Part shown: positions 1 to 64,000 of the stretch, one piece after another
How positions within the stretch are numbered: position 1 is the stretch's first letter
Layout: the number at the start of each line of letters is the position of its first letter
IMG/VR virus record: IMGVR_UViG_3300049043_000112
Span: 1-64,000 of that record
Strand: one strand, 5' to 3'
Length of the DNA: 64,000 bases
Translations under genes and position numbers: made by a program
Notes under the pieces: model-generated
Database searches by the model: none
What the model was told of the DNA's origin: nothing
What the model saw: only the letters and a program-made list of their open reading frames with translations

Positions 1-420
1 GGTATAGGAGCGAGAATGAATCATCTCCATAAACTCCCAGACCTTCATACACGCTTCCAGTTCAGGAAGTGAACAGTATGGAGCAAACGCCATACCAGGT
101 CCTCTTCCCTGAACAGAATCCAGCATAACCTGATACTTTAGGTTGCTGGTAAAGATATGTTTTTGCTCTGGGCGTAGCATATGATAATCGCTACGATCTT
201 TTTGAAGAGAAACCTCTTCGGGTCTCCAGAAATAACCCAATTGTTGTGTTGTTAGTTTATCAAATATTGGATACTTGTAAGAATCATATCTTTGAATCCC
301 TAGTGGTTGTCCAAAAAACATTGGCTGCTTTTTAGTATCCACTTCCTGAGGATTAAAAACGGTCATTGATTCGACCACTGCTTTTTCCTCCAAACCTGTT
401 TTAAATCTTACAAGACTCAC
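1..420 (-). CDS. nrdB: Ribonucleotide reductase class Ia beta subunit (N-terminal part; runs off the window)
   Basis: Translated by hand: MTVFNPQEVDTKKQPMFFGQPLGIQRYDSYKYPIFDKLTTQQLGYFWRPEEVSL. Start is GTG at 420 behind GAGGAAG (or ATG at 366), overlapping the nrdA end. Not in the ORF track. Confidence 0.93.
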   Translation of the reverse strand, partial: MSLVRFKTGLEEKAVVESMTVFNPQEVDTKKQPMFFGQPLGIQRYDSYKYPIFDKLTTQQLGYFWRPEEVSLQKDRSDYHMLRPEQKHIFTSNLKYQVMLDSVQGRGPGMAFAPYCSLPELEACMKVWEFMEMIHSRSYT

Positions 421-2700
421 AATCTTCCTCCTCTGCGTTTTCTAGTTGAGAAATTAAATCTTCAAGAGACTGTTTGGTTTCTTCAACCTCATCAGTCTTA
501 TGGTCATATGTATTTTGATAATAACTGGTTTTCCAGACCGTACTTATATGTAGTTAAAAGGTCTTGTGCCATTACTGAAGTAGGAACTTCATTATCTGGG
601 TAATTTTCTGGATTATAAGACCAGTTTCCAGAAATCGCCTGATCAAAGAATTTTTGCATAACAGCAACAATATGAATGTACCCGCGATTGCTAGGCATAT
701 CCCACAGAAGCGTATAGTTATTTTTAAGTGATTGATACTGGGGAACAATCTGCTTAAGTGGACCCTTCTTGGACTTCTTAATGGACAAGTATCCGCGAGG
801 TGGTTCGATTCCGTTTGTGGCATTTGACACAACGGAACTGCTCTCCGATGGCATCTGTGCGGACAATGTTGAGTTCCGTACACCGTACTGCTTAACCTGT
901 TCTCTAAGACTCTCCCAATCATATTTCAGTTCGTTAGCAACAATTTCATCTACGTCTTTCTTGTATGTATCAATAGGCAAAATTCCCTGTCCATACTTGG
1001 TACGATGAGAATATTCACACGCTCCTTTTTCTTTGGCAAGATTAACTGTTGCCTGGATCAAATAATACTGGAATGCTTCGGTCAGGTCGTGTACCAGTTT
1101 CCAGGCGCCAGGATCATCATAGTGCTCCCCGTGCTTGGCGAGATAATGTGCTAAACCAATAAAACCTACCCCAAGAGAACGACGTGCTCTAGTGGCGATT
1201 TCTGCTGCTTTGACGGGATATCCTTGGAAGTCAATCAGTTCATCCAGAGAACGAACTGAAAGGTCACAGAGACTATCCAGTTCTTCCATTGACTTGAGTT
1301 TGCCAACGTTCACTGCACTCAGAATACAAAGAGCAATTTCGCCATCAGGGTCATCAATATGCTGAATAGGTTTAGTAGGAAGAGTAATCTCCTGGCAAAG
1401 ATTACTCATTTCAACCTTATCCATAAAAGACGAATGAGAATTACAATGATCGATATTCATAATATAAACACGACCCGTTTCTGCTCTTTCTTTTAGAAGA
1501 TTAAGAAATGAGTTCTTGAGCTCCGACAGTTTTTCTTGGAATAGACTGATTTCGTTCATAAGATACATAAAGATCGTCAAATCGATCAGTCCCAAAAGCA
1601 TCATACAAGCCAGGAACGGAATGGGGAGAGAAGAGTGAAACTTCTTCGTTGCGGATGAATCGTTCATAGAAGAGTTTGCTAATTTGGATACTGTAGTCTA
1701 ACTTACGAACCCGATTATCCTCAGTTCCTTTATTATTTTTCAATACTAGGATGTCTTCTATTTCTTGGTGCCAGATTGGGAAGTGGACCGTTGCGCTTCC
1801 ACCTCTGATGCCATTCTGTGTACAGCATCGGACAGTGCTCTCAAACTTCTTGAGGAATGGGATAACCCCAGTATGAGCAACTTCTCCGCCTCTGATTTTG
1901 CTGTTGATGCCACGGATTCTGCCTGCGTTGATACCGATGCCCGCCCTTTGAGCAACATAGCGCATAATCGCCAGGTCGCTACTACCGATGCTATCGAGGG
2001 TGTCATCAACATCAACAAGAACACAACTAGCGTATTGTCGCAGTGGTGTCCTAACTCCTGCCATGATGGGAGTTGGAATGTTGATTTTATGCTTTGAGAT
2101 TGCATCGTAGTACTTCCTAACGTAGTCTAGACGGGTTTCTTTAGGATACTTTGAAAAGATTGTTGCCGCAATCAGAAGGTACATAAACTGTGGAGTTTCA
2201 TAAAGTTCACCAGAACTTCTGTCCTGCACGAGATACTTGTCAACGACCTGGCGTAGACCTGCATAAGTGAACAAATAGTCACGACTATGATCAATAAACG
2301 ACTCAAATTTATCAAACTCTTCATCGGAATACAGAGCAAGAATTTCAGGATCATAGACACCTCTACCAACGGCACGAAGGACGTGCTGCTTCACTGTGGG
2401 ACATTCGTGCATACGACCAAACAACTGCTTGCGGAGGGCAAACAGAAGCAGACGAGCAGCAACGAATTGATAATTAGGGTGGTCTAGATCAATCAAGTCA
2501 GAAGCAGAGCGAATTAAAATTTCTTGAATCTCTCCAGTGGTGATACCATCATAAAATTGGATGCCTGATTGCATCTCCACCTGAGATGCTGATACACCTG
2601 CTAGGTCTTTGCAGGATTCTTCCACCATAACGTGGAGTTTATTTAAATCAAGGGGTTCAGTTTTACCATTTCTCTTAACGACTTTCGTTCCGTTACTCAT
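401..2700 (-). CDS. nrdA: Ribonucleotide reductase class Ia alpha subunit, split by two +1 indels (~1507, ~537)
   Basis: ATP-cone start (VVKRNG), SCVL, SNLCQEI, AQMPSESSS. The corrected C-terminus YGWKTSYYQ...EEEDCESCKI* ends at 401. Track pieces 1501..2712 and 504..1667. Confidence 0.95.
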
Positions 2701-3695
2701 ACCTTCTTCCAATTGTTAAATTTAATTTTTGCTTCTAAACCTGTGTATGTATTTGATTTTAACACATCCATAACATTAAGTCCAGCGAGCACCATATCAT
2801 TAATATCTTTTTGCTCGATGGATGTGGGCCAGATAATTACCTTGTCTCCTCTGTTAATGGTTTTTGATATTCGGTTGACGATTTCTCGATTGCGTGGTTC
2901 GTTATCAAAAACGTAAATATAATTGCGCCAACCAAACGACCCAATATCAACGTCGGACCCACACATAGCAACAGCATTTTTGATAAACGTGGAGTCAAAG
3001 GGTCCTTCAACGATGTAAATGGGTTCCGAAGAATCCACTTTATCGAGTCCATAAATCTTTGGTGCATCATCAGAGAGCATCACGGTAATATATTTAACAG
3101 GGCTAGGTCCGAGTGCTCTTCCCTGAAACCCAATAAAATTAGAGTCAGCATCATACATTGGTATAATAATACGACTCTCATCTCTACCTATAGTGTCAAA
3201 CGTAACTTTTTGGGAGTTTGTCCAATGTTTAAACTTGTCAGCAAAATAAAACTTTTCAGGATCAAGTTGCCTTTTTTCTAGGTATTCTTTGGCAATTGAT
3301 ACTTCTGATGCTTTAGGTAAATCCAACTTTTTCAGGTTTTTGGAATTTTCGCGTTTTGTGAAAAAGTCTGGTTTCTGAAAATTGAACTTGGGTTCCTCAA
3401 CCACAAAGTTTCTACCAGTGTGCCCTTCCTTAAACTTCTCAAGTGTATATTGCTTATGAAGTGTGGGATTTAACTCTTTCAGAAAGTTGTTGAAAGATAA
3501 ACTTGCCCCACAGTTATGACACTTGAAGTTTGTATTGTTCTTGACAGGATAAATGTATCCTCTTGTCTTGTTTTTATTCTTTTGAGAGTCGCCACAAAGA
3601 GGACATCGGAAGTTGTAGAGATCTGCCTTGACTCTCTTGAATTTTTGCAAACGTGACGAAACTAGTCCAATATACTTGGAGTCAATCAAATCCAT
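2697..3695 (-). CDS. gp61: DNA primase
   Basis: Zn finger (CPLCGD...CHNC) and TOPRIM (VEGPFD, FDNEPRN); T4-like position upstream of nrdA. Confidence 0.95.
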   Translation of the reverse strand: MDLIDSKYIGLVSSRLQKFKRVKADLYNFRCPLCGDSQKNKNKTRGYIYPVKNNTNFKCHNCGASLSFNNFLKELNPTLHKQYTLEKFKEGHTGRNFVVEEPKFNFQKPDFFTKRENSKNLKKLDLPKASEVSIAKEYLEKRQLDPEKFYFADKFKHWTNSQKVTFDTIGRDESRIIIPMYDADSNFIGFQGRALGPSPVKYITVMLSDDAPKIYGLDKVDSSEPIYIVEGPFDSTFIKNAVAMCGSDVDIGSFGWRNYIYVFDNEPRNREIVNRISKTINRGDKVIIWPTSIEQKDINDMVLAGLNVMDVLKSNTYTGLEAKIKFNNWKKV

Positions 3696-3704
3696 TATAA
3701 AGAG

Positions 3705-4058
3705 TTACTTTGCTCTTTCTATTGTAGCAGGGGTTAAGGAAGGAGTCAATGCTGGAACAATAGTTGGTGCTAAACCAATTAATACTATCGCAAGTGCAAC
3801 TACACCGCCAATCTGCCAACGGAACTGATATAAGTTATCAATTTTCACTTCCATATCTTCTACTTTCTTACAGAGTTCACCATCATCAGTTTTACACTGC
3901 TCTAAACGCTCATCATGAACAGCAAGCATTTTACAAATATTTTGATTTGTTTCACTTAATGTTTGAATTGCAGTATCAACTTTATCAATAATCTGTTCGT
4001 GCGCCTTAAAACGTTCTTGGAGCACCGCTAGTTGTACTTTAGAATCGTTACTGAACAT
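3705..4058 (-). CDS. Coiled-coil protein with C-terminal transmembrane helix (XhlA/holin-like architecture)
   Basis: MFSNDSKVQLAVLQERF... heptad-rich, followed by WQIGGVVALAIVLIGLA. ATG at 4058 preferred over the track start. Confidence 0.6.
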   Translation of the reverse strand: MFSNDSKVQLAVLQERFKAHEQIIDKVDTAIQTLSETNQNICKMLAVHDERLEQCKTDDGELCKKVEDMEVKIDNLYQFRWQIGGVVALAIVLIGLAPTIVPALTPSLTPATIERAK

Positions 4059-4062
4059 TGTT

Positions 4063-4269
4063 TTATTGTGGTGGTTTCCTTTTTTGCATCCAACGAGAGC
4101 GGGAACCTTTCCCACCATAGATATATTTTTTCTTCGGAGCAGACATTACAGGGTCATATCCCGCAACAGGACCTTTTGGGTCAGCAGCACCAGTAAATCC
4201 ACCGGCACCAGCAACCATACCCTCTTCTTTAAGAGTTCTAATAATAAAAATAACTTTATCAATATCCAT
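4063..4269 (-). CDS. Small hypothetical protein (Gly-rich, basic C-terminus)
   Basis: MDIDKVIFIIRTLKEEGMVAGAGGFTGAADPKGPVAGYD; TAATG coupling to the upstream gene. Confidence 0.7.
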   Translation of the reverse strand: MDIDKVIFIIRTLKEEGMVAGAGGFTGAADPKGPVAGYDPVMSAPKKKYIYGGKGSRSRWMQKRKPPQ

Positions 4270-4639
4270 TAGAGTGCCTGTAACTGAGAAAGACATTCAT
4301 TATCTTCTGGAATATCATGAATTTGAGTTCTAGGATATTCCGGAAACGATTTAAAAATAAAAGAAAACTTTTAATTGATGGCCAGAGTTCACTTTCTAAA
4401 TTATAAAAAAGTAAAGGAACTGTAGCATCATTAAAAACATTAAAAAGTATAATTAAATGATTTAATATTAGGTGGGTTTTGAGTTCACCAGTATTTTTAT
4501 ATCTCTTCAATAATCTTTTAACATACCTAATTCTCTTCAAATCAGTTTCAAAATCCTCCATAGTAATTGCTTGAGGATTTTCATAGAATTTTATAGCAAA
4601 TAACAAATAATTATTTTCATTCAATTCATCAAATCTCAT
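4269..4639 (-). CDS. Conserved T4-like phage hypothetical protein, -1 indel near 4345
   Basis: MRFDELNENNYLLFAIKFYENPQ...HLILNHLIILFNVF. The corrected tail PEYPRTQIHDIPEDNECLSQLQAL* ends at 4269. Confidence 0.75.
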
Positions 4640-4648
4640 ATTACATTA

Positions 4649-5209
4649 TCAGCTATTTGGGAATCTTGCGTTATCAGCAGCGTCAGTAGTTGTAGAAATT
4701 CCACCAGCAACTAATACTTCAGATTTAACTCTGAAGTTTCCGTGCGTATCAACATAAGTTGTAACACCAACCCATCCAGAGTGGGCAACTGCATAAGCAG
4801 CATTCTTACCACCAACAGTTCTACCTGCGGCAACCGTAGTTTCAGTAGAAGTTACACCAAATACTGCAGAGAATCTATTTGATTTTGCATCAGGTGTGAA
4901 ATATTGACCATCTTCAAGAGTGAATTTTGGTTTTTGACTTACAGTATATGCTGCACCAGTAATGGTATTTAATGTGGAATGAGGAATCAAGAATTGTGTT
5001 GAACCAATAGAAAGTAAAGTAGCAGAAGTTATTCCAGTGATTACTGCCTGCCCATATGTTCCACCAACACCAATTGTAATTACATCACCAGTAGAAATAC
5101 CAGCGGTTACAAAAGTGGTTCCAGTTCCGGTAATTGTTTCTGCAGAAAGATTAACGGTTACCGTTCCAGTTAGACTGCTAAAAGATTCTTTATTGCCCCA
5201 AAGAGACAT
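4649..5209 (-). CDS. Probable virion structural protein
   Basis: MSLWGNK start, Thr/Gly-rich beta composition, HSGWVG...RVKSEVLVA tail; late promoter directly upstream. Confidence 0.65.
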   Translation of the reverse strand: MSLWGNKESFSSLTGTVTVNLSAETITGTGTTFVTAGISTGDVITIGVGGTYGQAVITGITSATLLSIGSTQFLIPHSTLNTITGAAYTVSQKPKFTLEDGQYFTPDAKSNRFSAVFGVTSTETTVAAGRTVGGKNAAYAVAHSGWVGVTTYVDTHGNFRVKSEVLVAGGISTTTDAADNARFPNS

Positions 5210-5240
5210 GTGCCTTACCTATAAATTCTTTTTCTATTCA

Positions 5241-5248
5241 TATTTATA
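5241..5248 (-). promoter_or_regulatory. T4-type late promoter TATAAATA
   Basis: Exact TATAAATA about 30 nt upstream of the ATG at 5209. Confidence 0.8.
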
Positions 5249-5276
5249 AAAAAAGGAGACCTTAAGTTTGGTCTCC
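5248..5276 (-). terminator. Rho-independent terminator
   Basis: GGAGACC-AAACTTAA-GGTCTCC followed by a T run. Confidence 0.8.
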
Positions 5277-5295
5277 AATTATTTTTTAAATTAAC

Positions 5296-5476
5296 TTAGG
5301 GAGTAATATCTTTTGCACCCTTTTTCTTTAGTTGCTCTTAAGCTTGAAGAAGAATAAGTGAAAGAATACCGTTAGATTTTACTTTTGGGTTTGCTCCTAG
5401 TGCTTCTGAAACTGCAAACAGAACGGTTGCAATTAAAGTCTTGATTAGCAAGACACCAAGCGACGAGTGCTGACAT
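5296..5476 (-). CDS. Small membrane protein (holin-like), with a +1 indel (~5447) and an in-frame TAA (5338-5340)
   Basis: MSALVAWCLANQ-LIATVLFAVSEALGANPKVKSNGILSLILLQA*EQLKKKGAKDITP; CCTAAATA late-like box at 5506-5513. Not in the ORF track. Confidence 0.65.
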
Positions 5477-5515
5477 AATAACCTCCTATAAAGAGTATCC
5501 TGTCCTATTTAGGAA

Positions 5516-7007
5516 TCAGTCTCTTGGAGAATGCATCATATCTTGTGCTCTTTGAGCAGCAGCACGACGCATTGCTACTTTTTGTTCTGGCGATCTAGGT
5601 CCACCATATTCACCAGCGGTTGGTGGTTTCTTACCAGGAACTTTTTTTTCACCTCTTGGTTTAACACCCATTCTACCCGTACCCATAGATTTAGCAACTA
5701 ATTCAAATGCTCGGTCACGGGGTTTTCTTGGAGTTTCTGATACCTTATCTTCCTTTCTTCTTTCATCAATTTGTTCTACTTCTTCAGCAGCAACCATTAC
5801 AATAGGATTTCTTGCTCCTCTAAATCTTGCAGCGGTTTTAGCAAGATTTACTGCTGTTGGAATTGAACGGGGATCCATTTTTTTATCTTTAATCCCCATT
5901 TTATCTTTATCTTCACATCCACCGTCTGCTGCTTCTTCTACTTTTTCAGGAAGACCCTTATGCTTTGTTTTAGCAAATTTCTTTGCTTCTTTCTTGGTCA
6001 TACCTTTAGCAGCTGCTGCTACTTCTGGAGATGCTGCCTTTTCACCTTTCTTAGCAGCATAAACCATTCCCATAAAACGCTGCTGTGCTTTACTGAGTGC
6101 CTTCTCTGATAATACAGGTCCTTCCATTTCATGGTGAGCAACTTGCATATAAGAAGTTACATTTCTTCCAACACCAGTTCCAGGAACTTCTGGATTAAGT
6201 TTAACAGTGTTTTTACCCTTCATCACATCAATTTGCTTATTATTTGCATCTTGATTAGATTTTTCATCATTTACTTCACCAAGAAATTCTTCAGATACAC
6301 CACCCTTCTTTGCAATTGCAGCACCACGAACATCTCTACGATGCTTCAAATACTTATCAGTCTTATCTACTTTACCATCATTATTTACGTCAGAATCTTC
6401 TTTGCCAACGGATCTAATTTTTCACCACGCTTTGCTCTTGCAGTCTGTTCACCTTTTTTCTTTCACCCTCATAAGGTTCACCATATCCCGTCATTTCAAC
6501 AGATTCAATATTTGGATTGGCACGAAGAGCACTAATCTTATCACGAGTTGCGTATCTTACATATGAACGACCATCTTTACCAGTAACTCTTACCTTATAC
6601 TTTCTATGTTCGGAAGACTCTAACTTTTCCATATAAGTTAGAACAATCGGTTCTTCTTCTTTTTGAACACCTTCAACAAATACCTTATATAATGCAGTTG
6701 CTACACTATTTGAAGCAAACTCTTCGATGTTAAAATCTTCTGCTTGCATTCCACCTTTACCAAATAACTTCTGCTTTACTATAGTCTTTTCTTGCTGACT
6801 CATATTACTATTTTGCATATATTGCGAATATGCCTGACGAAGAGGAAGTTCTTCTCTTCTGGCACGATAACGAATATCGTAAATTGCTTGCTTTGCTCTT
6901 TTTTCGGGAGACTTTCCACCTGCTTCCTTTTTATCTCCAGCAGCATCTGCATCCGCTGCAGGAGCGTGTTTTCTTGCTGGAAGCTCTTCAGCAATATGTT
7001 TTTTCAT
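5516..7007 (-). CDS. Modular, charged late protein (~497 aa; probable head-internal protein), two -1 indels near 6455 and 6410
   Basis: Joining 6414..7007 and 5516..6349 gives ...[46 protein letters not shown]...; CATAAATA at 7040-7047. Confidence 0.7.
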
Positions 7008-7016
7008 GAGTAAACT

Positions 7017-8322
7017 TTACTTCTTACTTTTTCTATACTTATTTATGAAATCAATTCCGTAAGCGACTCCACCAGGTTGAAGATTTTCTTTCCCAGTACC
7101 AACTGCTCCTGGAGTTTGTTTTGCAGCGTATTTGAAATATCCAGTAGTTCCAATTAATGTATTAGGTTTTCCAGGTTGTCTATACATTTTATCCATTTTA
7201 ACTTCAGTATATTCAACCAAATCTTTAATCCAAGATTTAAACATTTGACCAGATTCTGTTACACAGATAAGATAATTGGTACCTCTACGAATAATACGTC
7301 CTATTAATCCAGTATTTAAGTTTTCTACTTTTTCACCAAGTTTAAAAATTGTTTCTGTAAGATAATTTTCACGCAGATTTTGATAATCAAACTTTGGAGC
7401 AATTTGCCATATGTCCCAACCTTCCTTAACATTCATTGAACCACGAAGAATATTGAATAATTCTTTTGCCTCTGAAGGTTTGACTTCGGGAGGAAGACCG
7501 GATCTAAATGTTTTAAAATCTCCTTCTGCGGCAGCAAGTCTCATTCTTGATGCAGACATTCCTTCTACACCTTTTGCATCAGGGTCCCTATCGCCAGATG
7601 AAACGACTTCAATGTTATCAAAGTTATAAAGTTGTCCATTATATTGGTTAGAAAGTTTTTCAAACTCCTTGACTCTATCTGCACCACCAATAATTCTTAC
7701 ACCAGCATATCCATTATTATGTGCCATTTTGAGCACGTCAAATATAGTTTTAGTATTTGCATCATTAACAATATTTCCTGCATGATTTGGATAAAACTTT
7801 TGCATATAAGCAATCTTTGTATCGGGATCTAATGGATTCTTTTTCTTGTCCTGACTTCTTGAAGGAAAGATAAGATACTGCCCATCCTTATCCTGTGATG
7901 CTGCTTGTGCTGCAGTATCCATTAATTGTTGATGCCCAATTGTCAGGGGGATTGAAACGTCCAAAAGCAACAGTAAGAGTTCCTTTTGTTTTAGGTACAG
8001 GAAGATACTGTGCTGGCGGTTGTTCCTGGGATGCTTGTTGTTCAGGTGCTGGTGCTTGTTGTTGCGCTGCTGCTTGCTGCTGAACTAATGCTGGATCAGG
8101 TATATCCAGGAGATGCAATTGTTTTTTCTTTTTCAGTCTGTGCTGGATCTTTTCACCAACTCTCTGTCGCTTATTATAAAACTTTAATTTTCCACCTTCT
8201 GTTTTTGCTACGAATTCTCCCTGCTTATCATACCATCCACCATGACCGTCTCCAACAAGTCCAAGACGCTGTGCTTGCTGAGAGGCAGATGCTTCTGTTA
8301 TGAATTGGAAAAAACTTTTCAT
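7017..8322 (-). CDS. Cytidyltransferase-like (HxGH superfamily) nucleotidyltransferase, +1 indel near 7945
   Basis: Joining 7888..8322 and 7017..7970 restores TVAFGRFNPPTIGH; also GGADRV and MSASRMR. N-terminus is MKSFFQFITE. Confidence 0.85.
7040..7047 (-). promoter_or_regulatory. Late promoter variant CATAAATA
   Basis: 33 nt upstream of the ATG at 7007. Confidence 0.6.
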
Positions 8323-8374
8323 TATCTATTAAATATGTATCCAGTTACTCTTATATTATGTATTTATTATTATT

Positions 8375-9376
8375 TTATATCAATCCGACAAATTTACTTC
8401 TAGGAAATAGTTTAACATTTCCAGTAAGTCTAGATTTATATACGGCTTGTACTCTTAATCCTGCAAAATCTTTTCTACCTGCTAATCCTGCTGTTCTACT
8501 CGAATCTTTTCTTATTAAAATATATGGATCTTCACTAGAAGATTTTATTTGTTGTAAATTATTATACAATTTAACACAATTAACTTTTAAAATTAAATTA
8601 TTTTCATCCCAAGTAAAATGACTATCACCTGAAAATGTCTGTTTAACAATGGCACCATTCCCTAATATATCAGATCCAAATACAAAATTTGTTTTTTCAT
8701 AATCTGTAGTAGGAATGGCTATACCACTAATACCAAATCCAAAATCAACTTTGTTACCTATTCTTTTTATTTGTATTTCACCTTGCTCCTCCAGTGTTTC
8801 TAAAATAGAAACTGCTTGAGAACCATAAATTGTATCTGCAGATTCCCAAAATTCAGCAGTAGATTTTTTTAATGAAACTCTAAAAGTAGGAGCATTTAGT
8901 CTAAGCAAATTTACGTCAGATTTTTTTCTACCAGCAGTATCAGATCCAGAAGCTTCTGCAATTAAAACATTATCAACAACTACTGTTCTTCCAGATCCAG
9001 AAAAAACAACTGTTATTGTATGAAATGCTCCATATCCAGTATCAAGATATTTGTTAATTCCATTAACAAAGGCAATTTCCTTACCGATTCCAGCAGATTT
9101 ACTTCCTTGTCTAGATGCTGGTCGAGTAAAAACAATTTTATCACCAATCTGAACAACACCCAATGATGATACTTGATTTCCACCCTTACCATTTACCAAA
9201 GGTGTTTGATAACTAGGATTATAAAAAGCGCCTTTATCTTTGAATATTTCTGCAACTCTCCTCAAAACTGCTGATCTATCACCATCTGCCAATATTGCAA
9301 TACGATTTGCAGTTTTATTTTTAAAATTTATATATCCTAATTTTCTTAAAACTAATTCTATTTCAGGAATAGTCAT
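8375..9376 (-). CDS. Hypothetical protein, possible PD-(D/E)xK nuclease fold
   Basis: KKSDV-x(9)-RVSLKK resembles the D...(S/E)xK catalytic motif; AT-rich; ACTAAATA at 9401-9408. Confidence 0.5.
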   Translation of the reverse strand: MTIPEIELVLRKLGYINFKNKTANRIAILADGDRSAVLRRVAEIFKDKGAFYNPSYQTPLVNGKGGNQVSSLGVVQIGDKIVFTRPASRQGSKSAGIGKEIAFVNGINKYLDTGYGAFHTITVVFSGSGRTVVVDNVLIAEASGSDTAGRKKSDVNLLRLNAPTFRVSLKKSTAEFWESADTIYGSQAVSILETLEEQGEIQIKRIGNKVDFGFGISGIAIPTTDYEKTNFVFGSDILGNGAIVKQTFSGDSHFTWDENNLILKVNCVKLYNNLQQIKSSSEDPYILIRKDSSRTAGLAGRKDFAGLRVQAVYKSRLTGNVKLFPRSKFVGLI

Positions 9377-9407
9377 TCAAATTAAGTTAACTTTTTAAAA
9401 TATTTAG

Positions 9408-9487
9408 TGCCCAAGAGAGGACTCGAACCTCCACGCCGAAGCACATGATCCTAAGTCATGCGTGTATACCAGTTTCACCACTTGGGC
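9408..9487 (-). tRNA. tRNA-Leu (anticodon TAG), CCA not encoded
   Basis: Acceptor stem GCCCAAG/CTTGGGC, anticodon arm CATGA-CTTAGGA-TCATG, variable arm, GGTTCGAGTCC T-loop. Confidence 0.93.
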
Positions 9488-9489
9488 AA

Positions 9490-9562
9490 TGGAGATAAGG
9501 AGACTCGAACTCCTGACATCAGCCTTGCAAAGACCGCGCTCTACCAACTGAGCTATATCCCC
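9490..9562 (-). tRNA. tRNA-Ala (anticodon TGC), CCA not encoded
   Basis: GGGGATATAGCTCAGTTGGTAGAGCGC...TTTGCAA...GTTCGAGTC...ATCTCCA, 73 nt. Confidence 0.95.
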
Positions 9563-9577
9563 AATAAGACCATTATA

Positions 9578-9985
9578 TCACCGAAGTGGCATAAGGTCAA
9601 ATAATTCTGGATGAAGTTGTCCGTATTTTCTCATTAATTCACCTGCTTTTGCATTCGCCTGATTTTCTGTCGGACTACCAGCATGAGAACTCTTATGGTC
9701 AAGACCTTTCTCCATGTGTTGTTTGTAGTGAACATACTCATGAGCAAGAGTTCTTAATATATCCATAGGATGACGATTAATAATGCTCAAATGAATTACA
9801 TTTTCTTTTGAAATTTCACCAAATGCAGCAATTCGTTTAGCAAAATCTGTATCATCTACAAGAATGACTGGAATATCATAAGTGAGGCGAAGTTCTCTTT
9901 TTAAAAAGACCTGAAATTTTTTAAGAATCAAATCAAATTGAATCTTTGTAGTTGGTCTTCCTTTTCGCTTTCCAATCAAAGACAT
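9578..9985 (-). CDS. Small zinc metalloprotease-like protein (HExxH)
   Basis: RTLAHEYVHYKQ plus a downstream E..A helix (TENQANAKAG). Confidence 0.7.
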   Translation of the reverse strand: MSLIGKRKGRPTTKIQFDLILKKFQVFLKRELRLTYDIPVILVDDTDFAKRIAAFGEISKENVIHLSIINRHPMDILRTLAHEYVHYKQHMEKGLDHKSSHAGSPTENQANAKAGELMRKYGQLHPELFDLMPLR

Positions 9986-9997
9986 TTTTTAAAATAT

Positions 9998-10191
9998 TTA
10001 TTCTGGGTCAATTGCACAAGCAATTTTATCATCAAGATCGTAAATTACATTACGAATTTCGGAGATACGGGGAGGAACACTTGTTTGATTATAAGTATAT
10101 CCTTCTTGTGCATCAAAAAGAACTTGACGAACTGCTGCAGCAGAACGAAGATCCATTTCAATTTTTACTGTTAGTTCCTTTTTTTAGTCAT
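9998..10191 (-). CDS. Small hypothetical protein (homopolymer indels)
   Basis: MTKKELTVKIEMDLRSAAAVRQVL..DAQEGYTY..VPPRISEIRNVIYDLDDKI; ATGA overlap with mazG. Not in the ORF track. Confidence 0.55.
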
Positions 10192-10604
10192 CGGTCATCA
10201 GCAGCACGGTTTTCGGAGAAATAAACATCAAAAGCACCTTCAGGATAACGCTTCAGAAGTTTTTGAACATTACGGGCAACTACGTCATCAAGAGTAGTAT
10301 CGAGTGCCATACAAGCCTGGGCAACATACCACATAATATCGCCCAGTTCAATAATTAGGTGCTCACGGTTATCCTCATTAAAAGGTTTGCCCTGGAATAC
10401 CATCTTCTTAACGATTTCCATAAACTCACCACCTTCAGCGTTGATGCCAACGGCAGCAGTCAGGAGTCGTTCAATATTAGCACCTTTCTCATCCAGAGCA
10501 ACAAGACGGTCGGAGAGAGCAAGAAAGTCTTTGGATGCGTCAGACGTTACAGCATCCACAAACTCAGCGTACTTATCAAAATTAACGTGTTTAGCGGTTT
10601 CCAT
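10188..10604 (-). CDS. mazG: MazG-like NTP pyrophosphohydrolase
   Basis: GINAEGGEFMEIVKK...ELGDIMWY; usual cyanomyovirus position after gp41. Confidence 0.92.
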   Translation of the reverse strand: METAKHVNFDKYAEFVDAVTSDASKDFLALSDRLVALDEKGANIERLLTAAVGINAEGGEFMEIVKKMVFQGKPFNEDNREHLIIELGDIMWYVAQACMALDTTLDDVVARNVQKLLKRYPEGAFDVYFSENRAADDR

Positions 10605-11983
10605 TAAAATTTAAATCCTTCAAATGATTTTTTAGGTTTCTTGTCTTCGTTATCATTATACTCGTCTTCGTTGCCAGAGTCAAGTATGTCCTTCTGGGCA
10701 GTTTGCTCACAATCATACAGTCTCATCTTAGCACGGTCAATACCCACAATAAAACGCTTGTAGATCGTTGGGTCATTGTAACGGTTCTTCAACTGCTTCA
10801 CCATAATCTGTCCCAACTGTTCAAGTTCTTCAGTGCTAATAAGGGCAAACATAAGATCAGCAGTAGCAGGAAGACCAAAGGATTCGCTAGTATCAGTAAG
10901 TTCAACATCAGAACTACCATAACCTGAACGAGTGGTCTGAGTAGCGGAGACAATTGGGACATTAAACTCCACGGCGAGTCCCCTAAGTTCCTCAGCAATT
11001 GCTTTAATATACGAATATGAATTGACAGAAAGGTTTGACTTATACCTGCTGGAAGCACAAATATTGAGGTAATCAATGAAAATAATATCAGGTCTAAATG
11101 ACTTTTTGAGAGCAAGTTCATTGAGAAGTGCCTTAAAGTGCCCACTGTGTGCGGAAGCAGTGGGATACTCTTTAATTATAAGAGTTCCTTGTGTTTTCTT
11201 TGAGAGTCCTGTAACTTTGTTTTCGAATGTCGAGCGTGGGAGATCAACCAGTTGCTGAATCGGGACATTGAGAAGGTTTGCGTCAATTCTTTCTGCAATT
11301 CGCTCTTCCGCCATTTCAAGAGTGATATAGAGAACGGACCTGCCTTGCAGTAAGACGGAACTAGCCACATGACACATGAATAGCGATTTCCCAACGCCCG
11401 TCCCAGCGAGAGCGATATTGAGAGTCTTACTAGGGAGACCACCCTTCGTGATTTTGTTGAAATATTCCAGATCAAATTCGATCTTATCCTCTTTACGATG
11501 ATAAAACTCATAACGCTCCTCATAGTTTTGAAGATAATCGTGACCAATATTATTATCAAATGATACTGCTAGAGCATCAGACAGAATGGTTGGGATTGCA
11601 TCACGATTCTTCTTATCATCGTTACCATCGGCAATATGAATTGATTCCATCAATGCCAGGTAAATAGCACGGTCACGACACCATTTTTCAGTGGTATCAA
11701 GCAACCATTGCTTATCAACAGGAGAATCATTTAAAGAATTATTAATTTCTCTGACTTCTTTAATCTCCGTTTCATTTAAATCAGTTCGGTTTTCTACTTC
11801 AATATTGAGTGCTTCAATGGTAATTGCCGAACCGTATTTAACAATAAATTGAACGATTTCTTCAAAAATGACCTTTTCCGACTTTTGCTCAAAATAACTT
11901 GGTTGTATAAAAGGTATGACCTTGCGGGAATAATCTTCATTGAATACTAAGTTCCTTAAAATAGTTGTCTCAATTCTTTCCAT
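10604..11983 (-). CDS. gp41: Replicative DNA helicase
   Basis: Walker A AGTGVGKS, IFIDYL, SATQTTRSG, KQLKNRY. True start is MERIE at 11983. Confidence 0.96.
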   Translation of the reverse strand: MERIETTILRNLVFNEDYSRKVIPFIQPSYFEQKSEKVIFEEIVQFIVKYGSAITIEALNIEVENRTDLNETEIKEVREINNSLNDSPVDKQWLLDTTEKWCRDRAIYLALMESIHIADGNDDKKNRDAIPTILSDALAVSFDNNIGHDYLQNYEERYEFYHRKEDKIEFDLEYFNKITKGGLPSKTLNIALAGTGVGKSLFMCHVASSVLLQGRSVLYITLEMAEERIAERIDANLLNVPIQQLVDLPRSTFENKVTGLSKKTQGTLIIKEYPTASAHSGHFKALLNELALKKSFRPDIIFIDYLNICASSRYKSNLSVNSYSYIKAIAEELRGLAVEFNVPIVSATQTTRSGYGSSDVELTDTSESFGLPATADLMFALISTEELEQLGQIMVKQLKNRYNDPTIYKRFIVGIDRAKMRLYDCEQTAQKDILDSGNEDEYNDNEDKKPKKSFEGFKF

Positions 11984-12540
11984 TATTTGTAATGTAGATA
12001 TGCGGTCATGATATACTTTGGTCCACTCATAGGTGGTTCTCCACGATGGGGATACATCCAAAGTGGTGGAAACATTATTAGTGTTCCTTTTTTAGGTTGA
12101 ACTTCGAAATCTTTAAAGACTGTTTTACCTCCACTTCCAACATCATTCAAATACCACATAAAAGACAAAAATCTTCTAGCAGTATCATACGTCACAACAT
12201 CAACGTGTGTATCAAATTAATCTTTGCCACCAGGATTATACTTTTTTATACGAAATTGTTCAAGAGCATGTTCTTCTGGAAAGACACGCTTATCAACATA
12301 TTCATAATACTTATCCCGATATTCAAATATCTTTTTAATGATATGACTATGAACTTGTTTGACTTCAGGAGTTAATTCCTTATGCTCAGTTAAATTAAAC
12401 TGAGTAAAATTAGGTTTACCATCATTATCATATCGTTCGTGTTTATCTGATGTTTGTTCAAAGAGTGAAATTAAAAAATCACAGACTTCTGGTTCTAACC
12501 CATCTTCATAGACGTGAATTAAATCATTAAGTTCAACCAT
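11983..12540 (-). CDS. 2OG-Fe(II) oxygenase (prolyl-hydroxylase-like), in-frame TAA at 12217-12219
   Basis: Read-through gives D*FDTHVD (HxD) ... LSFMWYLNDV..GG.T...PPLWMYPHRG...KY; both track pieces are in the same frame. Confidence 0.88.
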
Positions 12541-13534
12541 AAGAAAACTGTTCTTTTGCAGCAGCATCAAGTGCTTGCATCACATCTTCAGTAAAATATT
12601 GGTCAGGATTTTTCAGGATTTCCTTCCCGTAAATTTTCTTACCATTAATCTCATAACGCCCCGCAACATTCTTCCAGAGTCCAGCGAGTTCCCCGAGTTC
12701 CAGAAGACCATAATAACGATCAAGACCCCGATCATCATAGTATAAACGGACTTCAACGTCTTGATTCTCCTTACTTAAACGTGACTTAGCAGTCTTTGCC
12801 TTGATAATATTTCCAATGACTTCTGTTCCATCTTTCTCCTTTTTCTTTGAAAGATAAATGATAGTAGAAGCGGCATACTTAAGACCGCTACCACCACCCA
12901 TCTCCTTTGTAGGAACATAAGCACCGATGACATCATAGGTATGGTTGGTTACAATCATTGGAATACTTGCCTGCCCCAACTTAAGTGTAAGCATACGGAA
13001 AGCACCTTTTACAAGTTGAGATTTAGTCATATCACGAACTTGTTTATCATTCAGTGCGTCAGTAATCTCCTTCTCTGTTGAAAGCATACCTAAGGAGTCT
13101 AACACAAACATACAGGGTTTGCGTTCTTCTACAGGTTTTTTTAAGTAAATATCAACTGCCTTGAGTGCCTTACCACGAAACTCTTCTATGGTGACAACAT
13201 TAACCACGACAAGGCGTGATGTGTCAATGCCGCGTGATTCCAGGAGAGATTTTGTAATGGCAGCCTCAGTATCAAAGTAGAGACAATAACCATCGGCATT
13301 ATTATCAAGAAAATTCTTAACCACAGCGAGAGAGAAGAAAGTCTTTCCAGTAGAAGACTCTCCAGCAATAGCAGTAATTTTATTCCCAGATACACCACCA
13401 AATATGCTACCTGAAACCAGTGCGTTAAAAATGTACGAACCCGTGTCCACATAAGTTTCAGTCTCATCAATATCTGAAGCAAGTTTGGTGTATTCTCCAC
13501 CAACTTCTTTTACAATTTCTTTAAGAAAATCCAT
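12533..13534 (-). CDS. uvsX: RecA-like recombinase
   Basis: AGESSTGKT, YFDTE, VLDSLG, GGGSGLKYAAS. Confidence 0.96.
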   Translation of the reverse strand: MDFLKEIVKEVGGEYTKLASDIDETETYVDTGSYIFNALVSGSIFGGVSGNKITAIAGESSTGKTFFSLAVVKNFLDNNADGYCLYFDTEAAITKSLLESRGIDTSRLVVVNVVTIEEFRGKALKAVDIYLKKPVEERKPCMFVLDSLGMLSTEKEITDALNDKQVRDMTKSQLVKGAFRMLTLKLGQASIPMIVTNHTYDVIGAYVPTKEMGGGSGLKYAASTIIYLSKKKEKDGTEVIGNIIKAKTAKSRLSKENQDVEVRLYYDDRGLDRYYGLLELGELAGLWKNVAGRYEINGKKIYGKEILKNPDQYFTEDVMQALDAAAKEQFSYG

Positions 13535-13662
13535 CACTCATCTCCAATAAAAACATAATCTGGATGTTGAGACTTAAACATCTCCACTGCTTCTTCAGTT
13601 TTAAAAAACTTAAAGAGTGTTGCGTTTGGAAACTCTTTAATATAATAATTCAGTTTAATCAT
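13534..13662 (-). CDS. Small hypothetical protein (42 aa)
   Basis: MIKLNYYIKEFPNATLFKFFKTEEAVEMFKSQHPDYVFIGDE*; overlaps both neighbours. Not in the ORF track. Confidence 0.6.
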   Translation of the reverse strand: MIKLNYYIKEFPNATLFKFFKTEEAVEMFKSQHPDYVFIGDE

Positions 13663-13826
13663 CAAGATACCATCCCGTATTGTTCACGAAGTATTTTTTT
13701 ATAGGGCAAACCCTGATCTTTAAGTTCCCTAACCAGTTTTAATTTTTGATAAAGTGCCGCATTTCCACCCAGAGTCAGGGCACTAATAATAGTATTCAGT
13801 TCTTCATCATTAATAGGCAAATCCAT
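13662..13826 (-). CDS. Small hypothetical protein (~54 aa; probable 1-nt indel near 13720)
   Basis: MDLPINDEELNTIISALTLGGNAALYQKLKLVRELK(DQGLPYKKILREQYGMVS*); ATGA overlap with the gp43 stop. Confidence 0.55.
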   Translation of the reverse strand: MDLPINDEELNTIISALTLGGNAALYQKLKLVRELKDQGLPYKKILREQYGMVS

Positions 13827-16327
13827 CAGGCAAAAAATAGTTCAAGGTTTACGGTTTTTTCCACATTCCATCCAATCGAATCAAGGATGGATTTCAGTGG
13901 TTCTACAAAACTCTTTTCAAATTGTAGTTCATAGTCAATGTATTTGTCAAGACCGAGTTCTTTAGGGAAATCTTGAATAAAGGAGATAATATTCTCCTGA
14001 ATAATATTAGGTTTTTTCAGATAAACAAACTTAATCTTTTCACCATTAGCAATCAATGAATACTTATTGTTAAGTTTTTTCTCCTTTACATAATGATTAA
14101 AAAGAAGTGCTCCACGAATATGAATAGGAGTTCCTTTTATATAAATGCCAGAAGAAGAATAGTACTTACGAACATCAGACGCAGTTCTTGGAAAAGCAAT
14201 CTGTTCAGGTGGCAAACTCTTAAACTCTTCACGACACTTATCAATGAAGTTAATCACATCTTCTTCGGTGCCGCTCATCATCAGTTTAAGTCCATCCTTA
14301 ATCATCTTGCGACAAGGTGCTGGTGTAGAAGATTTCACCGCCTCAATACCCATCATCTTCAGTTTGGGTTCTTCATAGCGAACACCTTCACTGTCCCAGA
14401 CATTCAAAATGTATCGTTTCTTCGCAGTCCAGATTCCACGTTCGGCAATGTTCTCACGCTTCATCTGCATCTTCTGGTCATAAGCATTTACATACTCAGC
14501 CAGTTCTTGGTAGCAACCTTCAATATACTTTTCAAATTCCACCTGACAGACCTTATCAAGGAACGAAACAACGCCTTCAGTAGTTTTCTCTCTTCCCTTG
14601 TATACACTTTCAACCAAAGGACCCATATTAAGGTAAATAGAATCAGTATCTGAAGCAATAACATAGTCTTCGCCGTCCGTTTTTAGAATCTTATTGAGAT
14701 AGGCATTCATCTTGTTCTCAATCCAACGGATAGACACCTGACCCGACAAGGTGATTGCCTCTGCGTTTGCTAGTTTATAATAGCGGAAATACTGATTGCC
14801 GATAGCACCATAAGCAGAGTTAAGTTGAATCTTCCTCGCCATTTGGATGTTGTTACATCGAGCAATCTCTTTTTCCAGATCTTTGGTCTTTTTCTTTTCA
14901 TACTCCTGCTTAGCAGCAAGCATTTTCTTTTTGTAGATGGTGCGATCCTTATAGATCTTCTCCATCAATTCTGGAAGAAATCCACGCACGTCCTTACGGA
15001 ACATTGCCCCGTTAGCACATACTGCTTTGTCCTTATACAATTCAAAAGTAACCTCTTGATTTAGAATCTTATCAACGGTCACATTTGGGTGCCTCTCCTC
15101 CAGAAGAGTTTCTGGTGAGATGTTGTATTGCATAATGAGGTGGGGATATAGTGAGTTAAGGTCAAAAGACACAACCCAGTCATACTTTCCAGGAATAGGT
15201 TCTTTAACATACGCACCAGCATACTTAGAGTCTTTATCGGAACGTTCTTTAGGAGGAATTACAATGTTCCTCTTTTTCAGATAGTTGTAGATGATTGTAT
15301 CCCACATTCGGACTTGCGAAAATACATCTGTGTAATTCGCTTTAGCATCATATGCCATTGTGAGAGCAAGTTCAATCAGTTTCATCTTGTCTTCCATACG
15401 GTCAACAAGTTCCACGTCAATGATGTTGTACTCTACAAACTTCTGCCAACCCTTAGTATAAAAGTCTTTGAAGGTATCAAACTCAGAGTGATCAAGTTTT
15501 TTCTGACCAAGTTCAACACTGGCAATGTAGTCAAGACGATAAGATTCCTGTGCCTTATAAGTAAACTTTTTATAAAGATTCAGATAGTCAAGTTGACTAA
15601 TGCCACCAACATCATAAGAAATATGCTTACGACCAGCAACATAGATTTCATCTTCAGTCACAAGACCCCAAGGTGAAAAACGTTTCATCAACTTTTCACC
15701 AAGAATACGGTCCAGACGACGAACAAGATATGGAATATCATACAGTTCAATATTCCATCCAGTCACAACTTCTGGAGTATTCTCTTCAACCATCCACCAG
15801 TTAATAAAGTCCATCAGAAGGTCACGTTCATTATTAAATGAACGATAGATAACATTCTTCTGCTGATTGTTAAATGGACCCATTCCCCAAGTACGAATCT
15901 GTTTAGAAGAATAATCCTGAATTGTAATCAGGAGAACTTCTTCGGCAGCAGACTCTACATCGGGGAATCCATTCTCTGAAGCGACCTCAATATCAAGAGT
16001 AGTAACTTTGACTTTACTAATATCAAACTTTAATTCCTCTTCTGGATACATCTCAGAGATATACTGATAGATGTATTGGGTATTCCCATAGATTTTGAAG
16101 TTTTCTACACCATCATACCTTTTAACAAACTCACGACAATCACGAACAGAACCAGGTTGAACTGATTCAACATACTCCCCATTCAGGGTTTGATATTTAG
16201 TTTTCTTTTGGGAAGGGACAAAAAGAGTCGGGTTAAACTTCTCCTTGGTCATAAAATGTTTACCATTTTCATAACCTCGGACCAGGAAGTTATCCCCGAC
16301 CATTTGAACGTTTGTATAAAAGCGCAT
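13826..16327 (-). CDS. gp43: Family B DNA polymerase
   Basis: Exo LDIE; polymerase SFDLNSLYP, KIQLNSAYG, ASDTDS. Intact, no intein. Confidence 0.98.
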   Translation of the reverse strand: MRFYTNVQMVGDNFLVRGYENGKHFMTKEKFNPTLFVPSQKKTKYQTLNGEYVESVQPGSVRDCREFVKRYDGVENFKIYGNTQYIYQYISEMYPEEELKFDISKVKVTTLDIEVASENGFPDVESAAEEVLLITIQDYSSKQIRTWGMGPFNNQQKNVIYRSFNNERDLLMDFINWWMVEENTPEVVTGWNIELYDIPYLVRRLDRILGEKLMKRFSPWGLVTEDEIYVAGRKHISYDVGGISQLDYLNLYKKFTYKAQESYRLDYIASVELGQKKLDHSEFDTFKDFYTKGWQKFVEYNIIDVELVDRMEDKMKLIELALTMAYDAKANYTDVFSQVRMWDTIIYNYLKKRNIVIPPKERSDKDSKYAGAYVKEPIPGKYDWVVSFDLNSLYPHLIMQYNISPETLLEERHPNVTVDKILNQEVTFELYKDKAVCANGAMFRKDVRGFLPELMEKIYKDRTIYKKKMLAAKQEYEKKKTKDLEKEIARCNNIQMARKIQLNSAYGAIGNQYFRYYKLANAEAITLSGQVSIRWIENKMNAYLNKILKTDGEDYVIASDTDSIYLNMGPLVESVYKGREKTTEGVVSFLDKVCQVEFEKYIEGCYQELAEYVNAYDQKMQMKRENIAERGIWTAKKRYILNVWDSEGVRYEEPKLKMMGIEAVKSSTPAPCRKMIKDGLKLMMSGTEEDVINFIDKCREEFKSLPPEQIAFPRTASDVRKYYSSSGIYIKGTPIHIRGALLFNHYVKEKKLNNKYSLIANGEKIKFVYLKKPNIIQENIISFIQDFPKELGLDKYIDYELQFEKSFVEPLKSILDSIGWNVEKTVNLELFFA

Positions 16328-16581
16328 TATGCAGTTAATTCAAGATACTTTTCAACAATTTCAGGTTTTGGATCCACAATAGTTAAAATACTATCAGAAT
16401 GAATCATCATTTCTCTCTGGTCAGTTATATCTGGCCACGGAGTTAACTCACCCTCTGCATCAATACGAAAAGGATTAATTAATTTACAATCTGGTTCCCC
16501 AAGTTCAGAACCAACTTCAATAATTTCAGTGACAATTACGTTATCAACTTTCAGTAAAAGACACTTGACTGTCTTGCCCAT
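16327..16581 (-). CDS. Conserved hypothetical (Sm-like beta protein)
   Basis: EPDCKLINPF...PW...MIHSDSILTIVDP pattern; coupled to gp43. Confidence 0.7.
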   Translation of the reverse strand: MGKTVKCLLLKVDNVIVTEIIEVGSELGEPDCKLINPFRIDAEGELTPWPDITDQREMMIHSDSILTIVDPKPEIVEKYLELTA

Positions 16582-16877
16582 TTACTTTCTCCTCATACAT
16601 TTTTTTAATGGTTTCAATCGGTTCAACAATAGTAACAACCCAATCCAAAGGAACAGGAATTTTTTCGTCACTAGTTAAAACAATCCACGGTGCCATTAAG
16701 AACTTCTAAATCACCTTTTGTAGGATCGTTTTCTTCCACCAATAAGAGTGTTTTCCTAGTTTCAATTTTATGTGGTTTTGCAAAAAGATATCCACAGACC
16801 TTATCATCAGAGATAAGTTCTTTAGCATCTGAAATTACAGTTTCACCAGATTTTAATACTGCTAACTTAATTGACAT
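16544..16877 (-). CDS. Conserved hypothetical (often labelled methylamine utilisation protein), indel near 16695
   Basis: MSIKLAVLKSGETVISD... corrected to PWIVLTSDEKIPVPLDWVVTIVEPI...FTES*. Confidence 0.7.
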
Positions 16878-16899
16878 TTTTTCAGATTATCCTACAGTC

Positions 16900-16928
16900 A
16901 TTATAAGGCAAAAAAAGGGGGAAGTCAA
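16900..16928 (-). promoter_or_regulatory. Sigma70-type early promoter embedded in a terminator
   Basis: TTGACT-N17-TATAAT, with the spacer formed by the terminator 3' stem and T-tract. Confidence 0.85.
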
Positions 16929-16952
16929 CCTGGATTTTGCCAGGTGCTTCCC
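16911..16952 (-). terminator. Long hairpin terminator
   Basis: GGGAAG-CACCTGG-CAAAAT-CCAGG-TTGA-CTTCCC then T7. Confidence 0.7.
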
Positions 16953-16975
16953 GCGCCGACGATATTCAGAATTAT

Positions 16976-17134
16976 TTATTCTTCCTTTCCCTTTCCACCA
17001 CCACCAGGATTAAATGGAACTGCCTTACCAGCAGGAACATTCTGAACTTTTCCTTTCATATAAACCTTATGCGCTTTTGCCATAGGGTACTTAATGGTTT
17101 TTATTTCATTAAGAAAGTGGGCGAAAGTTTTCAT
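16976..17134 (-). CDS. 52-aa basic peptide with capsid-targeting-like N-terminus
   Basis: MKTFAHFLNEIKTIKYPMAKAHKVYMKGKVQNVPAGKAVPFNPGGGGKGKEE*; TCTAAATA at 17146-17153. Not in the ORF track. Confidence 0.7.
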   Translation of the reverse strand: MKTFAHFLNEIKTIKYPMAKAHKVYMKGKVQNVPAGKAVPFNPGGGGKGKEE

Positions 17135-17145
17135 TTTTTTATTTT

Positions 17146-17153
17146 TATTTAGA
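17146..17153 (-). promoter_or_regulatory. Late promoter variant TCTAAATA
   Basis: Overlaps the hsp20 stop, 12 nt upstream of the ATG at 17134. Confidence 0.6.
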
Positions 17154-17583
17154 GATAATCCTTACGTGCGTGATGCTCTGGAACTACTTTCCCAAGTATG
17201 ATCCGTAAAAGTCCGTCTTCAAATGTGACTTCGCGGACTTCTGTGTCGTCGGATAAAGTCCACGCTCGTTTAAAACTTCTGCTAGCCACTCCCTTGTGGA
17301 TAAACGTCCTATCCGATTCTGTATCTTCTTTTTGTCCCTCGACAAAAAGTTTTCCATACTCTGTGAAAACATTTACCTCTCCTTTCTTGAATCCTGCGAG
17401 TGCGAGTTCTAGATGGGATTCAACATTATTTATTTGAACCAGATTATATGGAGGATAATTAGTTGTAGTTTCGTGAAGATTGAAAATACGATCAAAATAT
17501 TCATCCATTCCAATACTATTGCGTGTAATTCTTTCCATCAAGGCAGGAAGATCCGCAGCAGTATACCTTGCAAAATTATTCAT
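17149..17583 (-). CDS. hsp20: Small heat shock protein (alpha-crystallin domain)
   Basis: NYPPYNLVQ, LALAGF, HKGVASRSFKRAWTL, FEDGLL. Confidence 0.95.
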   Translation of the reverse strand: MNNFARYTAADLPALMERITRNSIGMDEYFDRIFNLHETTTNYPPYNLVQINNVESHLELALAGFKKGEVNVFTEYGKLFVEGQKEDTESDRTFIHKGVASRSFKRAWTLSDDTEVREVTFEDGLLRIILGKVVPEHHARKDYL

Positions 17584-17638
17584 TATAGTAGCTCCTTTAA
17601 AAGCGAGTTTGTGTTTTGTGGACCCTTACGGCATCCAC
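17584..17638 (-). promoter_or_regulatory. Structured hsp20 5' leader, ROSE-like thermometer candidate
   Basis: GNRA-capped hairpin (17618-17638), then C-UCGCU-UUUAA-AGGA-G pairing the SD with a bulged G; TATAAT at 17644-17649. Confidence 0.55.
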
Positions 17639-17660
17639 ATATAATTATATTACTTCTTAC

Positions 17661-17684
17661 AAAAAAGGCGGGTGTAAAACCCGC
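17661..17684 (-). terminator. Rho-independent terminator after regA
   Basis: GCGGGT-TTTAC-ACCCGC followed by a T-tract. Confidence 0.75.
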
Positions 17685-17690
17685 TCTTTA

Positions 17691-18131
17691 TCATTCGGCA
17701 TCCTCTACCTTTTTCTTTTTGGCACCAATGTTGTACTTGGTTTCCAAAATCCAATCTCCTTTGTCCTTATAAGCAAGAACTTTGATTTGATTTAGGGGAG
17801 CGATATCCTGAATCTTCTTAACATCAACAATTTCAATCAGACCCCAATCAGCAAGAAGTTGGGCGATACGATTGCGACGTTGTACATCGTTTACAGTCAG
17901 GTTTGCGTGTTTGCCATCCAGGGCAAATAGTTCCTTAAAATGAACGAGATAATATCTACCTTGTTTGTGTAGAATATGGCAAGACTGATAAATTTTCTTT
18001 TCCTTTCTTGAAGCAACTCCGATACGGGTCAAAGTTTCACGAACTTTCAAAAAGTCATCTGGTTCATTCAGAATGACTTCCACCATTTGATCGGGCGTCC
18101 ACTTCACTTCAGGTTCTTGAACGACACTCAT
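17691..18131 (-). CDS. regA: Translational repressor
   Basis: DDFLKVRETLTRIGVAS...YQSCHILHKQGRYYLVHFKELFALDG. Confidence 0.96.
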   Translation of the reverse strand: MSVVQEPEVKWTPDQMVEVILNEPDDFLKVRETLTRIGVASRKEKKIYQSCHILHKQGRYYLVHFKELFALDGKHANLTVNDVQRRNRIAQLLADWGLIEIVDVKKIQDIAPLNQIKVLAYKDKGDWILETKYNIGAKKKKVEDAE

Positions 18132-18508
18132 TTTGTTCCTCCAGTTTCAAATTTCGATTTAATAAATGTTAGTTGTTCTTTAGTAAGAATCCTCAAAGAT
18201 TGTTTTGCCTTCTCATTACTAAAACCATAGTAACGTTTAACATAATCAAGGTCTTTGATTTTATCTTGACGGAGCCAGGGAGAAAATCTCTTCTTTTTCC
18301 TCAGACTATTTATAAAGAAGTCATATTGCATCTTTTTTGGAAGGAAATTATACCGATTCATTTCATTCGCAAACATAATACAGTCAAGGTGCCCAGACAG
18401 ACAACGATTGATGATATAGGGAGGATATTCCTTCTCAAGTGAAGGATCTTCTTCAATCAGATTCTGTTTCGTCTGATTGATTGAGTTTAACCAGTCCTTC
18501 AATTCCAT
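18128..18508 (-). CDS. gp62: Clamp loader small subunit
   Basis: MELKDWLNSIN...YPPYIINRCLS...RKKKRFSPW; true start at 18508. Confidence 0.92.
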   Translation of the reverse strand: MELKDWLNSINQTKQNLIEEDPSLEKEYPPYIINRCLSGHLDCIMFANEMNRYNFLPKKMQYDFFINSLRKKKRFSPWLRQDKIKDLDYVKRYYGFSNEKAKQSLRILTKEQLTFIKSKFETGGTK

Positions 18509-19327
18509 AATTAAAAAGCAGTAGTTCTTTACGTTGTTTTTGCTCTCGCATATATTCACCAACCGAACGCATCGTATAAGTTAAGTCAAACTCAGCAGCG
18601 TTCCAGTTCTTAAAACGGTCTTTTACAAGTTGGTCAGAGTTATAACTGACTAACTGATCCATATTGTTAGCATCGCAATCAGCAGCAAACTTATCGTGAT
18701 CAAATCCTTTGTGCATTGATCCCTTTCTGCCATAGAGATTGTCCTTAATATCATAAGGAGGATCGAGATACATAAAAGCAGTCTTATCTCCATCCATCAG
18801 ATAATCATACGAGTAATTAGTTATACGCCAATGCTCAATCAGTTTAGAATACGCAGGCAGTTTTTCGATACCCCGCATACTGAAGTTGGCGTTGGAAGCT
18901 TGTTCTGAAAATGATGAACTCTCCGTAAGACCACTGAAACTGCACTTATTGACAACATAGAAAGCCACAGCACGATCAAGATTCGACAGAAGTGGTTCAT
19001 TGATTCTGCTCCTTTGATTGGAGAAAAAGTTCTCTTGCCTTATCTGGAGTATTATACTTTGACTTAAGATTCTACAAGTTTATCTTTAAGGTCAGGTCCA
19101 AAAATCTGGAGTTGTTGCCAGAAGTTAACAAGAGGTTCATATAAATCATTTACCCAGATATCTAGGCTGGGATATTTTTTCGTGATATGAATTGCAACAC
19201 TTCCACCACCAAGAAAAGGTTCTCGGAATTGCTTATAATTACGGAGGTCTGGAAAATATGCGTCCATCTTGGTACAAGCACGGGACTTGCCGCCTGGATA
19301 CCTCAAAGGGGTTTTAAGAGATTTCAT
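18453..19327 (-). CDS. dam: DNA adenine methyltransferase (Dam/D12 class), two +1 indels (~19070, ~19005)
   Basis: TPLRYPGGKS, motif I FREPFLGGGSV, motif IV YLDPPY, terminal ELLLFNY. Confidence 0.9.
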
Positions 19328-19523
19328 AATCTTTAGGATGATACTTCAAATATTCTCTAAAAGTGAGTTTCATTTCTTTCTGCGTCATACCGCAATGTTT
19401 TGCGGCAGCAGGAAGAGTCATTTTAGCACGAAACAATGCTTCATTTGCTTCTCGGACATTCTCAGGAGTAGTCTTAACTGGAACATCTTTGAGAGACTTA
19501 TAATCAATTTTGAGAAGACCCAT
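19314..19523 (-). CDS. Small conserved hypothetical (HTH-like)
   Basis: LFRAKMTLPAAAKHCGMTQKEMK resembles a helix-turn-helix. Confidence 0.65.
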   Translation of the reverse strand: MGLLKIDYKSLKDVPVKTTPENVREANEALFRAKMTLPAAAKHCGMTQKEMKLTFREYLKYHPKDYEIS

Positions 19524-19674
19524 TTGCACACCTCACAGAAATTGAAATATTTTTAAACGATTGTGCCATTTCACGATACCCAGTTCCAACATAAAGTTGT
19601 CCGCCAACCACAGCAACAGCACAGATACCCCAGAAGATATAATACCACTGAGATTTAAGTTGATGCCTAATCAT
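19504..19674 (-). CDS. Small membrane protein (56 aa)
   Basis: MIRHQLKSQWYYIFWGICAVAVVGGQLYVGTGYREMA; ATGA overlap with gp44. Not in the ORF track. Confidence 0.6.
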   Translation of the reverse strand: MIRHQLKSQWYYIFWGICAVAVVGGQLYVGTGYREMAQSFKNISISVRCANGSSQN

Positions 19675-20615
19675 TTGAACTCACACTCCACCATCAGTTC
19701 AGTCAATGCTGCCAAGGTATTAATCTCTTGATCTGCAACGAATCCACCTTGATACAGATACTTAGCGATAACAAGAACAGCAGCGGGGATGCTGGAAGGA
19801 GTAAGAGATTCGTAGCAAGCATCATAGACACGACGAAGAACAAGATGAGCATCGTTATCAAGGTTGGCGACAACCCACTTGCGAACTTCAGTAAAGTTTT
19901 TATCCTTAAGATTCTTGACCAGTTCATTTACAGAGATATCTGAGAAAGAAGCAAGAATTCCAGAATCAATCTGCCCACTTACGGAATATCGTTGGCACTC
20001 GTTGAGGACTCGTCGCCAGTCGGGGAAGTGCTTGTTGATGAGTTCTGCAAGGACTTTAGGATCGTATTGTACACGTTCTTCATCCAAGATGTTTTGTAAA
20101 CGCTTGAAGAAGGATCCTGCCAACTGGGTTTTCTCTTTCCCTTTGATTGAGAAATCGACAACGGCACATCGGGAGTGAAGGGGTTCAATGATTTTGTTTT
20201 TGTAGTTGCAGGTGAAGATGAAACGGCAGTTACCAGCAAACTCCTCAATAAACGCCCGTAGCAGGAGTTGTACGTCGTTCCCTGTGTTATCTGCTTCGTC
20301 AATGATGACGACTTTGTGTTTAGCATCTGACGAAAGCGAAACGGTCGAAGCGAAGTTCTTCGCATTGTTTCGGACAGTATCAAGGAATCTACCTTCGTCG
20401 GATCCATTAATGACATAAACATCTACTCCAAGTTCATTGCAGAGTGCTTTTGCTACTGTGGTCTTACCAATACCAGGAGGACCAGCAAGAAGCATATTTG
20501 GAATTTCACCAGTATTTAGAAAATCACTAAAGGTTTTTTTAATACCTTCAGGGAGAATACAATCTTCAATTGTCTTTGGGGCATACTTTGCTACCCACAA
20601 AAAATCACTGTTCAT
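19671..20615 (-). CDS. gp44: Clamp loader large subunit
   Basis: WVAKYAP, GPPGIGKT, IIDEAD, SRC, FPDWRR. Confidence 0.96.
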   Translation of the reverse strand: MNSDFLWVAKYAPKTIEDCILPEGIKKTFSDFLNTGEIPNMLLAGPPGIGKTTVAKALCNELGVDVYVINGSDEGRFLDTVRNNAKNFASTVSLSSDAKHKVVIIDEADNTGNDVQLLLRAFIEEFAGNCRFIFTCNYKNKIIEPLHSRCAVVDFSIKGKEKTQLAGSFFKRLQNILDEERVQYDPKVLAELINKHFPDWRRVLNECQRYSVSGQIDSGILASFSDISVNELVKNLKDKNFTEVRKWVVANLDNDAHLVLRRVYDACYESLTPSSIPAAVLVIAKYLYQGGFVADQEINTLAALTELMVECEFK

Positions 20616-20618
20616 AAT

Positions 20619-21131
20619 TTAGATCCATTCAGGTTTACGTTCTGGCATACGAAGATAATTAGATGCAACCCAAGGTTTGGATGCGATATACATCTTGTAA
20701 GCAGTAAAAGTGTCAATGCTTGTGTCAAGTTTATACTCATCAGGCATTGCACGAGCAAAAGAAGTTACTTCAGTAATTTTTCCTTTAGGGAAAAGATAAT
20801 AAGCACCTAGAAGAGTATTATAGCACGAATGGATTTTTCCATATCGCACAGAATACTCATCACACAAATTCATACCGTGTTTGATTAACCAATAAGCATT
20901 ATGGATACTATCCAATGCCCATTTGGTACAGGGATGATTACGAAACGCTCCTTTTTCCGTCTTGTATGGAGTGTTATCAGACTTATATAAATTGCCATAA
21001 TTGTGACCCCATTTACTAGAGGCAACAATAGAAAGCATCTGACAGCACTCCAACGGCATTTTAACAATATGTTTATCGGGAAGACAAATTGCACTTTCAG
21101 CAGGCCAAGGAGATGTTACGAAGATATTCAT
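20619..21131 (-). CDS. Pyrimidine-dimer DNA glycosylase-like (DenV-related) protein
   Basis: MNIFVT...LPDKHIVKMPLECCQML...NHPCTKW, recognised from memory of the family. Confidence 0.55.
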   Translation of the reverse strand: MNIFVTSPWPAESAICLPDKHIVKMPLECCQMLSIVASSKWGHNYGNLYKSDNTPYKTEKGAFRNHPCTKWALDSIHNAYWLIKHGMNLCDEYSVRYGKIHSCYNTLLGAYYLFPKGKITEVTSFARAMPDEYKLDTSIDTFTAYKMYIASKPWVASNYLRMPERKPEWI

Positions 21132-21553
21132 CAGAGACAATACTTTTGAATTACATATTTGACCTTATTTGGTTTATCTTCCATCCAATATGCTTCATGT
21201 TCAATTTGAGCAGAAGCACTAGATGTCTTAACAGAATTCCTAATATCTTGATATTTGAATGCTGGAAGAATCATATCTTTTTTAGATATTCCAAATGGTT
21301 TATAACCATTACACAGATGAGCAACGTGAGTAGCTTCGTGATAAACGGTTTCATTAATGTAGTACTTTGCATCAAAACCACTTTGCTTGATGTTTTTGGT
21401 GCAGATTACAAACTTTCGTCCAAAATCTGCATAACCAAAAATATCTTTATTACTTCTACAATAATTAACATTTTCACGAACAGAATATCTTGCCTGATAA
21501 ACTTGGTTAAGAATGTCTTTTGCTTGAGGAGTAAGATAAAGTAAAAATTCCAT
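21131..21553 (-). CDS. Small zinc metalloprotease-like protein (HExxH)
   Basis: ETVYHEATHVAH...EHEAYW. Confidence 0.65.
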   Translation of the reverse strand: MEFLLYLTPQAKDILNQVYQARYSVRENVNYCRSNKDIFGYADFGRKFVICTKNIKQSGFDAKYYINETVYHEATHVAHLCNGYKPFGISKKDMILPAFKYQDIRNSVKTSSASAQIEHEAYWMEDKPNKVKYVIQKYCL

Positions 21554-22218
21554 CACCCAAAGGTCGAATCAGGTTCCAGAGCAATATAATACTTCAGGTT
21601 GTACTTGCTGTTCGTGAATTGTGACAGAAGTTTAGAAGACACCACAACATCATAGGCACCAGGAATAATCTTGATGTTTTCTACCTTGAAGTTAAAAGTG
21701 AACTCGGCATCGGTTTCACCAACCACGATGGAGTATTCGTTGGAAGTATCGTTCTTCTTATCACGAACCACCAGTTTAACCACACCTGCTTCGCCAACAG
21801 CAGAAAGGTCGGGAAGTTGATACACTGCTGCTGCCTTAATCAGTTTCTCCAGAGTCACACTATCCAGTTGGAAACACACATCTTCAGAAGGAAGTTGAAT
21901 GTCCTTATCGGGAGGAGAAATAATCACGTTAGGATCGGCAAAGAAATACTTAACACGACGCTTACCTTCCTTGATGCTCAGATAAGATCCTTCAGCAAAA
22001 TCAAGGTCGGGATCCTGATGAAGACTCAGACCATTCAAAAACTGGTTGAGGTCATAAATGGCAAAATCACGGGGGAACTCTTCCGTAATGTCTGCCTCTG
22101 CAAGAATGTTCTTAGCAACGGAAATAGTGCGGAGACGGTTGCCTTGCTTCACAAGAATGGAGTTATTGATACCAGCAAAGTTCTTGAGCAGAGCGAGAGT
22201 ATTATCAGAGAGTTTCAT
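21553..22218 (-). CDS. gp45: Sliding clamp
   Basis: MKLSDNTLALLKNFAGINNSI...FAIYDLNQFL...YYIALEPDS. Confidence 0.96.
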   Translation of the reverse strand: MKLSDNTLALLKNFAGINNSILVKQGNRLRTISVAKNILAEADITEEFPRDFAIYDLNQFLNGLSLHQDPDLDFAEGSYLSIKEGKRRVKYFFADPNVIISPPDKDIQLPSEDVCFQLDSVTLEKLIKAAAVYQLPDLSAVGEAGVVKLVVRDKKNDTSNEYSIVVGETDAEFTFNFKVENIKIIPGAYDVVVSSKLLSQFTNSKYNLKYYIALEPDSTFG

Positions 22219-22241
22219 AGATTTGTTTTGGATTTTCATAA

Positions 22242-22670
22242 TCAACGAGTAAATTCAGTAAAACCATTATCTTTACGGGAATAGTGCCCGTCGAAGTGGA
22301 GCAGAAGCATAGCATAGTGAATGACTTTGAGAAGGTCACGCTTATTACGTCCATCTTTATCACCATAGCGACTACCATACTTCAGGATGTTTGCCTGACA
22401 GAAATGTGTGGCAAGGTCTTTTGCTGCCATCAGGTCAATCGTTTGCGTATCTTTGTAGTCTTGATTGTGACCACAGTAGTGGCTGCCATAAGTGCTGGTT
22501 ACATAATCCTGGACATCTTTCAGGATTTTATCTTCGTTATATTTCCAAAGGTGGTTGGTTGTTTCACTCATAGTAGGTTTTTTACCAAAAAGAATTTCGT
22601 TTGGTTTGTCAGAAAGAGTAAATTGATACTCAGAATAAGGATACTCGTCCATAATAAAAGGGAAGGTCAT
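22242..22670 (-). CDS. Conserved hypothetical (DUF3310-like)
   Basis: TYGSHY...FCQANILKYGSRYGDKDG...DLLKVIHY; own promoter directly upstream. Confidence 0.7.
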   Translation of the reverse strand: MTFPFIMDEYPYSEYQFTLSDKPNEILFGKKPTMSETTNHLWKYNEDKILKDVQDYVTSTYGSHYCGHNQDYKDTQTIDLMAAKDLATHFCQANILKYGSRYGDKDGRNKRDLLKVIHYAMLLLHFDGHYSRKDNGFTEFTR

Positions 22671-22686
22671 AGTTTTACCTTCCCCA

Positions 22687-22715
22687 ATTATATCAGAAAA
22701 CTTCCTCAGAGGCAA
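22687..22715 (-). promoter_or_regulatory. Sigma70-type promoter in the cobS 3' end
   Basis: TTGCCT-N17-TATAAT, 17 nt before the ATG at 22670. Confidence 0.7.
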
Positions 22716-23829
22716 ATGCTGCACGGACTTCTTTTTCAGAAGGACCAGCAGGCATCTGGAAGTCAGCATCCACCTTGTCATACAGTTCCAGGAACGATTG
22801 CTTGGTCTCATCATCAAAGCGGTTCACGCACACTTGGATTGCCTTTGCCTTGTCTTGGAAGATGCTGTAGGCACGGATGATGTGAACCAGGCGGCGGGTG
22901 CTGATGATTTCCTCAATACCACCATCGTAGAAGGTTTTGCGGATGATGTCTGCCCAGTCCACAAGACGCTTACAGAAATCGCGGTCTTCCACACCCAGGT
23001 CCAGAGCGATGCCTTCAAGGATCTTCTGTTCGGTAGCAGGAGCAGGATAAGACTGCTCGAAGGTCACAGGAAAACGCTCAAGGAATGCTTCGTTGAGCAC
23101 GTTGGTGCCGATAAAGCGACCGTCATCAGAACCCTTACCTTTGGTGTTGGCGGTGGCGATGATATTGAAACCAGCGGAAGGATTGACCCAACGACCAATC
23201 TTTTTCAGGAACACACCTTTACCTTCCAAAATAGATTGAAGGCACAGAATCTTGTTAGAAGCAAGGTCAATCTCATCCAGCAGCAGAATGGCACCACGCT
23301 CAAGTGCCTCAATCACAGGACCATTATGCCACACAGTTTCACCACTTACCAGGCGGAAACCACCAATCAGGTCATCTTCATCAGTCTCAATGGTAACGTT
23401 CACACGAATCATTTCACGCTTAAGTTGAGCACACGCTTGCTCCACACTGAACGTTTTACCGTTACCCGACAGACCCGTAATGAACGTAGGGTAAAAGAGA
23501 CGGGACTGAATAATTTTTTTAATATCGTTAAAGTTACCAAACTTGACGAAGGTATCATCTTTATCAGGAATAAGATTTTGTTCAACAGCAGGGAGAGCAG
23601 CAGGTGCTTGGTATGCTTGCTCCATCTTACCAACAACAGTAGGAGTCACTTCCAGATTCCAACGACCACGACCAGTCTTGTAACCTTCCAGGCGGCGGGT
23701 TACGGTCTGGTAGTTCAGACCACGAGAAGCACAGAAACCCTTCAGGTCGCCAGTGGTAATTTCGGAACCATACAGTTCTTTAATGGACTCAATCAGTTGG
23801 GCGTCGTTCACAGAAGACTTGCGAGACAT
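22693..23829 (-). CDS. cobS: MoxR/CobS-like AAA+ ATPase
   Basis: GLSGNGKT, ETDEDDLIGG, LLLDEID, TANTKG, NEAFLERF, ISTRRL. Confidence 0.92.
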   Translation of the reverse strand: MSRKSSVNDAQLIESIKELYGSEITTGDLKGFCASRGLNYQTVTRRLEGYKTGRGRWNLEVTPTVVGKMEQAYQAPAALPAVEQNLIPDKDDTFVKFGNFNDIKKIIQSRLFYPTFITGLSGNGKTFSVEQACAQLKREMIRVNVTIETDEDDLIGGFRLVSGETVWHNGPVIEALERGAILLLDEIDLASNKILCLQSILEGKGVFLKKIGRWVNPSAGFNIIATANTKGKGSDDGRFIGTNVLNEAFLERFPVTFEQSYPAPATEQKILEGIALDLGVEDRDFCKRLVDWADIIRKTFYDGGIEEIISTRRLVHIIRAYSIFQDKAKAIQVCVNRFDDETKQSFLELYDKVDADFQMPAGPSEKEVRAAFASEEVF

Positions 23830-23861
23830 AATCTAGTTAGGTGTGTTTGTTAACTGAAGTT

Positions 23862-23916
23862 ATTATAGCAATAAAAAAGGGGCATCCAAGTGCCCCATGT
23901 GACGGTTTAAAAAGTG
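23862..23916 (-). promoter_or_regulatory. Early promoter/terminator composite with an upstream 19-bp motif
   Basis: CACTTTTTAAACCGTCACA, hairpin GGGGCA-CTTGGA-TGCCCC, T6, TATAAT. Confidence 0.7.
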
Positions 23917-23927
23917 TACACTAAAAT

Positions 23928-24143
23928 CTATTTTTTCTTTTTAGAAGTTGATGGAGAAACACTTCTCTCAAAGGGTGTACCTTCCTGAACTAATCCGTCA
24001 CCATCACGATCTGTAGCATTTGGATTATATCCAATTGCTTTTGATTCTGATGATGAAGCAGCAACTGGTGATGGTGCAGTAGGAGCAGCAGGAGATGGTG
24101 CTTCCACTATTGATTCTTCAATTAAATCTGAAAATCTACTCAT
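23928..24143 (-). CDS. 71-aa late peptide with a DxDxDG loop
   Basis: MSRFSDLIEE, Pro/Ala linker, ATDRDGDGLVQEGTPFER, basic tail; GATAAATA at 24168-24175. Confidence 0.7.
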   Translation of the reverse strand: MSRFSDLIEESIVEAPSPAAPTAPSPVAASSSESKAIGYNPNATDRDGDGLVQEGTPFERSVSPSTSKKKK

Positions 24144-24173
24144 TAAATCTGATAGAACTCTTTGAAATATTTA

Positions 24174-26330
24174 TCAAGCGACAAGTTCTACAAACTCACT
24201 CAAAATTTTCTTATTCATTTTTTTAGACTTAAGACTCTTTACAAAGGCAGACTTGATTTGAGTCTTGGTCGCATCTTCAGCAACTTCAAACTCACTATTC
24301 TGAGCGAGAGCATTTGCCGACAGACCAAAGTAAGCATGGTAACCAGAGTTCTTGATGGCAAAAGACTTTTCCTTCCTCCAAGAACCCATCACTTTTTCGT
24401 GCTCGGGACCATACCATCCACAATAACGACGAATAAAGTTACCAGCATCACGAGATTCAAGAACACGAATACCAATAAAGTTGATATCGGTAAAGTTGTG
24501 CCTCAAATTCTGAAGAAGAATATCAGTAAATTTCCACCAGTCACCATCACAAGAATAAGTATGACCAGTCTTGCGATCACGAATAAAAGCATTTGCCCCA
24601 ATAGTAGAAACTCCAAGATAAGGACCATCTTCCCAATGACGCTTGACTTCACGATGATATTTTACCATACAAGCTTCACCATCAGTCAAAATCACACACT
24701 GAACTTTTTGGAGTTTATTTTCTTTCTGAAACTTAGGAAGAATCTGATGAAGAGAAATCAGTGCCTCATTCAGGGGAGTACCTGAAAGAGAAAGACCCAG
24801 AGGAATAGAATAACGGGAATAGTGGTGGCGATGATTTGCGTAAGCAAGGCGGAAAATATTTTTCATCTGGTCTTCCAGAGTTTTACCATTCACTTTGCTG
24901 GTCAACAGGTTCATCATAGAGAACCACTCACCAACGTGAACCAGACCATCTTTCCTTTCATAAGCAAGTTCACGAAGATTTGCTTTACCATCTTCACTAT
25001 ACTTGACCAAAGGATACTCAGTTGTGAAGGCATAAACCTCAAAAGGAATCGCAACTTTCTTGCAGAACCAAATCAGGTTAAACAGTTGCTTTACGGTATC
25101 AGTCATCACATCACACATTGAACCAGACCAGTCCAACACAAACACTAGACCGTGATTCTTACCATCGGCAAGAGTGGTGACTTTCTTGAACAGGTCTTCG
25201 TTGTACTTGTAAGTATGAAGTTTAGAGCAGTCCAGAACGCCTGTGCGGGCAGTAGAGGCACGAGAATATGAATCTGCTGCCTTGCGGCACTCAAACTCTT
25301 TCACCAGATAGTTAACTTCCTTCTGAGCAGAACGCTTGAACTCTACGAACTGACGATCAACTTCACCAAAGATATCAAGATATGAATAGTCAAGTTTTTC
25401 AAGATAATCATCCCAAGATTCTTTACAACGAGCATGAATCTCTTGATTAGGAACAATCACTTTATTCAAATCAAGTTTAGGAAGTTCCAGGTAAACGTTC
25501 TCATAGACATCATTACCTACAAGGTTTTTCAGTGCCTCTTCAAGAGACTCCATCGTTTTCACTTCAGGATCTCCATTCTTCTCACCACCTTCGTTACTAG
25601 GTTGTTGCTGCTGCTGTTGCCGCTGAGAAGTTTCGGAGGAAGAAGCACCATCAGAACCTTCGGACTCAGGTTGGTCGTTCTCACCTTCCTGTTGGTCACT
25701 GAAATCAGAAGCGGGTTGCTGATTAGCACCGCTCTGTTGCGATTCAAGATTATCCAGAGAAATCTTGGTTTCCTCTTCTTGCTTGTGCTTACAATACTTG
25801 TAGAGTGCCTCTGCGGCAATCAGAACATCAGCAAAGGTTTCGGTCTCTGCAATCTGATTGATAATATCCGTCTCCTCACCACGTTCAATAAGAATATCAG
25901 TATAATTACCAATTTTGAACCACAGGTTTGCACGGTCTGCAAGATTATAAGTTTCCAGATTATCGTCTTTGATTTGGAAGAAATCATCATCAGCAAGTTC
26001 CTTGTATCCGTTGAAGAAGGTCTTCGCCAGACCAGGATAACGACGCTTCATCAGTTTCTCAATACGAGCATCCTCAACCACATTCACAAATTGCGGAGGA
26101 ATCTTATATTCTTTCAACCAGTCTTCATCAGGTGTATAGAGAGCATGACCCACCTCGTGACCCACCAGAAGGTCATAGACGGTGTTGCTTGCCTTCTCCC
26201 ACATCGGCAGGGTCAGCACACGAGTATGAACGTTGAAGCAGGCAGTCTCCACTTTCTTGTGCTCAACCACAAGGTCTTCGGTAGCAAGGAGCTTGGCGAG
26301 TTGAGATTTGATTTCGTGAGAAACAGGCAT
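24174..26330 (-). CDS. CobT-like protein: N-terminal HExxH peptidase-like domain plus C-terminal vWA domain
   Basis: HEVGHA, NVVEDARIE, MIDAS LDWSGSM, TPLNE, ILTDGE; start MPVSHEIK at 26330. Confidence 0.88.
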   Translation of the reverse strand: MPVSHEIKSQLAKLLATEDLVVEHKKVETACFNVHTRVLTLPMWEKASNTVYDLLVGHEVGHALYTPDEDWLKEYKIPPQFVNVVEDARIEKLMKRRYPGLAKTFFNGYKELADDDFFQIKDDNLETYNLADRANLWFKIGNYTDILIERGEETDIINQIAETETFADVLIAAEALYKYCKHKQEEETKISLDNLESQQSGANQQPASDFSDQQEGENDQPESEGSDGASSSETSQRQQQQQQPSNEGGEKNGDPEVKTMESLEEALKNLVGNDVYENVYLELPKLDLNKVIVPNQEIHARCKESWDDYLEKLDYSYLDIFGEVDRQFVEFKRSAQKEVNYLVKEFECRKAADSYSRASTARTGVLDCSKLHTYKYNEDLFKKVTTLADGKNHGLVFVLDWSGSMCDVMTDTVKQLFNLIWFCKKVAIPFEVYAFTTEYPLVKYSEDGKANLRELAYERKDGLVHVGEWFSMMNLLTSKVNGKTLEDQMKNIFRLAYANHRHHYSRYSIPLGLSLSGTPLNEALISLHQILPKFQKENKLQKVQCVILTDGEACMVKYHREVKRHWEDGPYLGVSTIGANAFIRDRKTGHTYSCDGDWWKFTDILLQNLRHNFTDINFIGIRVLESRDAGNFIRRYCGWYGPEHEKVMGSWRKEKSFAIKNSGYHAYFGLSANALAQNSEFEVAEDATKTQIKSAFVKSLKSKKMNKKILSEFVELVA

Positions 26331-26351
26331 TAGTTTGTTGCGTATGAAATC

Positions 26352-26404
26352 ATTATACAAAAAAGAGGGTGGTCAAACCCTCTTGTGTGCCAGTTTAGAA
26401 AGTG
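26352..26404 (-). promoter_or_regulatory. Early promoter/terminator composite with an upstream 19-bp motif
   Basis: CACTTTCTAAACTGGCACA, hairpin GAGGGT-TTGACC-ACCCTC, T-tract, TATAAT (TTGACC to -10 spacing is only 13 nt). Confidence 0.6.
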
Positions 26405-26407
26405 GTC

Positions 26408-26825
26408 TCAACCTTCAATAATACTCTGCTTCCACTCTTCACTCATATTTGCCATAATAGCAAGAGCTGCCTTGTTGGTGTCTGCGTAACCTTCGGAAAC
26501 TAAGTATTCTAGCAGATAATCAAAGAGATCAGTTTCTTCACGAAGTCTTGGATTTTTTAAAGCATCATTAATCTCACCCATTTTTCCTCTGGGAGACCCC
26601 TTACCACCATCACCATCATCTTTCATAGCTTGTGTTTCTTAATTTATCTGCTCTCTTCATCATTGCTTCCCTCTTTTTTCCAGCAGGAAGTTTTTTAAAT
26701 CCTTTCCCTACAGGACCGTATGGAAGTCCTGCCTCATCAAGTGCTTCTACTTCTTCTATTTCTTCTGTTTTTACATAAACAGAAGCATAAGCCTCCATCA
26801 AATCCTTAATTTGTTTTGCTTCCAT
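26408..26825 (-). CDS. Late hypothetical protein (probable head-associated), +1 indel near 26635
   Basis: MEAKQIKDLMEAYASVY...DLFDYLLEYLVSEGYADTNKAALAIMANMSEEW; exact TATAAATA at 26846-26853. Confidence 0.7.
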
Positions 26826-26840
26826 TTTTATAAAGACTTT

Positions 26841-26990
26841 TTAAATATTTATAAATGAAGAAGCGTCCCCGTGTTGGAGACGCTTCTTGAGTGCTTGGCG
26901 ACGTGCCTTTGCTTGTCGGAGTGCTTGCGGTTTTAGTTTCCGCTTCTGATCCTTCTTAGAGTGGTGATAGCGGTTGGGGACTTGCATCAT
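26841..26990 (-). CDS. 49-aa basic peptide
   Basis: MMQVPNRYHHSKKDQKRKLKPQALRQAKARRQALKKRLQHGDASSFINI*; contains hairpin GAAGCGTC/GACGCTTC at 26860-26886. Not in the ORF track. Confidence 0.55.
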   Translation of the reverse strand: MMQVPNRYHHSKKDQKRKLKPQALRQAKARRQALKKRLQHGDASSFINI

Positions 26991-28714
26991 TCTTGTGTCG
27001 ATGAAGACACTCTACGGGAAAAACCTTTGACTTTTTCGAATTGTATGACACTTTCAAATCTGTCACGCATATCGGTCTTATGAGAAATCACAAAGATATT
27101 AGCATCTTTAATCACATAACGGATAATCTTCAGGAACTCATCAGTTCCGAATCCATCAAGCGATGAATCAAAGACCTCATCCATAATCAGCAGATTAGTA
27201 TTTACGGAGTTTTTGACTCGGGCAACTTCTCTCCAAGTGAAGAGAAGGGCAAGATCGATTCTCATTTTCTCACCCTCACTAAAAGAACTATAAGAAAAGT
27301 CTTCGTGAATGGGTGATTTTACCGTTTCGTTAAACTCTTCATCCAGATGGAAATTAATATAAAAATCCATCATCTGAAGATAACGATTCACCTGCTGATT
27401 TATGAACGGAAGATACTTCTTGATTATCTTCGTTTTAACGCCATCGTCCTTGAGTAAGGAATAGGCAAAATCGTAATAAACGATTTCTTCTTTTTCTTTG
27501 AAAGGTCTTCGAATGTTTTTTGGAGATTGGTTTGAAATTCTTCTAACTTCTCATGCTCAAGTATTTCTGTTTGCAAGGTTTTGGGTAATAGTTTGAACTT
27601 CATTTTCAAGATCTCGGATTTGTCGCTGGTTAAGTGATATCCGAGTATTGTTTTGAGAAATCTCATGGTTGAGTTTCGTAATCTCCTTAGATAGAACTGT
27701 GAATTGACGCTCTCTCTCCTGTTCTAACTTTATAGTCTCCTTAAGTTCTTGAAAACCTTTCTGGAGTTCCTTTGCCTTATTTTGAGCGTCTGCAATTCTA
27801 TTTAACCGAAACTCTTCTTCTATAGTCTGAGTACAGGTGGGGCAGACCGTATTTTCTGTGAAGAACTTATGTTCTTTGGTAATAGCAGATACTTTCTGAG
27901 ATATTTTACCCTTAAGATTGTTAAGCTTTACTAACTTATCACCAGCACCTATGACTTCTTCTTGATCTTTGGTGTATTTAAAAACTTCCTCTTCTATCTT
28001 GGCATTTTCGGTCATATAAACACCAACTTCGGTATCTAAATTGGCAATCTTTTCTTTGTTGGCATTTATATTGGCGTTACCACGATTCTCAAGTTCCTCA
28101 ATGAATTCTTGTTGCATCTTCATCTTGTCCTTAAGAGTTTCCTTCTTAAGTTCAAGAGATTTTACTTGGTCTTTCTTTTCACGAATCTTATCTTTAATAA
28201 GATTATTCATTGCAGAAAAAATACGAATATCCAAAAGGTCTTCAATTACTTCTCGACGATTAGAAGTAGTCAATTGCATAAAAGGTACAAAAGTACTACT
28301 CCCTAAAATTACAATCTGAGTGAAAGATTTGTAATTTACCTTTAAAATATTATCTTCAAGAATTCTTTGATTGGCACGGTCATCTGCTTCCTTGTGTAAA
28401 GGAACACCATTTACTTCAATATCAAAAACATTTGGTTTGATACCACGACGAACCAAATAATCACGACTATTAATTGAAAACTGAATTTCTACAAGACAAT
28501 CTTTCTCATTAGTCGTATTAACTAACTGAGGTTTGTTAATCTTTCGAAATGGTTTATTGAAGAGAACAAAAGTTAAGGCATCCAGTACTGTGGATTTACC
28601 AGCACCATTGGTTCCTATGATTAAGTTTGTATGATGTTTTTCAAAATCAACTTCGGTCCACTGATTTCCAGTTGAAAGAAAATTTTTCCATTTAATCTTG
28701 TGAAATACTAACAT
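26987..28714 (-). CDS. gp46: Recombination endonuclease SbcC/Rad50-like subunit, two indels (~27560, ~27495)
   Basis: GTNGAGKS, CPTC hook, FSEGEKMRIDLAL, LIMDEVFDSSLD. Confidence 0.95.
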
Positions 28715-28967
28715 TCTTAGGGGGAATTACGATATCGTCAGGAGTGATCACAGCATACTTGTAATTATAAGTCCTACACGTCTTTATGGCAAGCTCATCA
28801 TCAACTTCCACAACTTCCATTTCTTGTTCTTCTTGATCTTCAAGCATCAAAGCATAACGAGTAGCATCATCTTCTTCCTCAAACAAAAATAGAACCTTAT
28901 GACCATATTGGTCTTGAACTGCATATGCTCCGTCGTCTTTTCTGTCCTTAAGGGTAAGAAGAAACAT
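28692..28967 (-). CDS. Conserved hypothetical between gp47 and gp46
   Basis: DGAYAV...LFLFEEEDDATRYALML...YAVITPDDIVIPP. Confidence 0.75.
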   Translation of the reverse strand: MFLLTLKDRKDDGAYAVQDQYGHKVLFLFEEEDDATRYALMLEDQEEQEMEVVEVDDELAIKTCRTYNYKYAVITPDDIVIPPKNVSISQD

Positions 28968-30005
28968 TTACTCTACTTCGCAAGCTTGTTTATAAAGATC
29001 CTGAAAAATACCTTTGATAATGTTTTTATCAAATTCAAATTCTGATTCTTCAATATAGCGATTCAAAATTGAAAGTGTGTTTTCTGTTTCATCAATTTCA
29101 AACTCTTCATTCTCTTGAATTTCAAAGTTTTCAACAATCTTAAGTTCTTGAATACCAGCAGTATATAGTTTATCAATAAACTTTTCAAAATCTTTTGGTT
29201 TCGATTTTTTACGGACAATCACTTTTACAATCTTATTTTCATATTCGGTTGCATCAAATACCTGATAAGGAGTATCCTCATAATAAATGTTATAAAACAA
29301 TTTATAAGGATTGTTGATTGGAATATGAGTGAGGGTTTCTGTATCAAAGATATGAAATCCTCGCATATCATTCACATCAGTCCAATACATTTCATAAGGA
29401 TTTCCCAAATAGAAAATCTTGCCGTTGTCTGAACGAGTGTGATAATGCCCTGAAAATACTTTGGTAAACTTATCAAAAATGTTTGGGTCTGCTCCGTGTT
29501 CTTCCATAATCAGGTTTCGATTGACACGGAAACCTTGAAGTTCAAGGTGACCCATAGCAACCTTTGCTTTGGTCTTTTTAATTTGATTTAGCGTTTCATC
29601 ATAGTTCTCACTACAAATCCATGGCACCATCAAAATATTCAAACCACCAACTTTAATGGTTTGTGGAGAACTATATGTTTTAATGTTTGGATAAGTTTGA
29701 AGAAGCAAACTTGGAGAATTAACAGTATTAGTATTCTTGTAGTAGCAATCATGATTACCAACGATCATATGAACTTCATAATCTCGCAAATGTTCAAACA
29801 CAACTCTCTTAGACCATTCAAGACTTTGATAATCAATTGACTTACGACTATCAAAAGCATCGCCCATATGAATGACTGCCTCTACCCCATGTTCTTTCAG
29901 AGCAGGAAAAAATACATTCTTATAAAAGAGTTCAAAATGATCGTGGAGGTATTTTGAACCCTTTCTTGCCCCATAATGAGTGTCGGTGATGATTGCAATT
30001 TTCAT
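28968..30005 (-). CDS. gp47: Recombination endonuclease SbcD/Mre11-like subunit
   Basis: ITDTHYG, HMGDAFD, VGNHD, GHLE, SGHYH. Confidence 0.96.
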   Translation of the reverse strand: MKIAIITDTHYGARKGSKYLHDHFELFYKNVFFPALKEHGVEAVIHMGDAFDSRKSIDYQSLEWSKRVVFEHLRDYEVHMIVGNHDCYYKNTNTVNSPSLLLQTYPNIKTYSSPQTIKVGGLNILMVPWICSENYDETLNQIKKTKAKVAMGHLELQGFRVNRNLIMEEHGADPNIFDKFTKVFSGHYHTRSDNGKIFYLGNPYEMYWTDVNDMRGFHIFDTETLTHIPINNPYKLFYNIYYEDTPYQVFDATEYENKIVKVIVRKKSKPKDFEKFIDKLYTAGIQELKIVENFEIQENEEFEIDETENTLSILNRYIEESEFEFDKNIIKGIFQDLYKQACEVE

Positions 30006-30463
30006 AATGAACTCAAATAATTAATTGCATTTTCAAATAGAGAAATATCGTCATTTAAAAAACCAAGAGCACTATTACATTTTCCACATAAAAGTCCTCT
30101 CACCTCATTGGTTTTATGACTATGATCCACAAATAAATTTCCTTTTTCTTTTTGAAAGCAAATAGCGCATACACCCTTTTGCTTATCAAGCATAGCATCA
30201 TAATCTTCTAAAGTCAATCCATAGAGAGAAAGTTGTTGCTTTCTATTTCTAAGAATTTTTTCTTCTGGTGTTAAAGAATGGTAATAGGCGTTGTTTTTTT
30301 TATACACACTATCTTTATTTGCTCTTACCCATTTTTTTGTTTCTCCAATCTTAAATCTACGTTTTGAGTTTTCTTTAACACATTTAACACAAGGTTTATT
30401 TCCAGAAAAATACCTTTCACTATTTCCACATTTTTTGCAGGGTTTTCCAATAAAAGTATTCAT
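30002..30463 (-). mobile_element. Free-standing His-Me finger endonuclease (Endonuclease VII family), probable homing endonuclease
   Basis: YGLTLEDYDAMLDKQKGVCAIC...VDHSH...VRGLLCGKCNSALG; N-terminal CKKC..CVKC; own TATAAATA at 30486-30493; AT-rich. Confidence 0.8.
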
Positions 30464-30485
30464 ATATTTTCTATAATACTATTAA

Positions 30486-30493
30486 TATTTATA
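30486..30493 (-). promoter_or_regulatory. Late promoter TATAAATA
   Basis: Exact match, 23 nt upstream of the endonuclease ATG. Confidence 0.75.
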
Positions 30494-30505
30494 AAATAAT
30501 AGTAT

Positions 30506-31023
30506 TTAACGATTATTTCTATATTGAATATTATCTTTAATTGTGTTGTAATCGCTAGTGCTTCCAGCTAGCAACTGTCGTCAACCATCATAACCTTATC
30601 AAACCCAGTGCGTTCAATAATTTTAGTTTTAATATCTAACTGTTTCTTTTCTTTTTGAATTCTTCTTAGGAATGCATAGTGAATAATCTGAGTAAAATAT
30701 GCAAAAGGATTCTTTGACTTTTCAGGATCAAAGTTATGAATATATTGAACACAATTTTCAATTCCGTCAGAAATCATATCCTCACGGAACATATAGTTTA
30801 CAAAATTTGGTTTATATGAAAGATGAGTCGCAATCTTTAGAAAACATTCACCAAGGTAATTTGGAATGGGTGGTTTACCTTCCCAATGCTTACCACGATC
30901 TTCTTTGGTGGGTTTTCTATCATATTTTTGTTGAAAGGAATTTTCTACTTTAGAACGATAAACAATCATCGCTTCTAATAATTCCCTATTATTCACATAA
31001 TGTTCGGGTTTTTTCTTAGACAT
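30506..31023 (-). CDS. gp55: Late transcription sigma factor, -1 indel near 30575
   Basis: HYVNN, YLGECFLKIATHLS, EDMISDGIENC, AYFTQI. The corrected tail LAGSTSDYNTIKDNIQYRNNR* ends at 30506. Confidence 0.95.
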
Positions 31024-31039
31024 ACCATCGGACTCATTT

Positions 31040-31085
31040 ATTATAACTTTTGTTTATTATAACATACTTTTTAAAGGCTTGACAA
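31040..31085 (-). promoter_or_regulatory. Sigma70-type promoter for gp55
   Basis: TTGTCA-N18-TATAAT (31056-31061), plus a second TATAAT at 31040-31045. Confidence 0.65.
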
Positions 31086-31107
31086 CATTCAAAAATGTGT
31101 GTAGAAT
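31079..31107 (+). promoter_or_regulatory. Antisense sigma70-type promoter
   Basis: TTGACA-N17-TAGAAT on the + strand; no + strand gene follows. Confidence 0.65.
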
Positions 31108-31134
31108 CCCTTTGTTCCCGTTGAAGATAAAAAT

Positions 31135-31542
31135 CTAGCTTTCTTTAATTTCTTTAAAGATTCTTTCAAGTTTTTTGCGAGCATCTTCAACAGAAGCAAT
31201 ATAACCCATTTTAGATGAAGGTTTTACCTTACCAGAAGGATTATAAACATCTATTAAATCTTCATCTTCAATATAATCATTATAAATATTAATCAATTTT
31301 TCATCTTTAGTTTCTGTCATTGTAATAATTTTATCAAGTCTTACAATAAAAAAATCATCACTAGATAGTTCCATCCAAGATTTAACTTTAAGATGAGTCC
31401 CTTGATGATTATGAAAAGTTTTTATAGTGATTGGATTTTGCAATACAACTACAGGATCACCATCATTTTCATCGATTATGACTAATGATACTATTTCCTC
31501 TCCTGAAGTTAATTTAACTATTGCGTAAAACTCTTCTCCCAT
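31135..31542 (-). CDS. Conserved hypothetical (Sm-like)
   Basis: FYAIVKLTSGEEIVS...LQNPI...W...GYIASVEDARKKLE. Confidence 0.75.
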   Translation of the reverse strand: MGEEFYAIVKLTSGEEIVSLVIIDENDGDPVVVLQNPITIKTFHNHQGTHLKVKSWMELSSDDFFIVRLDKIITMTETKDEKLINIYNDYIEDEDLIDVYNPSGKVKPSSKMGYIASVEDARKKLERIFKEIKES

Positions 31543-33004
31543 TAGTTTTTTAGCGGAATGTTTACAATATCATAATTAAAGTTTTCTTCGTTATAAACTT
31601 TGATTCTTTCTATTAAGTGATTGAGTGTATAATTTTTTCTTGACTTATAACTGATATCATCGGCAATATCATATAGAGTTGCTTTTACTTTGTTTTCGCC
31701 TTTTCTGAGAACTCTGCCGATAGATTGGAGATTTCTAATTCTCGACTTCGATGGTGAAGCAAACACAACGTTATGTAAGTTACGTATATTAATACCGGTA
31801 GAAAAAGTCCCATAAGATGCTACGATAATTGCGTTATTTTCTTTTTCTGTAATTTCACGAACTTTTTCTCTTTCTTCAGTATCTACACCACCATGTACAA
31901 AGAATACGTGGCGATCATCCTGAATGCTATTATTTATGAGTTCGTATAAAGGTTGCCCGTGACCTTCTACTCTTGAAAATAAAATTAGAGTATTGCCTTT
32001 AAGATCAATAGCAAGGTTTTTAATGAACTTGTTTCTACGTTCGTGATTGATAATATACTGAACCTTATCTTCAAAAGTCTTAAACTTATTCGGTGGATGT
32101 TTCAATAGAAGAATATTAATATCTAACTTCGCAACGTGACCCTTCTGCATCAGTTCGTCAGTGCGAATGATTTTATATGAAGGTCCAAATAATCCCTCAA
32201 GAACCCACTTGTGCGTTTGTGTTCCGTCTAGCGTTCCTGTAAATCCAAAACGATACTTAGCATCTGAAAGTTTTGACATTATAGATACTAATGACTTTGA
32301 TTTAAACTGGTGTGCTTCATCTCCAACGACCACATTAAATCTTGAGAAATATTGTCGGGGAAGTTTGTAGATGGACTGCCAGGTTGTAATGATAACCTGA
32401 GAGTCCGTTTCTCTTTCTTTACCCGCATATATCTTGTGGCAAAATGAACCTACGTCCCACCCATAATCTGCAAAGTCTTTATACATCTGCTCTACAAGGG
32501 ATGTCGTTGGAACGACTATCAGAGTATTTTGCCCTTTCTTAACGTAATATCTCACAATCGCATATATCATCAGAGACTTTCCAGAAGCAGTTGGAGATAT
32601 CAACAACTTTCTATTGTGTTTTAAAGCGTCGTATACTCCCTCTAACTTGGTACTTACGGGGAGCATACTTGCTAATTGATGTAATATAATCTTTAACTCC
32701 TTCTTTTGAAATCATTTCATTGACTTCAAAAGGAAGACCATAGAACTTATTATTTGCAAACTCGTAGGTATATTCGTGATTTTCGCAAAATCTAATCAAT
32801 TTATCTAGAAGACCTACATAAATCTCACCTGCTTGAGGATTGAATAAACGTATTTTTCCATCCCAGTGTCTATTACGGAACTGGGGCATAAATTTTGCTC
32901 TGGCACGTCAAAGGTGAACTGGTCCTGAAGTTCATAATAGACGTGTGGTTCTGCCTTTACCTGAAGATATACCTCATTCTTTTTGATATAACCAAATGTG
33001 ACAT
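31542..33004 (-). CDS. uvsW: SF2 DNA helicase, two indels (~32905, ~32643)
   Basis: MSHLVISKKNEVY...WDGKIRLF; PTASGKS, GDEAH, GFTGT, QSIGRVLR. Confidence 0.95.
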
Positions 33005-33040
33005 ACGTTCATATCAATACAAAAATATTTATTGATAATA

Positions 33041-33062
33041 AAAAAGGGGTCAATTAAACCCC
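33041..33062 (-). terminator. Terminator overlapping the uvsY stop
   Basis: GGGGT-TTAATTG-ACCCC followed by T6. Confidence 0.55.
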
Positions 33063-33481
33063 GATTGGAACTTGTGCCATTCCAGAGCATTCTTTATTTG
33101 GAATGTTCTATTTGATATACACTTAATAACTTCTTCCAAGAACTTTAACATAATGTCATAGTATCTTATCTTGAGTTCTATCTTACTTAACTTCTCATCC
33201 CCATCCATATGCCTCTGTAGTGCCTCTTTGTCCCGAACTTTATACGGAAATGGATCTTCTTCATAAACCTCTTGTGGCGCCTTTCCCGTGTAATAGTTGT
33301 AGCGTTCAAGTTTCACTCGGTTGAAAGTTTCTCTTGCTTTTTCACGCAACAAGGTAATAGTATTATAAACTGTATAATACTTGGCATGTAGTTGAGGAAT
33401 TTTTAAAGACTCATCGTGTAAATTATCAGGATCGATGACAGAATCTTTCTGCCACATTTCCTGAATTTCATCAAGATTCAT
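33050..33481 (-). CDS. uvsY: Recombination mediator
   Basis: W.KDS.ID..NL..ESLKIPQLHAKY...R.FQIKNALEW. Confidence 0.9.
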   Translation of the reverse strand: MNLDEIQEMWQKDSVIDPDNLHDESLKIPQLHAKYYTVYNTITLLREKARETFNRVKLERYNYYTGKAPQEVYEEDPFPYKVRDKEALQRHMDGDEKLSKIELKIRYYDIMLKFLEEVIKCISNRTFQIKNALEWHKFQSGFN

Positions 33482-34005
33482 AGACCTGTTTTGATATTAT
33501 AGACAGTATACTTGAAAGTGACGTTTGCTGTAAAGTACTGAACATCAGTTAATGTGGAATCAAATTCTAAAGAAGTTAATGAAACTGGAAATAAATCTTT
33601 AAATTTTACAATTGCATTTGTATTATAACTGCTATCCAAAATATAAAGGCTACCATCACTAAATGCTTTTTTAGGGTCTTCTCCAGTACCATCAATTAAA
33701 TCATAGTACTGGCGTAAACTTTCTGGCGCCCCAAGACCAGTCATCCAATTATGAATTGCCATATAATTTACCATATCTTCATCAACAATAAATCTTAAAT
33801 TCAAATCGCCATATTGAAGTTTTCCTCCTGGTACATCAATATCTTTTAAGTATGTTGGTTGTTGTAAAGTATCAAGTGTAATTTCTGGAATTCTAGCAGA
33901 GTTGCAAAAGAATACTGCCTTTGGTTCTTTTGATAAAGTGAATTTGAACCCAACGGGAGATAAAAAATTTCTATTTTGAATTTGTTTTGAAAATGCGTTT
34001 GACAT
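33478..34005 (-). CDS. gp3: Tail completion / tube terminator protein
   Basis: NRNFLSPVGFKF, IPEITL, YGDLNLRFIVDE, FKDLFPVSL. Confidence 0.88.
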   Translation of the reverse strand: MSNAFSKQIQNRNFLSPVGFKFTLSKEPKAVFFCNSARIPEITLDTLQQPTYLKDIDVPGGKLQYGDLNLRFIVDEDMVNYMAIHNWMTGLGAPESLRQYYDLIDGTGEDPKKAFSDGSLYILDSSYNTNAIVKFKDLFPVSLTSLEFDSTLTDVQYFTANVTFKYTVYNIKTGL

Positions 34006-34006
34006 T

Positions 34007-34627
34007 TTAATACCTTCCGTACATTAAACCCTTACTTTGTGTAACTGGAAAGAGTGGTTTAGTTTTTGTCATTGCAGGTTTTGGTGCATTACGGACATAA
34101 ACTTTTTGTTTACCAAATTCTTGCGATGTAATATTTGATTTTCCAGAAACATCTCTTGCAGTTTGTAATGCAAGATCATAACTTGTTGATTTATTATAAG
34201 ATCCAGCAGGTCCAAAATTACCAGTATCTTGTGCAGAAGTTGTTGCAATTGGTGCTTTTGTTCCTGGTGCCTTTGTCATTTGAAGTTTGGTTCCAAATGG
34301 TATAGATGGTTTAGTACTTGTCTTAGATGCATAAGGTACAGCAACTAATTTTTGTTTATCATCAAACTTTGCACCACTTGCAGTTAATGATCCAGGAGTA
34401 TCTACCTTACTATAAGAACTTACATTGACTGGTTTCCAACCATAACGTTGTTGTTCTGCACTAGTATGTGCTCTTTGAGTGAATTTTCCAGATGATTTAT
34501 CTAATACACCAGGTTGGTAGTTCTTATATGCAAGAACTTGTTGAGATTGTGGTTTTTGTTCTTTATCAAATCTCTAAAACTCTCTTATCTCATATGCTTC
34601 CAAACAAAACTGCTTATATGGTTTCAT
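34007..34627 (-). CDS. RlpA-like double-psi beta-barrel (lytic transglycosylase-like) protein with capsid-targeting-like N-terminus; in-frame TAG at 34574-34576
   Basis: A single frame 34627 to 34007: MKPYKQFCLE...VSSYS...TASGAKFD...VAVP...IPFGTKLQMT...AQDTG...SYDLA...FGKQKVYV. The track shows only the last 90 aa. Confidence 0.7.
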
Positions 34628-34647
34628 TTAAACAGGGTACTTTTAAA

Positions 34648-34655
34648 TATTTAGA
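34648..34655 (-). promoter_or_regulatory. Late promoter variant TCTAAATA
   Basis: Immediately after the gp23 terminator, 21 nt upstream of the ATG at 34627. Confidence 0.65.
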
Positions 34656-34656
34656 T

Positions 34657-34680
34657 AAAAAAGAGGGTCCGAAGACCCTC
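34657..34680 (-). terminator. gp23 terminator
   Basis: GAGGGTC-TTCG-GACCCTC-TTTTTT. Confidence 0.9.
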
Positions 34681-34701
34681 TCGATTGAGTTGTGAATTAA
34701 C

Positions 34702-36105
34702 TCACATAAGGTTAGCAACTTTAACTCTTCTGTAGTAGACGTTAGCGTTGGTTGTAAGAGCACCAGCACCTGCGGTAAGACCCTCTGCGAATGGGTTAGC
34801 AACCATTCCATAACGGGTCTTAAATCCAATCTTAGGCTGGAAGGTATTCTCACCAACTGCACGTACCATCTGGAGAGGTACGTATGGGCAGTAGAAGAGA
34901 CCAGCATCATAAGGTGAAGAACCCTTGTATCCAACAACGTAGAACTGGTTAGCAGCAACGTTTGCCGAATATGGATCAATATAAACTCTATACTTACCTT
35001 GGAGAACACCAGCGAAGGTGTTGCCAGTGTCATCAACGTTCAAGTTAGCGTTGAGTGCAGGGGTGTAATCGAGAACACCAGCCATTGCAAGTGCCGAAGC
35101 AACGTCAGCAGAGCAAAGGATCGTGTTACCCTTCCCTCTACGAGTTTGTTGGGCGATTGCGTTTGCATCACGCTCGATCTGGAAGATCAGACCCTTGAAC
35201 TTCTCAACCGACCAACGACCGTTGGAGTCAACGTCAAGGTCAAAAGTACCAGCGGTAGCAGTGTTGACCTGAGCACCAGGCTTAGCAATCTTGTAGATTG
35301 TTCTGATGACTTCACGGTTGATTTCAGCAAGAATCTCAGTGCTGAGGATGTTAGCAAGCTCAGCTTCTGCATTCAGACCGTGAATTGCCTTCAGGTCTTG
35401 TGCGAGCTCGAGTGAGTACTCAGCTTTCAGAGCACGTGACTTAGCGGTTACAGTGACTTTCTCGATCGAGAACGCCATCTGGTTGAACTGATCAGATTCA
35501 CCTAATGATTCTGCCTCATCAGTTCTCATTCCCTGACCAACGTTATACTGGTTAGCACCAGTTGCAGCGTTGTTTGCTTGGTTTGAACCATCAAGGATTG
35601 ATGGGTTTGTACCACCTTGAGCAGTAGTACCCATACCAACAGTACCGTCGGTCCAGCCATTGGTATTGTTGAAACCACTATCTTGACCAGAGAATGCGGA
35701 ATCTACTTCGTTATAGAAGGTTTCAGATCCACTCTGAGTCTTATAGCGTGAACGCATTGCGAAGATAAGTCCAGTAGGACCATTCATTGGTTGAACGCCA
35801 CACAGATCGTAAGCGATCAGGTTAGGCATTGAACGGCGAATAAGGGAGATTAGTACAGGGTCGAAACCTTGTAGTGCTCCAGTTGATGCGCCACTTAGAC
35901 CAGTTCCAGTTCCAGTTGAAGTGCTGGTGAAGTTGGTTGGTGCTTCGTAGAGAAACTCACGCTCTTCGCGGATAGTTTTCTCTTGGTTTTCAAGCAGGAT
36001 AGCAGTTACCGCTCTACGATGTGAATCTTTGATTTCATCGAGACCTGAGTAGTCCAGAATTGGTGCCCACTTCTCCTGCAGTTGTTCAGTGTTGTACATC
36101 TGCAT
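34702..36105 (-). CDS. gp23: Major capsid protein
   Basis: EKWAPIL, FDPVLISLIRR, GVQPMNGPTGLIF, KSRALKAEYSLELAQDL, GFKTRYG. Confidence 0.98.
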   Translation of the reverse strand: MQMYNTEQLQEKWAPILDYSGLDEIKDSHRRAVTAILLENQEKTIREEREFLYEAPTNFTSTSTGTGTGLSGASTGALQGFDPVLISLIRRSMPNLIAYDLCGVQPMNGPTGLIFAMRSRYKTQSGSETFYNEVDSAFSGQDSGFNNTNGWTDGTVGMGTTAQGGTNPSILDGSNQANNAATGANQYNVGQGMRTDEAESLGESDQFNQMAFSIEKVTVTAKSRALKAEYSLELAQDLKAIHGLNAEAELANILSTEILAEINREVIRTIYKIAKPGAQVNTATAGTFDLDVDSNGRWSVEKFKGLIFQIERDANAIAQQTRRGKGNTILCSADVASALAMAGVLDYTPALNANLNVDDTGNTFAGVLQGKYRVYIDPYSANVAANQFYVVGYKGSSPYDAGLFYCPYVPLQMVRAVGENTFQPKIGFKTRYGMVANPFAEGLTAGAGALTTNANVYYRRVKVANLM

Positions 36106-36154
36106 TTGGTTTTTACCTCTTTAAAAAGTTTTGTTTGACTTTATAATCTATAAA

Positions 36155-37323
36155 TCACTTTTTGGCGACTCTTGTAAGAGTTTGAAGATATGCTTCCATA
36201 ATTGGGGAGACAGACTTAACTTCTCCTTCTTGTGAGGCATCTTCAGACAGACTTTCGGAGTCATCTTTTTGAGTACCAGTATTTGTTGGGAAATATGATT
36301 CCCTCAGAGTTACCAGTTTCTCACGATAGTTTGCTTCACTATCAAACTCAACATTTTCTGCAAGAGAAGCGAGTTTGTCCTTCTGAGAAAGTGCAAGACC
36401 CTCAGCGACATCTGCAAAGATTACATCAGCAACTGACTCTGCTAATCTTCTATTGAGAGCAACGTTTCTTTCGATTTGCTCGTTGAGTTTTTCTTCCATT
36501 TCATCAAGTTTATCTACCATACTCTCGATAACATCATATCTATCTTCAGGGATTGTTACATAATGATCTTCAAAAAGACTCTTCATTCCGGCAAGGAATG
36601 ATTCTGTCATTTCAGTCTTAAGACCGTGCTCAACTGCGAGTGCATTTTCTTGGATCCACTCGTCAGCAACATACTCAAGGTAAGCATCAACTCTGTCGGT
36701 CAGGCTTTCCTTGATTGCTTCGATTTCTTCTACAAGGGTCTGCTCATAAGCAGATTGTAGAGATTCTTTAATTTCAGCAACCTTAGATTTGATTGCTGCT
36801 TCGAAGATGGTACGGCTTTCTCTTCAAATTCTTCAGAAAGCTCTTCACCTGCAAGAAGGGCATTGACATCTTCTTCGATATCAAACTCTTCTTCCATTTT
36901 CTTTTTACCTTTCTTTTTACCACCTTCTTCTTCCTCTTCCTCTTCTTCCTCCTCTTCTTCTTCCTCTTCTTCCTTGGCTTCGGTTACTTCCTCTTCACCA
37001 TCTTCTAGTTCTTCTTCATCCTCTACTTCTACGAGTTCTTCTTCATCCTCAACTTCTTCTTTAGCAACAGATTGCATTGGTTCAGCAGCTGCTGCCTTTG
37101 CATTAACTACATTCTTTACTTGAGCAAGAGTTTTGCCTGGAGTATTGAGATGTGCTGACTCGTCATCTGGACGATAATTTTCCGGAGTTGGACCACCTAA
37201 ATCTTCCCAAGCGCCAGTTTGTCCTGGAGTAATAGATCCAGTACCGGATTGCATTGGTTCGGCAGGTGCAGCCCCTTTGGTTACTACGTTTTCCATTTCT
37301 TGTAAATTTCTACCAACGGACAT
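36155..37323 (-). CDS. gp22: Prohead core scaffold protein, -1 indel near 36815
   Basis: LSEEFEEKA(RTIFEAAIKSKV...DRVDAYLEYVADEW...EMTESFLAGMK); long acidic tract. Confidence 0.92.
36900..37060 (-). repeat. GAA/GAG low-complexity tract encoding poly-Glu in gp22
   Basis: EEEEEEEEEEEEEE followed by GGKKKGKKK. Confidence 0.8.
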
Positions 37324-37353
37324 TTGTTTAGATATTTAGATATAATCTATATT

Positions 37354-37361
37354 TATTTATA
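37354..37361 (-). promoter_or_regulatory. Late promoter TATAAATA
   Basis: Exact match upstream of gp22. Confidence 0.75.
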
Positions 37362-37363
37362 AA

Positions 37364-38014
37364 TTATAGATTTGAAAGAAATTCTTGGAACAATTGTACT
37401 TTATGTTCCTGTAGAACTTTTTCATCAACTAGCGTATTTATTCTACGCTTAGTTGATTCTGCCAATCTTTCACGAAGAATTCCTCCTTCCCAGACCCATT
37501 CCTTTCCTTCCATAATTCCTGAAACAAATGCATCAGGGGCAGAAGGATCGGCAACGATATCTGCTGCTGTTGCAAGCATAAAATCTTCACCAACAATTTT
37601 GCAACCACTGTGATCCTCTTTTAAAGAACCAACACCACGAGAGGAAACTCCAAGAGTAACCCCTTCATCAATTAGGGATGAAGCAATTTTACCCATTGGG
37701 GTGGATAAAAGTTGTGCTTTACCAATAAAATTACTTCCATCTTGATAAAGTTCGCAAATTTTATGAGATACTCTATCAAGATTTACGGTTGGTCCATCAG
37801 GGTGCCCAAGTTCACCAAGAGCACGACCTTTAGCAATGAAAGATTCGGCATATCTCTTAACCTCTTTAGAAAGAGTGTCTAAAGGATACATTCTTCCATT
37901 ACGATTTTTGATGTTTCCTTGGAGAAAAACACCTTTGATATACATTTTTTTGCCGGAACCCTTACCTTCGGTAATAAATTCTACCTTTTGAATTTCTTCT
38001 GTGATGAGTTTCAT
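37364..38014 (-). CDS. gp21: Prohead protease
   Basis: MKLITE, GELGHP, LDRVSH, GVSSRG, DIVADPSAP. Confidence 0.96.
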   Translation of the reverse strand: MKLITEEIQKVEFITEGKGSGKKMYIKGVFLQGNIKNRNGRMYPLDTLSKEVKRYAESFIAKGRALGELGHPDGPTVNLDRVSHKICELYQDGSNFIGKAQLLSTPMGKIASSLIDEGVTLGVSSRGVGSLKEDHSGCKIVGEDFMLATAADIVADPSAPDAFVSGIMEGKEWVWEGGILRERLAESTKRRINTLVDEKVLQEHKVQLFQEFLSNL

Positions 38015-38016
38015 TT

Positions 38017-38559
38017 TTATTCTGAGACTAGAGTGACTACTTCTGAAATATTGAAAAATGTATTAGAATCGTCAGTTAAGCAAGCAACTTTTACACTCCT
38101 ATAAGCTGATGCTCCAGTTATATTTGGAGATGTTAAGGACGAACTATTATATCCAATTGTAATTGAATTGTCAGTCATCGATACGATTGGATTGTGTGCA
38201 GTATTAATACCTGCTGTTGCTGCGCCAGCGATGGTAATATAATCAGTAGATTCGAATGGATTGGCTACAGAATCTGCAAACCTTATAGTTGTAGTTGTGC
38301 CAGTTGTAACTCCAACAATTACCTGTCTTCTCATAGTTTCTTTCAAAATATCTGTCCCATAAGGAACAATATGAAAACTATTTCTGTTTACGACAGGATC
38401 TGTTCCAATAGCAACATATCCACCATAGCTAGATGAAGTTGCACCGATTGTAATTCTTAAATAACCACTTTTTAGTGCAATCGGAACACTTGTTACCGCA
38501 ACTCCTGCTGAAGGAGATAATCTTGGTATAACTGTGTCTTGAATAATCTTTGTTGCCAT
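38017..38559 (-). CDS. Conserved hypothetical in the head module
   Basis: Intact beta-rich 180-aa ORF between the portal-adjacent small gene and gp21. Confidence 0.7.
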   Translation of the reverse strand: MATKIIQDTVIPRLSPSAGVAVTSVPIALKSGYLRITIGATSSSYGGYVAIGTDPVVNRNSFHIVPYGTDILKETMRRQVIVGVTTGTTTTIRFADSVANPFESTDYITIAGAATAGINTAHNPIVSMTDNSITIGYNSSSLTSPNITGASAYRSVKVACLTDDSNTFFNISEVVTLVSE

Positions 38560-38729
38560 TATTCGTCATCTCCTTCTGTTTGTTCTGCATTACCAAACAT
38601 CACGGATGCAATCTCTGGACGAGCAGCATCTACTTTTTCAGCAGCTTTAGCATATAGTAATTCTTTAATTCTGCTGGAAACATCAGAAGCTGATCCATCA
38701 GTTGCAATCAAATCGATAAGTTCTTCCAT
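38559..38729 (-). CDS. Small prohead core protein (gp67/gp68 position)
   Basis: MEELIDLIATDGSASDVSSRIKELLYAKAAEKVDAARPEIASVMFG; TATAAATA at 38742-38749. Not in the ORF track. Confidence 0.7.
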   Translation of the reverse strand: MEELIDLIATDGSASDVSSRIKELLYAKAAEKVDAARPEIASVMFGNAEQTEGDDE

Positions 38730-38756
38730 AAAAGTAGTTTATATTTATAAGATTAT

Positions 38757-40453
38757 TTATATCTTACCACCTTTGGGTTCCTGTGGAATTTCTGTAGGTG
38801 CGGGTGCTGCTGGTTCTGCTGGAACTTCACCTAATGCTGGTTGTTCTCCTACTGCTCCTTCTGGTGGAACTCCTTCTGGTGGAATTGGATTTCCCATTTC
38901 ATCAACGGGAGCATTAGGATCTGGAAGAATACCTTTTTCAATTTCATCATCAATCTGTTGATCAATTTCAATAATTTCAGAATCTGTTTGGCGAAGAATT
39001 TTTTTACGAACATACTCTGTAGAATAATATTTTCCAATATAAGGTTCAACTTGTGTCATCAATGAAATACGGTTTGTTAAAATTTCTGCTTCCTTTAGTT
39101 CTGCAAAATGATTATCATATAAGAAGTCATATTGAATATGATCCTCCATCCTTTCCCAATCTTCTGGAGAAACAATATTCTTCAAAAGAAGTTGAGTACG
39201 GAGCATATCATTAAACATATTCGAAAAACGCTTTCTAAGTCTCCCTACAAACTTAGAAAACTTAAGTTCATCTCTTAAAATTTCAGATGAACGTCCAAGA
39301 TTAAACCCATCTCCTCCACCAGCAATTCTTGTTTCTGGAACTCCAAGTGCTCTATAAAGTTTCTTTTGAAAATATTCAATATCTGCAAGTTCACCAAGGT
39401 TTTGACCACCAGGTAAGGTTGTAATCTCGGTTCCTCTACCACCTCTCTTCTTGGAAGCCAAAAATCTTCCAGCATCGCCATATATTTGCGATCATCACGA
39501 ATTTCTCCAGTATTTGCATCATAAACAAGTTTATTACGATAACGACTCATCACTTCTTTAAGATATTGCTCTGCTTTTACTTTAGGAAGATTGCCAACAT
39601 CGATATAGAAAATTCTTCTTTCTGGAGCACGTGATAATCTGTAGATAACCAGAGAATCTTCAATCATTCTTAACTGGTTAAGTGCTTTAATCGCTTTATG
39701 AAGATATGAAAGTACAGTTCCTTTATTTCTATCTACAAGTCCAGAAGTGCAATAAGTAATTGAATCTTTTGCAATTTTAAGTGATCCTTTTGCTGCTCCA
39801 CTCAAAGAACCCATGGGATAATTTGGTGCTGGAGAATAAATGAAATATTCTTCAACATCAGAATAACTCATTTCTGAGTTAGTAAGATTTGCATTTGCGG
39901 TTAAAGTACTTACGATTGGTTGTCCATTTTTGCCGTTCGTCTTTACCTCTTGACGAACATGCTTCATTTTCATTGGATCAATGTATCTGATTTCTTTTAT
40001 ACCTTCTTGTGGTTTTTTAGTATCAATAACTTTCAAGTAATATAATCTACCATCAACATACCAATTCCTAAAAATTTCATGACACTTTCTATCAAAGTCC
40101 ATCATCTCTTTGATGGACTTAAATTCATCACGAATTGCTTTTTTGAGTTTATCGCTAGCATTTAAATTTGATAATTCAATTTCAACTGGAGAATCATAAA
40201 GATCACTTACAAGGGCTTCGTTTACAACATCTTCAATCGCAGCATCACACTCCGGATGTAATGCCATTTCACGATAACGACGCATTAAATCAAACTCAGT
40301 TCTATAGACACCTTCAATATCTACATACTGACCGTAGAATCCAGATTGAATATAATAATCAACCCCGTCCTCATCTGTCTGAGGAACGGGGGATACTATA
40401 GATTTGGATTTTTCCTCTGTATCTTCAATCGAAAAACCAAAAAGTTTCGCCAT
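38757..40453 (-). CDS. gp20: Portal vertex protein, -1 indel near 39447
   Basis: MAKLFGFSI, YRLSRAPERRIFYIDVGNLP, LEDFWLPRR(EGGRGTEITTLPGG). Confidence 0.96.
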
Positions 40454-40484
40454 TTTATAAATTTAAACGTTTAATATCTACTAT

Positions 40485-41075
40485 TTAGTTAATGTCCTTA
40501 CCGCCTGCAGCAGGAGAAGTTCCTTTAACTGCTTCCCACCAAAGAACTTGCATTTCTACTGTGAATTCCTGAATCGAATCTGTGCCATAATCTAAAGGAA
40601 TGTTGCTGATATTTGTTGGGAAAATATCATAGAAATGATATGCTCTTAGAGTGGTTCCATCACGATTTAACTGATAAACAAAAGCATCTGCCTGATATGC
40701 AGCAGGATCAGTAGCACCCGTGTTATCAGAAACTCGATTAATTGCATTCATCCACTTTTCAAAAGCAGAACGAATTGCAAAATCAGTGTCATTAATAACA
40801 CCAATTGTCCAAGATTCGAATGTACGATCTCCAGCAAGTTTTAGAGTTCTTCCACGGAAAGAAACTTCAAGTGGAGTAACGCTAGATGCTGGAAGAGCCG
40901 CAGACTTTACTAAGAATCTTGCTTTATCCAGAGTATTAACATCTGCGGGCGCAATGTCAGGGAATGAAAGAACAACTTCGAAAAGATTACTTCTTGTGCC
41001 GCCACCAGTTAACTTACTTTTGAAGTCAGTAATCTTCCTTAAAGGAGGTGGATTTAATTGCTGTCTGGTTGCCAT
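40485..41075 (-). CDS. gp19: Tail tube protein
   Basis: RSNLFEV, FRGRTLKLAGDRTF..W, FPTNIS, IQEFTV. Confidence 0.95.
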   Translation of the reverse strand: MATRQQLNPPPLRKITDFKSKLTGGGTRSNLFEVVLSFPDIAPADVNTLDKARFLVKSAALPASSVTPLEVSFRGRTLKLAGDRTFESWTIGVINDTDFAIRSAFEKWMNAINRVSDNTGATDPAAYQADAFVYQLNRDGTTLRAYHFYDIFPTNISNIPLDYGTDSIQEFTVEMQVLWWEAVKGTSPAAGGKDIN

Positions 41076-41094
41076 AGTTTTTTAAACCTCTAAA

Positions 41095-43248
41095 TTAAAA
41101 GTTTCCGATTACTTCTTCAAAATCAACACCAGTTTTGGTGGCGACAAAGTTCAGTCCAATGAAGTTAATTGATCTTGCTGGTTTAATGAAGATATCAGCT
41201 CTGAATTCATTACTATCTATCACTGCAGCAGTATTATTTGTTTCATCGCAAATTACAACATAATCAAAAATACCTCTCTTAGATTGAACATCACGGAGGA
41301 AAGGTTCAATTGTATTTACGAAGTTTGTTCTGGTAATTTCATCATTGAATTCAAAGAGTGCATCTTTTGCTGCCTGTGAAATTGCATTTTCAAGATAAAC
41401 AAAGAGGCGACGAACGTTGATTCTATCGAATGCAGATGCCTTAGCAAGTCCAGTCTTATCACCGAATAGAATAATACCAGATCCAGGTGAGAAGACTACT
41501 GGATTAATTCTATTGGAATATAAAGTATCTCTTTGAGATTTTGTTGGATTATATGCAAGTTTAACTGCATTTAGAATAGCACCTCTGGTGGTTCCTGCTG
41601 GCGAATACCAAGGGAAGTTGTTGATATCATTGCGGGCACAGAGACCTGCCATATCCCCATTTAGAGGAACATATCTAAACGTGTTTGCAAATCTATCGTA
41701 CATGTACTTATAACCACTATCAAATACTGCATAAGAAGATGAGGTGACTGGTGCATAGAATGAAATAACATTCGTAGTAATATCACTTGAAGAACGAACT
41801 GCTACTGCACCTTGACTAGTGGTATCAGTTAATGCGGCACCTCTATAAGGTGAAACAAATGCTAAAGCATCTTTTCTGAGTTCAGCAACCGAAATAATTT
41901 TATTAGCAAGAGCCTGAGCAGTTTCTTTAGCATATGCTGCAGAACCCATCAGTAAGAAATCTACAGTATAATTATCGGTTGATTCGAATAAATCATATCC
42001 GTCCGATAATTCTCCAAGAGACGCTGTGAGAGCACCTGTTGATGCTACACCTACTATTCCACCATAGTCTGCACCTTTAGATAAAATATTGGTTGATGAA
42101 CCAGTTGCAGCAAAAATAACTCCGTCTGCTGCTTGGTCCCAAGCATTATCTGTTGCGGGTGTATAATTGTTAGCAAATCCTGTCGTTACAATTCCTGTTG
42201 GAGATCCAAGACCAAAGATATAACTTGAATTATTTGCTAAGTATTTTCTCCAGTTTGAAGGATTACCTACAGAGAACTCGGCATCAGATGCTTTGGAGAG
42301 AGATAAGTGCTTTTCAAGAATTGTTCCAGCATTTCCACTAACCGTTCCTAGTCCATCAATAACTACAACGTGAACTTCATCAAATCTTGAACCTCTTGAT
42401 GAAGCATAAGCAGAAGTTCCAGGAGCTGGAGCAATATCACTCCAATTAATATTAGAACTTGTTGTCACCCCAATTGTTTGCTGACTAAACCAGTCTACAC
42501 GAGTAGAAACTGTTGTTGTTGCAACACCAACGGCGCTATTAGTTAAAATAGAAATATTTTGATTGGTATAGAAACTATAAATTCCACTTTGTTGGTAATC
42601 TACATTTGTTTCTGTCCCTCCAGCAGAAACATGACTTAAAACTTTAACATCTAGTGTTCCCTCTCCAACTCTAGTGATAATACCTTTTAGATAACCATCT
42701 AGAATTGAAGTAGAACCAGCTCCAGGATTAATTCTTCCAGAAACTGATTGTGAAACTCCATAACCAACCACAGCACCAGTCGTTGTAAGTCCAAGAGTTT
42801 GATTTGCTTTAGAGTCGATAATTGCAACTCTAAGACCATTAGACCACGAACCAGGATTTCTTGCAGCAACTACAACATTAGCAAGAGTATTTTCATCATA
42901 ACCTAAAAGATTATAATGCTCTAAACTATCAATTTTCACGCTTGCAGCAGATCCTACCATTCCATTGACTAGACCACCATCATTTGCTCTTACTACTCTG
43001 AGTGATCCACCATAAGCAAGAAACGATGATGCGGTTAACCAATTCTCATAATGCTTATCTGTTGCATAAGGTTGTCCAAAGGTGTTTAGTAAATCATTTT
43101 CATTTTGTACCAAAGTTGGTACGTCTACAGGTCCTCTAGCAAAAGGTGATACAATCGCTCCAGTTTTATTGGATGATGGAGCAACTCTTCCGAGTGTTAA
43201 ATCAAATTCCTTTACTACAATTCCAGGAGATGCTAAATTTAGCGGCAT
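41095..43248 (-). CDS. gp18: Tail sheath protein
   Basis: LASPGIVVKE, WYSPAG..RG, FDRINVRRLF, PARSINFI. Confidence 0.96.
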   Translation of the reverse strand: MPLNLASPGIVVKEFDLTLGRVAPSSNKTGAIVSPFARGPVDVPTLVQNENDLLNTFGQPYATDKHYENWLTASSFLAYGGSLRVVRANDGGLVNGMVGSAASVKIDSLEHYNLLGYDENTLANVVVAARNPGSWSNGLRVAIIDSKANQTLGLTTTGAVVGYGVSQSVSGRINPGAGSTSILDGYLKGIITRVGEGTLDVKVLSHVSAGGTETNVDYQQSGIYSFYTNQNISILTNSAVGVATTTVSTRVDWFSQQTIGVTTSSNINWSDIAPAPGTSAYASSRGSRFDEVHVVVIDGLGTVSGNAGTILEKHLSLSKASDAEFSVGNPSNWRKYLANNSSYIFGLGSPTGIVTTGFANNYTPATDNAWDQAADGVIFAATGSSTNILSKGADYGGIVGVASTGALTASLGELSDGYDLFESTDNYTVDFLLMGSAAYAKETAQALANKIISVAELRKDALAFVSPYRGAALTDTTSQGAVAVRSSSDITTNVISFYAPVTSSSYAVFDSGYKYMYDRFANTFRYVPLNGDMAGLCARNDINNFPWYSPAGTTRGAILNAVKLAYNPTKSQRDTLYSNRINPVVFSPGSGIILFGDKTGLAKASAFDRINVRRLFVYLENAISQAAKDALFEFNDEITRTNFVNTIEPFLRDVQSKRGIFDYVVICDETNNTAAVIDSNEFRADIFIKPARSINFIGLNFVATKTGVDFEEVIGNF

Positions 43249-43284
43249 CTTTATTCTCCGTGCTATCCAGAATTATTCTAGAAA

Positions 43285-43292
43285 TATTTATG
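43285..43292 (-). promoter_or_regulatory. Late promoter variant CATAAATA
   Basis: Upstream of gp18. Confidence 0.6.
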
Positions 43293-43331
43293 AAAATGGT
43301 TATTTTAATTGGGGAAACGCTGCGTGAATAT

Positions 43332-43559
43332 CTACCAATCAGGATATTGCCATTCACTTGAATATGCTTTGGTCTTTTTAGACTCTTGAATTCTCTTAAT
43401 GGTACATTCTTTACATTCATATGAGTATGATGAAAGAAGTGTATTATTTTTTCTTGTTTTATAAAAACTATCTATTAAATTTTTTCTTTCTTTGCAAACT
43501 CTACAACGACTATCAGTAAAAAATAAATGTTCTACTTCAAACTGTTCTTCTAAGTCCAT
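43332..43559 (-). CDS. Small zinc-ribbon protein
   Basis: CRVC...CKEC, ending WQYPDW. Confidence 0.7.
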   Translation of the reverse strand: MDLEEQFEVEHLFFTDSRCRVCKERKNLIDSFYKTRKNNTLLSSYSYECKECTIKRIQESKKTKAYSSEWQYPDW

Positions 43560-45258
43560 TTAACGATAATCCCACATATAAGAACGATCACCATATTCAT
43601 CTAAATTCCAAACATCAGTTGTTTGCACTCCATTTTCTTTTGTTGCAAACATCCATCTATCTCCAGTTTCTTTTTCTATAATATCATCCATATCTTCAAA
43701 TCCATCAGAAATAAATCCAAATGGGGACATATCTTGTTCTATCTGATTTTTTTGTTCTTCATAAATTCTTTTACGAACATCATTGTCCGTCATCTCTTTG
43801 AAATAATCCTGAGCAACTAACCAAGAGAAAATTACAAGACACATTGCTAAGTCATCATTACAACCTTCTTCTGCTTCAAATGAATTATGACGTTGTGCAA
43901 ATGTAGTAAGTTCTGATATAATATCATAATCAACTGTTAATAACTTATCATCTTCTAGTAATGTTTTTAAATTAGAGCATCCTAATTTCTTAACAGATGC
44001 AGTCATTCTTACGCCCAATTGAGATTTCTTTCCACTAAATCCAGAACCAACCAATTGACCAGCTCGTCCTCTTATTGCACACATTAAAACATTATCATAC
44101 TCTAAATCAAAGTGCATAATATTTGCTACTTGATTCTCCAATATCATTAACTTCTATTAATAACCAAGCATCATTGTAACCTCTTGCTACTTCGTTAATA
44201 ATACTTGGAAATAGCATGGGTTTAATTTCGTTATTGCGATATTTTGCTACAACTTTATACGGAAAGTTTGTAATATCAAAAACAATAAATGCAGAGTAGT
44301 CATTTCCAAGTCCACGAGCAACATCAACTGTCATCAAGTAGTTGTGTTCTTCAATTGGATTTTCATAAATGTCTAAACCAGCGTTTCTCTTAATTGGGTC
44401 TTCATAAACAAGATTTCTAAGTTTTGCTGGATTAATCAGCGTATTAACAGAACCTAAGAATTCACATTCAAATTCTACCTTGAATTGTTGTTCTGAAGTG
44501 TTTGCAATTGTCTGTTCTTTCCAGACAGCATCTCTACCAGGCACTTCAGACCAATGAACATCAGTCGGTACATATTCATTTTTACCGCGTTCGGAATCAT
44601 GCCACATGCGGTAAAAATGGTTCATACCACGTGGTGTTGAAACTATGATGACTTTTGTGCTTTGTCCAGAAGAAATAGTAGGATAAACAGAGGCAAAGAA
44701 GTCATCAGCAATGTGATTCGGGATGAAAGCGAACTCGTCAAGAAAGATGACATTATAGGATCCGCCTCGGACAGCAGACGAAGAAGTAGAGTTAGATGAA
44801 ATCTTGGAGCCATTTTCTAATTCCAACGATCCTTTGTTCCAGGATATAATACCCTGTTGCATCCACTTTGGTAAATTCTATAAGCAAGTTGTAGTCTCCC
44901 AAGTAGGTCTCTAGCAGTAGATGCTTTGTTTGCTAGAATAGCTATATTTACATTATCATTAAATACCGCATAATGTAACAAATATGAAACGCAAGTTGTA
45001 GATTTACCCGTTTGGCGGGGCATCTTACAAATATTAAATCTGTTCTTATGGAAATTATGAATTAGTTTCTCTTGAAACGGATACATCTCTAAAAGGAACA
45101 AGACCGTGATCCAGAGAAACAATTTTAATGTAGTTTCTCGCAAAATAAACAGGATCTTCTTTACACTTTAAGAACTCGATAATTTGTTCTTCAGTGAATT
45201 GGATTTGCGTATTTGCTTTTTTTAAATTTGGATTACCAAGATATACATTATCACTCAT
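43560..45258 (-). CDS. gp17: Terminase large subunit, three indels (~45090, ~44880, ~44135)
   Basis: MPRQTGKSTT, IFLDEFAF, STPRG, VDVARG, DDLAM, spread over four track pieces. Confidence 0.96.
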
Positions 45259-45263
45259 AAAAA

Positions 45264-46577
45264 TTACCTACTAATTTCTTCCCAGTCTAGTGAAGCAAAA
45301 ACATCAGCACCAGCAGTATCGGATGCAACTACTAGTGTTAATTCATAAGCAGTTCCAGTCAGTCCATTTCTTTCTAATTGAAACTTAAATAATGCTTCTT
45401 TTAGAATATCAACAGATGAGGAAGATTGGTTTGCTGATGAGAAAAATCCAGATGCTAGAATTCTTCCACCACTTACAGTTCCTCCATCAATTTTATATTC
45501 CACAGCACTATCAGCGCCCGCACTTACCCAAGTACCACCACTAGTAGTTGCAGATGCTCTTACCTGCCAGTTATATTGTGGACCATTTCCAGTACCCATC
45601 AAGGAAAGTGCTGTCAAAATAACAATTGCATCTAATCTATTTGGAGAAGATTTTAGACGAATAGAAATAACGGGATAATAAGTCCCTGCAGGAGTTGGTA
45701 AATCTACTGGTGCTGTGATTGGAGTATTTACTGCTTGTTGCAATCCACGCAATTCATAACCACCTTCCGAAATTACAGAAGAACACACCTGTTTCATAGT
45801 ACTACTACCTGTAGTAATACCAGTATTTGCAATCTCATATCTTAAAGGAAGAGATGCTGTTGTAATATAAGTTGATTGGATATAGTTTGCGTGATGGAAT
45901 GAATGTGCGTGAATAAACTTCCCATCAATCACAAATCCCATTCTTACTGTACCAAGACCCAACCACTTAATATCCATCCAAAGAATTTGTGCTTTGGTGA
46001 TATCTAATGTAATACCAGAAACCCCAGTACCATCTAACTTATCAATATTCCAATCATTTTGTGCAACTGAGGTTTGAGTACCAGTAGATAAACTTCTTTC
46101 TACAAAGTAAGGTGTTGTATTATTGATTTCAAAATACATTCCATTATCAGCACCAAAATATCCTACTCTTTGACGAAGGTTTTGTTTTGGTGTAGCGGGA
46201 ACAAAGGTATTTAAAACAAGTAAAGATTTGCCTGGTTGATATGAGAATGTCTTTGTGGTCTCTCTAATTACAGAGCAACCAGCAGTAGTTCCAATACCAA
46301 TATTAATTAATCCTTCAGTAGTTGCAAATCCAACTGTAGAACCAGTTCCTACAACTAAACTTTCCCAGAGATTATTGTCTCTATATCTGTGAGAACTATC
46401 AAATAATGTAAGTGGATTTGATACTCTTGTTCTTCCAAAAGCATCTGGATTTACACTTACAGGAAATCTATTGATATTATCTACAACATTTCCATCCCTT
46501 GTCGCTATCAAAGGAACTTCAAAGAGTGTACGCTCTTGATTCAAATAATCTTGAGTATTCTTATTCCACTGTGCCAT
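45264..46577 (-). CDS. Hypothetical protein, probably structural (beta-rich)
   Basis: DAFGRTRVSNPLTLFDS, YQPGKSL, QRVGYF, WLGLGTVRMGF. Confidence 0.65.
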   Translation of the reverse strand: MAQWNKNTQDYLNQERTLFEVPLIATRDGNVVDNINRFPVSVNPDAFGRTRVSNPLTLFDSSHRYRDNNLWESLVVGTGSTVGFATTEGLINIGIGTTAGCSVIRETTKTFSYQPGKSLLVLNTFVPATPKQNLRQRVGYFGADNGMYFEINNTTPYFVERSLSTGTQTSVAQNDWNIDKLDGTGVSGITLDITKAQILWMDIKWLGLGTVRMGFVIDGKFIHAHSFHHANYIQSTYITTASLPLRYEIANTGITTGSSTMKQVCSSVISEGGYELRGLQQAVNTPITAPVDLPTPAGTYYPVISIRLKSSPNRLDAIVILTALSLMGTGNGPQYNWQVRASATTSGGTWVSAGADSAVEYKIDGGTVSGGRILASGFFSSANQSSSSVDILKEALFKFQLERNGLTGTAYELTLVVASDTAGADVFASLDWEEISR

Positions 46578-46580
46578 GAA

Positions 46581-46892
46581 TTATTCACCCCAGGATAATC
46601 TTTCTGGTCTGTATCTTTCTGTATTTTTAATCTTTAATGGATTGGTTGAATTTGGATAAACGTTATGGACAATGGCACCTGGATACTCTGCTTGAAGTTG
46701 TTCTGCAAGTGCGTTCTTATCCATCATTTTTCCTTCAACTTCCATACGATAAAGTCTTCCTTGCCAAACTATATCAGCAAGAAAAGATTCAGTTGCAGTT
46801 TCTTGTTGGGATGAAGAATTCATATAAAGATTTCCGTTGAAATCTCCAGAAATGTTGATACTTTCTGAAATAAATTGTTGAAAGGATTTCAT
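46581..46892 (-). CDS. Hypothetical protein with capsid-targeting-like N-terminus
   Basis: MKSFQQFISE then a globular domain (ADIVWQG...YPGAIVHNVYP). Confidence 0.7.
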   Translation of the reverse strand: MKSFQQFISESINISGDFNGNLYMNSSSQQETATESFLADIVWQGRLYRMEVEGKMMDKNALAEQLQAEYPGAIVHNVYPNSTNPLKIKNTERYRPERLSWGE

Positions 46893-46893
46893 T

Positions 46894-48619
46894 TTAGTTG
46901 CAGTTCCAACGACGAAGGGCTTTGTTAATTCTTGAATCTGGATCTCTTGCAGTTTTAGCAGAAGTTAGTTTGGATTTCATTCCGGACATACGTCGGCAGA
47001 AGTTTGCACGACGCTTTGCTCTTTTACCAGTTGGTTTCTTTTCGGTTACAGCAGTTTGTAACTTAGAACCTGGATTCTCACGTCGATAAGCGTCTACTGC
47101 TTTTTGACTAAGACCATCAGTTTTATCCTGACGATTTACTTTTTGCCAATCTTCCATAAATTGACTAAAAGTTTTATTTTCTTGAACTCTACCCATAATT
47201 TGATCAATCTGCTGCTGTTGTTTTTCATTTCTTTGTTTAATTTTTTCAGCAGTTACTTTTGCTTTATCATATACCATTTTACCTGCCAGTGCAGTTCCTG
47301 CTGCCAGTCCAGCACGAATACCCAATCCAATCAGAGGATTTTCATTTAATTCATTAGACTCTTTCATTTCTCCACTATCTACATAATCTGCTGCAGTATC
47401 AATATAATCTGCTGCTTTAGTAATTTTTGATTGAACCCAAGCCTCAATATTTCCTTCTCCCTTCATTTTTTTACGAAGTCTTTTTGCTGCAGAAATAATT
47501 GTAGAAAGTTCAGAGCGAGCCATTGAATACTCATGATCATAAGACTTCAGGAAAATTTCCAGGATGAACAGTTGCGATATTATATTTTAATTGGTTTGTT
47601 GTTAATGCAGATGGTCTAGAAAACATATCCCAATACTTAGATCCATACTTACATTCATCACGAGTTTCATCTTTTTTACATTTAGGGCAATATCTAATCA
47701 TTCCTTGCTCCTCTTTTACTGGTATGCAATTTGGAACCAATTTTTTACCTTTCTTTTTCATTCCTTCTTCCTTATACCCATCCCAACAATCTTCTGATTT
47801 TGTTCCCCAATTTGCAGCACCAACTTTACGACATTTGACCAATGCTCCTGAAGCATATGCACTTGGCCAGACATCATATCTTGACTTAACTTTTTGGTAA
47901 CAGGCATCTTTTTTACCACTACCTTTACCTGGTTTATCTTTAACTTCTTGTAAATCCATTTCTTCAGTTCTTACGTTAGTTGGTTTTGCTCCACCAGTTT
48001 TTTCTGGTTGATTAGGATCTAGACGATTTTTTCTTCTTCTTGCCTTTTCCTCTTCTTCTGGAGATAAATTTGCTGCCATTTTAGAACTACCGCATTTTGG
48101 TGTAGAAGTTTGACCTGGTTGGCGAGCACATGGTTTTCCTGCATATTTGCCTCCAAGTTGAACCCAACCTTTTTTTCCATCAGAAGACTTTGATTTGCCA
48201 AACCAGTCATGAAGACCTTCATCACCAGAAGTTGTTTCTTCTTTTACATCTTTGAACTTTTTATGATGCTTTTTAGCATCAGATTCCATTTTTTTCAAAC
48301 GAGTATAATAATCTGGAATTTCATCAAGATGTTGAAGAGCAATATCAGTTGCTAAGTCTTTATCCTTTGTATGCTCATGTTCAATTGGAATACCCATTTC
48401 AAGTTGCTTCTTTACAAAAGAAACTTCAAGACGATGTTTTTTTGCAATCTGTTCAACCGATTTATGAGATTTCAATTCGTGCATTTCATTGAAAGGAGAT
48501 TTTGATTGAGTTGATTCACCTTTTGCTCTTTTTTTACGAGCAGCACAGTGTGCTTTTTGAGAAAATCCCTAAGGACTATCACAGTTTATTGATCTTTTGT
48601 ATTTGTCAGACCAACTCAT
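46894..48619 (-). CDS. Modular basic/Cys-rich late protein (~574 aa), in-frame TAG at 48569-48571 and +1 indel near 47547
   Basis: MSWSDKYKRSINCDSP*GFSQKAHC is in frame with 47537..48484; FPE-SYDHEYSMARSEL joins 46894..47523; TCTAAATA at 48643-48650. Confidence 0.7.
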
Positions 48620-48631
48620 TAAAGTATATGT

Positions 48632-49054
48632 TTACTCTTTATTATTTAGAAAACCTTGCTTCAGTAGTTTAGAAAGTTCTGATGTAGAACCAACAAAAAC
48701 AGCATTGTTAGTTACATTATTTGTAGTTTTAACAGTATCTTCTTCTACATCTTTTAATTTTTTTTGTAAATCTATAAGTTTATCTGTCACGTCACCGACA
48801 CTTTTAATAAGTTGCCCAGCAACTTCATAAGCTCTTGGACTTCCACCTTCTCCAGCAAGTTCCATAATTCCATTGATTGCTTCCTGACCCTTTTCAATCA
48901 AAGAATATAAATTTGCACGTGTATATTCATAATCTTTTTTAATGTCATCAGTTTTTAAGGGAGTAATGTTTAAATCACTCCTGTCTTTTTCTACTTCTAC
49001 GATGCTACTCTCTATATTCAAAGATGCATCCAAACCATCATAATTATTTTTCAT
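48632..49054 (-). CDS. gp16: Terminase small subunit
   Basis: DYEYTRANLYSLIEKGQEA, SPRAYEVAGQL, NAVFVGST. Confidence 0.92.
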   Translation of the reverse strand: MKNNYDGLDASLNIESSIVEVEKDRSDLNITPLKTDDIKKDYEYTRANLYSLIEKGQEAINGIMELAGEGGSPRAYEVAGQLIKSVGDVTDKLIDLQKKLKDVEEDTVKTTNNVTNNAVFVGSTSELSKLLKQGFLNNKE

Positions 49055-49060
49055 ATCTTA

Positions 49061-49857
49061 TTAAATATCAGTTTGTCTTGTAGGACTAAATTCCTTACCG
49101 TCAAAGAACATTTCAATTGACTCATCAAATCCAAAATCATCAGTTGGTTGTGCATCAATTGGATCGGGAGTTACAGTATATCTCATCTCTCTCTTTGCAG
49201 TCTGAGTATCTGTACCAGTATAATAATCAACTTGAACCTTACGAATAAGACCATCCGTACTTTCAGCAATAGGACCAAATAGATATGTTTTAGCAGTAAA
49301 ATTGAAAGTATAAATCAATATTCTTCTAGATGAAAAATCTCCTTCATAATCATCTGTAAAAGAAACATTATCAAGAACAACTGGAATATCTCTTTTTCTC
49401 CAATCGAATCTACTAAATCAACTGTTAACGTAAAAGCAGGTTGAAAATATGGCAGAATTTGTTCAACAACTTGTAAAGCATCATCTTGAATTTTACTCAT
49501 CAAATTAAGTTGAAATCCAAGATTATAAGGAACAGGAAGGTATACTTTTTTAAGATTATTACCATCTTGTACTTTAAAAGTTTGCGTTATATTTGCTTTT
49601 CTTGTAGGATCGTATTGTATTGATGTCATCTCAAAAGACAATCGAGGAAGAGTCATTGCAATTGGTTTATTTAATTCCGACTGTTGTTCAATCCTAGCAA
49701 GAAATTTTTGCATTGGACCATAAGCTAATGGAACTTTTATCTGACTAATACTGCCTCCAGAAGAATCTTTATGGCGAATATTAATATCATTAAATAAAGT
49801 ACCAAAGGAGATAACAGTTCTTCTAATAATTTCGTGGTAATAGTAAGTACCTAGCAT
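49061..49857 (-). CDS. gp15: Tail sheath stabiliser / tail terminator, -1 indel near 49395
   Basis: YYHEIIRR, VPLAYGP.QKF, LPRLSFE, QIVEQILPYFQP-like segment, YTFNFTAKTYLFGP. Confidence 0.92.
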
Positions 49858-51248
49858 TAAAATGTACCAAATGGATTTGACTCTGAAAAATCTATAATAT
49901 TGTCCGCTTCAGTTTCAATTTGTTTATTTTCACTATATTTATCATATTCATCCCACTCTTCAAATGATGAGACTGCATACCTTGCAGATGATGCTGCTCC
50001 AATAATAAGTTCCCCTGGATAAAATCCTTTAATTGTCGCTCCAATACTTACAATAGAAACCTTAAGTACATTAGTATCTTTATCCCAAGACTTAACTCTT
50101 GCGGTCGTATAAGACCTTGTTCCGGTAACAATTTCATTAAATATGTAAGTTCCAATTCCAGAAATAATCGATGGAGATTGAATACTTACAGTAGGTGCCT
50201 GTGTATATCCAATTCCTGCATTAGAAATACGAATATCAGATACTTGCTCACTGGAATTTATGGCGGCAATTCCAATAGCAGTTTGTCCAGTTCCTACAGA
50301 TCCCACAATTGTTACTGTTGGAGTTTCTTTATAACCATTTCCATTATTTGTTACAGTAAAGTTTATAATTCCATTCGCAACTGTTTCTATGGAACAAGTT
50401 GCAATTGCACCAGCACCACCGCCACCAGTAATCTGAATTGTAGGTGCTACAGTGTACCCTGAACCAGCGTTAGTAAGCAGGATTTGACTTACAGACCTAA
50501 CTCCACCAATTGCTGAAGTAATCGCTACAGCAGACGCATTAGTGCCTCCTGCAGGGGCAGTTGATATAGAAACAACGGGGTTTGATGTGTACCCGTATCC
50601 ATCATTATTCAAATAAATTTGTCTGATATATCCTGTTCCTATTGTTGCTGTTGCTGCAGCCGTTGTACCAATACCAATTAAATTCAAAGTTGTAATATAC
50701 CCTTCATTTTGAATTGTCTTATCAATTTCATCAATTGAAGTATCGATAACTTCATCCTTATATTCGAAGAGTTCACATTTTAGTTCATAGACATATAATT
50801 TACCCAATTGATAAAATGGTTGTTCATGCTCTACAAATTTAACTTCAAATAATCTTTGACCAAGTGGAAAATAAATTAAATCTCCTTCACGAGGTCTTGA
50901 TGCTAATTCAATTTCTGGATCATTTTCATCTAAAAAGGGGGCAATAAAATCTTCATATCTTTCTCTTGATATGACTAAACTTACTTCATCTTTCAAACTT
51001 ATTCCAAATTTTGTTAAAAGATCTCCCTGCCCACTGTATCCTTCATAGTTATTAATATACGCTTCAATAGCGTAGTTATCATCAAATTTAGATGATGAAA
51101 TTTCTCTTAAAATAGTTTCCCTTCTAACAAATTTTCTTGGAATATAGATAACTTCAACCCCATAAATTTTAAGCTGCTCATTAATCAACTCTTGAACGAG
51201 TCTTTGTTCGTTTGGTGATCCTTGAAGAAAAAAGGGATTAAGTGCCAT
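49857..51248 (-). CDS. gp14: Neck protein with an internal repeat insertion
   Basis: MALNPFF, GVEVIYIPR, LASRPREGDLIYFP, FSESNPFG; four GxGY-x3-P-x-V-x-I repeats. Confidence 0.9.
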   Translation of the reverse strand: MALNPFFLQGSPNEQRLVQELINEQLKIYGVEVIYIPRKFVRRETILREISSSKFDDNYAIEAYINNYEGYSGQGDLLTKFGISLKDEVSLVISRERYEDFIAPFLDENDPEIELASRPREGDLIYFPLGQRLFEVKFVEHEQPFYQLGKLYVYELKCELFEYKDEVIDTSIDEIDKTIQNEGYITTLNLIGIGTTAAATATIGTGYIRQIYLNNDGYGYTSNPVVSISTAPAGGTNASAVAITSAIGGVRSVSQILLTNAGSGYTVAPTIQITGGGGAGAIATCSIETVANGIINFTVTNNGNGYKETPTVTIVGSVGTGQTAIGIAAINSSEQVSDIRISNAGIGYTQAPTVSIQSPSIISGIGTYIFNEIVTGTRSYTTARVKSWDKDTNVLKVSIVSIGATIKGFYPGELIIGAASSARYAVSSFEEWDEYDKYSENKQIETEADNIIDFSESNPFGTF

Positions 51249-52091
51249 TATCCAATAAAATCGTAAGGAGGAAGTTCATAATCCATCGACATTCTCTGTC
51301 TGATGCTCTCTAATTCTCTTTCAGCATCATCATATATTTCTCTACCATTCAATTCAATTCCACCAGGAAGTTTAACTCCCCTAAATTTAATTAAATTCTG
51401 ACCCCACTGACGTTTCATCAACGCAGTCAGATATTTTTTTAAGAAACTATCATTATAAACTTTGGTGAAATCATTTGGATCTGAAAATTCTGTAACAATC
51501 AATAACTATAAAAGTATCTTTTTCTTTCGCTCCCCAATCAATATCAAGATACAATCTATTTTGTCTTTTATTAAAACGTATCTGCTTGTCTGTTGATAAA
51601 AGAAAATCAATATCTTCAAGATAAGTTTTTACCATTGCATATTGTAAGAGTTCAACAGAGTTGAAATAATACAAGTCATTTAAGAAAAGTTGATATTTAA
51701 TACTGAACATTCCAGCGGAAATTGAACTAGTATCAAATTTAAAAACTTTTTCAATGCCTATAACACTATCAGGAACTTGAATAAAGTTTGTGTTTTCATA
51801 AAAATTGAATGATGTTGTCCCAATTCCAGAAATTGTCGTAGTTCCAGTTGTAGTTACAATTCCAACTCCATTTGTATATTTTGCTCTTGCTCTATCTAAA
51901 TCTGCTTGTGTAATTTTGTACTTTAAGTACATTCTTTCAACACCATCAAAGTGTCTTTCATGAAAATACTGTAAAGCATCATCAACTAAATCATCAATTT
52001 GTTCGTCTGATATATTAATTTCTAATACCGGTGCCCCCAGTCTTCTGAGACAGTAATCGATTAATTCTTGTCTACTTGTAGGTTTTGACAT
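51248..52091 (-). CDS. gp13: Neck protein, +1 indel near 51485
   Basis: LIDYCLRRLGAPVLEIN, KRQWGQNL.KF.GVKLPGG.ELNG. Confidence 0.93.
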
Positions 52092-52637
52092 TAGTACAAT
52101 CCTCCATCGATTGCCCCTGACCAGGTTGGAACTCCAGCGCCATTAGTTGTCATTATATAGTTGCTATCATCAATTCCATTTTGTGGACTTTGAGTGGATA
52201 CCATTAATCCAGAAGAATTAAAATATGGCATACCATTTGTATAATATGGACCATAATATAATCCACCAGGTAATAGTAGTAATACCAGTTATTCTTGCAT
52301 TTCGTGCAGTAAATTCATCAAAGAAAATATCATCATTTACATATAAATCACCACCAATATAAACATCATTTCTAAATGTTGATACTCCTACAAAAGTAGA
52401 AACACCTAAAACATTAATTCCTGTATTTGCAGTTAAGATACCTGCAAATATTGCACCATCTCTAAAAGTAGCAAGTCCAACTATTGTTGAAATTCCACTT
52501 ACATAAAGTTCTCTAACTGAAGCGATTCCACCGATTACATTTTCAGCACTAACTGCTCTGCCTCCAGCAGATCCAGAAAGGCTGGAAATAACTTTAACGG
52601 CATTTTGTTGCCCAACTCGGACTTTAATATCTGCCAT
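52091..52637 (-). CDS. Hypothetical structural protein, +1 indel near 52265
   Basis: MADIKVRVGQQNAVKV...GVSTF repeats; the corrected tail ends AIDGGLY* at 52091. Confidence 0.6.
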
Positions 52638-52978
52638 TATCGAGTAGCTCCTTCTCTTACAAGAACCATACCTTCAATGACCCTGTTTTTTACACCAAAT
52701 TCGTCAGTAATAACAACATCATAAATGTATCTTCCAGGTTTAATTGCAGATGTTTCTGCTGCAGTTAATCTAATTAAGATTTGTCCAGCGGATTCGGATT
52801 CAACAGTGGCAGTAAAACTAATTGCAGATGTACTCCCAGACCACTTTCTCATCTGAGATGCAACGGTATAATTTGTTAAATCAAAGGAAGAATTAGTTGC
52901 AAATCCTTCTAAAGTAAAAAGTTGGCTAAAATTAGCTCCTGTGTTTATAACCAGGTTATTGACATATACCGCTGCCAT
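52637..52978 (-). CDS. Small beta-sandwich structural protein
   Basis: INTGANF...FDLTNYTVASQMRKW...PGRYIYDV; TATAAATA at 53001-53008. Confidence 0.65.
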   Translation of the reverse strand: MAAVYVNNLVINTGANFSQLFTLEGFATNSSFDLTNYTVASQMRKWSGSTSAISFTATVESESAGQILIRLTAAETSAIKPGRYIYDVVITDEFGVKNRVIEGMVLVREGATR

Positions 52979-52992
52979 CTATTTTTAGAGAC

Positions 52993-53181
52993 CTACTTTT
53001 TATTTATATCTGGTGTTGGTCCGAGTGTTGCCAGCACCTCTTGCTGTCTAAGATATAATTTACAATATAATTTTGAAAATTTTCTTAGTTCATTAATGTC
53101 TAGTTCATCAATTATTCTAGAATGTTTTTCATATTCAAATAATTTATTAATTGATTCAAGTTTAATTTCATCTGGATCCAT
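52993..53181 (-). CDS. NblA-like (phycobilisome degradation adaptor-like) protein
   Basis: MDPDEIKLESINKLFEYEKHSRIIDELDINELRKFSKLYCKLYLRQQEVLATL: 62 aa, helix-loop-helix hydrophobic pattern similar to NblA; judged by eye only. Confidence 0.45.
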   Translation of the reverse strand: MDPDEIKLESINKLFEYEKHSRIIDELDINELRKFSKLYCKLYLRQQEVLATLGPTPDINKK

Positions 53182-53368
53182 TAACAATCTCCTTAAGTAA
53201 AGATTTAATTTCTTCAATATCTTTTTTCATATTATCAATTTCATTTTTTTGCAGTGCTCTATTATTCATAGCATTAACATATTGTGTATATGACACATTA
53301 TCGCAGTTAATTATAGCACCGGTCTGTTCGTCACGATACAGATTTGGATGTCCTTGTACTGGTATCAT
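53168..53368 (-). CDS. Conserved small hypothetical protein
   Basis: MIPVQGHPNLYRDEQTGAIIN...EIKSLLKEI. Confidence 0.7.
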   Translation of the reverse strand: MIPVQGHPNLYRDEQTGAIINCDNVSYTQYVNAMNNRALQKNEIDNMKKDIEEIKSLLKEIVNGSR

Positions 53369-56300
53369 TACGCTAGGGCAATACTTCTAAGATCTCTAAA
53401 CCTTGGAGCATATGCTTGTGATCTTCCTGACATGACGAGTTTAATTGTATATCCAGTGAAACTTCCAAGATTGTTAGCACTAAATTCATATTCTAAAAAT
53501 TAATCCTTTAAGCTTGCAGGAACAAACACATCTGGAAGTCCACTGTTTTTGGATGGATCAACAATATCCAAATATCCGTCTTGATTATTGTCAATAGTTA
53601 AATTATTGTATCCAGGGAATAGTTCAAATGCTTGACTTACTTCACTCGAATCGGGTCTAATTAAACTATAAAGAACTCTAAAATCTGCAGTTGAATCTCT
53701 ATAAGCACTTAATATAACTTTCAGAGATGTTGCTGGTTGTTGCAGTTTTACGGTATTTGAAACATAAATTGATGCATGTGGATCACCAATAATGTTATTA
53801 ACTCTATTATCTAAAGTATAATCTGCAATTGGAGAATTTAATCTGTTACTTATAAGTTGTGCAGAAGACTCCTGCCAGAAAATAACAGGAGAAACGTTTT
53901 GATCGGTTGTTGATAAATCAACTTTAACGGTAAACGATTTATTTCTCAATACAGATCCAAGATATGTTTGCTCGTTAATATTTGAGCATACAATTCTAGT
54001 CGAATTTAGATTATTTGCAACTCCTATTTCTACAGGTTCATAACCTAAATCTACAAAAGAACTTTCAGTTCCATTTACACTAGTTCCAGATATGGTTCTT
54101 ATTTGAGCAAGACTAGAAGTTACTGCAGAAGGATTGACAACTGATATTTGTGGAATAATGGTATTAAACTGAATGTTTTCGGAAGATCTTACTTCAGTTC
54201 CGCCGCACAACGCATTGGAATTAAATGATAACTGAGGAGCACTAGTAATTGATCCATCTGTTGATCTATTAGTTACATTAGCATCAAATGCAAATCTATC
54301 AACTTCAATATAGTAATTATCAATATCAATGCCAGTATCGCTAATATCATGTGTTTTGTTAATTCTTCTTAAGGATACTCCACCAAGTTCATACTTATAA
54401 ACTTGTGTATTGGTTGGATAAGTTAGAACTAGCGTGGAATCAATACCTCTAGTAATTCCATTTAATGTACCACTTCCTACAGAAGTATATTTAATAATTT
54501 CATTTTCAATCTTAACAAATCCAGGATTTGTTGCGCTTACAGTAAGACCTTCAAAAGTATTGAAGTTAGATGTAGAAGCAACACTAATTGTCGTGTTTGT
54601 TGATGTAATTGGTTGTGCAAGAGATGTGGGTATGATGTCAGTAATTGCATTTGAAATAGTTATCTTGTTGGTATTCGCATACATTCCATGATTAAAGTGA
54701 TTTACTCTAAAGAAGTTTCCAGCGTTAATACCACCAATTGCAGTTGATGAGAGGACACTTGTACCAGCAATTGAAGTGGCATTTCCAGAAGTATCATAAT
54801 AAACTAAGGTTGAAATACCTGCCGTTGTGAAAGAATTCCCTTGAACATTTGAAAGGTATAATGTATCAAGACCTGTAATAGAGTTAATTGTAATTCTTGC
54901 GTTTCTTCCAGACACTGAAGAAACAGAAGATGTGACAATTCCAACAACATCACCAACAGAATATCCATTTCCTGGACTTACAATTGTCGCAACACCTACA
55001 ACACCACTAGTAGCAGTGATGTTCAGAGTCAATCCTGTTCCATTACCAGTGATTGCGTATGTTGAAACTACACCATTTGAGTAATTTGTTCCACCAGTGG
55101 TTATTCCAATTGTTGCAACAGAACTTCCAGTACCAACAATATAGCCATTAAGTATATGGAGTTCCAACTGAAGAAACTTTTCTACCTGTAGTTAAGATAC
55201 CGATATTTGTTGCTGAAGTTGTAGTTGTAATTCCAACTTTAAGTTGTCTGGGTAATAAAGTGAATGGATTTGAATCTAATTTTGGAACATATCCATTACT
55301 TTCGTTTAGGGTTGGATTATGGAAGAATGCACTTCCTGTAGAAGAAACAAATTTAGATTTATACAGTTTAAACTTTAAATCTTGATATTGATTTGCTGTC
55401 CATATAGATCCATTTTGTGATTTGAATAGACTTCCTAAAGCAAACTGTCTTGAATATCGAATGCTTTGTGAGTCTGGTAAGGTTGAGGTTTCAATAGTCT
55501 TTTGACCCATTTCAGCAATCCAAACTTCATATTGAATCACTTTGGGGTGCAAGAAGAACAATTGCATATTCTAATCCTGGTGCAAGGTAAATAGGATGAT
55601 CAAATGTAACTTTTGTTGCAACCGACGCATTTTTTGAAATTTGGATATCACTTGGTTTTAGTGTTACTGGATTTCCAAGAATTTTTGTTGTTGGCGTTCC
55701 TAGTTCAACGGTTCTAACTTCAACAGTAAGTGGTGCATTGCCAGGATCTTTATTTGCAAAATACAAATCAACTGCAGTTAAAAACGCACCATTAACGTCT
55801 TCATTTGGAGTGTTTCCATTTAAGTTGTCTGTAGATGCACCAACAGTAAATGACTGCGCTAATGGATCAACATAATAAATTGTTGTTGTAGATGTAATTG
55901 TTCTTTGTTTTTGCTGCCAAGTTCCTTCAGACTTATAAATTGTCTCTCCACTTGAAATCAGATTACTTCCAGGAAGAGGAACTTCGTTAGTTGAACTAGA
56001 TGTCAACTTGTAAACTTTAGATCCTGTTGCAATTCTAATCGCAGGAGTTGGATTTGTATTTGGATCTTTGAGGAAAAATGCTCCTGCTAAAAATCCATTA
56101 GAAATCACTAATTAATCTAAGATCTTTTACATAAGCAACTGCACCGCTTGTTTGCCCAACAAGTTTCATACCCAATGCTAAATATCCAGAATACAAACCT
56201 TGTGCTTCAGAACATAAAGATTCCGTATCAATATTTAAAACCTTAGATGATGCACTGTAGGACGCTGGAATATTTTCTGTAGTCGAATATGGGTTTGTCG

Positions 56301-59300
56301 TATATGTAACTGATGGATCACTATATGGACCTTCTTTATGATTTGCTTTTGCAACTCTAAAACTAATTGCCTGACTTAAAACTCCAGAAGTAGTATTTAC
56401 ATATCCAAAAACTTTTTCACCGACTTGGAAAGATGATGAAGCACCGTAGTTTTGAAGAGTTAAGTCCGTAGCAATTTCTACAAGTTTTGGAACAAAATCA
56501 ACCAATCCATTTCCATCTAAGAATTGGTAATATCTAGTTAAAGGTCTTAAGTTTACTGCTTTAAATCCAGTATTTCTGGATCTCATATATAACTCTTTTC
56601 CAGTTGCAACAACTTGATCAACGGTTGAAGTGCTAGTGCTTTGCCCAACAACTTGATAACGTCCAGTAGCATACAACCATACCCAATTTGTTTGGTTAAC
56701 ATTTACGTCTGGAAGACGAATAGTTCTAACCCAACTATCACTTGCTGGACTTAATTTAATAGTTCCACTATAAGAGACAATATTGAATGGATTAACGTTT
56801 TCAACCTTAGTTGCAAATAACTGTTCAATCCAACCAATTGAATTATATTTTAATGTGAGAATTTCTCCAGTTTTTTGAACATTTGAATCAAATAGAGTAA
56901 AGTTTTGGGATAAATCTAATGTCTCATCTGTAACACTTTCGGCAGAAACTGGTTTAAGATTTATTGTATTTTTACTAGTTTGTGTTATTAATTCATCATT
57001 ATCAGTATCTACTTCAATTTTAGATATTTCTAAATTAATTAAATCTGTATTTTTAAAGTCGTCAACAAAGAATCCTGTTTTAAAGCGACTTAATCCTTGT
57101 GCATCACGTATTTGGAGTGTTTGTGTATTAAGTTCTAATAAAGATAAAGAAGTAACTCTTTCTAAATTGTTGACTCGATTTTCAATCTTGCCAATATCAC
57201 GCATCGTATATCTCTTATTATCCACAAGAGTTATACCTGCGTCTTTAGGATTGTATAAGTATGGTGGTAATGTGATTGTAGCAATTTCTATGGAATCGCT
57301 TGGTTTTGCTGGTTCTTTTGGTTGTACTGCTGGAGTTCCTTGAACCACTGCAAATTTGCCATTTTTATCAATGAAAAGTTTATCAATTCTTCCAAGATAA
57401 AACTGATATCCAATTAAAGCACTTTCATTGGGGGACATTAAAATTTTTGGTTCTGATCCAAAAGATCTTGAAGAAAAATCAAAAGGTGATGCTGAAGTGC
57501 TTGTAAATTGAGAAACTCTTGGTCTAAAGTCTAGAGTATCAGAAGATCTAATATTATTTTTACCAATTAATGGAATGTCTGAAGTAAATCTTTCGCCATC
57601 ATAACTATTAACAGTAAATACATCTCCGGTATCACTTGTAGGTACAGAATAATAGTCAAAAACTACTAAAAGTTGTCTTGATGGAGCACTTTCTCCAGAA
57701 TTTCGAACAATTTTTGAATAATCATAATATTGAATCTTTTTGCCCTTTATCTAAGGTATATTTTGTTGTTATATTTTTAAAACTTCCAAGAGTAATAGTA
57801 GAAATTGTAGTTTGAATGTTAGATTCTTCAAAAATTACCTGTTCTCCTTCAGAGAGAGTATTTCCATTAAGATAAACAATCCCTAAATTGTTTGTGGAAG
57901 GTTTTGAAACAATTCTGGCGACTGCGTTACTTGTTTTTCCAATAATATTTTCTCCAATAATTGCATTACTATCGACATTTACTACAGAACTAAATGAAAG
58001 TCTAGTTGGAACTGGAGCATTTGTATCAAGAGATTCATAAATTGCAATTACTTTAACAACATCTGGATAATTTAAACTAATTTCTTCGTCCTGAACTCTT
58101 AATCCATAATATTGATTATAAATTAACCCATCATTAACAGAAGTGTTTACACCAACACCAGATTGTGGATTTTTAGACAAAGTTATATTAATAGTTTTAC
58201 TTCTATTAAACTGCTTGACTTTGCTTTGAATAGAATTTTTTACAAAAGTGGCGTTAATTACTGAAATGGATTTGTTGGAAATATTTGTAAATGTTACTTG
58301 AGAAGAATTGCCACTTAAAGCAACTTTATCTGAAGTTAAATTTTCAATTGTTCCATCAGCATAAAAAATTGAATATCTTTCTTCGTCAAATGCTTCAAAT
58401 CTTGCAGAAGATGTATTAATTCCAAGATTAAAATTACTGGTGCTGACTGTAAGAGATCCACCAGAAGGAGTTAAAGTTCCTGTTGATTGTGCAGTAAACG
58501 TAATTGTTGAAGTGCTTAAATCTGTGGAAGCAATATTTGAATCTGGAAGTTGTGCATACAAAAATCCCTTTTCATCGTTTAGAATTTTTGTTTCACCTAG
58601 AGAGTATGATCCACTATATTGAGAAGTAGGTAATGCACCATCACAAACACCGTTTACACTAGTAACACTAGCAAGTGTAAGTGATAATCCAGTAGAAGAG
58701 ACAGAAGCAACTCTATTATATGTTTCAGTAGATATTCCTGCTCTTTGATATCTAACTATATTATCTGTTTTAATTCCGACAAAACTAAATGGGGAAGAAA
58801 CTGTTGCTGTGCTAACTCCAGCACTTGCAGCAGTAATTGTGATTGTTTCTGGTCTTAAAGTTTTACTTAGTTGTGTATCTGCTATAAAAGCAGTACTAAA
58901 TCCTGATATAGAAGTTGGTTGATGAACCAATCTAACATCCTCTATACTATAAACCTTAATAGAAGATATAAATCTAGAGTAATTTTCTGATCCATTGATT
59001 AAAATCTGTTCACTAACTGAAAATGTTCCAGAAGTTTGACTTAAAAGAACAGCAGACCCACTAATGGAAGCAACATACCCACTTGCACCGCTACTTTTTC
59101 CTTTTATGAAAGAAGATGTTGGTAATTCAGTTGAAGTTAAAGATTGATTTAAAGTTAATTCAGTATAAGTTTGAACATCATATAGATACAAGTCCCAGTT
59201 AGTAGTTTGATTTGAATATGCAGCATCAGTTACGTTAAATGTATAAACCCTTGCAGAACCAACGGTTGAACCTGCAGCAACAGTTGTACTGTCTTTTCTT

Positions 59301-60565
59301 CTACCTTGAAAATATACGATTCCTTTTTGAACTGGAGCACCAGATATATTATTAACTCTAACTAAATTCCCCATTTCAAAAGGAATATTTACAGAAGAAA
59401 CTGTATTAGTTGTTCTTGGTTTTGAAACATCTAAAATTTCAACTCCAGTTTTTTCTACATCATATCCTCTCACATAAGCTTTACCTGGAGACATTTTAAA
59501 GCACATCAAATCATCTGATGGTGTGTTTCCTTGCTCTGTTTTTTCTGTATCAAAGAATAAACCATCATTACCAATTCTATTATTTAATGAATTGTTTAAT
59601 GAAAATTGAAAAGGAGTAACGACATAATCTCCAGATTCATCATAAGTTCTTTGTGCTAAGTAATCTTTTATGTTTGAATATGTAGATTTGGTTTCAATCT
59701 TCTTAATTGCGCCATTTTGTACTCTAAGTAACTCTACAAAATCAATATCATTATTATCAGTTAAAAGTCTTTTTGTTAAAGTTAATGAAATTTTAAACCT
59801 ATCCGCTCCAGGGGCAGCATAGTTTGTAAAACCTTTTGCATTATCATACAAACTAGAATCATCTCTAGCAGTGATAATTTCTTCATTAATTCTTAATCCT
59901 ACTCTATAAGAAGGAGTATTTGTATAATAATCTAAAATAATTGTTTGTTTTGGAACTCTTACGAAAGTTCCTCTAATAAAATATACACCTTCACCAATTG
60001 ATGCTGCAAATCCAATCGAAGTTGAATTGGAAATGATTGTGGTGGCAAAAGGTGTTCCAGATGTAATTGTAGTAGATTGATATGTAATATTCTCTTCAAT
60101 GTATAAAGTTTCATTATCTTTGAAAGAACTTACCTCAAAATTAGAATCTAGAGCTAAGATATTTTACATATAAGGTTACATATTCTACATCAGAATTTGG
60201 AAGTTGAACTAACTGAATATTTGCAGTAACTCCAGAATCGGTTCCTATAACTTTTTTACCTACAAATTTTTCAATGTAGTTTGATATATCAACACCGTAC
60301 TGTAATTGATTTAATTTAACTGCATAAAACTGCCCATCGTATGCAATATTTCCAGGGATCACCATTGATCCGTCTTTGAAAATATGACTTCCGAACGATT
60401 CTACTTGATCTTGTAGAATTGATTGTAATGTGTTAAGTTCACGAGCTTGAATTGCCCTTCCTGGATTAAATAGGACCTTGTAATAGTTCTTATCCCTTGC
60501 ACCCACATTCACTTCCGAAAAATCATCAAAATATGGATTTATATTGAGATTAGTTTTTTGACCAT
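53368..60565 (-). CDS. Giant virion structural protein (DUF4815-type, ~2400 aa), broken by about six indels and an in-frame TAA at 53500-53502
   Basis: NLNINPYFDDF...YYKVLFNPGRAIQARELNTLQ; NYAAPGADRFKI; DNKRYTMRDIG; FKTGFFVDDF; DPLAQSF; DLKFKLY; ends APRFRDLRSIALA*. The pieces join with 1-nt corrections. Confidence 0.85.
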
Positions 60566-60568
60566 CTT

Positions 60569-62168
60569 TTAGAATTCCAGGATAATTTTAACGTCTTCTT
60601 TTTGTCTTAAACTTCTAGAAACCGTAGGTCTGTTATCAATGTAAATTATTTCTCCAGACTTATTATTTATTTGTGGTTTTGCAAGACCATCTGTAAACTG
60701 AACTCCCAAATTGATAATTCGATTGGAAATAGTTACTTTATTATCAGAAAATGTAGTATCAATACTTGCAACAAAACCATCTCCGGTAACTTGCAAATTG
60801 CTATCAGACACAAAATCTATTGCACTACCTGAAGATGTTCCTGAAGTATTGAAAAATGAAGAAACTCCAACAAAATCTTGATATGTGGAACCATTACCCC
60901 CATTAAAATATAAAGAACGATCTTTGTAATACTTTAAAACTTTCGTTTCATCATCATATGATGCCACATATCCAACTGCTTTTTTACCTGTATTTGTATT
61001 AATTTGTTGAATTCTTGTGCCAACACTTATCGCAGCATTTGACGGTGTAACAGATGATAATTTTATGGCGTATAAAGAAGAAAAATCGTTTTCATTATAA
61101 ACTGTTGTATTAATTCCTGTAGAATCATAAACAGTAGGATTTTTTAAAATCCCAATCTGAGCAAATTTAGCGTCAATTGGAAAATTCTTTGTAGAATCAT
61201 CAAATCGAGCATAGACTAAAATTCTATCTGCACCTAACTCTTTGTAAATATCAAATCCGTGACCCTTAGAAGGTGGAATAATAGGAACTAATTCTGCATA
61301 TGTTGAAGGGGTATTAGCACCTGTAGTTCCCAAGTCAACTAGAGCATATGTATAATTTTTTCCTCCAGAAGTTACTACAGCATCAGTAATTTTTCCTTGA
61401 GTTGAATCAATTTGTATAGAAACTCTACCACCAGATCCGTCACCAACTAAATTGCAAGATTGACCATTTTGTAAACTGTATCCAACTCCACCATTTTTTA
61501 CATAAACTTTTTTAATTTGGTTTTCATTTAGAGTTGAATCGCCATTTTCTCGTACTGCAACAATTTGAGAATCTGTACTTGTCTGCCAATTATTTGGAAT
61601 AGTAATATATTCTGTGGTATCAAATTTTACAATATCACTAGGAGATGTTGTATATAAGTATTTCCAAGTATACCCATCACTTAATTTGGATGGTTCTAAA
61701 TCTGTAAAAGTTGGTTCTACTTGGGATGCATTTTCCAGTTGTATTAATTCCAGTTGACCCATTATCAACACAAATATAAACTCTATAATCAGAATTAATT
61801 ACATAATAATTTGCATCATATAATCTCATTGCACCAGTAATTGGAGATGGTGATAAAATACTATAATCTGGTCTATACATTTCATATCGTTGACCAGAAA
61901 CCCAATTAATTTTTCTAACTACTCTTCTAATATTAGCACTAGTGATTTTTTTACCAAATAAAGCAGTTGACTCATAATGATTTGAATAATCAATATTATC
62001 TATCGGATTTGGAGGTGTAGAATTCCAATTAGCATCTCTTCCAAATCCAGATGTTGTTGGATTGGATAATCCAACAAAAACATAATATGAATTTGCAGAC
62101 TTCTGAACTTCGTCTATAAAAGTAGACGCATTCAGTATTCTAAATTAATCTGTTACAAATGCAGACAT
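60569..62168 (-). CDS. gp8: Baseplate wedge subunit, in-frame TAA at 62145-62147 and +1 indel near 61735
   Basis: MSAFVTD*FRILNA; ANYYVINSDYRVYIC; DGYTWKYLYT; IYIDNRP.VSRS.RQKEDVKIILEF. Confidence 0.88.
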
Positions 62169-62187
62169 CTGAATATTGTTTTTTCTA

Positions 62188-62195
62188 TATTTATA
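62188..62195 (-). promoter_or_regulatory. Late promoter TATAAATA
   Basis: Exact match upstream of gp8. Confidence 0.75.
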
Positions 62196-62200
62196 TCACG

Positions 62201-64000
62201 TTAAAGAATCTTTTTAATTGGTCCAATACTTCTCAATCCATATCCTCTTCTTTGAATTGTTGGAAAGGTTGATAATCCAACATCAACATTATATCCAGAA
62301 ACTGCTATTGAAACTGGAGAAGATGAGCGAGTAAATCCATACATTTTACCCCAAGAGAACTTACCAACCGTTAATCCTGTTGTTGCAATACCCACAACCG
62401 AAGAATTTGATCTAATATTGCAAGTTATAATTCCTAGAGAAGTATTAAATGCACTAATCTGATATACATTATCCAAGAATGTAGTTCCAACACCAACAAT
62501 ACTAGAATCATGATTGACAATTGATGTTACTCCACTTCCTACGCAAGTATTGTAAATGTAAATTGGATATCCAACTGCCCAGTCAGTAAACGGTGCCAAT
62601 GCAGGATTTAAGGTAAACTTAATTGCAAGGTTAGTACCAATTCCAGTTGCAGTTGCAATTCCAATAATATTTCCAAAAGATCCAGCAACTCCAGTGATAT
62701 TTTTGATGTTTTCATAAATTGGATTTGAGAGAGGAACAATAACTTCAGGCACATTTGAAGTAGTATATCCAAATCCTGGATTGATTATTGTAACTGAAGA
62801 AGTGAGAGATCCATTGACGACTGCAATTGTTGCAGTTGCTGTTGTACCCAATCCAACTCCAACAGAAGGTGGTGCAGAAATTTTAACTTCGACAGAAGAC
62901 CCAGTATATCCACCACCAACTTGATTAATTGTTAAAGTTTGAATAGTTCCTGCTACAGAAACGGTTGCCGTAACTGCTGCGGAGACAGGATCTAATGAAC
63001 CAGATACTATTAAACCATCAAAATCAGTTGGTGCATCATAACTAAAGAATTTAATATTGTCTACAAAAATTTGATTAGTTGTTGAAGAAAAATCTGATAT
63101 TATCTTTGCGGTTGGATATATTTGAGATTCTACAGAATCTCTTGCTTTTGATACTGTGTTTCCATCAATAACTTTATCAACTTTTTGTTTTATCCAACTT
63201 AAATTAAGTTGTCTATCAGGTTGTGAATTAATTCCTTGGAAGAAATAATTATTAGTTTGAATTTTATCGGCAGATGGGATATCAAAAATATTTCTAATCT
63301 CCTGAGTGGTTGTAATTCCAAGATAATTATTGTTACTAAATGCTTGTACAGAATCTCCAATTTTAAGAGTTTCTGAAACATTTACTTGAGTACTATCATT
63401 ACCACTTCCTCTGTAGAAGAAGATTGCAATGTTGTCCTCTGTTTTAGGTGGTTGAGTAAAAGTAAACGATGTACCACCATTAAATTGATATGCAACGCCT
63501 GGTTGTTGAAGAACACCATTAATAAAAATAATTAATAGTGTATTAAAGTCAATCAGTTGAGAATCAGGATCAGAATTATTTTTTTCAAAACTTAACAACT
63601 GAGAATTATAATATAGAGGGAATCTAGTTCTAGATCCATTTTGATAAGTCTTTACACTATCAATATAATCCATTTGCCCAAATTGCCAGGCGGAGAAGGA
63701 ATCTGTAAATGTACTAAGAATAGTTAATTGGAATTCTGATACTGGTTGAGAAAGACCATAAGCAGTAACAAGACCAACTGCTCTAACCACGTCTCCAGGT
63801 TTAAATCCATATCCATTTCTTACAACTTTAAATCCAGTAACTTCAAATAATGTAGATCCAATACCAGTAGTTGAACTTGCTCCAACATCTACATTTAATA
63901 GTAAACCTACTCCAGCATCAGTAGTTGAACCAATACTTAGTCTTGAGACACCTGTGATTGGTAAATTACTATAATTTGGTGGTGATATGGTTATAGTTGG
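62201..64000 (-). CDS. Large baseplate wedge-type structural protein (C-terminal part; frame open to the window edge)
   Basis: Reading frame is open from 64000; TRFPLYYN...IFINGVLQQPG..F.FTQPP...IFFYRG; ends FPTIQRRGYGLR. Confidence 0.75.
   Translation of the reverse strand, partial: PTITISPPNYSNLPITGVSRLSIGSTTDAGVGLLLNVDVGASSTTGIGSTLFEVTGFKVVRNGYGFKPGDVVRAVGLVTAYGLSQPVSEFQLTILSTFTDSFSAWQFGQMDYIDSVKTYQNGSRTRFPLYYNSQLLSFEKNNSDPDSQLIDFNTLLIIFINGVLQQPGVAYQFNGGTSFTFTQPPKTEDNIAIFFYRGSGNDSTQVNVSETLKIGDSVQAFSNNNYLGITTTQEIRNIFDIPSADKIQTNNYFFQGINSQPDRQLNLSWIKQKVDKVIDGNTVSKARDSVESQIYPTAKIISDFSSTTNQIFVDNIKFFSYDAPTDFDGLIVSGSLDPVSAAVTATVSVAGTIQTLTINQVGGGYTGSSVEVKISAPPSVGVGLGTTATATIAVVNGSLTSSVTIINPGFGYTTSNVPEVIVPLSNPIYENIKNITGVAGSFGNIIGIATATGIGTNLAIKFTLNPALAPFTDWAVGYPIYIYNTCVGSGVTSIVNHDSSIVGVGTTFLDNVYQISAFNTSLGIITCNIRSNSSVVGIATTGLTVGKFSWGKMYGFTRSSSPVSIAVSGYNVDVGLSTFPTIQRRGYGLRSIGPIKKIL

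What the first reader, a model, noticed from the sequence alone, without database searches (positions are those of the whole stretch)
34007..34655. Hidden RlpA-like lytic transglycosylase with a CTS-like leader right after the capsid gene
Seen: a 206-codon frame masked by one TAG. Motifs align in order with the RlpA double-psi beta-barrel (SSY / TASGAKFD / IPFGTKL / AQDTG / YDLA / G..KVYV), including both Asp positions. It has its own late box after the gp23 terminator. Known: RlpA is a lytic transglycosylase acting on peptide-stripped glycan. Inference: a head-packaged muralytic enzyme ejected to help cross the thick cyanobacterial peptidoglycan, which would be unusual for a myovirus that normally uses a baseplate lysozyme.
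Basis: partly seen in the sequence, partly recalled or inferred. Interest (0 to 1): 0.65.

Follow-up and report, generated by a model that had tools for sequence, protein, structure and literature searches.

The report
Capsid-targeted RlpA-like protein gene, broken by TAG
Just after the capsid gene, this T4-like cyanophage carries a conserved, so far unannotated gene joining a T4-style "pack me into the head" leader to an RlpA-like cell-wall-enzyme fold, but this copy is cut by a stop codon that is probably one of many sequence lesions in this assembly.

Summary
On the minus strand an ATG (34627) opens a 206-codon frame with a single in-frame TAG (34576-34574). It lies between gp23 and a tail-tube-like gene, behind a hairpin terminator and a CTAAATA box.

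More than 150 metagenomic proteins and 68 of 71 IMG/VR loci carry the same gene intact. They mostly have Trp where the window has TAG.

No Pfam model hits the protein. An AlphaFold model (pLDDT 82.7) is nevertheless a double-psi beta-barrel. Its best matches are PA4485 (Z 11.9) and the lytic domain of the cyanophage A-1(L) baseplate hub (Z 10.8). A profile-profile comparison with canonical RlpA-like domains gives 94.5% probability and keeps both RlpA Asp positions.

The leader resembles the T4 capsid-targeting sequence MKTYQEFIAE and ends in the [LIV]-x-E motif cut by gp21-type proteases. Such a protease is encoded nearby, and at least five other ORFs in the genome share the leader.

The TAG is not recoding. 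There is no suppressor tRNA, TAG ends 24 of 176 long ORFs, and 16 of 77 conserved genes (portal and scaffold included) carry frame breaks. It is most likely an assembly error or a defective variant.

Head packaging and muralytic activity remain inferred.

The parts
34661..34682 (-). Intrinsic terminator of the gp23 (major capsid) transcript: 9-bp stem, 4-nt loop, then a T run
   Evidence: The same hairpin plus T run is conserved in syntenic loci.
34648..34654 (-). CTAAATA late-promoter-like box, 20 nt upstream of the ATG
   Evidence: Sequence. TAAATA lies within 80 nt upstream in 29 of 38 distinct homologous upstream regions, mostly as ATCTAAATA right after the terminator. Its reading as a T4-type late promoter rests on own knowledge of the T4 late consensus TATAAATA.
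34577..34627 (-). Leader, codons 1-17 (MKPYKQFCLEAYEIREF): T4 CTS-like motif, with I-R-E at codons 14-16 as the predicted prohead-protease cleavage site
   Evidence: Alignment A2. T4 CTS is MKTYQEFIAE (PMC8442874). gp21 cleaves after L/I-X-E (PMC9026906). All 38 distinct leaders have a [LIVMF]xE.
34574..34576 (-). In-frame TAG (codon 18), in a column where homologues mostly have Trp, otherwise Phe or Leu
   Evidence: No suppressor tRNA. TAG is a normal terminator in this genome.
34544..34573 (-). Variable Lys/Pro/Gln-rich linker (post-TAG residues 1-10), low model confidence
34442..34543 (-). Conserved N-terminal beta extension plus helix (post-TAG residues 11-44, VLAYKNY...), pLDDT above 90; outside the DPBB matches
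34076..34441 (-). Double-psi beta-barrel domain (post-TAG residues 45-166). Invariant Asp residues: D58 (34402-34400), D116 in DTG (34228-34226), D133 in YDL (34177-34175).
   Evidence: AF2 model; fold matches; hhalign to RlpA-like alignment A4; invariant columns; coordinates
34010..34075 (-). Disordered basic C-terminal tail ending in SKGLMYGRY, a motif shared by a subset of homologues and unique in this genome
34007..34009 (-). TAA stop, one base before the ATG of the next gene
34702..36105 (-). Upstream neighbour: major capsid protein gp23
   Evidence: Pfam Gp23, E 8.6e-153
33478..34005 (-). Downstream neighbour: tail-tube-like protein
   Evidence: phrog_45 tail tube, E 7.8e-43; weak Pfam tail-tube hits
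37364..38014 (-). gp21-type prohead serine protease, the presumed processing enzyme for the leader
   Evidence: Pfam Peptidase_S77, E 8.7e-35

Best explanation
This is a real late gene of a conserved but unannotated family found in T4-like cyanophages (Kyanoviridae). The intact protein has three parts.

1. A 10-17 residue leader, MK[ST][FY]xxF...[LIV]xE. It works like the T4 internal-protein capsid-targeting sequence: it docks the protein into the scaffolding core of the prohead and is cut off by the gp21-type prohead protease after the Glu. This step is inferred.

2. A basic mature protein of about 20 kDa (pI 10). Its core is a divergent RlpA/3D-type double-psi beta-barrel that keeps the two Asp positions of RlpA. 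The fold and the homology are shown. Glycan-strand cleavage is inferred.

3. A short disordered tail.

The mature protein would sit in the filled head and leave it at infection.

In this window the copy is interrupted at codon 18, directly after the predicted cleavage site, by a TAG where relatives mostly have Trp. A single G-to-A change from TGG would give TAG. The stop is a lesion, not a code feature. The same genome carries about 21 frame breaks in conserved, partly essential genes. The most likely cause is therefore sequencing or assembly error. The next most likely is a genuinely defective variant.
For: Gene and family:
- 153 homologues at E<=0.01, 180-205 aa and uninterrupted.
- 68 of 71 IMG/VR loci have an intact ORF with the leader, about half of them in the same gp23 / tail-tube slot.
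- Cultured or assembled phages DSL-LC03 (77% identity) and S-PRM1 (51%) carry it in synteny.

Fold:
- AF2 pLDDT 82.7, pTM 0.74.
- VIA-align Z 11.9 to PA4485 and Z 10.8 (26% identity) to A-1(L) hub residues 288-392. Expansins and kiwellin score Z 9-10, MltA 6.8, YuiC 5.4.
- Foldseek E 1.5e-5.
- In BFVD the best matches after S-PRM1 are phage 'rare lipoprotein A' proteins.
- hhalign against 9 canonical RlpA-like domains: 94.5% probability, E 8e-8. D116 aligns with the NDRGP Asp and D133 with the LDLS Asp.
- The A-1(L) hub domain lyses EDTA-treated Anabaena (PMC10966104).

Leader:
- Homologue leaders such as MKTFKEFITE compare closely with T4 MKTYQEFIAE.
- [LIVMF]xE is present in all 38 distinct leaders, matching the L/I-X-E specificity of gp21.
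- A Peptidase_S77 gene lies nearby.
- The mature protein is basic, as T4 internal proteins are.
- The leader motif occurs 6 times in this genome against 0 in 20 shuffles.
- S-SRM01 has a different 56-aa body behind the same leader in the same slot.

Lesion:
- No CTA-anticodon tRNA among 23 tRNAs.
- TAG ends 24 of 176 long ORFs.
- In-frame stops elsewhere are of all three kinds and align with varied residues.
- 16 of 77 conserved ORFs have frame switches, including portal and scaffold.
Against: - No Pfam DPBB_1 or 3D hit for any of the 120 aligned family sequences, and no sequence-level PDB hit. Membership rests on the fold and on one profile-profile comparison.
- The invariant His of the canonical TAAH motif is not kept, and there are two insertions, so catalysis may differ or be lost.
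- No virion proteome or cleavage data exist for any member.
- T4 internal proteins enter the cytoplasm with the DNA, where there is no peptidoglycan.
- Reads could not be consulted, so error versus real mutation is undecided.
- A substitution is a less typical assembly error than the indels seen elsewhere in this genome.
Confidence: 0.68

Rival explanations
1. The TAG is a true nonsense mutation in a real viral lineage. The gene is an accessory cargo gene and is simply dead here (a pseudogene). The phage does without it, as its nearest relative S-SRM01 does.
For: - S-SRM01 lacks the DPBB gene altogether and has only a 56-aa leader-bearing ORF in the slot.
- The gene occupies different loci in different phages, as expected for dispensable cargo.
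- TGG to TAG is a single transition.
- Another UViG copy (L075) is also broken.
Against: - The rest of the frame is fully open for 188 codons and keeps all family-invariant residues. Any inactivation would therefore be very recent.
- The same genome has frame breaks in portal, scaffold and UvsW. These cannot all be real in a viable phage, which makes artefact the more economical explanation for all the lesions.
Confidence: 0.27
2. The TAG is decoded: by stop-codon reassignment, by a suppressor tRNA or by programmed readthrough. The full 206-residue protein would then be made.
For: - The frame stays open and conserved on both sides of the TAG.
- The TAG lies exactly after the predicted cleavage site, so a readthrough residue would be the first of the mature chain.
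Against: - No suppressor tRNA among 23 tRNAs.
- TAG terminates 24 of 176 long ORFs.
- Other in-frame stops are TAA, TAG and TGA aligned with many different residues, often inside short out-of-frame patches.
- None of about 220 homologues or loci has a stop at this column.
Confidence: 0.04
3. The protein is not packaged. The conserved N-terminus is just a family-specific N-terminal region. The DPBB protein would act from inside the infected cell late in infection, as an accessory to lysis or cell-wall remodelling, like the canonical phage RlpA-like proteins.
For: - Canonical RlpA-like genes are common in cyanophages: 26 Synechococcus phage records.
- Neither this genome nor S-SRM01 has a canonical one, so this family could be filling that role.
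- The gene has late-type expression signals.
Against: - Canonical phage RlpA-likes carry hydrophobic signal peptides (alignment A4). This family has a hydrophilic leader with no export signal, so it could not reach the periplasm on its own.
- The leader is shared with unrelated small ORFs in the same genome and with a different protein body in S-SRM01. That is the pattern of a portable targeting tag rather than part of the enzyme.
Confidence: 0.2
4. The protein is packaged and ejected, but the DPBB is not muralytic. It would act in the cytoplasm as a binding or inhibitor protein against a host defence or host enzyme, as T4 IPI* does. Several DPBB proteins are inhibitors (Streptomyces papain inhibitor, kiwellin).
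For: - Fold matches include the papain inhibitor SPI (Z 9.2) and kiwellin (Z 10.0).
- T4 internal proteins are diverse anti-restriction cargo behind a shared CTS (PMC3012670).
- Ejected internal proteins reach the cytoplasm.
- The canonical His is lost.
Against: - Both RlpA-type Asp positions and the TASG..F motif are invariant across the family.
- The closest phage structure is an experimentally lytic hub domain at 26% identity.
Confidence: 0.18

Closest known systems
RlpA-type DPBB lytic transglycosylases (Pfam DPBB_1, PF03330), including the signal-peptide-bearing 'rare lipoprotein A' genes of cyanophages
   Same: - Double-psi beta-barrel fold.
- Profile-profile homology: 94.5% probability, E 8e-8.
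- Shared TASG-x-F, (I/L)PFGT, D-x-G and x-D-L motifs, with both Asp positions kept.
   Different: - Below Pfam detection.
- The TAAH histidine is not conserved.
- Insertions of 9 and 6 residues.
- An extra N-terminal beta extension.
- No lipobox, signal peptide or SPOR domain; a CTS-like leader takes their place.
Baseplate hub gp15 of Anabaena myophage A-1(L), 'endoglucanase' domain (PDB 8KEA chain A, residues 266-430)
   Same: - A virion-borne DPBB domain of a cyanophage.
- Z 10.8, rmsd 2.7 A over 101 residues, 26% identity.
- Shown to lyse EDTA-permeabilised Anabaena (PMC10966104).
   Different: In A-1(L) the domain is part of an 899-aa baseplate hub, placed at the tail tip. Here it is a free 20-kDa protein with a head-targeting type leader, encoded among head genes.
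T4 internal proteins IPI/IPII/IPIII and their capsid targeting sequence
   Same: - An N-terminal tag of about 10 residues similar to MKTYQEFIAE.
- An L/I-x-E protease site.
- A small, highly basic mature protein.
- Several paralogous tag-bearing genes with unrelated bodies.
- A gp21-type protease in the genome.
   Different: - The body is a DPBB enzyme-like fold, not an IPI-type inhibitor.
- The gene sits directly after gp23.
- Packaging and cleavage have not been shown for any cyanophage member.
3D-domain lytic transglycosylases (MltA C-terminal part, B. subtilis YuiC; Pfam PF06725)
   Same: - Same fold clan.
- The D-T-G ... D-L arrangement of conserved Asp residues.
- The language-model look-alike search points to 3D clusters (score 0.90).
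- Fold matches: MltA Z 6.8, YuiC Z 5.4.
   Different: - No Pfam 3D hit.
- Weaker structural scores than to RlpA-like or expansin-like barrels.
T7 gp16 internal core protein with a lytic transglycosylase domain (own knowledge, not checked here)
   Same: A head-packaged, ejected protein with a muralytic domain.
   Different: - T7 is a podovirus, and its core proteins build the trans-envelope channel.
- The lytic transglycosylase domain is of a different fold class (lysozyme-like, not DPBB).

Membership tests
RlpA / DPBB_1 (PF03330) | Double-psi beta-barrel fold | tested here: met
   AF2 model pLDDT 82.7. Z 11.9 to PA4485, Z 10.8 to the A-1(L) hub, and designed or VCP DPBB domains at Z 7-8. Foldseek and BFVD return RlpA-like hits.
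RlpA / DPBB_1 (PF03330) | Match to the Pfam DPBB_1 HMM above the gathering score (28.8 bits) | tested here: not met
   No hit at E<=1 for the window protein. None of the 120 aligned family sequences hits DPBB_1 at E<=10. The genome-wide PF03330 scan gives only a 12.9-bit hit elsewhere.
RlpA / DPBB_1 (PF03330) | Conserved Asp residues of the N-D-R-G-P and L-D-L-S motifs | tested here: met
   hhalign A3 vs A4 aligns invariant D116 (DTG) with the NDRGP Asp and invariant D133 (YDL) with the LDLS Asp.
RlpA / DPBB_1 (PF03330) | Invariant His of the T-A-A-H motif | tested here: not met
   His is invariant in the 9 canonical sequences. In hhalign it falls opposite a non-conserved position next to a 9-residue insertion.
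RlpA / DPBB_1 (PF03330) | Export signal (lipoprotein or signal peptide), with or without a SPOR domain | tested here: not met
   The leader is hydrophilic and CTS-like, and there is no SPOR hit. Canonical phage RlpA-likes show hydrophobic N-termini.
RlpA / DPBB_1 (PF03330) | Lytic transglycosylase activity on peptide-free glycan strands | not testable with these tools
   Needs enzymology. PMC6895207 describes this property for RlpA.
T4-type internal (CTS-bearing) head proteins | N-terminal tag of about 10 residues resembling MKTYQEFIAE | tested here: met
   Window: MKPYKQFCLE. Homologues: MKTFKEFITE, MKTFKEFLSE. T4 CTS taken from PMC8442874.
T4-type internal (CTS-bearing) head proteins | Prohead-protease site L/I-x-E at the end of the tag, and a gp21-type protease in the genome | tested here: met
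   I-R-E at codons 14-16. [LIVMF]xE is present in 38 of 38 distinct leaders. Motif from PMC9026906. Peptidase_S77 at 37364-38014.
T4-type internal (CTS-bearing) head proteins | Several genes with the same tag but unrelated bodies; small basic mature protein | tested here: met
   The strict motif (acidic or Gln residue at position 10) matches 6 ORFs in the genome, target included, against 0 in 20 shuffles. A seventh ATG ORF has the looser motif. S-SRM01 has a different body in the same slot. pI 10.0, 20.5 kDa.
T4-type internal (CTS-bearing) head proteins | Physical presence in heads, cleavage of the tag, ejection into the host | not testable with these tools
   No proteomic data for this family were found in the held literature.
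Stop-codon reassignment / suppression of TAG | Suppressor tRNA, TAG avoided as terminator, recurrent in-frame TAG aligned with one residue | tested here: not met

The most novel reading that the evidence does not exclude
T4-like cyanophages use the T4 internal-protein targeting tag to load a cell-wall-active RlpA/3D-type DPBB enzyme into the capsid. The enzyme is released at infection. This would be the first head-packaged muralytic cargo in a myovirus, and it would show that the CTS system is conserved from coliphage T4 to cyanophages as a general cargo-loading device. In this genome at least five other tagged ORFs use it, one being the frameshifted counterpart of a 440-aa S-SRM01 protein with a cytidylyltransferase-like domain.
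Probability: 0.3. Interest if true: 0.72.

Novelty: new variant of a known kind. Interest (0 to 1): 0.5.

Why it matters
If the leader is a working capsid-targeting sequence, cyanophage genomes can be mined for their ejected cargo by searching for this tag. That would open a whole class of unannotated small late genes to study. A packaged DPBB enzyme would add a new route by which contractile-tailed phages bring cell-wall-active proteins to the host. It would also give a natural, portable tag for loading proteins into cyanophage heads.

For annotation, the family (more than 150 members, all labelled 'hypothetical') can now be described as a divergent RlpA-like DPBB with a CTS-like propeptide.

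For this particular record, the practical message is a warning. The assembly carries many frame-breaking lesions, so single in-frame stops in it should not be read as biology.

Tried and rejected
- Near-identical copies. Exact-pattern searches for the TAG neighbourhood, with the two bases after the T left free, found nothing in viral contigs or metagenome contigs. No closer population copy was available; the best protein relative is 85% identical.
- Sequence-level family assignment. Pfam on the protein, Pfam on all 120 aligned family sequences, PHROGs (only a 0.092 'endolysin' hit) and a PDB profile search gave nothing usable.
- RlpA homologue search. A word search seeded with the E. coli RlpA DPBB region returned only near-identical enterobacterial RlpA and was useless for building a profile. 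I built the canonical alignment from phage tblastn hits instead.
- Nucleotide-level gap counting against S-SRM01 was uninformative at about 80% identity, because the alignment produces many compensating gaps. The tblastn frame-switch count was used instead.
- Stop-codon recoding was considered and rejected.
- Literature. I could not retrieve the RlpA catalytic-residue paper. I therefore do not say which of the two Asp residues is the catalytic one.
- Not run: the search of protein representatives and complex prediction. The family was already well populated, and no binding claim is made.

Full report
**What is in the sequence.** The feature lies on the minus strand.
- After the major capsid gene (34702-36105; Pfam Gp23, E 8.6e-153) comes a 9-bp GC-rich hairpin with a T run (34682-34661).
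- A CTAAATA box follows at 34654-34648.
- Twenty bases further on is an ATG at 34627.
- The frame reads 17 codons (MKPYKQFCLEAYEIREF), then a TAG at 34576-34574, then 188 more open codons to TAA at 34009-34007.
- The next gene, a tail-tube-like protein (phrog_45, E 7.8e-43), starts one base later.
- No ATG, GTG or TTG occurs for 98 codons after the TAG, so an ORF caller sees only a 90-aa stub.

**It is a real, conserved gene.**
- The 188-residue part finds 153 proteins at E<=0.01 (best 1.5e-81). They are 180-205 aa long, none carries a Pfam domain, and all that have a name are called hypothetical.
- Two phage records carry an uninterrupted copy in the same place between gp23 and the tail-tube-like gene: Synechococcus phage DSL-LC03 (77% identity) and S-PRM1 (51%).
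- Of 71 IMG/VR loci, 68 have an intact ORF. About half are syntenic. Others sit between gp59/DUF1825 and gp32. One is the C-terminal part of a 674-aa ORF. One (L075) is frameshifted.
- The nearest sequenced relative of the window's genome, S-SRM01 (about 81% nucleotide identity over the aligned 75% of this region), lacks the gene completely. In the same slot it has a 56-aa ORF with the same kind of N-terminus.

So this is a mobile, dispensable late gene.

**The fold.**
- Pfam finds nothing, even at E<=10 and for every one of the 120 aligned sequences. A profile search of PDB sequences also finds nothing.
- An AlphaFold2 model built on the 120-sequence alignment is confident: pLDDT 82.7, pTM 0.74.
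- Residues 45-166 of the model form a double-psi beta-barrel. VIA-align scores:
  - Z 11.9 (rmsd 2.6 A, 94 residues) to P. aeruginosa PA4485;
  - Z 10.8 (26% identity, 101 residues) to residues 288-392 of the cyanophage A-1(L) baseplate hub;
  - Z 9-10 to kiwellin, expansins, loosenin and the Streptomyces papain inhibitor;
  - Z 6.8 to MltA and 5.4 to YuiC.
- Foldseek agrees.
- Among predicted viral structures, the best matches after S-PRM1 are phage 'rare lipoprotein A' and 3D-domain proteins.
- A language-model look-alike search points to 3D-domain clusters at score 0.90, which is only a lead.

**Remote homology to RlpA.** I built an alignment of nine canonical RlpA-like domains: E. coli RlpA plus eight phage proteins, the A-1(L) hub among them.
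- The profile-profile comparison gives 94.5% probability and E 8e-8 over 83 columns.
- TASG-x-F, IPFGT, the DTG Asp (D116, opposite the NDRGP Asp) and the YDL Asp (D133, opposite the LDLS Asp) all align. Both Asp residues are invariant in the family.
- The canonical TAAH histidine is not kept, and there are two insertions.
- Residues 11-44 form an extra, well-predicted beta extension that the fold matches do not cover.

The A-1(L) domain was shown to lyse EDTA-treated Anabaena (PMC10966104). RlpA's DPBB is its catalytic domain and acts on denuded glycan (PMC6895207).

**The leader.**
- The T4 capsid targeting sequence is MKTYQEFIAE (PMC8442874).
- gp21 cleaves after L/I-X-E, and the first 10 residues of IPIII suffice for head incorporation (PMC9026906).
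- Family members begin MKTFKEFITE, MKTFKEFLSE or MKSFNQFCKDANIQE. The window has MKPYKQFCLEAYEIRE.
- All 38 distinct leaders contain a [LIVMF]xE between residues 7 and 22.
- A Peptidase_S77 (gp21-type) protease is encoded at 37364-38014.
- The mature part is strongly basic: pI 10.0, with 29 K+R against 11 D+E. T4 internal proteins are also highly basic.
- The motif MK[STP][FY]..F..[EDQ] occurs six times in the 236-kb genome, always at an ORF start on the coding strand. It occurs zero times in 20 triplet shuffles and zero times in the reversed sequence.
- The canonical RlpA-like proteins of cyanophages start with hydrophobic signal peptides instead.

Together these features fit a portable head-targeting propeptide. 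Packaging and cleavage themselves are inferred, not shown. I found no report of CTS-type tags or of this family in cyanophage virions in the held literature.

**The TAG.**
- In the alignment the TAG column holds Trp in most homologues, otherwise Phe or Leu. TGG to TAG is one transition.
- There is no sign of decoding. None of the 23 tRNAs has a CTA anticodon, and TAG ends 24 of 176 long ORFs.
- The genome is full of lesions. The scaffold gene gp22 has a one-base deletion relative to S-SRM01 near 36814.
- Across the genome, 16 of 77 conserved ORFs of at least 150 aa switch frame, 21 events in all. They include the portal gene (39443-39464) and a giant structural gene with five events.
- UvsW has a short out-of-frame patch (32712-32816). 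In-frame stops of all three kinds align with many different residues.
- The record is an IMG/VR genome rated 100% complete.

A phage with all these breaks could not be viable. The most economical reading is therefore sequencing or assembly error, with a genuinely defective variant second. Reads could not be consulted, and no near-identical copy was found, so this remains a judgement. I estimate roughly 0.65 artefact, 0.3 real nonsense and 0.05 decoded.

**How it most likely works.** In intact members:
1. Late transcription starts from the CTAAATA box. The promoter function is inferred from the T4 late consensus, which is own knowledge.
2. The tag docks the protein in the scaffolding core.
3. 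The prohead protease removes the tag after the Glu.
4. The basic 20-kDa DPBB protein stays in the DNA-filled head and leaves at infection.

Its biochemical activity is most likely binding or cleavage of glycan strands in the RlpA/3D manner. T4 internal proteins travel with the DNA into the cytoplasm, after the tail has already crossed the wall. A cytoplasmic role as a binding or inhibitor protein is one alternative, and a non-packaged late role in the cell wall is another. Neither is excluded.

**Novelty.** Both components are known kinds: the RlpA-like DPBB and the T4 CTS. Their combination is new, as are the divergent DPBB subfamily and the evidence for a CTS-tagged gene set in cyanophages, none of which I found described. 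I file it as a new variant of a known kind. It is of moderate interest as a family, and of low interest as regards the TAG itself.

Noticed in passing
window 36155-37335 (-), break near 36814-36817: The scaffold gene gp22 is split into two frames by a one-base deletion relative to S-SRM01 (GAAAGC-CGT against GAAAGCACGC).
   Followed up: yes
window 535-537, 1474-1508, 7945-7949, 39443-39464, 44131, 47546-47553, 49393, 51481, 55146-60159 (five events), 61732; outside the window 64618-64660, 74641, 105374, 139105, 146086, 187969: Frame switches in 16 of 77 conserved ORFs compared with S-SRM01, including the portal gene and giant structural genes. The record looks like an error-rich assembly or a defective genome. 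Any single in-frame stop or frameshift in it should be treated with caution.
   Followed up: partly
window 31542-32984 (-), stops at 32712-32816: UvsW helicase has a short out-of-frame patch with TAG and TGA stops, so it is called as two ORFs (374 and 92 aa).
   Followed up: partly
window 7888-8322, 16976-17134, 46581-46892 (all -); genome 87463-87651, 225197-225403, 234441-234536 (all -): Six further ATG ORFs start with the same T4 CTS-like leader (MKSFFQFITEA, MKTFAHFLNE, MKSFQQFISE, MKTFQQFMEQ, MKTFQEFVEG, MKTFREFLNE). Several have TAAATA boxes upstream. They are candidates for a set of head-packaged cargo proteins. The ORF at 46581-46892 belongs to phrog_1742 (function unknown).
   Followed up: partly
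window 7020-8322 (-); S-SRM01 L085:5428-6747: The CTS-like ORF at 7888-8322 is the N-terminal piece of a gene that is frameshifted in this window. Its intact 440-aa S-SRM01 counterpart also starts with a CTS-like leader (MKNFHQFITEA) and has a cytidylyltransferase-like domain (Pfam E 8.7e-7). It may be a packaged nucleotidyltransferase.
   Followed up: partly
L001:3624-3794 (S-SRM01): In the same slot after gp23, S-SRM01 has a 56-aa ORF with the same leader (MKSFQQFQED) but no DPBB body. The slot behaves like the hypervariable internal-protein loci of T-even phages.
   Followed up: partly
L016:2444-3016 and similar loci (L015-L020, L058, L062, L065-L068): In another group of T4-like cyanophages the same leader-plus-DPBB gene sits between gp59/DUF1825 and gp32 instead of after gp23. 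The gene has therefore moved between loci.
   Followed up: partly
L070:1013-3037: Here the DPBB part is the C-terminal end of a 674-aa open frame whose middle matches a polynucleotide-kinase PHROG. An internal MSYYEYWKEFIDE stretch looks like a leader, so this may be two genes read as one.
   Followed up: no
L075:2381-3040: Another IMG/VR copy of the gene is frameshifted in the middle: in frame at both ends, with a string of stops between.
   Followed up: partly
window 34010-34036 (-): The C-terminal motif SKGLMYGRY is shared by a subset of homologues and is unique in this genome. Its role is unknown; it could be a second docking or processing signal.
   Followed up: partly
genome 209420-209644 (-), outside the window: Two canonical RlpA-like queries give weak tblastn hits here (E 0.06-0.11). 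It may be a second divergent DPBB gene.
   Followed up: no
genome 173195-176575 (-), outside the window: An open frame of 1126 codons in which the first 749 codons have no ATG, GTG or TTG.
   Followed up: no
window 9407-9563 (-); genome 140350-140667 and 212757-220731: The genome has 23 tRNA genes, two of them in the window (Leu-TAG, Ala-TGC) and a large cluster near 213-221 kb. None is a suppressor.
   Followed up: yes
L092:121-435 (DSL-LC03): DSL-LC03 carries both a canonical 'rare lipoprotein A' gene and the divergent CTS-tagged DPBB gene, so the two are not simple replacements for each other.
   Followed up: no

What the first reader, a model, noticed from the sequence alone, without database searches (positions are those of the whole stretch)
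46894..48650. Candidate 574-aa polyprotein of small basic and Cys-rich modules separated by gp21-like sites
Seen after repair: modules such as SINCDSP.GFSQKAHC, HEHT..KDLATDIALQHLDEIPDYY, GLHDWFGKSKS..GWV..GKPCAR..TPKC, KKDACYQKVKSRYDVWPSAYASGALVKCRK, DCWDGYK..G.K......VPNC, CPKC..C, EAWVQSKITKAADY and RRANFCRRMSG..SRINKALRRWNC. They are linked by x-x-E joints (PFNE, VKEE, RTEE, DLQE, TKSE, FPE, ELNE, RVQE), and the last is preceded by an internal CTS-like KTFSQFME. It lies between gp16 and gp17, followed by a CTS-bearing gene. Inference: a concatenated cargo matured by the prohead protease into many DNA-binding or anti-defence peptides.
Basis: partly seen in the sequence, partly recalled or inferred. 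Interest (0 to 1): 0.65.

Follow-up and report, generated by a model that had tools for sequence, protein, structure and literature searches.

The report
Modular virion protein, probable protease-cut polyprotein
This is one broken copy of a known but uncharacterised cyanophage virion gene, built from small shuffled basic modules that each follow a likely head-protease cutting site, so it may be a precursor cut into several small capsid-packaged proteins.

Summary
There is no 574-aa ORF in the window as it stands. The minus strand holds 16 codons and an in-frame TAG (48569-48571), a 315-aa ORF, and a 209-aa ORF in another frame. 58 distinct relatives in viral contigs, and S-SRM01, S-T4, S-RIM8, Syn9 and S-SM1, carry a single ORF of 430-690 aa here, next to terS. 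terL, portal and scaffold are also split, so assembly indels are likely.

The family is PHROG 727 / T4-GC119 (Pfam DUF5661 and DUF6321). It was detected in S-SM1 virions in 2010. It is a mosaic: 38 module orders among 66 proteins, and AlphaFold gives beads on a string (pTM 0.23).

The modules also exist as stand-alone small genes. Stand-alone DUF6321 genes carry a 10-residue leader, consensus MKTFKQFIxE, against the T4 capsid targeting sequence MKTYQEFIAE. Stand-alone WPSAYASG genes have acidic leaders ending in hydrophobic-x-Glu. In the mosaics this motif precedes four module types in 78-92% of contexts, against 2-22% expected. The phage encodes gp21.

Cleavage into packaged basic peptides is therefore well motivated but unproven. 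The function is unknown.

The parts
46894..48619 (-). Whole gene as inferred (T4-GC119 / PHROG 727 mosaic virion protein). It is broken in this assembly by a TAG and a 1-nt shift.
48518..48619 (-). Module M1, the N-terminal 2-Cys module (C..P.GFSQKAHC plus a basic tail). It contains the in-frame TAG.
   Evidence: AF2 pLDDT 74-82 in L003.
48569..48571 (-). In-frame TAG. Relatives have CAG/CAA (Gln), Lys, His or Ser at this position.
   Evidence: (table 3). No suppressor tRNA, and TAG is used as a normal stop.
48245..48463 (-). Module M2, helical, Pfam DUF5661. The preceding PFNE-M is a hydrophobic-x-Glu site followed by the ATG of the 315-aa ORF.
   Evidence: E 4.8e-15, 56 bits against a cut-off of 27
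47972..48220 (-). Module M3 (GLHDWF..GWV..PC..PKC) with its basic tail.
   Evidence: pLDDT 73-81.
47945..47953 (-). LQE: the best-conserved candidate protease site, directly before VKDKPGKGSG of M4.
   Evidence: The stand-alone gene P0122 starts MKEEMDLQE-VKDKPGKG.
47792..47944 (-). Module M4 (DACY..WPSAYASGALVKCRK), very basic.
   Evidence: One search found 3090 small stand-alone relatives
47726..47791 (-). Module M5 (CWDGY..PNC), the most mobile module. In S-SRM01 it sits before DUF6321 instead.
47546..47701 (-). Module M6 (RYCPKC..C, beta hairpins). Holds invariant residues.
47545..47547 (-). Site of the 1-nt insertion that shifts the frame (NFPE|SYD).
   Evidence: alignment to L003; table 4 (relatives lack one base at 47547)
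47365..47544 (-). Module M7 (DHEYSMARSEL..AWVQSKITKAADY), a helical hairpin and the most conserved part. The ATG of the 209-aa ORF is the invariant Met inside it.
   Evidence: invariant columns 361-412 of L003
47179..47340 (-). Variable region M8: a Gly/Ala-rich hydrophobic stretch plus a helix, ending in VQE.
47152..47178 (-). Internal CTS-like NKTFSQFME, directly before DUF6321.
   Evidence: T4 CTS sequence from PMC8442874.
46897..47151 (-). Module M9, Pfam DUF6321, a basic helical domain with a conserved Cys pair.
   Evidence: E 8.1e-15, 55.7 bits against a cut-off of 28.5
46581..46892 (-). Next gene, 103 aa (PHROG 1742), with the N-terminal CTS-like MKSFQQFISE. It is conserved at this position in S-SRM01, S-T4, S-RIM8 and S-SKS1.
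45264..46577 (-). 437-aa virion structural protein (PHROG 1645), a conserved neighbour.
   Evidence: E 1e-173
48632..49054 (-). Terminase small subunit (gp16), directly upstream.
37364..38014 (-). gp21-type prohead protease (Peptidase_S77), the proposed processing enzyme.
   Evidence: 120 bits against a cut-off of 27

Best explanation
The region is one gene, not three. It is the window phage's copy of the cyanomyovirus T4-GC119 / PHROG 727 protein, which sits directly after the small terminase gene. The copy is interrupted here by a nonsense codon and by a 1-nt insertion that is probably an assembly error.

The product is a string of about nine small, mostly basic modules joined by disordered acidic linkers. 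Most modules carry a conserved Cys pair. Each module type is an independent evolutionary unit that also exists as a stand-alone small gene.

In T4-like marine phages those stand-alone genes carry short N-terminal leaders that end in hydrophobic-x-Glu. For DUF6321 the leader is a near copy of the 10-residue T4 capsid targeting sequence.

I infer that the stand-alone forms are T4-style internal head proteins: targeted to the scaffolding core, then trimmed by the gp21 protease. I infer that the mosaic gene is a fusion of such units that keeps their leaders as linkers. On this reading the protein enters the prohead and is cut after Glu at several linkers into small basic peptides that stay with the DNA.

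Shown: gene unity, modularity, module shuffling, motif enrichment, presence of gp21, and virion detection of an orthologue.

Inferred: capsid-interior location, cleavage, and what the peptides do (DNA charge neutralisation, or action in the host after injection).
For: Gene unity:
- Single ORFs in S-SRM01, in 58 distinct viral-contig relatives, and in S-T4, S-RIM8, Syn9, S-SM1 and S-P4.
- PHROG 727 spans both window ORFs.
- The frame-2 text SYDHEYS upstream of the second ATG matches relatives.
- Only one 1-nt indel against L003.

Assembly errors:
- terL, portal and scaffold are also split.
- The contigs of run X1 differ from the window mainly by 1-nt gaps, one of them inside terL at 44134.

Modularity:
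- 38 architectures among 66 proteins.
- AF2 gives pTM 0.23, with confident islands separated by stretches below pLDDT 50.

Stand-alone forms:
- 3560 small DUF6321 proteins and 3090 small M4 proteins were found.
- 107 of 107 scorable DUF6321 proteins (of the 120 listed) have Glu directly before DWQ.
- 40 of them have an exact 10-residue leader, in 23 distinct versions. The consensus is MKTFKQFIxE, against T4 MKTYQEFIAE.
- Leader positions 4, 7, 8 and 10 are the ones that matter in T4 (PMC9026906).
- 103 of 119 M4 proteins have hydrophobic-x-Glu before the basic part. The leader's mean net charge is -3.4 and the rest is +13.
- Leaderless M4 proteins start exactly at the residue after the Glu.

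Mosaics:
- The motif lies just upstream of M3, M4, M5 and M9 in 87, 92, 91 and 78% of distinct contexts, against 19, 22, 8 and 2% expected. The background rate is 1.7% per residue.
- Proteins that lack the upstream modules start at these boundaries, for example MNE-EGLRDWF and M-GTLHHWF.

Protease and virion association:
- gp21 (Peptidase_S77) is encoded in the window.
- T4-GC119 was detected in S-SM1 virions with 13 peptide counts.

Leader goes with phage type:
- The three podovirus DUF6321 proteins examined have no such leader.
Against: - No cleavage product has been observed for any member. The S-SM1 data as read here give peptide counts only, with no termini or sizes. Syn9 carries the gene, but it was not detected in virions.
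- The full-length proteins start MSWS.., not with a CTS. In T4 the CTS was shown to work at the N-terminus.
- The window's internal KTFSQFME is one residue shorter than the leader, with Phe at P3. Aligned to T4 it puts Asp at position 10, which blocks processing in T4.
- Junctions before the invariant M6 and M7 carry the motif in only 26-33% of contexts. The window's own M4-M5 junction (TKSE) lacks a hydrophobic P3.
- Contexts are related by descent, so the binomial p-values overstate the case.
- DUF6321 and M4 also occur in phages that are not T4-like.
- The specificity of the cyanophage gp21 has not been measured.
Confidence: 0.55

Rival explanations
1. An uncleaved, flexible multi-domain virion protein. 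The modules stay linked and act together, for example as a DNA-associated or neck/portal-associated accessory protein. The hydrophobic-x-Glu motifs would then be inherited leader remnants or helix-capping features with no proteolytic role.
For: - The family was found in virions by ordinary tryptic proteomics.
- There is no N-terminal CTS on the full-length protein.
- The motif is weak at the M6 and M7 junctions.
- The M6-M7 pair is invariant, as would suit a structural anchor.
Against: - The motif uses Glu far more often than Asp and keeps a hydrophobic P3, at variable spacing from the module core and whichever module lies upstream.
- Stand-alone genes and truncated proteins start exactly at the predicted P1' residue.
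- A fixed multi-domain machine would not be expected to tolerate 38 module orders.
Confidence: 0.25
2. In this particular phage the gene really is broken. The TAG and the frameshift would both be genuine, leaving a 315-aa product that restarts at Met46 and a 209-aa product that starts inside M7, or leaving a pseudogene.
For: - The TAG is also present in the contigs of run X1 (table 3).
- Natural relatives lacking M1 start at the same place, for example MRLKSHK in L018, so loss of M1 is tolerated.
- No read data cover 47413-47548 in X1 (table 8).
Against: - Essential genes (terL, portal, scaffold) are split in the same record, which a viable phage could not bear.
- X1 contradicts the window's extra base in terL at 44134.
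- The text between the TAG and Met46, and the seven codons before the second ATG, are still conserved at protein level.
- A product starting at the second ATG would lack the invariant D, E and S of M7.
- X1 may be the source sample, so its agreement on the TAG is not independent support.
Confidence: 0.12
3. A non-structural early or host-directed protein, such as a nucleoid-binding or regulatory protein, that merely co-purified with S-SM1 particles. It would be neither packaged in the head nor processed.
For: - It was not detected in Syn9 virions although the gene is present.
- Sullivan et al. describe it as part of a possible mobile cassette with metabolic genes.
- The very basic modules could stick to DNA or to particles.
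Against: - It has a conserved position between terS and a proven virion protein, within the head/packaging block.
- In podoviruses DUF6321 lies directly after the major capsid gene.
- The leaders match the T4 capsid targeting sequence.
- It gave 13 peptide counts in S-SM1, comparable to gp13 (13), gp48 (13) and gp21 (8).
Confidence: 0.08

Closest known systems
T4 internal proteins IPI, IPII, IPIII (and Alt) with their capsid targeting sequence
   Same: - Small, highly basic proteins.
- A 10-residue N-terminal leader of the same pattern (T4 MKTYQEFIAE; here MKTFKQFIxE on stand-alone DUF6321 proteins and MKSFQQFISE on the next gene).
- The leader ends in hydrophobic-x-Glu, the form of site cut by gp21.
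- The phage has a gp21 homologue, and the genes are non-core and hypervariable.
   Different: - No sequence similarity in the mature parts.
- Here many units are fused into one 430-690-aa protein with the leaders kept internally.
- The fused protein has no N-terminal CTS.
- The modules carry conserved Cys pairs.
- Packaging and cleavage have not been shown.
T4 prohead core proteins gp22, gp67, gp68, and the multiply processed head proteins of phiKZ and SPN3US
   Same: One precursor is cut after Glu at several sites by the prohead protease (PMC5694885). In phiKZ-like phages several fragments stay in the head.
   Different: In T4 the core-protein fragments are mostly expelled. Here the pieces would be folded, conserved, basic mini-domains that also exist as separate genes. 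The phiKZ-type motif is S/A-x-E, not hydrophobic-x-E.
T4-GC119 (Sullivan et al. 2010) = PHROG 727; Pfam DUF5661 and DUF6321
   Same: This is the same family. The HMM matches are above threshold, the position next to gp16 is the same, and so is the extreme length variation (276-2985 nt in 15 of 16 cyanomyoviruses).
   Different: The family was only labelled hypothetical or structural. In the literature searched, no modular, CTS or processing interpretation was found.
Viral polyproteins (for example of picornaviruses)
   Same: Several functional units are encoded in one frame and separated by short protease sites.
   Different: The proposed protease is a capsid-maturation enzyme acting inside the prohead. 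The units are 20-90 residues long, and their order is not fixed.

Membership tests
PHROG 727 / T4-GC119 cyanomyovirus virion protein | Profile match over the protein | tested here: met
   the 315-aa piece gives E 9.3e-77 and the 209-aa piece E 1.8e-34, on different parts of the same 450-position profile.
PHROG 727 / T4-GC119 cyanomyovirus virion protein | Position directly downstream of the small terminase gene in the head/packaging block | tested here: met
   SSM1_115 is labelled T4-LIKE GC: 119.
PHROG 727 / T4-GC119 cyanomyovirus virion protein | Presence in purified virions | not testable with these tools
   Known only for the S-SM1 orthologue (13 peptide counts, PMC3037559 Suppl. Table 8). 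Not detected in Syn9.
Pfam DUF5661 | Score above the gathering threshold | tested here: met
   56.1 bits against 27, residues 11-68 of the 315-aa ORF.
Pfam DUF6321 | Score above the gathering threshold | tested here: met
   55.7 bits against 28.5, residues 132-206 of the 209-aa ORF.
T4-type internal head protein (CTS-targeted, gp21-processed) | N-terminal capsid targeting sequence of about 10 residues | tested here: not met
   The full-length protein starts MSWSDKYK. CTS-like text occurs only internally (47152-47178). It is N-terminal in stand-alone DUF6321 relatives and in the next gene.
T4-type internal head protein (CTS-targeted, gp21-processed) | Hydrophobic-x-Glu processing site(s), and a gp21 protease in the genome | tested here: met
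   sites; Peptidase_S77, 120 bits.
T4-type internal head protein (CTS-targeted, gp21-processed) | Actual cleavage by the prohead protease and retention inside the capsid | not testable with these tools
   Needs peptide termini from virions, or an in vitro digestion.
T4-type internal head protein (CTS-targeted, gp21-processed) | Sequence or fold similarity to IPI, IPII, IPIII or Alt | tested here: not met
   No Pfam or NCBIfam hit other than the two DUFs. No significant PDB fold match.
Stop-codon recoding (TAG read as an amino acid) | A suppressor tRNA, and avoidance of TAG as a terminator | tested here: not met
   Of 23 tRNAs, none has a CTA anticodon. TAG ends 20 of 156 long ORFs.

The most novel reading that the evidence does not exclude
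T4-like cyanophages package a combinatorial cargo. They use the same capsid-targeting leader and gp21 cutting rule as coliphage T4. Many of their small basic internal proteins are fused into one ever-shuffling polyprotein, which the prohead protease cuts inside the head into six or more Cys-stapled peptides. These travel with the DNA into the host. The locus next to terS would then be a cassette for rapid exchange of injected effectors.
Probability: 0.35. Interest if true: 0.75.

Novelty: new variant of a known kind. Interest (0 to 1): 0.6.

Why it matters
Cyanomyoviruses are among the most abundant viruses in the sea, and no counterpart of the T4 internal proteins had come up for them in the literature searched here.

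If the reading is right, three things follow:
- The T4 capsid-targeting and processing code would be conserved from coliphages to cyanophages.
- A widespread, hypervariable gene of unknown function (two Pfam DUFs, several PHROGs, thousands of small metagenomic ORFs) would get a concrete role.
- It would be the first case of a head-protease-processed polyprotein whose pieces are also free-standing genes.

The idea can be tested directly with existing isolates and with existing proteomic raw data. It would also supply natural leader tags for loading foreign proteins into cyanophage capsids.

Tried and rejected
- **TAG recoding:** rejected. There is no suppressor tRNA, and TAG is a normal terminator. 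TAG was read only as X.
- **Three independent genes:** rejected, on the evidence of intact homologues.
- **One compact fold:** rejected. pTM is 0.23.
- **Fold-based function:**
  - Foldseek against the PDB with the full model gave nothing at E <= 0.001.
  - VIA-align wide search with a DUF6321 model (pLDDT 62) gave only Z < 4 helical noise.
- **NCBIfam:** no hits.
- **Literature:** nothing found for DUF6321/DUF5661, for Syn9 gp114, or for CTS in cyanophages. The P-SCSP1u cryo-EM paper gave no hit for the terms searched (gp14, gp15, hypothetical protein, mass spectrometry).
- **gp21 in the contigs carrying stand-alone genes:** could not be searched, because those records are not held.
- **Read check of the frameshift:** the only near-identical run (X1) has no contig across 47413-47548. 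It may also be the source sample.
Full report
**What is in the sequence**

The window is the first 64 kb of a 236-kb IMG/VR record of a T4-like cyanophage. Its closest isolate is the freshwater Synechococcus phage S-SRM01, at about 77% nt identity over this region.

On the minus strand, 13 nt after the stop of the small terminase gene (48632-49054), an ATG at 48619 opens a frame. That frame reads 16 codons and hits a TAG at 48569-48571. It then continues without another stop, through an ATG at 48484, to a stop at 47537-47539. This is the 315-aa ORF.

A second ORF of 209 aa (47523-46894) lies in a different frame.

**Is the repair justified?**

Yes.
- S-SRM01 has a single 609-aa CDS at the same place.
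- In 58 distinct relatives recovered from viral contigs, the homologue is one open frame of 430-690 aa.
- PHROG 727 matches the 315-aa piece and the 209-aa piece on successive parts of one profile.
- In the second frame, the seven codons upstream of the 209-aa ORF's ATG read SYDHEYS, exactly as in the intact relatives. That ATG is an invariant internal Met.
- A nucleotide alignment with the closest relative (L003, 90% aa identity) shows only one 1-nt indel, right after NFPE, and one 3-nt indel.
- Contigs of related phages in two metagenomes lack one base at 47547.

The TAG corresponds to CAG or CAA in near relatives, and to Lys, His or Ser in others.

The record has 23 tRNAs, none a suppressor. 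TAG terminates 20 of 156 long ORFs. There is therefore no sign of recoding.

The large terminase (four pieces), the portal (two) and the scaffold (two) are also split in this record. The contigs of the one near-identical run differ from the window mostly by single-base gaps. One of these removes the extra base in terL at 44134.

I conclude that the frameshift is most likely an assembly error. The TAG is shared with that run, which may be the source sample. It may be real. If so, restart at Met46 would give a product like natural relatives that lack the first module.

**What the gene is**

It belongs to a known but uncharacterised family:
- Pfam DUF5661 near the N-terminus and DUF6321 at the C-terminus, both above threshold.
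- PHROG 727.
- T4-GC119 in the clustering of Sullivan et al. 2010. The S-SM1 gene SSM1_115 and the S-P4 annotation carry that label.

That paper's Supplementary Table 8 lists T4-GC119 as detected in purified S-SM1 virions with 13 peptide counts. It was present but not detected in Syn9, and absent from S-PM2. Gene sizes range from 276 to 2985 nt in 15 of 16 cyanomyoviruses.

Synteny is conserved: terS, this gene, a roughly 103-aa gene, a roughly 437-aa proven virion protein (PHROG 1645), then terL.

**Modularity**

I distinguish nine modules in the window copy (coordinates under parts):
- M1: N-terminal 2-Cys module.
- M2: DUF5661.
- M3: GLHDWF..PKC.
- M4: DACY..WPSAYASG..C.
- M5: CW.GY..PNC.
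- M6: RYCPKC..C.
- M7: DHEYSMARSEL..AWVQSKITKAADY.
- M8: a variable stretch.
- M9: DUF6321.

With simple anchors, 66 proteins fall into 38 different module strings. Examples of rearrangement:
- M5 sits either after M4 or after M7.
- M7 precedes M4 in S-T4 and S-RIM8.
- M6 comes first in S-SM1.
- S-SKS1 splits the set over two genes.

Only M6 and M7 hold the invariant columns.

AlphaFold2 on the intact L003 protein, with the 58-sequence alignment, gives mean pLDDT 55.7 and pTM 0.23. Confident islands (M1, M2, M3, M5-M6, part of M9) are separated by stretches below 50. M4 and M7 also fall below 50, although both are highly conserved. The protein does not fold as one unit and its architecture is not invariant.

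**Stand-alone modules and their leaders**

Searching with the DUF6321 part alone finds 3560 proteins of 54-171 aa. Among the 120 best, 107 have a Met start and the DWQ anchor.
- All 107 have Glu directly before DWQ.
- 40 have a leader of exactly ten residues, in 23 distinct versions.
- The per-position consensus is M-K-T-F-K-Q-F-I-x-E.

The T4 capsid targeting sequence is MKTYQEFIAE (PMC8442874). In T4, residues 4 and 7 carry targeting and residues 8 and 10 carry processing (PMC9026906). Those four positions are the conserved aromatic or aliphatic residues and the Glu here.

One such stand-alone gene lies directly before a PHROG 1645 virion protein, in a cyanomyovirus-like contig.

The three podovirus DUF6321 proteins I read (HTVC104P, P-SCSP1o, Skadi-3) start with basic residues and have no leader. 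Two of them lie directly after the major capsid gene.

Searching with M4 alone finds 3090 proteins of about 56-97 aa.
- 103 of 119 with a Met start have hydrophobic-x-Glu upstream of DACY.
- Leaders are acidic (mean net charge -3.4) and the remainder is very basic (+13).
- Leaderless versions start exactly at the residue that follows the Glu in the others, for example M-AKDKKGKGSG.
- One stand-alone gene starts MKEEMDLQE-VKDKPGKG, which is the same text as the M3-M4 linker of the window protein.

**The linkers of the mosaics**

Over the 66 proteins the motif [LIVMF]-x-E occurs at 1.7% of positions. The share of distinct upstream contexts with the motif just upstream of the module core is given below.

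| Module | Contexts with motif | Expected |
|---|---|---|
| M3 | 87% | 19% |
| M4 | 92% | 22% |
| M5 | 91% | 8% |
| M9 | 78% | 2% |
| M6 | 26% | 8% |
| M7 | 33% | 8% |

The same motif with Asp is much rarer at these places. The spacing to the module core varies. The motif is present whichever module lies upstream.

When upstream modules are missing, the protein starts at the boundary, for example MNE-EGLRDWF in S-T4 and M-GTLHHWF in one contig. The contexts are related by descent, so the p-values are inflated, but the effect sizes are large.

The window copy has twelve such sites. The other two (LDE, VTE) lie inside the two Pfam domains.

The window encodes a gp21-type protease (Peptidase_S77, 120 bits, 37364-38014). 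T4 gp21 and its giant-phage relatives all cut after Glu. They cut core proteins at several sites (PMC5694885). The L/I-x-E consensus for T4 is from my own knowledge of Black et al. 1994; PMC9026906 speaks of a cleavage logo and gives LIE-9 as a conforming site.

**Most likely mechanism**

The stand-alone modules look like T4-style internal head proteins: a leader that targets the scaffolding core, removal of the leader by gp21, and a small basic mature protein that stays with the DNA.

The mosaic gene looks like a fusion of such units, with the leaders kept as linkers. The simplest reading is that it is carried into the prohead and cut at several linkers.

What brings the full-length protein into the prohead is open. 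It has no N-terminal CTS. Candidates are the internal CTS-like stretch before DUF6321 and the invariant M6-M7 pair, which has few cutting motifs around it.

What the peptides do is unknown. Their charge suggests DNA binding. By analogy with T4 IPI, a role against host defence is possible. Neither was tested, and no fold match gave a lead.

I put 0.55 on the processing model as a whole. I put about 0.9 on the parts that are shown: one gene, a modular and shuffled build, and membership of a virion-associated family.

**Weak points**
- No cleavage product has been seen.
- The internal KTFSQFME is one residue shorter than the leader and has Phe at P3.
- The window's M4-M5 junction lacks a hydrophobic P3.
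- Syn9 virions did not show the protein.
- The modules also occur in phages that are not T4-like.
- The cyanophage protease's specificity is inferred from T4.

**Novelty**

The gene family and its presence in virions are known. I did not find any of the following in the literature searched:
- T4-like targeting leaders on cyanophage small proteins.
- The module-by-module correspondence between the mosaics and stand-alone genes.
- The cutting-site pattern at module boundaries.

I rate this a new variant of a known kind: T4 internal proteins and multiply processed head proteins.

Noticed in passing
window 43560-45258 (terL), 38757-40453 (portal), 36155-37323 (scaffold gp22), 49061-49857 (gp15): Essential head, packaging and neck genes are each split into two to four overlapping ORFs in different frames. 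The contigs of run X1 lack the window's extra base at 44134. The record seems to carry many single-base indel errors, so any ORF-level reading of this window needs care.
   Followed up: partly
window 7888-8322 (-), 16976-17134 (-), 46581-46892 (-): Three small ORFs start with T4-CTS-like decapeptides (MKSFFQFITE, MKTFAHFLNE, MKSFQQFISE). They are candidate internal head proteins. The third (PHROG 1742) is conserved next to this locus in S-SRM01, S-T4, S-RIM8 and S-SKS1.
   Followed up: partly
L088 (HTVC104P gp76), L089 (P-SCSP1o 14), L090 (Skadi3_45): DUF6321 also occurs as an 84-94-aa basic protein in pelagiphage and Prochlorococcus podoviruses. In two of them it lies directly after the major capsid gene. 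None has a CTS-like leader.
   Followed up: partly
L001 4375-4785 and 7918-8445 (S-SRM01): S-SRM01 has an endonuclease VII gene between the mosaic gene and the 103-aa gene, and a homing endonuclease nearby. Both are absent from the window. Sullivan et al. also describe an endonuclease in the T4-GC119 cassette, which may help the locus to shuffle.
   Followed up: no
window 38559-38729 (-) and 38017-38559 (-): Between portal and gp21 lie a 56-aa acidic ORF (PHROG 14164) and a 180-aa ORF with no PHROG match. They occupy the positions that gp67 and gp68 hold in T4.
   Followed up: no
L095 6001-6240 and neighbours: A stand-alone M4 protein with a long amphipathic leader (..IIEEEL..VLDE followed by a poly-Lys run) lies in an 88-kb phage contig. 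That contig encodes a ClpP-type protease, a trypsin-like protease and an Hc1 histone-like protein. The module is therefore used by other phage types, perhaps with another protease.
   Followed up: no
window 34702-36105 (-), gp23: The major capsid protein has ..REFLYE|APTNF about 55 residues from its N-terminus. This is a plausible propeptide cutting site of the same hydrophobic-x-Glu form.
   Followed up: no
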